From Chiloscyllium plagiosum (lineage: Eukaryota): a stretch of DNA of 30,043 nucleotides. Under the pieces are notes generated by a model. The model saw only the letters and a list, made by a program, of their open reading frames with translations, was not told where the DNA came from and made no database searches. Positions 1 to 30,043 of this stretch are shown here, one piece after another. The stretch spans positions 4,265,111-4,295,153 of the forward strand of contig NC_057757.1 of assembly GCF_004010195.1 (NCBI RefSeq). The letters run 5' to 3'. How positions within the stretch are numbered: the first letter of the stretch is position 1; every line of letters starts with the position of its first letter. The position numbers and the translations under genes are program-made.

Positions 1-3000
1 TGTCCTGTACAGCTGCAACATGACCTCCCAACTCCTGTACTCAATACTCTGACCAATAAAGGAAAACATACCAAACGCTTTCTTCACTATCCTATCTACC
101 TGGGACTCCACTTTCAAGGAGCTATGAACCTGCACTCCAAGGTCTCTTTGTTCAGCAACACTCCCTATGACCTTATTATTAAGTATATAAATCTGCTAAG
201 ATATGCTTTCTCAAAATGCAGCACCTTGTATTTATCTGAATTAAACTCCATCTGCCAATCATCAGTCCATTGGCCCATCTGATCAAGATCCCATTGTAAT
301 CTGAGGTAATCTTCTTTGCTATCCATTACACCTCCAATGTTTGTATCATCTGCAAACTTACGAACGATTCTTTCTATGTTCACATCAAAATCATTTATGT
401 AAATGATGAAAAGTAGTGGACCCAGCACCGATCTTTGTGGCACTCCACTGGTCACAGGCCTCCAGTCTGAAAAACAACCCTCCACCACCACCCTCTGTCT
501 TCTACCTTTGAGCCAGTTCTGTATCCAAATGGCTAGTTCTACCTATTTTTCATGAGACCTAACCTTGCAACCAGCCTTCCATGGGGAACCTTGTTGAACG
601 CCTTACTTAAGTCCATATAGATCACATCCACCGCTCTGCACTCATCAATCCTCTTTGTTACTTCTTCAAAAAACTCAATCAAGTTTGTGAGACATGACTG
701 CCCACGCACAAATCCATGTTGACTATCCCTAATCAGTCCTTGCCTTTCCAAATACATGTACATCCTGTCCCTCAGGTTTCCCTCCAACAACTTGCCTACC
801 ACCGAGGTCAGGCTCACTGGTCTCGAGCTCCCTGGCTCGTCTTTACCACCCTTCTTAAACAGTGGTTCCACGTTTGCCAACCTCCAGTCTTCTAGCACCT
901 CACCTGTCACTATCGATGATATAAATATCTCAGCAAGGGGCCCAGCAATCACTTCCATTGTTTCTCACAGAGTTCTAGGGTACACCTGATCAGGTCTTGG
1001 GGATTTATCCACCTTTCTGCATTTAAAGACATCCAGCATTTCCTCCTCAGTAATATGGACATTTTTCAAGATGTCAACATCTATTTCCCCACATTCTATA
1101 TCTTCCATGTCCTTCTCCACAGTAAATACTGATGCAAAATACTCGTTTAGTATCTCCCCCATCTCCTGCGGCTCCACACAAAAGTCACCTTTCTGATCAT
1201 TGTAGGACACTATTGTTTCCCTAGTTACCCTTTTGTCCATAATGTATTTGTAAAATCGCTTTGAATTCTCCTTAAATCTATTTGCCAAAGCTATCTCATG
1301 TCCCATTTTTGCCCTCCTGATTTCCCTCTTCTAAGGATTCACTCGATCTATCCTGTCTATACCTGACATATGCTTCCTTCTTTTTCTGAACCTAGCCCTC
1401 AATTTCTCTTGTCATCCAGCATTCCCAACACCTACCAGCCTTTCCTTTCACCCTGACAGGAATATACTGTCTCTGGATTCTCGTTAGCTCATTTCCCATT
1501 TTCCAGCCGTCCCTTTACCGGCAAACATTTGCGCCCAATCAGTTTTTGAAAGTTCTTGCCTAATACCGTCAAAAGCCTTCCTCCAATTTAGAACTTCAGC
1601 TTTTAGATCTGGTCTATCTTTTTCCATCACTATTTTAAAACGAATAGAATTATGGTCGCTGGCCCCCAAGTCCTTGGGCCTCTACTGTTTGTAATTTTTA
1701 TTAATAACTTGGATGAGGGGATTGAAGGATGGGTCAGCAAGTTTGCAGACGACACAAAGGTTGGAGGTGTCGTTGACAGTATAGACGGCTGTTGTAGGCT
1801 GCAGCGGGACATTGACAGGATGCAGAGATGTGGCAGATGGAGTTCAACCTGGCTAAATGCGAGGTGATGCATTTTGGAATGTCGAATTTGAAAGCCGAGT
1901 ACAGGATTAAGGATAGGATTCTTGGCAGTGTGGAGGAACAGAGGGATCTTGGTGTGCAGCTACATAGATCCCTTAAAATGGCCACCCAAGTGGACAGGGT
2001 TGTTAAGAAAGCATATGGTGTTTTGGCTTTCATTAACAGCGGGATTGAGTTTAAGAGTCAGAGGCGGGTTCTTTACACAGAGAGTTGTGAGAGCATGGAA
2101 TGCATTGCCATCAGCAGTTGTGGAAGCAAGGTCATTGGGGACATTTAAGAGACTACTGGACATGCATATGGTCACAGAAATTTGAGGGTGCATACATGAG
2201 GCTCAGTGGTCAGCACAACATCGTGGGCTGAAGGGTCTGTTCTGTGCTGTACTGTTCTATGTTCTATGTTCTATGTTCGAAGTGCTCCCCCACTGACATC
2301 CCAGTTACCTGCCCTGCTTTATTTCCTAAGAGTAGGTCAAGTTTTGCACCTTCTCTAGTAGGTACATCCACATACTGAATCAGAAACGTTTCTGGTACAC
2401 ACTCAACAAATTCCTCTCCATCTAAACACTTAACACTATGGCAGTCCCAGTCTACGTTTGGAAAGTTAAAATCCCCTACCATAACCATGCTATTATTCTT
2501 ACAGATAACTGAAATCTCCTTACAAATTTGTTTCTCAATTTCTCTATGACTATTCGGGGGTTGATAATACAATCCCAATAAGGTGATCATCCCTTTCTTA
2601 TTTCTCAGTTCCACCCAAATAACTTTCCTTGATGTATTTTTGGGAATATCCTCCCTAAGTACAACTGTAATGCTATCCCTTAATAAAAACGCCACTCCTC
2701 CTCCTCTCTTGCCTCCCTTTCTATCCATCCTGTAGCATTTGTATCCTGGAACATTAGGCTGCCAGTCCTGTCCATCCCTGAGCCATGTTTCCATAATTGC
2801 TATGATATCCCAGTCCCATGTTCCTAACCATATGCCCTGAGTTCATCTTCCTTCCCTGTTAAGCCTCTTGCATTGAAATAAATGCAGTTTAATTTATCAG
2901 TCCTATCTTGTTCTCTGTTTTGTCCCTGCCTGCGCTGACTGTTTGACTTGCTTCTGTTCTCAACTGTATCAGTCTTACTATCCCCTTGGGTCCCACCTCC

Positions 3001-4500
3001 CCACACCTTACTAGTTTATATCCTGCCAGAAAGCTCTAGCAAATCTCCCTGCCGGTATATTAGTCCCCTTCCAATTCAGGTGCAATCCATCCTTCTTGTA
3101 CAGGTCACTTTTACCCCAGAAGAGATTCCAATGATCCAAAAATGTGAGTCGTTCTCCCATACACCAGCTCCTCAGCCAGGCATGCATCCACTCTATCCTC
3201 CTATTCCTACCCTCACTAGCTCATAGCACTGGGAATAATCCAGATATTACTACCATTGAGGACCTTCTTTTTACATTCCGGCCTAACTCTCCATATTCTC
3301 CAGCATCTCATCCTTTTCCCTTCCTATGTCCTTGGTCCCAATGTGTACAATGACCTCCTGCTGGTCCCTCTCCCCCTTGAGAACATTCTGCACCCTCTCT
3401 GAGACATCCTTGATCCTGGCACCAGGGAGACAACACACCATTCTGATTTTTTGTTGCTCATCACAGAAACATCTGTCTGTGTCTCTGACTGGAGAGTCCC
3501 CTAATACACCAACTTCCCCCTCATTGTATTAGAGCCAGTCTTGATACCGTAAACTTGACTGTTCATGCTACATTCCCCTGAGAATCCCCCACTCCCTACA
3601 TTTTCTAAAACAGCATGTTTGTAATGGGGATAGCCACAGAAGACTCCTGCACCAACTGCCTACCCCTCCTACATTTCCTGGAGTTAACCCGTCTACCTGA
3701 CTGTTTCTGCGGCTTTTCTCACTTTCTATAACTGCCATCCATCACATCCCCTTGCTCTTGTAAATTCCTCTGCTTCGAGCTGTCGCTCCAACCGATCCAT
3801 TCGATCTGATAGGATTCGCAACCAACGACATTTGTTGCCGATATAATCCTCAGTAACACGTAAACTCTCCCTAAACTTCCACATCCAACAAGAAGAGCAT
3901 ATCACTCGACTATAAGCCATTTTTTTTCTTCTTCCAACCAAAGACCCAGAAAATATCACTGTCTTATTCCTCCTGGCTAACTTAATACTTATGACTTCAG
4001 AGACATATCTCAATAAAACATCGAATCAATAAAGAACCCACTCTACTCATATTGTAGATTTACCCCAAGGCCTCAGTTAAAACTATCACTTATCTCTTTC
4101 TGTACTGTGACCTCTCCCAACAGGGTCCTCCAAGATTAGTTGTGAATTTCACTGTTTGTTAATTTTCCCAGACGGACTCCGATGTCCAGAGGTACATGAA
4201 ACCAAACACAAAGGCAGTAACTGTGCAGGTTCACTGCTGTGTCAGTTAGCAGTGTGTGTCTCCCATTCTCTCTCTATCTCTCTCCCCTGCACAGACCATG
4301 TGTTTCCTTTGTCTGTCCTTCTCCCTTTCAAACATGCTGTTGTTTTGACTTTCATTTTTCTCCAAAGTTCCAAAACAATGCAACAGCATATAAAACAGTA
4401 ATTGCTGCTCCTGGAATTCGAGGAAATCACCTCCAACACCTAAAATACCTCAAAAAAGGAGCAGCCTGTTACAGCCGGAAATCTTTCCCATCCTCCATCC
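1..4500 (-). mobile_element. Near full-length, decayed CR1-clade LINE (5' UTR, ORF1 zinc-finger/esterase, ORF2 APE endonuclease + reverse transcriptase), antisense in an intron of the C1s-like gene; 3' end lies outside the window; interrupted by a nested element at 1672-2279
   Basis: Minus-strand fragments lie in the correct order. ORF1 C-x2-C...NKC/leucine-zipper-like region at 3726-4013. SGNH-esterase-like VCCLPGARIKDVSERVQNVLKGERDQQEVIVHIGTKD at ~3330-3440. Endonuclease motifs ETWL, MVGDFNFPNVDW, LDLLL and SDHN (2264-2794, 1484-1669). RT motifs RPVSLTSVVGK, QHGF, DLSKAF, SGVPQRSVLGPLLF and KFADDT (165-1306). Many stops and frameshifts; 5' boundary approximate. Confidence 0.92.
1672..2279 (+). 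mobile_element. 5'-truncated, internally deleted CR1 LINE 3' fragment nested inside the minus-strand CR1
   Basis: Encodes VLGPLLFVIFINNLD..KFADDTK, then jumps from GIEFKS to FFTQRVVRAWNALP. Ends in a (TGTTCTA)n tail at ~2253-2278. The host motif GEHF|GASDHN is split around it; AAGT occurs at 1668-1671 and 2280-2283. Confidence 0.88.
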
Positions 4501-4525
4501 CCACTGAGTCTTCTCTGCCATTCAA

Positions 4526-5392
4526 TCATAGAGTCCCACAGCATGGAAACAGACCCTTCGGTCCAACCAGTCCATGGCGAACATAATCCCAAACTAAGCT
4601 AGTCACTTGCCTGCTCCTGGCCCATGTCCATTCCCAGCTGGTATTTTTCTCAACCCCATTCTTCTGCCTTCTCTCTTTTTACCCTTGCCCCCTTTATTAA
4701 TCAAGAACCCACCAATTTCTATCTTCAAGGCACTCAATGACTTGCCCTCCACAACCCTCTGCGGTCATGAGTTCCACAGAGTCCCCAGCCTCTGGATGAA
4801 GAAATTCCTCCTCATCTCTGAGAACATAGAATGGAGAACGCTACAGATAGTACAGGCCCTTCAATCCACGATGTTGCGCCGGCCTGTGAAATCTGACGCC
4901 CATCTAACCTGCATCGTTCCATTATTATCCGCATGTATGTCCAATGCCCATTTAAATGCCCTTAATGTTGGTGAGTCTACTACTGTTGCAGGCTGGTCGC
5001 TCCATGCCCCTACTACTCTCTGAGCAAAGAAGCTACCCCTGATATCTGTCCTAAATCTATCACTTATCTATCTCAGTGCTAAAGCATTGCCCCTTCACTC
5101 TGAGGCTGTGCCCTCGGCTCCTAGTCTTTCTGACCAGTGGAGACCCCTTCTCCTTGTCCACTCTATCCAGACCTCTTGGTTCAATCAGATCCCCCTCACC
5201 CCCATCCTTCTAAACCCCAGAGTCCTCAACCGTTTGCCATATGACAACTCTTCATCCCCGGGATCATTCTTGTGAACCCCCTCTGGACACCCCCGTCCAA
5301 GGCCAGCACACCCTTCCTTAGATGTGGGGTCCAAAACTGCTCACGGTATTCCAAGTGTGGTCTGACTAGAGCCTTATACAGCCTCAGCAGTA
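4526..5392 (-). mobile_element. Cluster of CR1-clade LINE 3' fragments (one, ~4821-5055, nested in another)
   Basis: Reverse-complemented CR1 3' tails (CATAGAGTC..CAGCATGGAAACAGACCCTTCGG; AGAACATAGAA..ACAGGCCCTTC) and reverse-strand RT C-terminal remnants (LYKALVRPHLEYREQFWTP). Confidence 0.7.
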
Positions 5393-5522
5393 ATTTAACA
5401 ATGCAGTTGGTGATTAATTCTCGCCAGTTTTAGGATAAGATTTATAGACAGTGCCATTGGTATGGCCAGATGAGCAGGCCAAGGGATCAATGGAATGAAC
5501 GCTTGGCGGTTTTCTGTTCCAG

Positions 5523-5660
5523 TCATGGACTGTGGTCCCCCTCCTGATCTCGAAAGTGGAAGCTACGAGTACATCACCAAGCGGGACGAGACCCTGCTCC
5601 ATTCAGTCGTCAGATACAAGTGCAAGGAGGTGTATTACACAATGGTGGGCGGAGGAGATG
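5523..5660 (+). CDS. C1S-like: Internal coding exon (138 nt, phase 1-1): first half of the second CCP/sushi domain of a complement C1s-like protein
   Basis: Acceptor tttctgttccAG (5521-5522), donor GTAAGG (5661). Translates [47 protein letters not shown], which matches the C1s CCP2 pattern DCGxP...[24 protein letters not shown]. Confidence 0.9.
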
Positions 5661-5700
5661 GTAAGGCACGTGGATGCGGGGAGGTGATAAGGAGGGCAGG

Positions 5701-6143
5701 CACACACACACACACACACTCAGACAGACGTGCACACACGCACACACTCACACACACAGACACACACACACGCACACTCTCAGACAGACATGCACACACG
5801 CACACACTCACACAGACAGACATACACACACACTCTCTCAGACAGACGTACGCACACACACACAGACATACACACGCATACATACACACACACACACGCA
5901 TTCACACAGACAGACATGCACACACACACAGACATACACTCACAGACACACTGTTAGACAGAGATGCACACACACACTCGCACAGACAGACATATATATA
6001 TACACACACACACACTTTCACACAGAACATACTCTCACACACACAAACTCACACACAGGCAGACATATACAGAAATACACACACAGATGCACACACACGC
6101 ACTCAGACACACACATAGATAGACACACACAGACGCACACACT
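5701..6143. repeat. Complex (CA)n/(CAGA)n microsatellite
   Basis: About 440 bp of interrupted CA repeats; source of the spurious His/Thr and Cys/Val ORFs. Confidence 0.95.
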
Positions 6144-6383
6144 GCCAGGACTCCCCCAGCTACCCAGAGAGATGTGGAAATGGATATCAGAGAAGCCCAC
6201 CCGTGTTCTGTACAGCAAGATCCAACAAACACTTTGTTGCCATGGCTTTTCTGGCCATTGGCTGCCTAAAGTGTGAGTATGTGTGGGAGGGGAGAGAGGT
6301 GGCGGGGAATGTTAGAGCAGGGAGGGTGATGCATTTCGGGTGAGCCGTCACCACTCCCTACCTTTCCTGCAATGGCATGGAGG

Positions 6384-6440
6384 TGGGGGGGGGAGGGTCG
6401 CGAGAGTCGGTCTGGATGTCCCCCCCCCCCCCCCCCCCCC
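6384..6440. repeat. Poly-G and poly-C homopolymer runs
   Basis: G run at ~6385-6393 and C run of ~21 nt at 6420-6440. Confidence 0.85.
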
Positions 6441-6599
6441 ATCCCACCCACCCAGCCTCTGGAGACAGGCTTGGGCCCACGTCCAGGCTCTTTGGCATGT
6501 CCGCAGGCTCGATATACTTTGGCTCGTCACCTGCTGAAGAGGTGCCCCACCTTTTAATGTCCCTCTCTCTGTTATTTCCTCCCCTTCTGTCCTCCTCAG

Positions 6600-6674
6600 G
6601 GCAGTATACCTGCCAGGCGAACGGGAAATGGATGAATAGCGAATCAGGTGACGCCCTCCCATCGTGCAAGCCAG
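6600..6674 (+). CDS. C1S-like: Internal coding exon (75 nt, phase 1-1): second half of CCP2 of the C1s-like protein
   Basis: Long polypyrimidine tract ending cctcAG (6598-6599), donor GTGAGT (6675). Translates GQYTCQANGKWMNSESGDALPSCKP(V) and supplies Cys3, Trp and Cys4 of the CCP. Joins in frame to both neighbouring exons. Confidence 0.92.
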
Positions 6675-6919
6675 GTGAGTGAATGGCACATTCCACCATC
6701 CCTTCAACATGGGCAATGCCATCCTTCCAAAAGATGCCCCTCATTATTTTGTAATACCACCGGGACCTTGGCAGCAATAACAGAATAAAAGGATAGGGAG
6801 AGAGGAAGGGAATTGGAGGGAGAAATAAGATATAGCACCCACATTCTTCTTTCCAATTCTGGGGGTCTCTGTGGCCTTTCACTCCAAGGGCACCTGGGTG
6901 CAAATGTGGGTTTTGTTCT

Positions 6920-7235
6920 CTACCCATCCATCATTGCCCGTCCCCAATTGCCCCCTGAACTCCGCAGCTTTTCCAGGCCATTTCAGAGTCAACGCCATTA
7001 GCGGCAGGGCCTGGAGTCACCTCTAAGGCCACAGATGTCCATCCCAACAGCGCATTGACGAACCAGATAGAGTTTTCCAACAGCACTCCATGATACGGCC
7101 AGTGCCCAAGGCGAGAGTTAGATCCCAGATTTAATCAGATCAAATAACGACAGTTGCCCTCGGTGAGATTCGAGCTCAGGCATCCGTAACCATTAGCCTG
7201 GCGTCTCTGGATGACTGGCCTGTTGGTACTATCAC
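6920..7235 (-). mobile_element. Degenerate SacSINE1/Deu-type tRNA-derived SINE
   Basis: Reverse-complement similarity to the copies at 9811, 13549 and 19809 (CTGGAGTCAC, GAACCAGAT, CATTAGCCTGG..CTCTGGAT). Confidence 0.6.
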
Positions 7236-7509
7236 TGTAGGGGAGGGAACGAAATTCCGGCGATGTGTAAAAAGAGGCAGATGATCTGCCATTGCCAGCG
7301 CCTGGTGAGATAGGATAGGCCATTCGGCCCCTCGAGCCAGCTCTAACCTTCAGTAAGATCATGACCGATCTGATTGTGGGTTGACTCCCATGTTCCCAGT
7401 CACCCCACTGGTTCCCATCTCTCATGAGAATCTGACTTAAAAATACTCGATGAACCCACCCCTCTCCACTGCCTTCTGAGCACCAAAGACACATAACTTT
7501 CATTGTTCC

Positions 7510-8137
7510 TTCAAAGTGGAGTCGCAGGTAGACGGGGGGGCTGCGGTGGGGGGGTGTCAGTGGGGGAAAATGGCTTTTGGTATGCTTGCCTTTATTGGTC
7601 AGTGCATTGAGTACAGGAGTTGGAAGGTCATATTGTGGCTGTACAGGACATTGCTTAGGCCACTTTTGGAATACTGCATTTAATTCTGGTCACCCTGCTA
7701 CAGGAAGGATGTTGTGAAACTTGAAAGAGTTCAGAAAAGATTTACAAGGATGTTGCTGGAACTAGAGGGTTTGAGCTGCAGGGAAAGGCTAAATAAGCTG
7801 GGACTGTTTTCCCTGGAGTGTCGAGGGGTCGGGGAGTCCAAAACTAGAGGGCACAGTTTTAAGGTGAAAGGGGAAAAGATGTTAAAAGGGATCTAAGGGG
7901 CAACTGTTTCACGCAATAGGTGGTATGTGTATGGAATGAGCTGCCAGAGGAAGTGGTGGAGGCTGGTACAATTGCAACATTTAAAAGGCATCTGGATGGG
8001 TATATGAATAGGAAGGGTTTAGAGTGATATGGGCCACTTGCTGGCAAATGGGACTAGATTAGGTTGGGATAGTTGGTCAGCATGGCTGGGTTGGGGCAAA
8101 GGATCTGTTCCTTGTGTTGTACATCTCTATGACTCTG
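7510..8137 (+). mobile_element. CR1-clade LINE 3' fragment
   Basis: LYRTLLRPLLEYC..KLERVQKRFTRML..WNELPEEVVEAG, followed by a 3' UTR ending CTCTATGACTCT; same subfamily as 11610-11877 and 29741-30043. Confidence 0.88.
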
Positions 8138-8439
8138 TAACCGTCTGAGAGAAAGATCGCTTCTCCTCTCTCTCTGCCCTGACAGGAAAACCCCTCGTTC
8201 TGAACCAACAGACAAGGGCCTGCCGCTTTTCCCCATCCACCTTTTCGAATCTGCTCAGAGAGTCAACTCAGTGGAGATCTTACTCTGGGACTGCGCCCAA
8301 ATTCCCCATTTTCTGCCAGTGAGCTTCGGTCCTGTTGCCCTCTGGTCCCTGAACCTATCGCAACCTGGATACAATCATTTCCTTTGTAATGTGTAGGTAC
8401 GAAAGTCAGAGATAGGAACAAAAGGAGGATTTTGTTTGT

Positions 8440-8925
8440 TGAGTCATGCAGGACAGAAACAGGCCCTTCAGCCCACTGTGCGTGTGTGCTAACCCATAAG
8501 CACCACTCAGTACCATTTACCTGCTCTTCATCCATAGTTGGCTGACATTTAACTTTTCGCTTCTTCAGTGTTATGTGAGCCGCCACCATATTCTTAGGCT
8601 GAGCCTTCCTCATTCCTATCACCCTCTGAGTGAAACCATAATCCTCTCAGTCCTCACCTTAAACTTGTGCCCTCTGGTCTCAGACAAAGGTAAAACATTC
8701 TCACCCTCTGTCCTGTCTACGTTGCTCATAGTTTTGGATAATGCAGTCAGATCTCCCCTTCTCAAGAGAAAACAAACTCAGCCTATCCTTATGACTGAGA
8801 CTTTCCAACCCAGGCAACATCCAGGCAAATCTCCTCTGCATACTCTTGAATGAGACTGTCTCCTTCCGATAGTGTCTCGACCAGAACTGCACACAGTATT
8901 CCACCTGTGGCCGAACCAATGTTTT
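8440..8925 (-). mobile_element. CR1-clade LINE 3' fragment; further pieces at ~9765-9805 and ~10097-10148, split by SINE insertions
   Basis: Minus ORF contains KTLVRPQVEYCVQFWSRHYRK..MQRRFAWMLPGLESLSHKDRL. Confidence 0.75.
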
Positions 8926-9752
8926 GGGCCGGTATGGTGGCTTAGTGGTCGGCATTGACACCTCACAGAGCCAGGGACCTGGGTGCGATTCCAGCCTCGG
9001 GCGACTGTCTGCGTGGAGTTTGCACATTCTCCCTGTGTCTGTGTGGGTTTGCTCCATTTCCTCCCACAGTCCAAAGATGTGCATGTTAGGGTGGATTGGC
9101 CATGCTACATTGTCAAGAGTGTGGTACTGGGAAAGCACAGCAGGTCAGGCAGCATCCAAAGAACAGCGTGATCAATATTTCGAGCAAAAACCCTTCATCA
9201 GGAATTTTGTCCAAAAAGATTTTTGGGTTTTGCCTGAAACATCAATTCTCCAGTTCCTCGGATGCTGCCTGACCTACTGTGCTTTTCCAGCACCACACTC
9301 TCAACTCTGATCTCCAGCATCTAGAGTCCTCACTTTCACAATGGTGTCCAGGGATGTGCAGGTTAGGGTGGATTGGCCGTGCTAAATTGTCCCATAGTGC
9401 CCAGGGATGTGCAGATTAAAGTGGTTTGGCTGTGCTAAATTGTCCCATAGTGCCCAGAGATGTGCAGGTTAGGGTGGATTGGCCATGCTAAATTGTCCCA
9501 TGGTGCCCAAGGATGTGCAGGTTAGGAGGGATTGGCCATGCTCAATTGTCCCATGGTGCCCAGGGATGTGCAGGTTAGGAGGGATTGGCCGTGCTCAATT
9601 GTCCCATAGTGCAGGGATGTGCAGGTTAGGGTGGATTAGTCATGGGAAATGCAAGGTTACAGGGATGGGGTGGGTCTGAGTGGGATGCTGGTCGGAAGGT
9701 AAGTGTGGACTCGATGGGCCGAATGACCTGCTCCCACACTGTAGGGATTCCA
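8926..9752 (+). mobile_element. HE1-type V-SINE with an internal 53-bp tandem expansion, interrupted by a palindromic element at ~9113-9338
   Basis: tRNA-like head (TGGCTTAGTGG...GGTGCGATTCC), V-domain GTGGAGTTTGCACATTCTCCC..CCTCCCACAGTCCAAAGATGTGC, about 6 copies of GGGATGTGCAGGTTAGGGTGGATTGGCCATGCTAAATTGTCCCATAGTGCCCA, and a CR1-like tail. Confidence 0.85.
9113..9338. mobile_element. Palindromic Penelope-associated repeat carrying a hammerhead-like core on the minus strand (~9174-9201)
   Basis: Arms GAGTGTGGTACTGGGAAAGCACAGCAGGTCAGGCAGCATCC and GGATGCTGCCTGACCTACTGTGCTTTTCCAGCACCACACTC are inverted repeats. Minus strand reads CTGATGA-AGGGT-TTTT-GCTC-GAAA-TATT. Confidence 0.7.
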
Positions 9753-9810
9753 ATCAATGATATTAACATCCTTCCTGTAGCATGGTGACCAGAATTGTAC
9801 ACATCACCTG

Positions 9811-10095
9811 TGGGAGATGATGAACTAGCTCTATTATTGCTGGACTGTTAATCCAGAGACCCAGGTAAATGTCTGGAATTAGGAATTTAACGGTGATCAT
9901 GAATCCAAATGTCGGAAAAACCCATCTGGCTCACTGATGTCATTTAGGGAAAGTGACTGCCATCCTTACCTGGTCTGGCCCACATGTGACTCCAGACCCA
10001 GAGCAATGTGGTTGACTCTCAACTGCCCTCTGGGGCAATAAATGCTGGTCTGACCAGCAACGCCTTCCTCCTGTGAATGAATAAAGAAAAATAAA
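9811..10095 (+). mobile_element. SacSINE1/Deu-type SINE
   Basis: Conserved core AAAACCCATCTGGCTCACTGATGTCATTTAGGGAAAG..CATCCTTACCTGGTCTGGCCCACATGTGACTCCAGACCC and an A-rich tail. Confidence 0.75.
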
Positions 10096-10149
10096 CTCCA
10101 ACTGCGACCTTACCAATGTCCTGTACAGCCACGACATGACATCCTTCCA

Positions 10150-10283
10150 GGAGAAAGTGAGGACTGTAGATGCTGGAGATCAGAGTCGAGATTAGAGTGG
10201 TGCTGGAAAAGCACAGCCGGTCAGGCAGCATCAGAGGAGCAGGAGGGTCGACATTTCGAGCATAAGCTCTTCATCAGGAATGT
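10150..10283 (-). mobile_element. Penelope-associated short repeat (single arm) containing a minimal type I hammerhead ribozyme motif
   Basis: Same family as 9113-9338 and 17304-17510 (GAAAGTGAGGACTGTAGATGCTGGAGATCAGAG..GGAAAAGCACAGC.GGTCAGGCAGCATC). Confidence 0.7.
10250..10277 (-). ncRNA. Putative minimal hammerhead ribozyme core
   Basis: Minus strand reads CUGAUGA-A-GAGC-UUAU-GCUC-GAAA-U-GUC: conserved CUGANGA and GAAA boxes, a 4-bp stem II and a GUC cleavage triplet. Stem III is vestigial and stem I is weak in this copy. Confidence 0.5.
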
Positions 10284-10632
10284 CCTTCCAGTCTCAGTGA
10301 CATCTTTGTGTATCTTCTCTGCCCCCTTCCCATGTTAATAAGATGCTTCCCACAGCAGAGCGACCAAAACCGTATGCAGTGCTCCCGATGCGGCCTAGCT
10401 CACGGCCTGCCCAATTGCAATGTGACGTCCCTCCCGCCTCTCGGAAAACCTTTTCCGCCCCCCCCCCTCCTTTGATCCCAGTCAAACGACAATCTGGGAT
10501 ATCCGGGGAGCGAGCCCTCTCCGAATTGTGACTCTGGGTCACGACCCCACTACCCCCTAACTCCCCCACCCAATCACGGTTCCACCGTACCACCGCGATA
10601 TCCATAACATTCTCTCCTCTCCTCGTTGGCAG

Positions 10633-11399
10633 TGTGCGGGAAACCAGCAGTGCCCCCATCTCTAGCCCAGCGTATCCTCGGAGGGCACCCGGCCGAAGTG
10701 GGCAGCTTCCCCTGGCACGTGTACTTCGAGAGCACCGTGTGTGGCGGGGCCCTTGTGTCTGACCGCTGGGTGCTGACCAGCGCCACGTGTGTGGAAGGCG
10801 CCGGGGGTGTGCTGCGCCTGTTCGCCGGCGGAATCGACCTGAACTCCCCAGAGGGCTGGCGGGGCCCGCTGGAGGCACGGCAGATCGTGCGGCACCCGAG
10901 CTTCGGCGGGCGCCGAGCCGGCTTCGAAGGCGACGTGGCGCTGGTCAGGCTTGGGAGCCGGGTGGAGGCCGGGCGCCACCTCTCGCCCGTCTGCCTGCCC
11001 TCCCGGCGTTCCGGCTCCCGACCCGCGGCGGGCAAGGTGGGCTACATCTCAGGGTTCGGGAGGACGGAACGCTTCGCCCAGAGCGACGTCTTGATGTTCG
11101 CCGCTGTGCCGGTGGTGGAGGAGGTGCGGTGCGGGAACCTCTCCTCCTCCGCCCGCCACGGTGGTGCCCAGCTCACCAACAACATGCTGTGCGCCGGGAG
11201 CCCAGGCATCGATGCCTGCACGGGTGATGGTGGAGGGGCCTACGTCTTTGAGGACCCACTGAAGCCTGACACCTACTATGTCGCCGGGATAGTGTCCTGG
11301 GGGATTCAGTGCGGGGCTTATGGGATCTACACTAACGTCATCAACTACCTCGACTGGATCGAGAAGACGATGGCTGAGGAGGGCGATGGTCAGAACTGA
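10633..11399 (+). CDS. C1S-like: Terminal coding exon: linker, activation site and complete trypsin-like domain of a C1s-like protein with non-catalytic residues (His57>Thr, Ser195>Gly)
   Basis: Acceptor ctcctcgttggcAG (10631-10632). Reads VCGKP...QR|ILGG..FPW, GGALVSDRWVLTSATC, FEGDVALVRL, SPVCLP, GYISGFGRTE, NMLCAG, DACTGDGGGA and AGIVSWGIQCGAYGIYTNVINYLDWIEKTM; stop TGA at 11397-11399. A single-exon protease domain is typical of C1r/C1s/MASP2/MASP3, and the C-terminal half is closest to C1s as I recall it. Confidence 0.92.
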
Positions 11400-11447
11400 A
11401 TTCTCCCCCGGGATAAGCTGCACTGGAGCTACGCGATATCGCTTACC

Positions 11448-11453
11448 AATAAA
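11448..11453 (+). terminator. Polyadenylation signal of the C1s-like gene
   Basis: AATAAA 48 nt after the stop codon, followed by T/GT-rich sequence (~11483-11525). Confidence 0.7.
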
Positions 11454-11609
11454 ATGCCTCTGATGAAAAAGAAACATGAGCCCTTCTTTCTGCTGCATGT
11501 TTCTGCTGGGTACACTGCTTTTGGACATCTGAATAGACCCCTCAAATCTAATGTCACTCTTTGCGGGCCTTCTTTGCAGTTGCATTTCTCTGTTCTGTCA
11601 CCCTCTGAT

Positions 11610-11877
11610 CATAGATATAAAAAGGACCTAAGGGGCAACTTTTTCACGCAGAGGGTGGTACGGGTATGGAATGAGCTGCCAGAGGAAGTGATGGAGGCTG
11701 GTACAATTACAACATTTAAAAGGCATCTGGATGGGTATATGAATAGGAAGCGTTTAGAGGGATATGGGCCAAGTGCTGGCAAATGGGACTAGTTTGGGTT
11801 GGGATATCTGGTCAGCATGGACGAGTTGGACCAAAGGGTCTGTTTCTGTGCTGTACAGCACAATGACTCTGTGACTC
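11610..11877 (+). mobile_element. CR1-clade LINE 3' end
   Basis: RYKKDLRGNFFTQRVVRVWNELPEEVMEAGTITTFKRHLDGYMNRKRLEGYGPSAGKWD, then a 3' UTR and a GACTCT tail. Confidence 0.9.
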
Positions 11878-12039
11878 TTTGTTTGCTGCAGTCTGCCCAT
11901 GCAACACGCAAAACAAAACTTTCCACTGTACTCAGGTGCATGAGGCAATAATAAATCAAATGGGCCAGGAATTGTGAATGAGGTTGGTCCAACCATTTAA
12001 TACAATCTTATCTCAGTCCCAACTCCTTTTCCACCCGTT

Positions 12040-12435
12040 TCCTGTTAAAACCCTGTCTCCTCCTTACGTTTCCCAGCTTCCACTGCACTCTGGGCAAGTG
12101 AATCCCACAGATTCCTGACGTTTTGGAAGAAGTAATCCCTCCCCATCTCTGTTTTAAATCTGCTGCCCCCTTACCCTAATACCCCCACCTCTTGGTCTAG
12201 AGTGTTGCACATGAGGAAACACCCTCCCTATATCTAATTTGTCAATGCCCTTTTAGCAACTTGTAGACCTCAATCAGATCTCCCCTCGTCCTTATTCACT
12301 CGACAGAGAGAGAATCGGCCTAAACTCCCCAGTCTCTCCCCATAAGACAAACCCCTCGTCTCTGGAATCAATCGAGTGAGTCTCCTCTGAACGGCCTCCA
12401 ATATAAATAACCCCCTCCTCAAGTTGGAGACCAAA
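12040..12435 (-). mobile_element. Old degenerate CR1 fragment
   Basis: Reverse complement gives GDLIEVYKLLKGIDKLD..FPH..TRGG-like remnants. Confidence 0.55.
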
Positions 12436-12929
12436 CCTCTTATGGCCACCTCAACTCTTCCTAATTACCCTTGAGCAATAAAAGTCAAAATTTCGATTGC
12501 TTTGACTATCCCATTTCTCCTGACAACCTGAACACCCACTCCGAACCTGATCCTTTGATAGGTGGATCCGGGAACGGGAATGTGATCCATATTCCCGGAT
12601 CAACCATTCCCGGATATCCATCTGGAGAGTCTGCAGAGTCCGAGCCTGTGCTGCGTGATGCAAGACCTCACTGCTACACTGCCTTCAAAGGCATTGGATT
12701 TCTATCTTGCGATTGCAATCAGCTTTGAATGGCTCTGAAAATGCAGCCAATAATCTGATAAAGCTGATCGTGAGGGAGGTGAATACAATGGGCCAGTGTG
12801 TTGGCAACTTGTCCAACAGAGCATGAGCTCCAACGCAGATCACAAGTCCTGCTTGGACAACCCGAGAGACTACGTGTAATGAATTTGACATTTTATTTCT
12901 CCAAGAGCAGGTCAGAGGTTACAAATCCT

Positions 12930-13535
12930 ACGGCGAGTAACTCACCTCCTGACTCCCCAAAGCCTGTCCACCATTGACAAGACACAAGTCAGGAGTGTGA
13001 GGGAATACTTCCCACGTGCCCTGGATGGAGGCAGCTCCAGTCCCAGTTGGGAAGCTTGACACCATCCAGGGAAAATGTAGACTCCGCTTGGTTGGCATGC
13101 ATCCACTCCTTCCAATGCCAATGCTCAGTAACAGCACTGTGTACCAACTACAAGATGGCACCCCGTTAGCTATGATTCCTATCTGATCGCTGCTGGTAAA
13201 GGGGCATTGGGTCAGTTGAGGTGGTCCATGCTCACACGTAAAACATTAAGGATATTTGTATGTAACATTCACCCCACACAAGAGCCCTGTGTCCACCTCC
13301 TTCAATATTCATTCCGCTCTACCACCGATATCCAGCAGTGTGTACCATTTACAAGACGCACAGCATCAACTCACCAGAGCTCCCTCGGACATGACTTTCC
13401 AAATCCATGACCTCTGCCATCAAGATAGCAAACATAGAGGGTCACCTTTGCACACACGCATTCTCCCCGCCCAAATCACACACTTAGAAATATCTTGGTA
13501 CTCATTCACTGTCACTGGATCTTATGCCCAGTAAT
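12930..13535 (+). mobile_element. Degenerate LINE (CR1/L2-group) RT C-terminus fragments
   Basis: THLLTPQSLSTIDKTQVRSVREYFPRAW..KLDTIQ-like remnant at 12940-13070; CAGCAGTGTGTACCAT..ACAAGA segment present twice. Confidence 0.55.
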
Positions 13536-13548
13536 ATCAGGCAGATAT

Positions 13549-13995
13549 TTTTTATTCATTTGTGGGACTTGAGCATCGCTGGCTGGCCAGCATTGGTAGC
13601 CCATCCCTATTTGCCCTTGAGAAGGTGGGGGTGAGCTGTCTTCTCGAATCGCTGCAGTCCACTTAATATGGGTGTGACTTTCTAGTGATTGATACAAGTG
13701 AGCGGCTTGCTAGGCCATTATCAGAGGACAGTTGAGAGTCAACTACATTGCTGTGGCTTTGGAGTCACATGTAGGCCAGACCAGGTAGGGATGACAGATT
13801 TCCTTCCCTAAAGGGGGAATTTTTCCAGACAATTGTTTCATGGTCATCGGTTGACCCTTAATTCCAATTTTTTAAAAACTGAACTCAAATTCCACCATCT
13901 GCCCTGGCAGGATTTGAAACCAGACTCCCAGAATATTATGCAGGGCTTTTGGATTTAATAGCTGAGCAATAACACAACTAGGCCACTGCCACCCC
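13549..13995 (-). mobile_element. SacSINE1/Deu-type SINE
   Basis: TTTTTATTCATTTGTGGGA..GGAGTCACATGTAGGCCAGACCAGGTAGGGATGACAGATTTCCTTCCCTAAAG..GGATTTGAAACC is the reverse complement of the 9811 copy. Confidence 0.78.
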
Positions 13996-14361
13996 TTCAA
14001 GGACAGGCCTCAAAGTTACCTTGTTATGAGTGGCAGTGGGATGGGTGCTAAATGCTGGCTGGACCAACAGACCTGAAAGCTCAGAAATACTTCAGGAACT
14101 AAAACACGACTACTGAGCTTAAACACATGCAATTAACCCTCCAGGCAAAATCTTGCTCTTCACAACCACGGACTGTGCTTAAGCAGTTCCATTGCAGTTC
14201 CAAGCTCTTGGCAAGAACATTTTCTCTGGTGATGCTGACCTATTTTGACCCAAACGTCTCACTGCTTGAGCTGGTCACTTCCAGCAGGCCCTGGTGGGAA
14301 AGCTGTGGGCTTTATTGCTAATAGAAACCTTGATTAAAGTGTGGAGCAGCACAGGTCAAAC

Positions 14362-15375
14362 CCCAGGCCTAACCCTAACCCTAACCCTAACAATAACCTT
14401 AACCATAACCCTGGCACTAACCCTAACGCTGACCCTAAACTTAATCCAAAGCCTAGACCTCGCGCTAAACTTAACCTGAAATGTGAACTTATTCTTAACT
14501 ACCCTAACCCTCACCCAGAAACTAACCCTAACCCTAACCCTGTCCCTAACCCTAACCCTAACCCTAACAATAACCTTAACCATGACCATGACACTAACCC
14601 TAACGCTGACCCTAAACTTGACCCAAAGCCTAGACCTCACGCTAAACTTAACCTAAAATGTAAACTTGTTCTTAACTACTCTAACCCTATCCCTGACACT
14701 AACCCTAACCCTAACCCAACCCTAACCCTGACACTAACCCTAACTGTCCTGGAGTATTAACATAATCTTCCCTGATGTTACTATCATCCATATCCTTCTC
14801 CTTTGTAAATACTGATGCAAAGTATTCATTAAGGACCTCACCCACCTCCGCTGGCATATATTCCCTCCTTTTTCCTTGAGTGGACCCACCCTCTTCCTAG
14901 CTGCCAGTTTCCTCCTAATATATGTTTTAAATGTCTTGGGATTCCCTTTAATCTTACTTGCCAAGGACATTTCATGGCCCGTCTCAGCTCTCTTAATTCC
15001 TCATTTGAGTTCTCCTAACCCTATCTTTGATGCTAATCCTAAGTGCAACCCTAACCATAAACCTATCTCTGACACTCACCCTAACCCTAAACCTATCTCT
15101 GACACTAAATCTAACCCTAACCCTACCCCTGATACAGACCCTAGTTGTAAAGCTATCCCTGACACTAACCCTAACCCTATCTTTGACCCTAACCTTAACC
15201 CTATCCCTGATACTAACCCTAACCCTAAACCCTATCTCTGAAACTAACCCGAATCATAATTCTATCCCTAACCCTAACCCTATCCCTGACACTAAACCTA
15301 ACTGCAATTCTATCTCTGACATTAATCCTATCTTAACCCTAAACCTAATATTCATGCTAACCCTAAAGCTAACCC
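14362..15375. repeat. Degenerate interstitial telomeric (CCCTAA)n array, split by a CR1 fragment at ~14746-15012
   Basis: Many perfect and variant CCCTAA hexamers; a 177-bp higher-order duplication (CAATAACCTT at 14391 and 14568). Confidence 0.88.
14746..15012 (-). mobile_element. Internal CR1 ORF2 (tether region) fragment
   Basis: HEMSLASKIKGNPKTFKTYIRRK..VGPLKEKGGNIC, homologous to 965-1306. Confidence 0.8.
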
Positions 15376-15575
15376 AGTATGGTGGTCTCTCGACCCAGCA
15401 TGGTGGTCTCTCGGAGGACTAGCGTGACAGTCTCTCATCCTGTGTGGTAGTCTCTCGACCTGGTGTGGTAGTCTCTAGGCCTGGCATGTCAGTGTCTTGG
15501 CCCAGCATGGCGGTCTCTCGGCCTGGGTGGTGGTCTCTTGGAGGACTGGTGTGGAGATCTCTCAGCCTGGCATGG
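15373..15575. repeat. Degenerate ~22-bp tandem repeat
   Basis: Recurring CCCAGCATGGTGGTCTCTCGG / CCTGGTGTGGTAGTCTCTCG units. Confidence 0.65.
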
Positions 15576-15654
15576 CCTCAGCCTGCACTTCTAGCCTGGA
15601 GATGATTCCAGAGCGGTCTCCTGGCCTCAAGGTGAAACCCAGCATGGTTTGGAG

Positions 15655-16395
15655 TCAAGGCCAATCCACCCTAACTTGCACATCCCTGAACACTGTGGGC
15701 AATTTATCACGGCCAATCCACCCTAACCTGCACATCCCTGGGCACTATGGGACAATTTAGCATGGCCAATCCACCCTAACCTACACATCCCTGGGCACTA
15801 TGGGACAATTTAGCATGGCCAATCTACCCTAACCTACACATCCATGGGCACTATGGAACAATTTAGCATGGCCAATCCACCCTAACCTGCACATTCCTGG
15901 ACACAATGGGACAATTTAGCATGGCCAACCCACCCTAACCTACACATACCTGGGAACTATGGGCAATTTAGCACAACCAATCCACCCTAGCCTGCACATC
16001 CCTGGACACAATGGGACACTTTAGCATGGCCAATCCACCCTAAACTGCACATCCCTGGACACTATGGGACAATTTAGCACGGCCAATCCACCCTAACCTA
16101 CACATCCCTGGGCACTATGGGCCAATTTAGCATGGGCAATCCACCCTAACTTACACATCCCTGGACACAATGGGACAATTTAGCATTGCCAATCCACCCT
16201 AACCTACACATCCCTGGGCACTATGGGAAATTTAGCACAGCCGATCCACCCTAACTTGCACATCCCTGGACACTATGGGACAATTCAGCACAGGCAATTC
16301 ACCCTAAACTGCACATCTTTGGACTGTGGGAGGAAACCGGAGCACCTGGAGGAAACCCATGCAGACATGGGGAGAATGTGCAAACGCCATACTGG
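15655..16395 (-). mobile_element. HE1-type SINE with ~12 tandem copies of a 53-bp internal unit
   Basis: CCCTAACCTGCACATCCCTGGGCACTATGGGACAATTTAGCATGGCCAATCCA repeats (period 53, e.g. 15721 to 15774), followed by the V-domain reverse complement at 16315-16390. Confidence 0.88.
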
Positions 16396-16852
16396 ATGCA
16401 GACTGGAGACAGGGTGCCAGGGCGGACTGGGTTGGAAGGGCTGTTGATCTGAACCTTTCGTTTCTCTATTTCCTCATTTATTCTGGTGACCTGTAATACT
16501 GGACATTTTACTTCCTTATTTTTCTATATTTTTCTCTAAGAATTTGTCTTGAACTATCTGTGCCTTGTACCTAAGATGATGTCATAAGTGCGGTCTTTTA
16601 AACTTTACCTCTGATAACCGTGACAATAAAGCTTATTCTAATTCCAACCCAAGCCCAAGAATAGATTGTCGGAATTACTGATCTTACTGTCATATCTGCT
16701 TCTAATCAAATTATATCCCTCTTTGGAGGGATACAGTTGTTTTGGGAGCAGTTCAGAGGAGGTTCACTTGGGTAATCCCACAGTTGAGGAGTTTGACTAA
16801 GGAGGAGATATTGAGTGGAGCTTTGATCACGGTGTTCCAAACTGTGAGCAAT

Positions 16853-17735
16853 CACAATGGTTAACACTGCTGCCTCACAGCGCCAGGGATCCGGGTTCGA
16901 TTCCACCCTCGGGTGACTCTCTGTGTGGAGTTTGCACATTCTCCCCCTGTGTCTGTGTGGGTTTCCTCCAGGTGCTCCAGTTTCCTCCCCCAGTCCAAAG
17001 ATGTGCAGGCTAGGGTGGATTGGTCATGCTAAATTGTCCCATAGTGCCCAGGGATGTGCAGGTTAGGGTGGATTGGCCATGCTACATTGTCCCATAGTGC
17101 CCAGGGATGTGCAGGTTAGGGTGGATTGGCCGTGCTAAATTGTGCCATAGTGCCCAGGGATGTGCAGGTTAGGGTGGATTGGCCATGCTAAATTGTCCCA
17201 TAGTGCCCAGGGATGTGCAGGTTAGGATGGATTGGCCATGCTAAATTGCCTCATCGTGTCACAGGATTTGCAGGCTAGGGTGGATGGGCCATGTTAAGTT
17301 GCCGAGAAGAAAGTGAGAACGGCAGATGCTGGAGATCAGAGCTGAAAATGTGTTGCTGGAAAAGCGCAGCAGGTCAGGCAGCATCCAAGGAGCAGGAGAA
17401 TTGACGTTTCGGGCACGAGCCCTTTTTCAGGCTCATGCCCGAAACGTCAATTCTCCTGCTCCTTGGATGCTGCCTGACCTGCTGCGCTTTTCCAGCAACA
17501 CATTTTCAGCCCATGTTAAGTTGCCCCATAGTGTCACAGGGATGTGCAGGTTCGGGTGGATTGGCCATGTTAAGTTGCTCCATGGTGTCCAGGGATGTAC
17601 AGGTTAGGGTGGATTGGCCGTGAGAAATAAAGGGTTACATGGATGGGATGTGTCTGGGTTGGATGCTCTTTGGAAGGGCGATGTGGACTCAATAGGCTGA
17701 ATGGCCAGTTTCCACACTGAAGGGATTCTATAATT
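16853..17735 (+). mobile_element. HE1-type SINE with ~7 copies of the 53-bp unit, interrupted at 17304-17510
   Basis: B-box GGTTCGATTCC at ~16894, V-domain, tandem units and a GGATTCTAT tail. Confidence 0.88.
17304..17510. mobile_element. Palindromic Penelope-associated element with a 15-bp flanking duplication
   Basis: Near-perfect ~80-bp inverted arms (GCTGAAAATGTGTTGCTGGAAAAGCGCAGC...GCTGCGCTTTTCCAGCAACACATTTTCAGC). CCATGTTAAGTTGCC at 17289-17303 and 17511-17525. Minus strand has a mutated hammerhead core CTGAAAA-AGGGC-TCGT-GCCC-GAAACGTC. Confidence 0.8.
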
Positions 17736-18196
17736 CTATTTACTCCCAAATCCTCCTTTGGTTAAAAAAGAAGGCGCCTATGTAAATGATCTGACTGAAA
17801 CCATGAACCTTGTGATCTTTCCTGGCTATCTGCAAAATTACAATGGAACATTTTATCCCTTTGCATCAAGTTCTACGCTCCTTATCTTGAATGTCACAAT
17901 GGTCCCCGTGAATAATTATTGGGCCAGGAGATGGCGAGGCAGGGTGGGGCCAACTCACCAACGTCTGACGTGGCATCCTTGAAGAATGAGGTCAAGCAGG
18001 GGCAGCGTGCAGTCTGGGACCTGAAGCCAATGATGAGACGTATAACAAAATCACAGCGTGGGGGAAGGGGAGCAATGTCTCCAAAAGGAAAGAACAGAGT
18101 GCTAACGAGAGGAGAAAGGATGGGGAAAAGGGCGCTGGAGCATTGAACCTGGATTTGTTGACTGGGAAAAGGTTCCCAGCTTTCTCTGCTCTGCGG

Positions 18197-18390
18197 CCAA
18201 TGCCTTATCTTTTGGCTGACATTTCATCGCCTGTTGATTGACCCGTAACCAATCTGCCAGAGTGGCTGATTCATGGGCAGGGCAGAGTGTTAGCTGCTGG
18301 AAAGAGAGCCAAACATTGCTTGGTTGGGTGCAGGAGGCTAGTCAGAACTACTATATAAACCTGGAATTTCCAACATATAAATCACTTCAG
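18197..18390 (+). promoter_or_regulatory. Core promoter of the micro-exon gene: CCAAT boxes, TATA box, initiator
   Basis: CCAAT at 18197-18201 and 18249-18253; TATATAAA at 18352-18359; Inr-like TCACTTC with A at 18384 (32 nt from the TATA start); a second TATAAA at 18376-18381. Lies in repeat-free sequence directly upstream of a Kozak ATG. Confidence 0.7.
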
Positions 18391-18416
18391 CTAGAGGCAA
18401 ACAGCTCACTGCAACC

Positions 18417-18471
18417 ATGGAGTACCCGTGTGTGCTCCTCCTGGTCAGCCTGATGGCGGTGGTCATGGCAG
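18417..18471 (+). CDS. Exon 1 coding part: signal peptide of an unrecognised secreted micro-exon protein
   Basis: Kozak context ACCATGG; MEYPCVLLLVSLMAVVMA plus G, then donor GTAGGA at 18472 (phase 1). Hydrophobic core; an A-D-A cleavage motif is completed by the next exon. Confidence 0.82.
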
Positions 18472-18537
18472 GTAGGAATCAACATGCTTTACCTATCATT
18501 TTCTAAACTTAGACAATTCCATATCGGCTCTCGCAGC

Positions 18538-18640
18538 CTCTGGACGGAGCTCCAAGTGTCCAGTGTAGATCATGGACAGAGCTCACAGTCTCTGGACGGA
18601 GCTCCAAGTGTCCAGAGTTGACTGTGGACAGAGCTCACGG
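18538..18640. repeat. Two-copy 52-bp tandem duplication
   Basis: CTCTGGACGGAGCTCCAAGTGTCCAG...TGGACAGAGCTCAC at 18538 and 18590. Confidence 0.8.
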
Positions 18641-18864
18641 GTTGCTCTGAAGCCTTCAGACTCAGAGAGATATGTGTATATATAAATATTAGAGAGAGAG
18701 AGAGAGAGACAGAGAGAAATATTGGAGCTAGCCCCCCTTCAAACACAACAACGCTAAATGGCATTGAGAAACCATCTGCAGCCATAGGAGGGTTAGTAAC
18801 TAGATCAAGCGTTTTGCTGGGGAATAGTGAAGTATTTATGGATGGGCAGGAGGGGAATCGTCAC

Positions 18865-19040
18865 CCACTGAGTGGTTAGTTTCTGATACCAACAGCGTGG
18901 CTTTGATTCCCGCACTAGCTGAGGTTACCCATGAAGGGTTGAATCCAGATTGAATCAACCTTCTCAACCTTTCCCCTCGTGTCAGACGTGGTGACCCTCA
19001 GGTCAAACCCCCACTAATTGTCTCTCTCTAATGAGAGAGC
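18865..19040 (+). mobile_element. Degenerate tRNA-derived SINE fragment
   Basis: A/B-box-like remnants (AGTGGTTAG..TTTGATTCCCGCAC) followed by GCTGAGGTTACC..CCTTCTCAACCT..GTGGTGACCCTCAGG; recognised only loosely. Confidence 0.4.
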
Positions 19041-19390
19041 TTTCCTCTGTTTGAGCAAGATAATAGCGAGTTTACCTTTGCCTCTGAACCAACAAAAATA
19101 ATATCAATTCGCAATAGAAGCATTGAGATAATGGACAGTGCCATCAATGCCATTGAGATATTGCATAATACAATCTTGTACCCATCAGTTGTACCGTCCA
19201 TGGTTCGGTTCATTACTCAGTGTCAACATCTCAAGTTACCTTCTAAATAGTTCAACGGGCAGAAGTAATGCCTTCTGGTATTCAGAAAAAAATTAGCATC
19301 GATTTTAGCATGTGACGTTTTGTATTGAAAATGTGGTACCTCCATTTCATAGCCAGAGACTGTGCTAACACTGCGTTTTTTTCTCCCTAG

Positions 19391-19408
19391 ATGCTTTTCA
19401 CTTAGATG
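19391..19408 (+). CDS. Micro-exon 2 (18 nt, phase 1-1): DAFHLD
   Basis: Branch point GCTAAC (~19364), T-rich tract, ccctAG acceptor and consensus donor GTGAGT at 19409; stop-free in phase 1. Confidence 0.78.
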
Positions 19409-19808
19409 GTGAGTATCTGAAGACAGAGAATTGATGCTGACTCCCCTTACCATGCATTAATTCACAAAATCATTTATTGAGATACAATCTTCCACAGTCC
19501 AGAGTTGCGCAGGTTTGGTAGATTAGCCGTGCTAAATTGTGTGAGTGAGTCCTTAAATCCTGAAAATAAATGCAGAATAAAGGGTTTTGTCGAACTGCAG
19601 CTTAACTTCTGCCTCCCTATATTGCAACCCTCTAAATCTAAAGGACAGAATTCCATTAGCTTTCTCTATTGTAAATGCAGCACATGACTCCCTCAAGCTT
19701 TGAACACAAAACATTAACAGGGCAAGCTCAATGAAATGAAGTGAGGTTTGTGAAATTTCACCCAGATTTGTGCCCGCATTTCGCTGAGTGGACAGGTGAC
19801 AATATTAT

Positions 19809-20105
19809 GGGGAGATTGCTGACAGATTAATAATCCAGAACTCCAGCCAATGTTGTGTGGACGTGAGTTGGCAGGAGCTGAAATTTATAATAAGTAAAAA
19901 TCTGAATTCACACCGAGAGTTGGCCCCGATTGTCCCAAAACCCAGCTGGGTCACTAATGCTCCTTAAGGAAAGGAAATCTGCCATCCTTACCCAACCTGG
20001 CCTACACATGCCTCCAGACCCACATGGTTGATTCTTAAATGCCCTCTGGGCAATTGGGGATGGGCAATAAACATCAGCCTAGCCAGCGATACCCACATCT
20101 CACCA
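19809..20105 (+). mobile_element. SacSINE1/Deu-type SINE
   Basis: Core AAAACCCAGCTGGGTCACTAATG..GGAAATCTGCCATCCTTACC..GGCCTACACATG..CCAGACCCAC. Confidence 0.7.
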
Positions 20106-20199
20106 GCAACCTTCCAGAACCAGAAATGAACATAAACTCCATTCCCTATTTTTAGTTCAAGGTGATAATTACATCGATGTGATGGTGGAGAGAGATCAT

Positions 20200-20856
20200 A
20201 GCATTTCTACACAGTGGAAGCAGGACTTTCAGCCCATTGAGTCTACACCGCCTGTCCGAACTGCTTCCCACCCAGTTCCACGTCCCAACCCTATCCCTGT
20301 AACCCAGTATTTCCCACGGCTAACCCACCTGACCCGCACATCCTGGGACAACTTAGCAGGCCCAACCCACCCTAACCTGCACATCCCTGGGCACTATGGG
20401 ACAATTTAGCATGGCCAATTCATCCTACCCCACACATCCCTGGCCACTATGGGACAATTTATCATGGCAAATCCGCCCTAACCTGCACACCCCTGGGCAC
20501 TATGGGACAATTTAGCACAGCCAATCCACCCTGACCTGCACATCCCTGGGCACTATGGGACAATTTAGCATGGCCAATCCACCCTACCCCGCACATCCCT
20601 GGGCACTATGGGACAATTTAGCATAGCCAATCCATCCTACCCCGCACATCCCTGGGCACTATGGGACATTTTAGCACGGCCAATCCACCCTAACCTGCAC
20701 ATCTTTGGACTGCAGGAGGAAACCGGAGCACCTGGAGGAAAAGCACACTGACATAGGGGAGAATGTGCAAACTCCACACAGAAAGTCGCCTGAGGGTGAA
20801 ATCAAACCCAGGTCCCTGGTGCCATGAGGCAGCAGTGCTAACCACTGAGCCAACAT
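20200..20856 (-). mobile_element. HE1-type SINE with ~7 copies of the 53-bp unit
   Basis: Reverse complement of head (GCTAACCACTGAGCCA), V-domain and tandem units. Confidence 0.85.
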
Positions 20857-20865
20857 GTCACCTCA

Positions 20866-21362
20866 AAGATGAATAAGGCAGCTCAAAGAAAGTTCACGAG
20901 GATAATCCACAGAGTGGAGGGATTGTCTTATAAGCAAAGGCTAAACAGTTTGGGACTCTACTCTCTGGAGTTTAGAAGAATGAGGGGTGATCTCATTAGG
21001 ACATATTGGATTCTTAAGGGGCTTGACGGGGTAAAAGCTGAGAGGACGTTCCCCCTCATGGGAGAGTCTAGGACCAGAGGGCACAGTCTCAGAATAATGG
21101 GGCACCAATTTAGGACTGTGATGAGGAGGAATTTCTTCCCTCAGAGGGTTGTAAGTCTTTGGAACTCCTTGCCACAGAGAGCTGTGGGGGCAGAGTCCCC
21201 GTGTATACTGAAGTCTGAGACAGATTCAAAGGTTACGGGGAAAGGATGGGAAAGTAGATGTGAGAATGTTGAATCAGCCATGATCTTGTTGAATGACAGA
21301 GCAGGCCCGAGGGCCTGAAAGGCCTACTTCTGTTCCTATTCCATATGTTCTTACGATCTTGT
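20866..21362 (+). mobile_element. CR1-clade LINE 3' end
   Basis: QRKFTRII..GLYSLEFRRMRGDLI..TRGHSLRI..RRNFFPQRVVSLWNSLP plus a 3' tail. Confidence 0.88.
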
Positions 21363-21533
21363 AGTTCAAAGAAATGAGAATAAGCAACAATGCTTATCTG
21401 ACATTTGAACAATTAACACCGATTCCTTTTCTGTGTAACACTGAACATTTCAGTTACTGAACCAATTGTGCCTAAGATATGAATTTTTAATTCTTTCTCC
21501 GCAAACAATGATCAAATCTTTTCCACCCAACAG

Positions 21534-21557
21534 GAAAGTACCCTTTCCATGGCTACG
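21534..21557 (+). CDS. Micro-exon 3 (24 nt, phase 1-1): GKYPFHGY
   Basis: ttttccacccaacAG acceptor (21532-21533) and donor GTAAAT at 21558; GK..Y composition resembles the downstream exons. Confidence 0.68.
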
Positions 21558-21819
21558 GTAAATATATTTATTGACAGAATTTATCACATTTTGGCTGGTT
21601 AGAAAATCATAGAATTATAATGCATGCACTCTGAGAGAAATCATCCACTATCCCCAATAACAAATCCCTTCACTGTCCCATCCCATGGATCATTGATAGC
21701 TTCATCCATCTCCCAAACTAGAAAGAGGTGAAAACTTCCATTGGTTGGTTTTACTGATGGAATACATTCATCTGACCGTCTCCCACTATTCTCTGGCACG
21801 AAATTCCATCAACTTCCGA

Positions 21820-22600
21820 CACTGGATGTGAATATGGGAGGAATAGTTAGGAAGTTTGTAGATGATGCCAAAATTGGTGGTCTGGTGGACAGTGAAGATG
21901 ATTACCTAAGAGTATAATGGGACCTTGATCAGGTGGGCCGATGGGCTGAGGGGAGGTAGATGGAATTTAATTTAGATAAATGTGAGGCATTGCACTTTGG
22001 TAAGACAAATCAGGGCAGGATTTATACATTTAATGGAAGGGTCCTGGGGAGTGTTGCTGAACAAAGAGACCTTGGTGTGCAAGTTCATAGTTCCTTGAAG
22101 GTGGAGTCGCAGGTAGACAGAGTAGTGAAGAAAGTATTTGGTTCACTTGCCTTTATTGGTCACTGCACTGAGTATAGTTCTGACGAAGTGTCACTGGACC
22201 CAAAACACCAACTTTAATTTCTCTTCACAGATGCTGCCAGACCTGCTGAGCTTTTCCAGCAACTTCTGTTTTTGTCATTGAGTATAAGAGTTGGGACGTC
22301 ATGTTGCAGCTGTACAGGACATTGGTTACATCGCTTTTGGGATACTGTGTTCATTTCTGGTCTCCCTGCTATAAGAAAGATATTGCTAAACTTAAATGGG
22401 TTTATAAAAGATTTACCAGGATGTTGTCAGAGTTGTAGGGTTTGAGCTATAGGGAGAGGCTGAATAGGCTGGGACTGTATTCCCTGGAGTATTGGAGGCT
22501 GAGGGGTGACCTTATAGAGGTTTATAAAATCATGAGGGGCATGGATAGGATGAATAATCAGGGTCTTTTCCCCAGTGTAGGGAGTATAAAACTAGAGGGT
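21820..22600 (+). mobile_element. Decayed CR1 RT fragment, interrupted at 22177-22275
   Basis: KFVDDAKIGG, MEFNLDKCEALHFG, EQRDLGVQVH and GLYSLEYWRLRGDLIEVYKIMRG. Confidence 0.85.
22177..22275 (+). mobile_element. Short Penelope-associated insert with a decayed hammerhead motif and an 11-bp target-site duplication
   Basis: GTT-CTGACGA-AGTGTC-ACTG-GACCC-AAAAC..AAC; flanked by CACTGAGTATA (22166-22176) and CATTGAGTATA (22276-22286). Confidence 0.65.
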
Positions 22601-22794
22601 GAGATGGTGACTTTCTTAACCCCTGTAGTCAGTTACAGTCCTTTTTAGGGGCAATTGACAGGCACTTAAAGAGCCCCATTTCATCACATGCCTACTCATC
22701 TGCCCTGCCCCCACAGAGGACAACACAAGGGGTTGGATTGTTGACTTCTAAACTGTAGAGATCTGCCCTGGAGGGTTAATGAAGGGTCAACTTC

Positions 22795-23075
22795 CCATTG
22801 TGGGACAATTGGAGACAGGGACATGGGGGAACACCCATTGTCCAAATCCTGGGGCATCTGGAATTAGGGAAGGAGGAATCTCCCATTGTCCAAATCCTGG
22901 GGCAACTGGAATTAGGGAAGAGAGGACCTCCTTTTGTCCGAATCCTGGGGCAACTGGAATTAAGGAAGGGGGAACCTCTCATTGCCTGAATCCTGGGGCA
23001 ACTGGAATTAGGTAAGGGAGGGAATGACCCCCACCCCCCCCACCATTGCCCTAGTCTTAGGGTAATTGGAATTAG
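22795..23075. repeat. 48-bp minisatellite, 4 good plus partial copies
   Basis: AATCCTGGGGCAACTGGAATTAGGGAAG at 22845, 22893, 22941 and 22989 (period 48). Confidence 0.9.
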
Positions 23076-23449
23076 GGAGAAGGGGTGGACTTTGGAATTC
23101 TGTTCCACACACACCCTCTCAGAGGGTTGTGGATTCTCAGGCACTGAGTAAATTCAAGACAAACATTGGCAGATTTCTCATTGCTAATCATATCAAGGGA
23201 CATGGGAGCAGCATAGCGAGGTAGATAATCAGTCACTGTCTAGAATGGCAGAGCAAACACAAAGGGCTGAATGGCCTTAGAGTCGTAGAGTCATTGATTG
23301 GCCCAGGTTAACAGTTCCCAATCAAGGATTTTGCAGTCAATGAGATCCACCCACTTCCAATCACTACAAAGGAAATGGCTGAACGTATTATTTTCCAATG
23401 AATTCTCTACAATGTTCAGTAACAGATCTGTTTCATTTTTCTCCAACAA

Positions 23450-23470
23450 TGGGACCTGTTTATGGTCCAG
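23450..23470 (+). pseudogene. A-type micro-exon copy (VGPVYGP) with mutated acceptor (AA); probable pseudo-exon
   Basis: ctccaacAA|TGGGACCTGTTTATGGTCCAG|GTAATG versus ccaacAG in the paralogous copies. Confidence 0.6.
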
Positions 23471-24111
23471 GTAATGCCTTCAATTCCAATGATCAATCAA
23501 TCTAAAAGTGATAGGAATAAAGAAAAAAAGCTAATCAATGAATGATTATGTTGAGTTTTTAGCCATGGACTAGATTCAAACAAGTCCCTGTTAAATTGTC
23601 CTAAATATAGTTTTGGCATCTGAAGGTACTGACAGGGAATGTCAGGACCGATCAATATACAGGGACAATATGAGCACACTATTCCAACGTTCAAAAGCCA
23701 AGGCATTTTGAACTGAGATGAGGAGGAATTCCTTCACTCAGAGGCAAGGGTGAATCTTTTGGAATTCTCTCCCCCAGAGGCTAGTGAAAGATCAAACATC
23801 AAGTAAATACAGGCCAGAGGTTTGAAGGTTTCTAAATTCTACTCATCTCAAGGGATGTGAGCGTGGTGGGGGAACGTGGCATGCGATAGATGATCAGCCG
23901 CGCTCTAAAATGGCAGAATAGGGTCAAAAGTCTAAACAGACTTCTCCTGTTCCCCATGTATCTATTATTTTAATGTTGCGAACAGAAACACAGCCCCCCA
24001 GATTGGATGATTCTGAATGATCCAAATGTTAAACCGATTGAGCTGAAAATGTAAATGTGCGATTGACTCTCTGCTGACACCGTTCATTAACACAATGTGT
24101 TTATTCCACAG

Positions 24112-24132
24112 GGAAAAGATATGATGATAAAG
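24112..24132 (+). CDS. B-type micro-exon (21 nt, phase 1-1): GKRYDDK
   Basis: tttattccacAG acceptor and donor GTATTG at 24133; paralogous to 28717-28737. Confidence 0.72.
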
Positions 24133-24508
24133 GTATTGTCTTTAAATGTATAAGTCGGTTACTGCAAAGGAATTGGGGCAGAGTCTGTGAGCAATAAACG
24201 GTTTTGATGACAGACAGACACTAACCCCGTTCATGTAACAATACCCTGAACATTAGCATTTATTGTTTTGTTGCAATGTTTTAAAGTGAGTGAAGTTTTC
24301 AATCTAACCATATTTGGTCATGAAACAGATACATTTCATCATGAGAAGATATATAAAGAAAAAGTGAATAGTTTAATATCTATGTGAAAGTTAGAAGAGA
24401 TGAATAAATTGTCATAAAATTGGTAAGAATTCGAAAGTTCCCTGATTATTTCATATGGTAACTCCAGTCAATAATACGTTCCGTTCTGAATGAACCCCAG
24501 TAGTTGAA

Positions 24509-24735
24509 TGGTGAAATACTGCACAGAGGCCAGTATCCCATCATCAAGTCACCCTTTATTTACATGTGGACAGCACATTGGCTGGGGTCAGTCAGCTCGG
24601 AGGCAGTCCCTCAAGTGAGGAGGTTCTGAATCTGCAGTTGAAATTTATCTCCCAGGGCTCCCTGATTGACCCAGGTTAAGAACCACAATCAAGGATTTCA
24701 TAGTCAATGAGATCCACTTGGTCCCAACCACTCCA
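24509..24735 (-). mobile_element. Solo-LTR-like insert (~227 bp, TG...CA); homologous copies at ~23295-23368 (partial) and 25351-26882 (split by nested inserts)
   Basis: Absent at the homologous position of modules 4 and 5; begins TG and ends CA; minus-strand AATAAA (TTTATT at ~24555). Confidence 0.55.
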
Positions 24736-24819
24736 AGGCAAAGTGCTGAAAATATTACTTTCCAATGAATTCTCTACAATGTTCAGTAACAGATCTGTTT
24801 TGTTTTTTTTTCCCAACAG

Positions 24820-24840
24820 TGGGACCTGGTTACGGTCCAG
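24820..24840 (+). CDS. A-type micro-exon (21 nt, phase 1-1): VGPGYGP
   Basis: Poly-T tract, cccaacAG acceptor and donor GTAATG at 24841. Confidence 0.78.
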
Positions 24841-25179
24841 GTAATGTCATTACTTCCATAGATCTGTTGATCTAAAAGTGGTAGGAACAAAGAAGTAGAC
24901 CAATCAATCAATGATTGATTCTTTTAACAACATTTGGGTATTAACCAATTACATTTCATGAAGAGAAGATAAAGAGAAAATATGCAATGTGAATAGATTG
25001 GTATCCATTAAAACGTTAGAAGAGATGAATAAATTGCCATAAAATAAGTAGGAATTGGAAAGTTCCTTGAGCTTTTCATAGGGTAACTCCAATTGACCCT
25101 GGCAGAATAAGGTCAAACAGCTAAAGAGTTTTCTCCTGTTTTCATGTATCTTTTAATTCTGCAAAGTGAAACACCGACA

Positions 25180-25303
25180 CAACCACCCGATGAAGGAGCA
25201 ACACTCCCAAAGCTAGCGCTTCCAATTAAACCTGTTGGACTATAACCTGGTGTTGTGTGATTTTTAACTTTGTCCACCCCAGTCCAACACCGGCATCTCC
25301 AAA
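25180..25303 (+). mobile_element. Penelope-type terminal-repeat fragment with a decayed hammerhead motif
   Basis: CAC-CCGATGA-AGGAG-CAACA-CTCC-CAAA-GCTA-GCG followed by AATTAAACCTGTTGGACTATAACCTGGTGTTGTG; both core boxes carry one substitution. Confidence 0.55.
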
Positions 25304-25789
25304 TACAAGCACAGAGACTGTGTAATTCTGAATTAACCTTATTCGTTGAATGGTGAAATAACTGCATGGACACCAGTATCCCCTCACCAAGTCACCTTTT
25401 ATTTACAGTACGTTGGCTAGGGCCAGCAGGTCAGAGTCAGTCCCTGAAGTGAGGAGATTCTGAATCTTCTTTTTTTTATTTTATTAAACAACTCACAGTT
25501 TACAAAACAATTAACATTAACAGTTGTACACAGAGAAACAGCAATTTTACAAGGGAGAGGAGCAACAAAGACAGGCCCCAAACCCCACCATTCAACCAGT
25601 TTTCAGGCAATGAGGACAAATCTCAAATCCCACATTTCATCAATACAAAACAGTAAGTACATATAAGACTGTCCAATTACATAAAAAACACTGCATAAAA
25701 TACAGACCCCCAGCAAACCAGCAAGCCACCCACTCTAAGGCAGCCCAACTCTCCTGTTTATTTTTATTTTTCTTCTTTATTTTGTTTTC

Positions 25790-26785
25790 TCTATTCTCTT
25801 TTTAAATTTTTTTCTCTTTTTCACTACTGCCTAACTGTGGTTGTGCTTACTTTTTCTCCAGCACCCATGTGTGTGGGCAGGTGTGAGACATAGTGACAGA
25901 CACAAGGTGTGCAAATCTTTAGATTAGACTCCCCAGAGTGTGGAAACAGGCCCTTCGGCCTAACAACTCCACACCGACCCTCTGAAGAGTAACCCACCCA
26001 GACCTGTTTCCCCTCTAACTAATGCACCTAATACTATGGGCAGTTTAACATGGCCAGTTCACCTGAACTACACATCTTTGGACTGTGTGAGGAAACCAGA
26101 ACACCCAGAGGAAACCCATGCAGACACAGGGAGAACGTGCAAACTCCACACAGGCAGTCACCTGAGGCTGGAATCGAACATGGGACCTTGGTGCTGTGAG
26201 GCAGCAGTGCTAACCACTGAGCCACCACAGGCATTAGACTATTCAGTTTCCACTACCAGGAAGAAAAGAAACACCCAAGTGGCCAGTGGCAAGTAGTGGC
26301 CTTCACATCAAAGGGCAATGCTGTGTGATCAAACAGTGAAGGGGAGGGAAGGGATTAAATCAGCTTTCCTGTTTATTGGTTTCTCTCTCAGAGCTCACTG
26401 GATGTGGGCAGCTGGTCCAGAGACAGTCCCTTCCCATCTGACACAAACAAGGGGAGAGTCCTTGTACACACACACACGCGCTGATCCAGCTCCCTTAAGA
26501 GCCAGCTCTCAGAGTGAACAGAACCTCTGACATTCTTGTTTTTTAAATTCTTTTTTTCTTTTTTCTCCCCCCAAGTGCTTATTTTTTCCCCAGCACCCTT
26601 GAGTGTGTGTGCAGGTGTGCGACACAGTGAAAGACACAAAGTGCACGAATCTATATTCAGTTTCCACCACCAGGAAGAAAGGAAACACCCGAGTGGCCAG
26701 TGACAAGCAATGTCCTTCATATCAAAGGGCAATGCTGTGTGATCAAACAGTGAAGGGGAGGGCAGGGATTAAATCAGCTTTCTGG
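25790..26785. repeat. Two direct copies of an unclassified ~250-bp repeat (first: ~25790-25920 + 26241-26368; second: ~26540-26785)
   Basis: CCAGCACCC..GCAGGTGTG.GACA.AGTGA.AGACACAA and ATTCAGTTTCCAC.ACCAGGAAGAAA..GGGATTAAATCAGCTTTC each occur twice. Confidence 0.7.
25921..26232 (-). mobile_element. HE1-type SINE, full length, without tandem expansion
   Basis: Reverse complement of the A box (GCTAACCACTGAGCCAC), B box (GGAATCGAAC), V-domain and tail. Confidence 0.88.
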
Positions 26786-26967
26786 TTTATATCTATTACC
26801 CAGGGCTCCCTGATTGATCCACATTGACAAGCCCAATTAAGGATCTCATAGTCAATGAGATCACTTGGTCCCGATTACTGCACGGGAAAGTCCTGAAAAT
26901 ATAATTTTACAACTAATTCTCCAGAATATTCCGTAACACATCTGTTTCGGTTTTTTTCCTCCAACAG

Positions 26968-26988
26968 TGGGGCCTCTTTATGGACCAG
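26968..26988 (+). CDS. A-type micro-exon (21 nt, phase 1-1): VGPLYGP
   Basis: ttttttcctccaacAG acceptor and donor GTAACA at 26989. Confidence 0.72.
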
Positions 26989-27639
26989 GTAACATAATCA
27001 ATTCCATAACATCTGTCGATCTAAATGTGATAGGTCCGAAAACATAGGCCGATAATAAATAATAATGCCAAGGTCTTAGCTATGAACTAGATTCAAACAA
27101 ATCTCTGTTAAATTGTCCTAAGCCTGTTGCTAGTGTCGGAAGATACTGACGGTAATGTGTCAAGTCTCCATCAGGACTGGTCAATATCCAGGGACAATGT
27201 GAGCACACTATTCCACATTCAAAAGCCAAGTCATCTTGATCCTAGATGAAGAGGAATTTCTTCACTCAGAGGTGGGGAGGGCTGTATCTTTGAAATTCTT
27301 TGCCCAAGAGGCCATTGGAAGATCAGTCATTGAGTATGTTCAAGATGGAAACTTACAATATCTCCTCATATCCAGGGCTATGGGTATGGTGTGGCAACAT
27401 GGCATTGAGATAGATGATCAGCCACACTCTAAAATGGCAGAATAGGATCAAACTGCTAAATAGCCTTGTCCTGTTCGCATGTATCCATCATTCTTTTAAC
27501 TTTGTGAAGAGAAACGCAAATCCCCACACTGTGCAATTCTGAGTGAATCAAATGTTAAACCGATTGAGCTGAAAATGCAAATGTGTGATTGACTCTCTGC
27601 AAACCACTGTTCTTTGCTACAGTGTGTTTTTTTGCACTG

Positions 27640-27660
27640 GGAAAAGTGATGATGGCAAAG
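27640..27660 (+). pseudogene. B-type micro-exon copy (GKSDDGK) with mutated acceptor (TG); probable pseudo-exon
   Basis: tttgcacTG|GGAAAAGTGATGATGGCAAAG|GTGCTG versus ccacAG and GTATTG in the paralogues. Confidence 0.58.
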
Positions 27661-28118
27661 GTGCTGTCTCTCATTTTAGACATCGGATTCTCAAAAGGAA
27701 TGAGGGTAGAGTGTGTGAGGATTAAACAGTTTTCATGACAGAGATACCAACCCCTTTCCTATAAAAATGCCCTGAACATTAGCATGTATGGTTTTGTTGC
27801 AAAGTATTAATTGGGTGAATTTTTATATTCTAACCATATTTGGCCATGGACCAAATACATTTCATTATGAGAAGATATAATGAAAATTGGCAATGTGATG
27901 AGATTGATATTCATTAGAAAGTTAGATGAGATAATAAATTGCAATAAAATCAATAAGAATTAGCAAGTGCATTGAAAATTTCAAATATTAACTGTAATTA
28001 ATAACCTGTTCAACTTTGAACGAACCACAATTGTTCAACAGAAAGTGATGAAAATATAATTTTAACATTAATTCACTACAATGTTCAATAACACATCTGT
28101 TTTGTTTTTCTCCAGCAG

Positions 28119-28139
28119 TGGGATCTCTTTACACTCCAG
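28119..28139 (+). CDS. A-type micro-exon (21 nt, or 24 nt from 28116; phase 1-1): (A)VGSLYTP
   Basis: tttttctcCAGCAG tandem acceptor and donor GTAATG at 28140. Confidence 0.68.
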
Positions 28140-28716
28140 GTAATGTCTTTAGCAGAAATGTTAGTCGTCAGCTACGCTTGAACACATCCCTGTTAAATTT
28201 CCTTAAATATATTGTTGCTTGCAAAAGATACTGATGTTATTGTATCAAATCTCCATCAGGACTAGTCAATAACCAGGGACAATGTGAGCACACCATCCCA
28301 ATGTTCAAAAGCCAAGGCATTTTGAACTGAGATGAAGAGGAATTCCTTCACTCAGAGGGGTGTGAACATTTGGAACTGTCTTCCCCAGAGGCTGGTTGAA
28401 AATCAGTCATTGAGTCAGAAACTGTCAGATTTCCAACATCTCCTCATATCAAGGGTTATGGGCATGGTGAGGGAACATGGCACTGAGATAGATGATCAGC
28501 CACACTCTAAAATGGCAGACGAGGGTCAAGCAGCTAAAGGGCCTTCTCCTGTTCCCCATCGGTCTCTCATTCGTTTAATTCTGCAAAGAGAAACACAGTT
28601 TCACAGACTTGGTAATTCTGATTGAAACGAATGTTAAATACATTGAGGTAAATATGTAAATTTGTGATTGACTCATTGCAAACACTGTTCATTAACACAA
28701 TCTGTTTATTCCACAG

Positions 28717-28737
28717 GGAAAGGTTATGGCCAAAAAG
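28717..28737 (+). CDS. B-type micro-exon (21 nt, phase 1-1): GKGYGQK
   Basis: tttattccacAG acceptor and donor GTATTG at 28738. Confidence 0.74.
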
Positions 28738-29167
28738 GTATTGCCATTTAATTTCAGGAATCAATTTCTCCAAAGGAACTAGGGCAGAGAGATTGAGCAA
28801 CAAACAGTTTTGATGGCAGGCAGACAAAACTCATTTTCAAAAACAAAACCCTGAACACCTTACTGCAGTGTATTATTTGGGTGAATTTTTATATTCTAGC
28901 TATTTTTGACCATGGACTAAGCACAATTAGATATAGAGAAAATTGGCAACATAAATCAACCGATATTCATTAGAAAGTTAGGAGAGGTGAATAAATTGTA
29001 TTAAAATCGATAAGAATTATAAAGTACAGTAAAATTTTGAAATAGTATTTGTAATCGATAATCTGTTTAGCTCTGAATGAACCCCAGCTATTCAGCGGCA
29101 AGTTCTGGAAATATAATTTTGCAATTAATTCTACAATGTTCAGTAACATATTTTTGTTAGTCAGCAG

Positions 29168-29188
29168 GGAGACCTGGTTACGGTCCAG
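29168..29188 (+). CDS. A-type micro-exon (21 nt, or 24 nt from 29165; phase 1-1): (A)GRPGYGP; gene continues beyond the window
   Basis: tttttgttagtCAGCAG acceptor (weaker tract) and donor GTAATG at 29189. Confidence 0.62.
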
Positions 29189-29740
29189 GTAATGTCTTTA
29201 ATCCCAATGATCTATTGACCTAAAAGTGAAAGGAATAAAGAAAAAATCGAATCAATAAATGATAATGTTAAGTTTTTAGCCTTGAACTCGATACAAACAA
29301 ATTCCTGTTAAATTGTCCTGTATATATTGTTGGTGTCTGACGATAGTGATAGTAATGTGTCAAGTCTTTATCAGGTCTGGTCAATATCCAGGGACAATGT
29401 GAGCACACTGTTCCAACATTAAAAAGCATTCAGGCATTTTGAACTGAGATGAGGAGGTTTTTCTTCACTTGGGTTGGGCGGGGGGCGGGGGGGCGCGGGG
29501 GTGTTGAATCTTTGGAATTCTCTCCCCCAGAAGCGGGTGCATGATCAGGAATTGAGTAAATTCAAGACGTAAACTGACAGATTATCAATTTCTCCTCGTA
29601 TTAACTGATATGGGCATGGTGTGGGAACATGGCATTGAGATTGATGATCAGCCGCACACTAAAATGACAGAATGAGCCTTCTCCTGCTCCCATGTATGAA
29701 TTATTTATTTAATTCGGCAAAGAGCAACACCGACACCCTG

Positions 29741-30043
29741 AGTCATAGAGTCGTAGAGATGTACAGCATGGAAACAGACCCTTCAATCCAACCCATCCAT
29801 GCCGACCAGATATCCCAACCCAATCTAGTCCCACCTGCCAGCACCCGGCCCATATCCCTCCAAACCCTTCCTATACATATACCCATCTAAATGCCTCTTA
29901 AATGTTGCAATTGTACCAGCCACCACCACATCATCTGGCAGCTCATTCCATACACGTACCACCCACTGCGTGAAAAAGTTGCCACTTAGGTCTCTTTTAT
30001 ATCTTTCCCCTCTCACCCTAAACCTATGCCCTCTAGTTCTGGA
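29741..30043 (-). mobile_element. CR1-clade LINE 3' end
   Basis: RGERYKRDLSGNFFTQWVVRVWNELP..HLDGYMYRKGLEGYGPGAGRWD; tail AGTCATAGAGTC. Confidence 0.9.

Follow-up and report, generated by a model that had tools for sequence, protein, structure and literature searches.

Haptoglobin is the precedent for a dead protease within the C1r/C1s/MASP family, a secreted protein made of a CCP and a protease domain in which the cleavage site is kept. MAp44 and MAp19 are family members without catalytic activity that form dimers by way of CUB-EGF and act as competitors in the lectin pathway; they are splice forms without a protease domain and retain the collagen site. Active C1s has the layout CUB1-EGF-CUB2-CCP1-CCP2-SP, and residues E45, Y52, D53 and D98 of its CUB1 form the calcium/C1q site and are given as C1q-binding residues in PMC4222235. 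The preference for a C1r/C1s heterodimer is ascribed to CUB2 contacts in human C1 (PMC5789954). C1r and C1s homologues are reported in nurse shark plasma (PMC9207270), and according to reviews (PMC6795676) cartilaginous fishes are without MBL, ficolin, C1qA/C1qC and a working MASP2, so that an extra initiation-type protease pair in these animals bears on how complement is triggered.

Here we describe a transcribed, conserved pseudo-protease gene of the C1r/C1s family that occurs in all three groups of cartilaginous fishes. It is a real and conserved gene of which the literature seems to hold no account: a full-text search, whose coverage extends to a minority of subscription papers, returned no description, and PMC10707392 yielded nothing relevant to it. 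What is new is its apparent mosaic origin, the transcript evidence, the selection acting on it and the exclusion of haptoglobin. With it the C1r/C1s/MASP family gains another pseudo-protease of independent origin besides haptoglobin, one that appears to be a C1r/C1s mosaic.

By tblastn on 140 kb around the window (the whole 30,043-nucleotide stretch of Chiloscyllium plagiosum DNA that was analysed) and a frame check, we resolved the gene into 7 exons encoding 509 aa, with AG/GT splice sites and no internal stops (Table 1). From N- to C-terminus the product comprises a signal peptide (judged by eye), a CUB, a calcium-EGF, a single CCP and the dead protease domain. This is the module order of C1r/C1s/MASP proteins (CUB, calcium-EGF, CCP, chymotrypsin-type domain) but not the C1s layout, as the CCP exon is joined in frame to the EGF exon, which leaves a single CUB and a single CCP where C1s has a pair of either, and no CUB2, a point missed in the initial annotation. 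Orthologue models have the same CUB-EGF-CCP-SP layout. The splice acceptor, open reading frame and poly(A) signal annotated at exon 7 are all present, and the upstream exons are unbroken. The EGF-CCP intron contains broken LINE-type reverse transcriptase and endonuclease pieces on the minus strand (window 165-2842; Pfam RVT_1, Exo_endo_phos), and the last intron a tandem repeat of about 7 copies of a 53-base unit (window 9288-9665). The ORFs scanned in window 18197-29188 gave no Pfam match above the cut-off.

Table 1. Features of the dead-protease gene. Plain numbers are positions in the window; orthologue counts refer to the cartilaginous fish domains.
Feature	Position	Strand	Evidence or remark
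Window	G000:C48:4265111-4295153		no N in it
Exons 1-4	C48:4252379-4264403		outside the window, upstream
Exon 1 ATG	G000:C48:4252379		in-frame TGA upstream of ATG
Exon 5, first half of single CCP (sushi)	5523..5660	+	tblastn 72% to whale shark orthologue; Pfam Sushi; AG/GT, phase 1
Exon 6, second CCP half	6600..6674	+	tblastn; AG/GT; 3' end = contig loose end at 10630, 4/4 runs
Exon 7, linker Cys, activation site, entire dead serine-protease domain, to stop	10633..11399	+	Pfam Trypsin E=9e-46
Exon 7 ends			AG acceptor before 10633; TGA ending at 11399
Arg15-Ile16 activation site (CGT/ATC)	10671..10676	+	Arg15 in 16/16 orthologue rows covering the site; Ile 15, Val 1
Cys42...Ser55-Ala-Thr57-Cys58, His57 lost (ACG Thr at 10785, TGT Cys58 at 10788)	10740..10790	+	C42, S55, C58 in 17/17; position 57 S 13, T 3, A 1
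Asp102 kept (GAC)	10932..10934	+	D 16/17, N 1/17
Asp189 (S1 pocket; GAT at 11211), Gly193, Asp194 kept; Ser195 replaced by Gly (GGT at 11229)	11211..11231	+	D189, G193, D194, G195 each 17/17
Cys codons of exon 7 (n=8)	10635, 10740, 10788, 10992, 11130, 11190, 11217, 11310
AATAAA and poly(A) addition point	11448..11474	+	AATAAA at 11448; end of X8 contig, in a run of A, at 11474

The catalytic residues had been read initially as Thr57 and Gly195, with Asp102, Asp189, the R-I activation site and eight Cys retained, and every one of these coordinates is right. The His57-Asp102-Ser195 triad of C1s is absent as a set, and the protein is predicted not to cleave C4 or C2. The suggestion that GGT lies one step from an AGY serine codon fits the AGC codon found at Ser195 in the active neighbour described below. 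Aligned to human C1s (E=7e-54), exon 7 places T on H57 and G on S195, the best haptoglobin chain scoring 9e-34, and human C1s is the best solved relative both by sequence and by fold. An AlphaFold model built with 121 sequences (used instead of one with 9 sequences, which at pLDDT 47 was unusable) reached pLDDT 90 with a chymotrypsin-type fold, its top Foldseek match being C1s (TM 0.87). The pairing of Cys42 with Cys58, also overlooked at first, is not a C1s feature: among the protease rows compared it occurs only in MASP1 rows, unrelated proteases and the dead clade, and in none of the C1r, C1s, MASP2 or MASP3 rows.

The 17 orthologous domains, taken from sharks, rays and one chimaera, formed a single clade with support of 100 in a quick tree of 103 protease rows, and the 7 retained in a careful tree again formed a clade (100/100). 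The loss, which the initial annotation had proposed to look for in other sharks and rays, is shared by them: His57 and Ser195 are gone in 17/17 and Gly195 is present in all; position 57 is Thr in 3/17. Cys42, Cys58, Asp189, Asp194 and Gly216 are present in all 17, and Gly226 in 16/17; the zebra shark agrees with them. Over 45 species pairs (10 species), mean identity is 59% for the dead domain and 65% for the active neighbour. The chimaera-elasmobranch split is dated to about 420 million years ago (PMC6238376).

Of 11 runs with matching contigs, four were compared (X1, X2, X5 and X8, from four studies and none recorded as RNA). Exon 7 contigs are spliced in 4/4, starting at the acceptor with a loose end that corresponds to the preceding exon, and in X8 a run of A begins 21 bases past AATAAA. 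In X1, X2 and X8 all differing letters are accounted for and none lies inside codon 57 or 195; X5 likewise has no difference in these codons among those listed, with 7 further rows unlisted. Since no contig carries a differing letter there (for X5, among the rows listed), restoration of His or Ser by correcting an assembly error is excluded at both codons. Relative to the assembly, the coding changes listed for X5 comprise 22 synonymous and 13 non-synonymous (pN/pS 0.20, p=4e-6), and the ratio would be 0.31 if all 7 unlisted rows were counted as non-synonymous; the 4 and 5 coding changes of X1 and X2 are every one synonymous. With its fold kept, its catalytic residues lost, purifying selection and transcription, the gene has the properties of a pseudo-protease and is neither an error nor a pseudogene.

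An active C1s paralogue, which the initial annotation had proposed to look for nearby, is present on the same strand, its stop lying 2,204 bases before the dead-gene ATG. This neighbour (G000:C48:4235059-4250175, +) is a CUB-EGF-CCP-CCP-SP gene with TAAH, Asp102 and GDSGG. It ends in a separate stop codon followed by AATTAAA, and hammerhead C1s2 falls in the same group; contigs of it occur in X1, X2 and X8 (3/4 runs), in which both genes are therefore represented. Its activation site reads R-I/V-L-K/R/H-G-S and not R-I-x-G-G in 10/10 species aligned.

Two readings would deny the gene its separate identity. According to one, the two genes together encode a single long protein that carries both protease domains, the active and the dead, as fused models in 13 shark and ray records of about 650-1860 aa imply in their active-then-dead order (P0001-P0007, P0012 in part, P0017, P0277, P0279, P0287 and P0306). 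RefSeq XP_043539566.1 of C. plagiosum, whose second half is identical to the dead-gene protein after exon 1, fuses the two, and PMC11312191, in which the word "inactive" does not appear, adopts Tryp_SPc-CUB-EGF-CCP-Tryp_SPc as the chondrichthyan C1s-like layout. Against this, the CUB exon is joined to the dead gene's own first exon in 4/4 runs and never to the active protease exon, the active gene ends with its own stop and AATTAAA, the fusion linkers vary between species, and the two genes are modelled separately in white shark, catshark and chimaera. A minor read-through could escape the run contigs, since these drop rare variants, but a single long protein is very improbable. The database models wrongly fuse two genes, and the "C1s-like" models of roughly 1,050 aa are two genes; this corrects the annotation, and with it the fused layout that PMC11312191 takes as the primitive C1s form. 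In chimaera the active and dead models are on different contigs, so tandem linkage is supported in sharks and rays only. According to the other reading, the locus is an error of assembly, a pseudogene in decay or the haptoglobin of the shark, and in its favour is a dead triad in a family to which haptoglobin belongs. We reject this, as the open frame over 7 exons and the 22 synonymous versus 13 non-synonymous changes listed for X5 speak against decay, and as a separate haptoglobin gene exists at G000:C426, with haptoglobins as its best PDB matches and 67% identity to the named nurse shark haptoglobin. A topology grouping the dead gene with haptoglobin was rejected (p-AU 0.012), so the independence from haptoglobin proposed initially holds. 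Haptoglobin also lacks CUB-EGF, carries different substitutions (TSAHA and DHGA in nurse shark) and takes a C1r-side or unresolved position in protease trees, whereas the dead gene groups with C1s.

The trees used haptoglobins from sharks only and left out C1RL and human sequences; the careful trees were hand-picked subsets of 43, 27 and 28 rows, the 103-row protease set being a quick tree only, and the AU tests of reverse placements were chosen after the first trees had been inspected. In a protease tree of 27 matched rows the dead gene grouped with C1s (100/97), and grouping with C1r was rejected (p-AU 0.0075); its protease domain also lay inside the C1s clade in the careful tree (98/94). 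By CUB-EGF (27 rows), it grouped instead with C1r (100/99) while the active neighbour grouped with C1s (96/86), and a dead-gene-plus-C1s topology was rejected (p-AU 0.015). A 47-row CUB-EGF tree, from which 7 redundant or partial modules were left out and 3 others could not be extracted, again placed it with C1r (97/99). These CUB-EGF placements come from only 154 columns, with a long stem (1.05) and shark C1r absent from the set; composition could pull the dead gene toward C1r because C1r CUBs are less acidic than C1s CUBs, although the make-up flag of treekit was raised in neither tree. The CCP tree placed the single CCP outside the haptoglobin pair, with too few columns to place it with C1s over C1r. 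The description of the gene as "C1s-like" consequently stands for the protease domain but not for CUB-EGF, and that of its CCP as C1s rather than haptoglobin stands only in the exclusion of haptoglobin. As sisters by CUB-EGF, the dead gene and its active neighbour were rejected (p=0.032); by protease domain the same arrangement was neither supported nor rejected (p=0.34).

Because its CUB-EGF is C1r-type and its protease domain C1s-type, the gene is apparently a mosaic, and we infer that it arose when a C1r copy and a C1s copy were joined through deletion or exon conversion. With C1s, including hammerhead C1s1 (BAU69613) and C1s2 (BAU69614), it shares a single-exon protease domain, clade, Arg-Ile activation site and Asp189, but it differs in having Cys42-Cys58, in lacking His57, Ser195, CUB2, one CCP and the C1q residues, and in a CUB-EGF that is not C1s-type. 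With C1r it shares the grouping of CUB-EGF, a module that would pair with a C1s-type one, but not its protease domain, CUB2, CCP1 or C1q site.

Equivalents of E45, Y52, D53 and D98 are found in 2, 0, 1 and 0 of 11 dead-gene orthologues, making a direct C1q decoy unlikely; in the active neighbour Y52, D53 and D98 equivalents are absent (0/8 each) and E45 is kept in 6/8. CUB2 is missing from both genes alike, and the EGF calcium motif of the dead gene is intact. The role in the shark C1 complex first suggested loses ground, since the protein has neither a CUB2 nor the CUB1 residues for binding C1q collagen. The dead CUB has a pI of 9.9 vs 5.3 for the neighbour, and its net charge is +1 to +9 (11 rows; just +1 in Mustelus, Narcine and Pristis) vs -7 to +3 for the neighbour and C1r and -2 to -9 for most C1s. 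When dead and neighbour CUB-EGF were folded together with calcium in ESMFold2, without an alignment, the pair scored 0.61 vs 0.00 for the best control (contact agreement between runs at least 86%, partner pLDDT at least 71); a pass is what the resemblance to solved C1r/C1s/MASP dimers would lead one to expect, the score may simply reproduce those structures, and it cannot name the family partner. The pass mark was reached by 51/78 solved vs 2/108 mismatched microbial pairs and by 39/65 vs 2/126 eukaryotic ones. Conservation is a little higher in the columns of the predicted interface than elsewhere (0.79 vs 0.70, p=0.047), and the dead gene has C1r-type residues there, such as H718 (His in 5/6 C1r, Asn in 6/8 C1s).

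We tentatively favour the reading that the dead protein is a non-catalytic partner of its active neighbour in a C1q-independent C1r/C1s-like dimer, over two alternatives discussed below. It would form a dimer with the active short C1s in the presence of calcium and be the chain that does not cut, its C1r-type CUB-EGF pairing head-to-tail with the C1s-type CUB-EGF of the neighbour, as C1r does with C1s. Such a dimer would act outside classical C1, because neither chain has a C1q site; the basic CUB face may dock it on polyanionic surfaces, and once cut at Arg15-Ile16 the domain would have an intact S1 pocket for Arg in which a substrate or inhibitor loop could be held, uncut. The pairing, the targeting of surfaces and the use made of this pocket are inferences. 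Tandem linkage, the presence of contigs of both genes in X1, X2 and X8, complementary CUB-EGF types, the intact EGF calcium motif, the C1r-type residues at the predicted interface and the loss of both C1q sites speak for a partnership. Set against it are the ascription of human C1 heterodimer preference to CUB2 (PMC5789954), which both genes lack, the absence of tandem linkage from the chimaera models, the short, long-stemmed CUB-EGF tree without shark C1r, and the low CUB charge of three genera. It is a further and doubtful step to propose that a second "mini-C1", independent of C1q, has persisted in cartilaginous fishes over about 420 million years, in which a C1s-type enzyme is joined by a C1r-type dead chain that does the targeting through its dead domain and basic CUB; if true, this would be an undescribed way of starting or tuning complement.

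One alternative is a brake on classical C1, in which the C1r-type CUB-EGF captures full-length C1s1 and keeps it from C1r, much as MAp44 and MAp19 compete in their pathway, the dead domain adding nothing catalytic. A C1r-type interaction module with an intact EGF calcium motif would suit such a competitor, and full-length C1s1 genes are present in the same genome (C41). A pure competitor, however, has no need of a protease domain, yet this one retains 59% mean identity across 10 species (65% for the active neighbour) with invariant S1 and activation residues; in addition, the collagen site used by MASP-type competitors is missing, and an intact C1r protease exon was not found in the assembly, possibly owing to a gap. 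Unlike MAp19 and MAp44, the dead gene is a separate gene that kept its dead domain and lost the site. We consider a brake rather unlikely. The other alternative, which we judge slightly less likely still, is a stand-alone plasma binding protein resembling haptoglobin, a homodimer that has nothing to do with the neighbour and uses its dead domain to bind a ligand, receptor or serpin. In its favour are the haptoglobin precedent, the separate emergence of similar short dead forms in lungfish and newts, and the invariant Cys42-Cys58 pair and Ser55, which suggest a remodelled, selected surface; it would leave unexplained the conserved tandem linkage and why the neighbour lost CUB2 and the C1q site as well.

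Short, triad-damaged C1s-like models also occur in reedfish, loach, lungfish, newts, an anole and a turtle. The forms of reedfish/bichir (XP_051788087, XP_039619704), loach, lungfish and newt resemble the shark gene in lacking CUB2 and in their damaged triads, and those of reedfish and loach also in their CUB-EGF-CCP-SP layout, Gly195 and C1r-leaning CUB-EGF, but the protease domains of the short forms outside sharks group with the C1s of their own lineage. A single origin of the shark gene with the lungfish and newt forms was rejected (p=0.00016). With the reedfish form alone it was not (p=0.32), so the dead chain may date back to the jawed-vertebrate ancestor.

Several further relatives were seen in the C. 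plagiosum assembly. MASP2-like CUB-EGF exons lie at G000:C34:11351573-11357050 (-), and further MASP2 exons were not found in 26 kb downstream, in agreement with reports of a protease-less shark MASP2 (PMC6795676). Heptranchias has an intact C1r-side protease domain; a search of the assembly for an exon orthologous to it, part of which was pre-filtered more strictly, did not find one (best 45-49%), and a gap is possible there. A C1r-side single-exon protease domain with Thr195 (GDTGG), common to Heptranchias P0160, is at G000:C10:14142365-14143207 (-); the 42 kb upstream held no CUB or CCP exon and one weak EGF match about 29 kb away, and this is possibly another weak or dead family member. 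A paralogous C1s protease exon with GDSGG is interrupted and spread over two reading frames (G000:C41:18991083-18991566, -). Lastly, a full-length-type C1s protease exon at G000:C41:19704003-19704755 (+) keeps His57 and Asp102 but reads GDAGG (Ser195Ala, GCT), where its relative P0240 in Chiloscyllium punctatum has GDSGG; it may be another dead copy, an allelic variant or an error.

What the first reader, a model, noticed from the sequence alone, without database searches (positions are those of the whole stretch)
18197..29188. Hidden micro-exon gene for a secreted Gly/Pro/Tyr/Lys-rich repeat protein, invisible to ORF calling
Seen: CCAAT/TATA/Inr, a Kozak ATG (18417), a signal-peptide exon, then eight micro-exons with canonical AG/GT (19391-19408, 21534-21557, 24112-24132, 24820-24840, 26968-26988, 28119-28139, 28717-28737, 29168-29188). 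All are 18, 21 or 24 nt, phase 1-1 and stop-free. Spliced product: MEYPCVLLLVSLMAVVMADA|FHLDGKYPFHGYGKRYDDKVGPGYGPVGPLYGPVGSLYTPGKGYGQKGRPGYGP... Only ~220 coding nt are spread over 11 kb. Several differences between A exons are synonymous (GGA/GGG, TAT/TAC, GGT/GGA), which suggests coding constraint. Inference: I cannot assign it to a known family, and such genes are easily missed by annotation. The 3' end lies beyond the window.
Basis: partly seen in the sequence, partly recalled or inferred. Interest (0 to 1): 0.88.

Follow-up and report, generated by a model that had tools for sequence, protein, structure and literature searches.

The report
Shark micro-exon gene for secreted repeat protein
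This looks like the front end of a very long shark gene, built from tiny 18-24-base exons, for a secreted glycine/tyrosine/lysine/proline-rich repeat protein; it belongs to a small family of similarly built genes, but no RNA evidence could be obtained here.

Summary
All nine exons sit at the stated coordinates with AG/GT borders, phase 1-1 and no stops: 223 coding bases in 10.8 kb.

New findings:
1. The gene continues far beyond the window as a ~1.15-kb tandem array. It alternates 21-nt "B" exons (G-K-G-Y-D/G-x-K) and "A" exons (V-G-P-G-Y-G-P) for at least 26 kb more, possibly 46 kb.
2. The promoter, 5'UTR and signal-peptide exon have six full paralogues in the same genome. Each heads its own array of 6-24-nt symmetric exons.
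3. Between arrays the splice flanks are conserved, but the exon bodies are at chance-level identity and keep the same length.

Against a working gene:
- No database relative was found.
- A-exon pN/pS is about 0.9.
- This copy has the most divergent signal peptide of the family.
- 8 of 35 array exons have broken splice sites.
- The 3' end was not found.

It is not elastin: there is no septin/limk1 synteny and no KA/KP motifs. It is laid out like elastin and like flatworm micro-exon genes.

Best reading (0.6): a real secreted, cross-linkable structural protein gene from a shark-lineage micro-exon family that I could not find described.

The parts
18197..18201 (+). CCAAT box 1. It lies inside a ~60-nt upstream block that is conserved in all six paralogous promoters.
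18249..18253 (+). CCAAT box 2.
18352..18359 (+). TATA box (TATATAAA). It aligns with T(A/G)TA(T/C)ATAAA in the paralogues. The expected start site is about 18385, at TCACTTC.
18385..18471 (+). Exon 1: a short 5'UTR (start inferred) plus CDS 18417-18471. The CDS encodes an 18-residue signal peptide and the first base of a split codon (phase 1). The donor is CAG|GTAGGA.
   Evidence: Five of six paralogues read MKYLCLFLLVSLMAVVMA. This copy differs at 4 residues.
18537..18639 (+). Intron-1 element conserved in all paralogues. It is present here as two tandem copies of about 50 nt.
19391..19408 (+). Exon 2, 18 nt, phase 1-1 (D-AFHLD-G). Unique to this gene. Flanks are ttttttctccctag | gtgagt.
   Evidence: No other copy in the genome.
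21534..21557 (+). Exon 3, 24 nt, phase 1-1 (G-KYPFHGY-G).
23450..23470 (+). Dead A-type exon copy (would read VGPVYGP). The acceptor is CAA instead of CAG, so it is presumably skipped.
24112..24132 (+). Exon 4, B-type, 21 nt (G-KRYDDK-V).
24820..24840 (+). Exon 5, A-type, 21 nt (V-GPGYGP-V).
26968..26988 (+). Exon 6, A-type, 21 nt (V-GPLYGP-V).
27640..27660 (+). Dead B-type exon copy (would read GKSDDGK). The acceptor is CTG and the Tyr codon is lost.
28119..28139 (+). Exon 7, A-type, 21 nt (V-GSLYTP-G).
28717..28737 (+). Exon 8, B-type, 21 nt (G-KGYGQK-G).
29168..29188 (+). Exon 9, A-type, 21 nt (G-RPGYGP-). The array continues beyond the window end.

Best explanation
The stretch 18197-29188 is the promoter and the first nine exons of a gene at least 38 kb long, and perhaps about 57 kb.

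Exon 1 encodes only a signal peptide and ends in phase 1. Every later exon is a symmetric (1-1) micro-exon of 15-24 nt. After two unique exons, the gene becomes a tandem array of ~1.15-kb units. Each unit carries a Lys/Tyr/Asp heptad exon (G-K-G-Y-D/G-x-K) and a Pro/Gly/Tyr heptad exon (V-G-P-G-Y-G-P).

Inferred, not shown:
- The product is a secreted, disordered repeat protein. A chain of the 29 intact exons would have a mature composition of about G 31, Y 13, K 12, P 12, V 10, D 8 %.
- It serves as an extracellular structural or cement material, cross-linked through its Lys and Tyr residues.
- Because all exons share one phase, the array can grow or shrink by unequal crossing-over, and broken or optional exons can be skipped without losing the reading frame.

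The gene is one member of a clustered family of at least seven genes in this shark genome. They share the promoter, 5'UTR and signal exon but carry different micro-exon arrays.
For: 1. Exon anatomy is intact and in one phase. Candidates exceed shuffles: 9 against a mean of 2.5, and 5 against 0.15 for G/P/Y/K-rich ones.

2. The array continues on the same strand. A pattern search found 35 A/B copies on the contig. Of these, 27 keep both AG and GT: 14 of 18 A and 13 of 17 B.

3. In an alignment of 14 units, identity peaks at the B acceptor (0.94-0.95) and over the A exon (0.93). Most intron windows score 0.6-0.85.

4. Six full paralogues of the promoter plus exon 1 exist. The TATA box, the first CCAAT box (seven of seven copies; the second lies in a stretch deleted in two paralogues), the ATG context and the donor are conserved (the donor shifted by one base in one paralogue). 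Five of six encode the identical signal peptide.

5. The paralogues carry their own arrays of symmetric micro-exons:
- One has 18/24-nt exons (GHGGGYG, GPGDYGGYG...) and 21-nt exons (GYGPGHG).
- One has 6- and 12-nt exons behind a TACTAAC branch site.
- Lengths differ only by multiples of three.

6. Between the B cassette of this gene and the 21-nt cassette of the convergent paralogue, 18 of the 19 bases before the exon match. Downstream positions +1 to +30 are 70 % identical. The 21-nt exon body is only 33 % identical, with its length kept. Neutral DNA would not show that pattern.

7. B exons have pN/pS 0.40.
Against: - No RNA evidence of any kind (see Tried and rejected).
- A exons have pN/pS 0.91. 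Intron flanks of the units are nearly as conserved as the exons, as expected for young or homogenised duplicates. My copy search also capped exon divergence.
- This copy has the most divergent signal peptide of the family, with 4 residue changes including Lys2 to Glu. It also lacks about 19 nt of the shared 5'UTR.
- 8 of the 35 array exons found by the pattern search have a broken splice dinucleotide. A further B-type remnant was found only by BLAST (27640-27660, acceptor CTG). One otherwise intact B copy, 33 kb past the window end, has an in-frame TAA.
- No terminal exon or poly(A) site was identified. Assembly gaps or withheld runs of N interrupt the array.
- No database protein shares the exon-1 reading frame.
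- Function and tissue are inferred from composition only.
Confidence: 0.6

Rival explanations
1. The family is real, but this member is a decaying or non-functional copy. The promoter and exons look intact in the window, yet the gene no longer makes a useful protein.
For: - Its signal peptide is the most divergent of seven, with 4 non-synonymous and 1 synonymous change, and its 5'UTR has a ~19-nt deletion.
- The window holds two dead exon copies.
- 8 of 35 array copies have broken splice sites, and one has an in-frame stop.
- A-exon pN/pS is 0.91.
Against: - The ATG, the Kozak context, the hydrophobic core, the V-M-A cleavage motif and the donor are all kept.
- 27 of 35 copies keep both splice sites. 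Symmetric exons tolerate skipping of dead copies.
- B exons show pN/pS 0.40.
- Conservation peaks sit on the splice cassettes.
Confidence: 0.22
2. It is not a gene at all. On this view the region is a tandemly duplicated non-coding unit whose AG...GT-bounded, stop-free 21-mers arose once by chance and were copied, next to an unrelated promoter-like sequence.
For: - The repeated exons are duplicates, so their number is not independent evidence.
- Introns are almost as conserved as exons.
- There is no RNA hit and no protein-database hit.
Against: - The exon-1 phase matches all downstream exons.
- Six paralogous promoter/signal exons each head a different micro-exon array.
- Exon lengths vary only in threes.
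- Splice flanks are conserved between arrays while exon bodies are at chance identity with length kept.
- Near-consensus branch sites and pyrimidine tracts precede each exon.
Confidence: 0.08
3. It is the shark tropoelastin gene (ELN) or a direct duplicate of it.
For: The layout is shared with tropoelastin: an exon 1 that is signal-only, all introns in phase 1:1, replicated pairs of Lys-containing and Pro/Gly exons, and a tiny coding fraction. This rests on passages read in PMC12554196 and PMC12733013, the latter describing a ray eln with 70 exons of 36 and 48 nt.
Against: - Fish eln lies in a block with septin4/5 and limk1, and non-teleosts have a single eln (PMC12733013). None of the 62 septin matches in this genome lies on the window's 10-Mb contig.
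- There are no KAAK or KP cross-link motifs. The Lys residues are spaced K-x4-K among Tyr, Gly and Asp.
- Asp is 8 % and Tyr 13 %, against the highly hydrophobic shark elastins.
- It belongs to a multi-copy family.
Confidence: 0.02

Closest known systems
Tropoelastin genes (ELN), including chondrichthyan eln with replicated small exon pairs
   Same: - Exon 1 holds only the signal peptide and ends in phase 1.
- Every intron is in phase 1:1, so exons behave as cassettes.
- The repeat region was made by replicating pairs of a Lys-bearing exon and a Pro/Gly-rich exon.
- Coding sequence is a few per cent of the gene.

Sources: PMC12554196 passages and PMC12733013 passages.
   Different: - The exons are 21 nt rather than 36/48 nt or larger.
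- The composition is rich in Tyr, Asp and Lys and is not very hydrophobic.
- There are no KA/KP motifs.
- It is not in the septin/limk1 block.
- It is a member of a multi-gene family with a shared 5' exon.
- The C-terminus is unknown.
Micro-exon genes (MEGs) of Schistosoma
   Same: - Secreted proteins are encoded by 10-20 or more exons of 6-81 nt, mostly multiples of three, separated by introns of 0.1-5 kb.
- The signal peptide is the only part conserved across the family.
- They are hard for automatic annotation.

Source: PMC10526429 passages.

The shark family likewise has 6-24-nt symmetric exons, introns of 0.4-2.6 kb, a shared signal exon, and exon bodies far more diverged than their splice flanks.
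   Different: - MEGs belong to flatworms, and no sequence relationship was tested or is expected.
- MEG proteins are small and not long tandem heptad repeats.
- The shark genes are tandem arrays of duplicated exon-intron units.
- Alternative splicing, the hallmark use of MEGs, is untested here.
Actinodins and the tyrosine-rich non-collagen component of elastoidin (fin actinotrichia and ceratotrichia)
   Same: Both are fish-lineage, multi-copy, secreted repeat proteins. [quoted passage not shown] A Tyr-rich secreted repeat protein in a shark is a conceivable candidate for such material.
   Different: No actinodin sequence was compared here. The paper's passages describe the coding part in terms of ordinary exons (loss of exon 2; 8 of 10 C-terminal repeats removed), with no mention of micro-exon arrays. 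This is a lead only.
Earlier scan finding e1-7530846 (another genome): a secreted Gly/Tyr repeat protein built from symmetric duplicated mini- and micro-exons
   Same: Both have a signal peptide followed by duplicated symmetric small exons encoding a Gly/Tyr-rich secreted protein.
   Different: It is an unrelated organism and a seven-exon compact gene, and it was reported as transcribed. Here the gene is a vertebrate one tens of kilobases long, with no RNA evidence.

Membership tests
Tropoelastin (ELN) | All exon borders are in phase 1:1, and exon 1 is signal peptide only (PMC12554196). | tested here: met
   All nine exons are phase 1-1. Exon 1 is 18 codons plus 1 base. The same holds for 20 further intact array exons.
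Tropoelastin (ELN) | Alternating hydrophobic domains and KA- or KP-type Lys cross-linking domains. | tested here: not met
   The alternation of Lys exons and Pro/Gly exons is present. However, the Lys exons read G-K-G-Y-D/G-x-K, with no Ala or Pro between the lysines. The mature composition is D 8 %, Y 13 %, A 1 %.
Tropoelastin (ELN) | Synteny with septin4/5 and limk1, and a single copy in non-teleosts (PMC12733013). | tested here: not met
   None of the 62 septin (PF00735) matches in the genome lies on contig C48. Six paralogues of the 5' module exist. limk1 itself was not searched.
Tropoelastin (ELN) | A C-terminal exon with a Cys pair and a basic tail, and a conserved proximal 3'UTR. | not testable with these tools
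   The 3' end of the gene was not found.
Schistosome-type micro-exon genes (as an architecture, not a homology family) | Many internal exons of 6-81 nt, mostly multiples of three, between a signal-peptide exon and the 3' exon, with introns of 0.1-5 kb (PMC10526429). | tested here: met
   The window has exons of 18, 24 and 6 x 21 nt and introns of 430-2554 nt. The paralogues have exons of 6, 12, 18, 21 and 24 nt.
Schistosome-type micro-exon genes (as an architecture, not a homology family) | The signal peptide is the only segment conserved among family members. | tested here: met
   Exon 1 is nearly invariant in six paralogues, while the downstream exon bodies are unrelated.
Schistosome-type micro-exon genes (as an architecture, not a homology family) | Protein variants are produced by alternative splicing of the micro-exons, and expression is proven. 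| not testable with these tools
   No RNA data could be laid.
SCPP genes (secretory calcium-binding phosphoproteins) | All coding introns are in phase 0.
   All introns here are in phase 1. There is no Ser-x-Glu-rich acidic sequence.

The most novel reading that the evidence does not exclude
Sharks of this lineage may possess a vertebrate counterpart of the flatworm micro-exon genes. This would be a clustered family of at least seven co-regulated genes that share one promoter and signal exon. Each would build a different secreted Gly/Tyr/Lys/His/Pro-rich polymer from tandem arrays of 6-24-nt symmetric exons. The splice cassettes would be conserved while the exon bodies diversify. The products would be the so far unidentified tyrosine-rich, quinone- or Lys-cross-linked components of a shark biomaterial, such as the egg case or fin-ray elastoidin. 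Standard annotation would largely miss them.
Probability: 0.3. Interest if true: 0.8.

Novelty: new variant of a known kind. Interest (0 to 1): 0.62.

Why it matters
If transcribed as predicted, this is a vertebrate gene family whose coding sequence consists almost entirely of exons of 6-24 bases spread over tens of kilobases. ORF-based and most homology-based annotation cannot see such an architecture. I found it described only for flatworm MEGs and, in a milder form, for elastin.

It would bear on four questions:
- How micro-exons are recognised by the splicing machinery. Each exon here has a near-consensus branch site, a long pyrimidine tract and conserved flanks.
- How repeat proteins grow by exon-intron unit duplication.
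- How a shared signal exon can head diversifying bodies.
- What sharks use to make tyrosine-rich cross-linked materials whose protein precursors remain poorly defined.

It is also a caution for annotating large fish genomes.

Tried and rejected
RNA evidence.
- The look-up of sequencing runs listed no RNA holder. It listed two single-cell RNA runs and one possible RNA run of the same species.
- My single read-laying run asked for window:10044-30043 so as to include the neighbour gene as a control.
- Expression is therefore untested.

Database search.
- The spliced protein is a joined sequence and was not sent to any tool.
- A 20-aa exon-1 translation was too short.
- I then searched with the contiguous 41-aa frame around exon 1.
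- Longer proteins: 4 word-sharing candidates, none at E <= 10.
- Similar-length proteins: none.
- Full HMMER search: 3 hits, all unrelated tandem-repeat proteins that add up weak matches.
- A match limited to the 11 residues shared with the paralogue signal peptides would probably not reach E <= 10. These blanks therefore exclude only near-identical annotated signal peptides.
- As a control, the neighbour's protease exon finds shark proteins, so shark proteomes are in the library.

Literature. Eight full-text searches found no description of such a family:
- egg case / micro-exon
- six peptide motifs, 0 papers
- oviducal gland
- micro-exon and shark
- Chiloscyllium egg case
- lamprin / tropoelastin
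- elastoidin / actinodin
- micro-exon genes and vertebrate

Only passages of the papers cited were read. No supplements were opened.

3' end. The following gave no convincing terminal exon:
- scans for terminal exons and poly(A) signals
- long open frames
- similarity to paralogue downstream regions, which returned mostly transposon hits

Other dead ends.
- The first paralogue alignment was uninformative because four loci were in the opposite orientation. It was redone.
- Earlier-findings look-ups by place and by sequence gave nothing for this locus.
- Collagen was rejected by eye: there is no Gly-X-Y period.

Full report
**What is in the window.**

The window is a 30-kb piece of a 10-Mb contig in a 3.56-Gb genome. 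The neighbour gene's protease exon is 96 % identical in protein to a Chiloscyllium punctatum entry. The organism is therefore a shark close to the bamboo sharks.

The nine exons of the finding are exactly where stated:
- The ATG at 18417 has A at -3 and G at +4.
- It opens an 18-codon signal peptide with a hydrophobic core and a V-M-A end.
- The donor follows 18471, in phase 1.
- Eight micro-exons follow, of 18, 24 and six times 21 nt.
- Each sits behind a pyrimidine tract and an AG, and before a GT.
- All are in phase 1-1 and all are open.
- The last base of each exon is G, so the split codon can never be a stop.
- Coding sequence is 223 of 10,772 bases, and the introns measure 430-2554 nt.

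A scan with fixed thresholds finds 9 such segments on this strand, 5 of them rich in G/P/Y/K. In 200 dinucleotide shuffles the mean is 2.5 (maximum 7), and 0.15 for the rich class (maximum 2). The opposite strand and the upstream 18 kb hold none of the rich class. The repeated exons are also duplicates of each other, so this control is supportive but not decisive.

**The gene is much longer than the window.**

Repeat analysis and the own-genome search showed that the 3' half of the finding is a tandem array with a period of about 1.1 kb that runs on past the window end. I fetched 90 kb downstream.

A pattern search found 35 copies on the contig, in mostly alternating order with several adjacent same-type copies:
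- 18 are A type (V-G-P-G-Y-G-P, with a V-G-P-L-Y-x-P subtype).
- 17 are B type (G-K-G-Y-D/G-x-K).
- They extend to about 26 kb beyond the window.
- More diverged B-like exons lie about 34-46 kb beyond it: an 18-nt G-K-G-Y-D-K, a 15-nt G-Y-G-P-K, G-K-G-Y-R-G-T and G-S-Y-Y-F-D-K.

Integrity of the array:
- 27 of the 35 keep both splice dinucleotides.
- The others have acceptors AA or AC, or donors AT, AA, GA or GC.
- One intact B copy has an in-frame TAA.
- Because every exon is symmetric, dead copies can be skipped without a frame shift.

A chain of the 29 intact exons would give 214 residues. The mature part would be about G 31, Y 13, K 12, P 12, V 10, D 8 %. This chain is hypothetical. The array is also interrupted by three runs of N. 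I could not find the terminal exon.

**Is there constraint on the exons?**

The evidence is mixed:
- In an alignment of 14 units, the highest identity windows sit on the B acceptor region (0.94-0.95) and on the A exon (0.93). One further block about 100 nt upstream of the B exon also scores high. Most intron windows score 0.6-0.85.
- Divergence from consensus is 0.11-0.13 per site in A exons, against 0.25 in their distal flanks.
- A exons have pN/pS 0.91, and there is no third-position excess.
- B exons have pN/pS 0.40.
- My copy search limited how far exons could diverge.

Within this one array, constraint falls mainly on the splice signals.

**The family is the strongest evidence.**

A search of the genome with the promoter and exon 1 found six further full copies and a promoter fragment. 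Four places lie on the same contig, spread over 1.7 Mb, and three on unplaced contigs.

Aligned in the right orientation, the shared parts are:
- the upstream block with its first CCAAT box (the second CCAAT box lies in a stretch that is deleted in two paralogues)
- the TATA box
- the 5'UTR and the ATG context
- the 55-nt coding part of exon 1 and the donor (kept in all, but shifted by one base in one paralogue, whose last exon base is T instead of G)
- about 100 nt of intron 1

Exon 1 is the best-conserved part. Five of six paralogues encode the identical 18-residue signal peptide.

Each paralogue is followed by its own array of symmetric micro-exons:
- The convergent neighbour starts about 96 kb downstream of this gene's exon 1, on the other strand. 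It has 18- and 24-nt exons (G-H-G-G-G-Y-G, G-P-G-D-Y-G-G-Y-G, G-K-K-G-R-G-G-Y-G) with near-identical flanks. These are followed by six 21-nt exons of the G-Y-G-P-G-H-G type, one per 2-kb unit.
- Another paralogue has 12-nt and 6-nt exons (V-P-K-P-G, G-H-K-D-G, G-S-Y-Y-G, G-Y-G). They lie behind a TACTAAC branch site and a long pyrimidine tract. The flanks are mostly conserved (invariant in roughly three quarters of the aligned columns) while the 12-nt bodies are unrelated.

I compared the consensus B cassette of the window's gene with the 21-nt cassette of the convergent paralogue:
- 18 of the 19 bases before the exon match.
- Downstream positions +1 to +30 are 70 % identical.
- The exon body is 33 % identical, which is chance level.
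- The length stays at 21.

Lengths that change only in threes, conserved splice cassettes around diverged bodies, and a shared signal exon are hard to explain without splicing and translation. This is inference from sequence, not observation of RNA.

**What counts against this particular copy.**

The window's gene is the outlier of the family. It has four residue changes in the signal peptide, including loss of the Lys at position 2. It also has a 19-nt gap in the 5'UTR. Together with the broken array exons, this leaves a real chance, which I put at about 0.2, that this member is decaying even if the family is functional.

**Comparison with known systems.**

The layout is that of tropoelastin: a signal-only exon 1, all introns in phase 1:1, replicated pairs of a Lys exon and a Pro/Gly exon, and a tiny coding fraction. 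This rests on passages of PMC12554196 and PMC12733013. The latter describes a ray eln of 70 exons with repeated 36- and 48-nt exons.

It is nevertheless not elastin:
- Fish eln is single-copy outside teleosts and lies with septin4/5 and limk1.
- None of the 62 septin matches in this genome is on the window's contig.
- The Lys exons have no KA or KP motif.
- The protein would be rich in Tyr and Asp.

The family-level picture matches the schistosome micro-exon genes. Those have 6-81-nt exons in multiples of three, introns of 0.1-5 kb, a signal peptide as the only conserved segment, and are trouble for annotation (PMC10526429 passages). That is an architectural likeness only.

Elastoidin of fish fin fibres is said to contain a tyrosine-rich non-collagen component, assigned in zebrafish to actinodins (PMC13120675 passages). 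I could not compare sequences.

From general knowledge, not from any call: Gly/Tyr/Lys/Asp/His-rich secreted repeats are typical of quinone-tanned or dityrosine-linked materials, such as trematode eggshell precursors, mussel byssus proteins and resilin. Bamboo sharks lay tanned egg cases. That is the basis of my guess at function, and it is only a guess.

**Database and literature blanks.**

The spliced protein could not be submitted anywhere because joined sequences may not be typed. Searches with the 41-residue frame around exon 1 found nothing real, although shark proteomes are in the library. These searches would miss proteins that share only the 11-residue core with the paralogue signal peptides. 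Eight full-text searches found no description of such a shark or vertebrate family. An earlier scan note (e1-7530846) describes an analogous symmetric micro-exon Gly/Tyr gene in an unrelated organism.

**Verdict.**

The gene model is well supported by comparative anatomy within the genome, but it is untested at the RNA level, and coding constraint within the array is weak.
- I rate it a new variant of known kinds: an elastin-like modular matrix gene with a MEG-like micro-exon architecture.
- Interest is 0.62.
- Confidence that it is a real, spliced gene for a secreted repeat protein is 0.6.

Noticed in passing
window 5523-5555, 6600-6647 and 10635-11396 (+): The upstream neighbour has sushi exons plus a single-exon trypsin-like domain, and sources name its relatives 'complement C1s-like'. 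The catalytic His is replaced (L-T-S-A-T-C) and the catalytic Ser is Gly (G-D-G-G-G). The same two losses occur in all five other chondrichthyan proteins aligned (Chiloscyllium, Cetorhinus, Pristiophorus, Callorhinchus, Leucoraja). This points to a conserved, catalytically dead, haptoglobin-like clade.
   Followed up: partly
G000:C48 about 4,349,000-4,379,900 (-), which is 84-115 kb on my window-plus-downstream scale; loci L014-L016 and L027: A convergent paralogue has the same promoter and signal exon. It carries an exon 2 (D-P-E-P-F-G), eight 18/24-nt exons (G-H-G-G-G-Y-G and similar) and six 21-nt exons (G-Y-G-P-G-H-G type, one per 2-kb tandem unit). The two genes' 3' ends must lie within about 9 kb of each other.
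   Followed up: partly
G000:C48 about 2,877,000-2,884,800 (-); loci L030 and L031: This paralogue has 6-nt and 12-nt exons behind a perfect TACTAAC branch site. The flanks are mostly conserved (invariant in roughly three quarters of the aligned columns) while the exon bodies are unrelated. If spliced, these are among the smallest vertebrate exons.
   Followed up: partly
window 20291-20767 and 22780-23085: Two tandem repeats lie inside introns 2 and 3 of the gene. One is a 53-nt unit in about 9 copies, and the other a 48-nt unit in about 6 copies.
   Followed up: no
window 20757-20855 and 26129-26227: Two copies of a tRNA-like SINE, 85 % alike, lie in introns. The last 300 bases of the window (about 29740-30043) match more than 30 places across the genome at 95-96 % identity, so they belong to a young, very abundant repeat.
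   Followed up: no
window 165-3530 (-): Reverse-transcriptase and endonuclease open frames of a LINE-type retroelement, broken into several frames.
   Followed up: no
window 5600-6300 and 14270-15420: Long microsatellite or low-complexity tracts that read as T-H-T-H and N-P-N-P / L-T-L-T in open frames.
   Followed up: no
G000:C48:3045403-3045534 (locus L022): A 130-nt fragment is 92 % identical to the window's upstream promoter block. That is closer than any full paralogue, yet it has no exon 1 behind it.
   Followed up: no
directly after the window end (G000:C48:4295154-4298024): A run of 2871 N starts at the first base after the window. It is either an assembly gap or a withheld stretch, and it hides about two repeat units of the array.
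   Followed up: no
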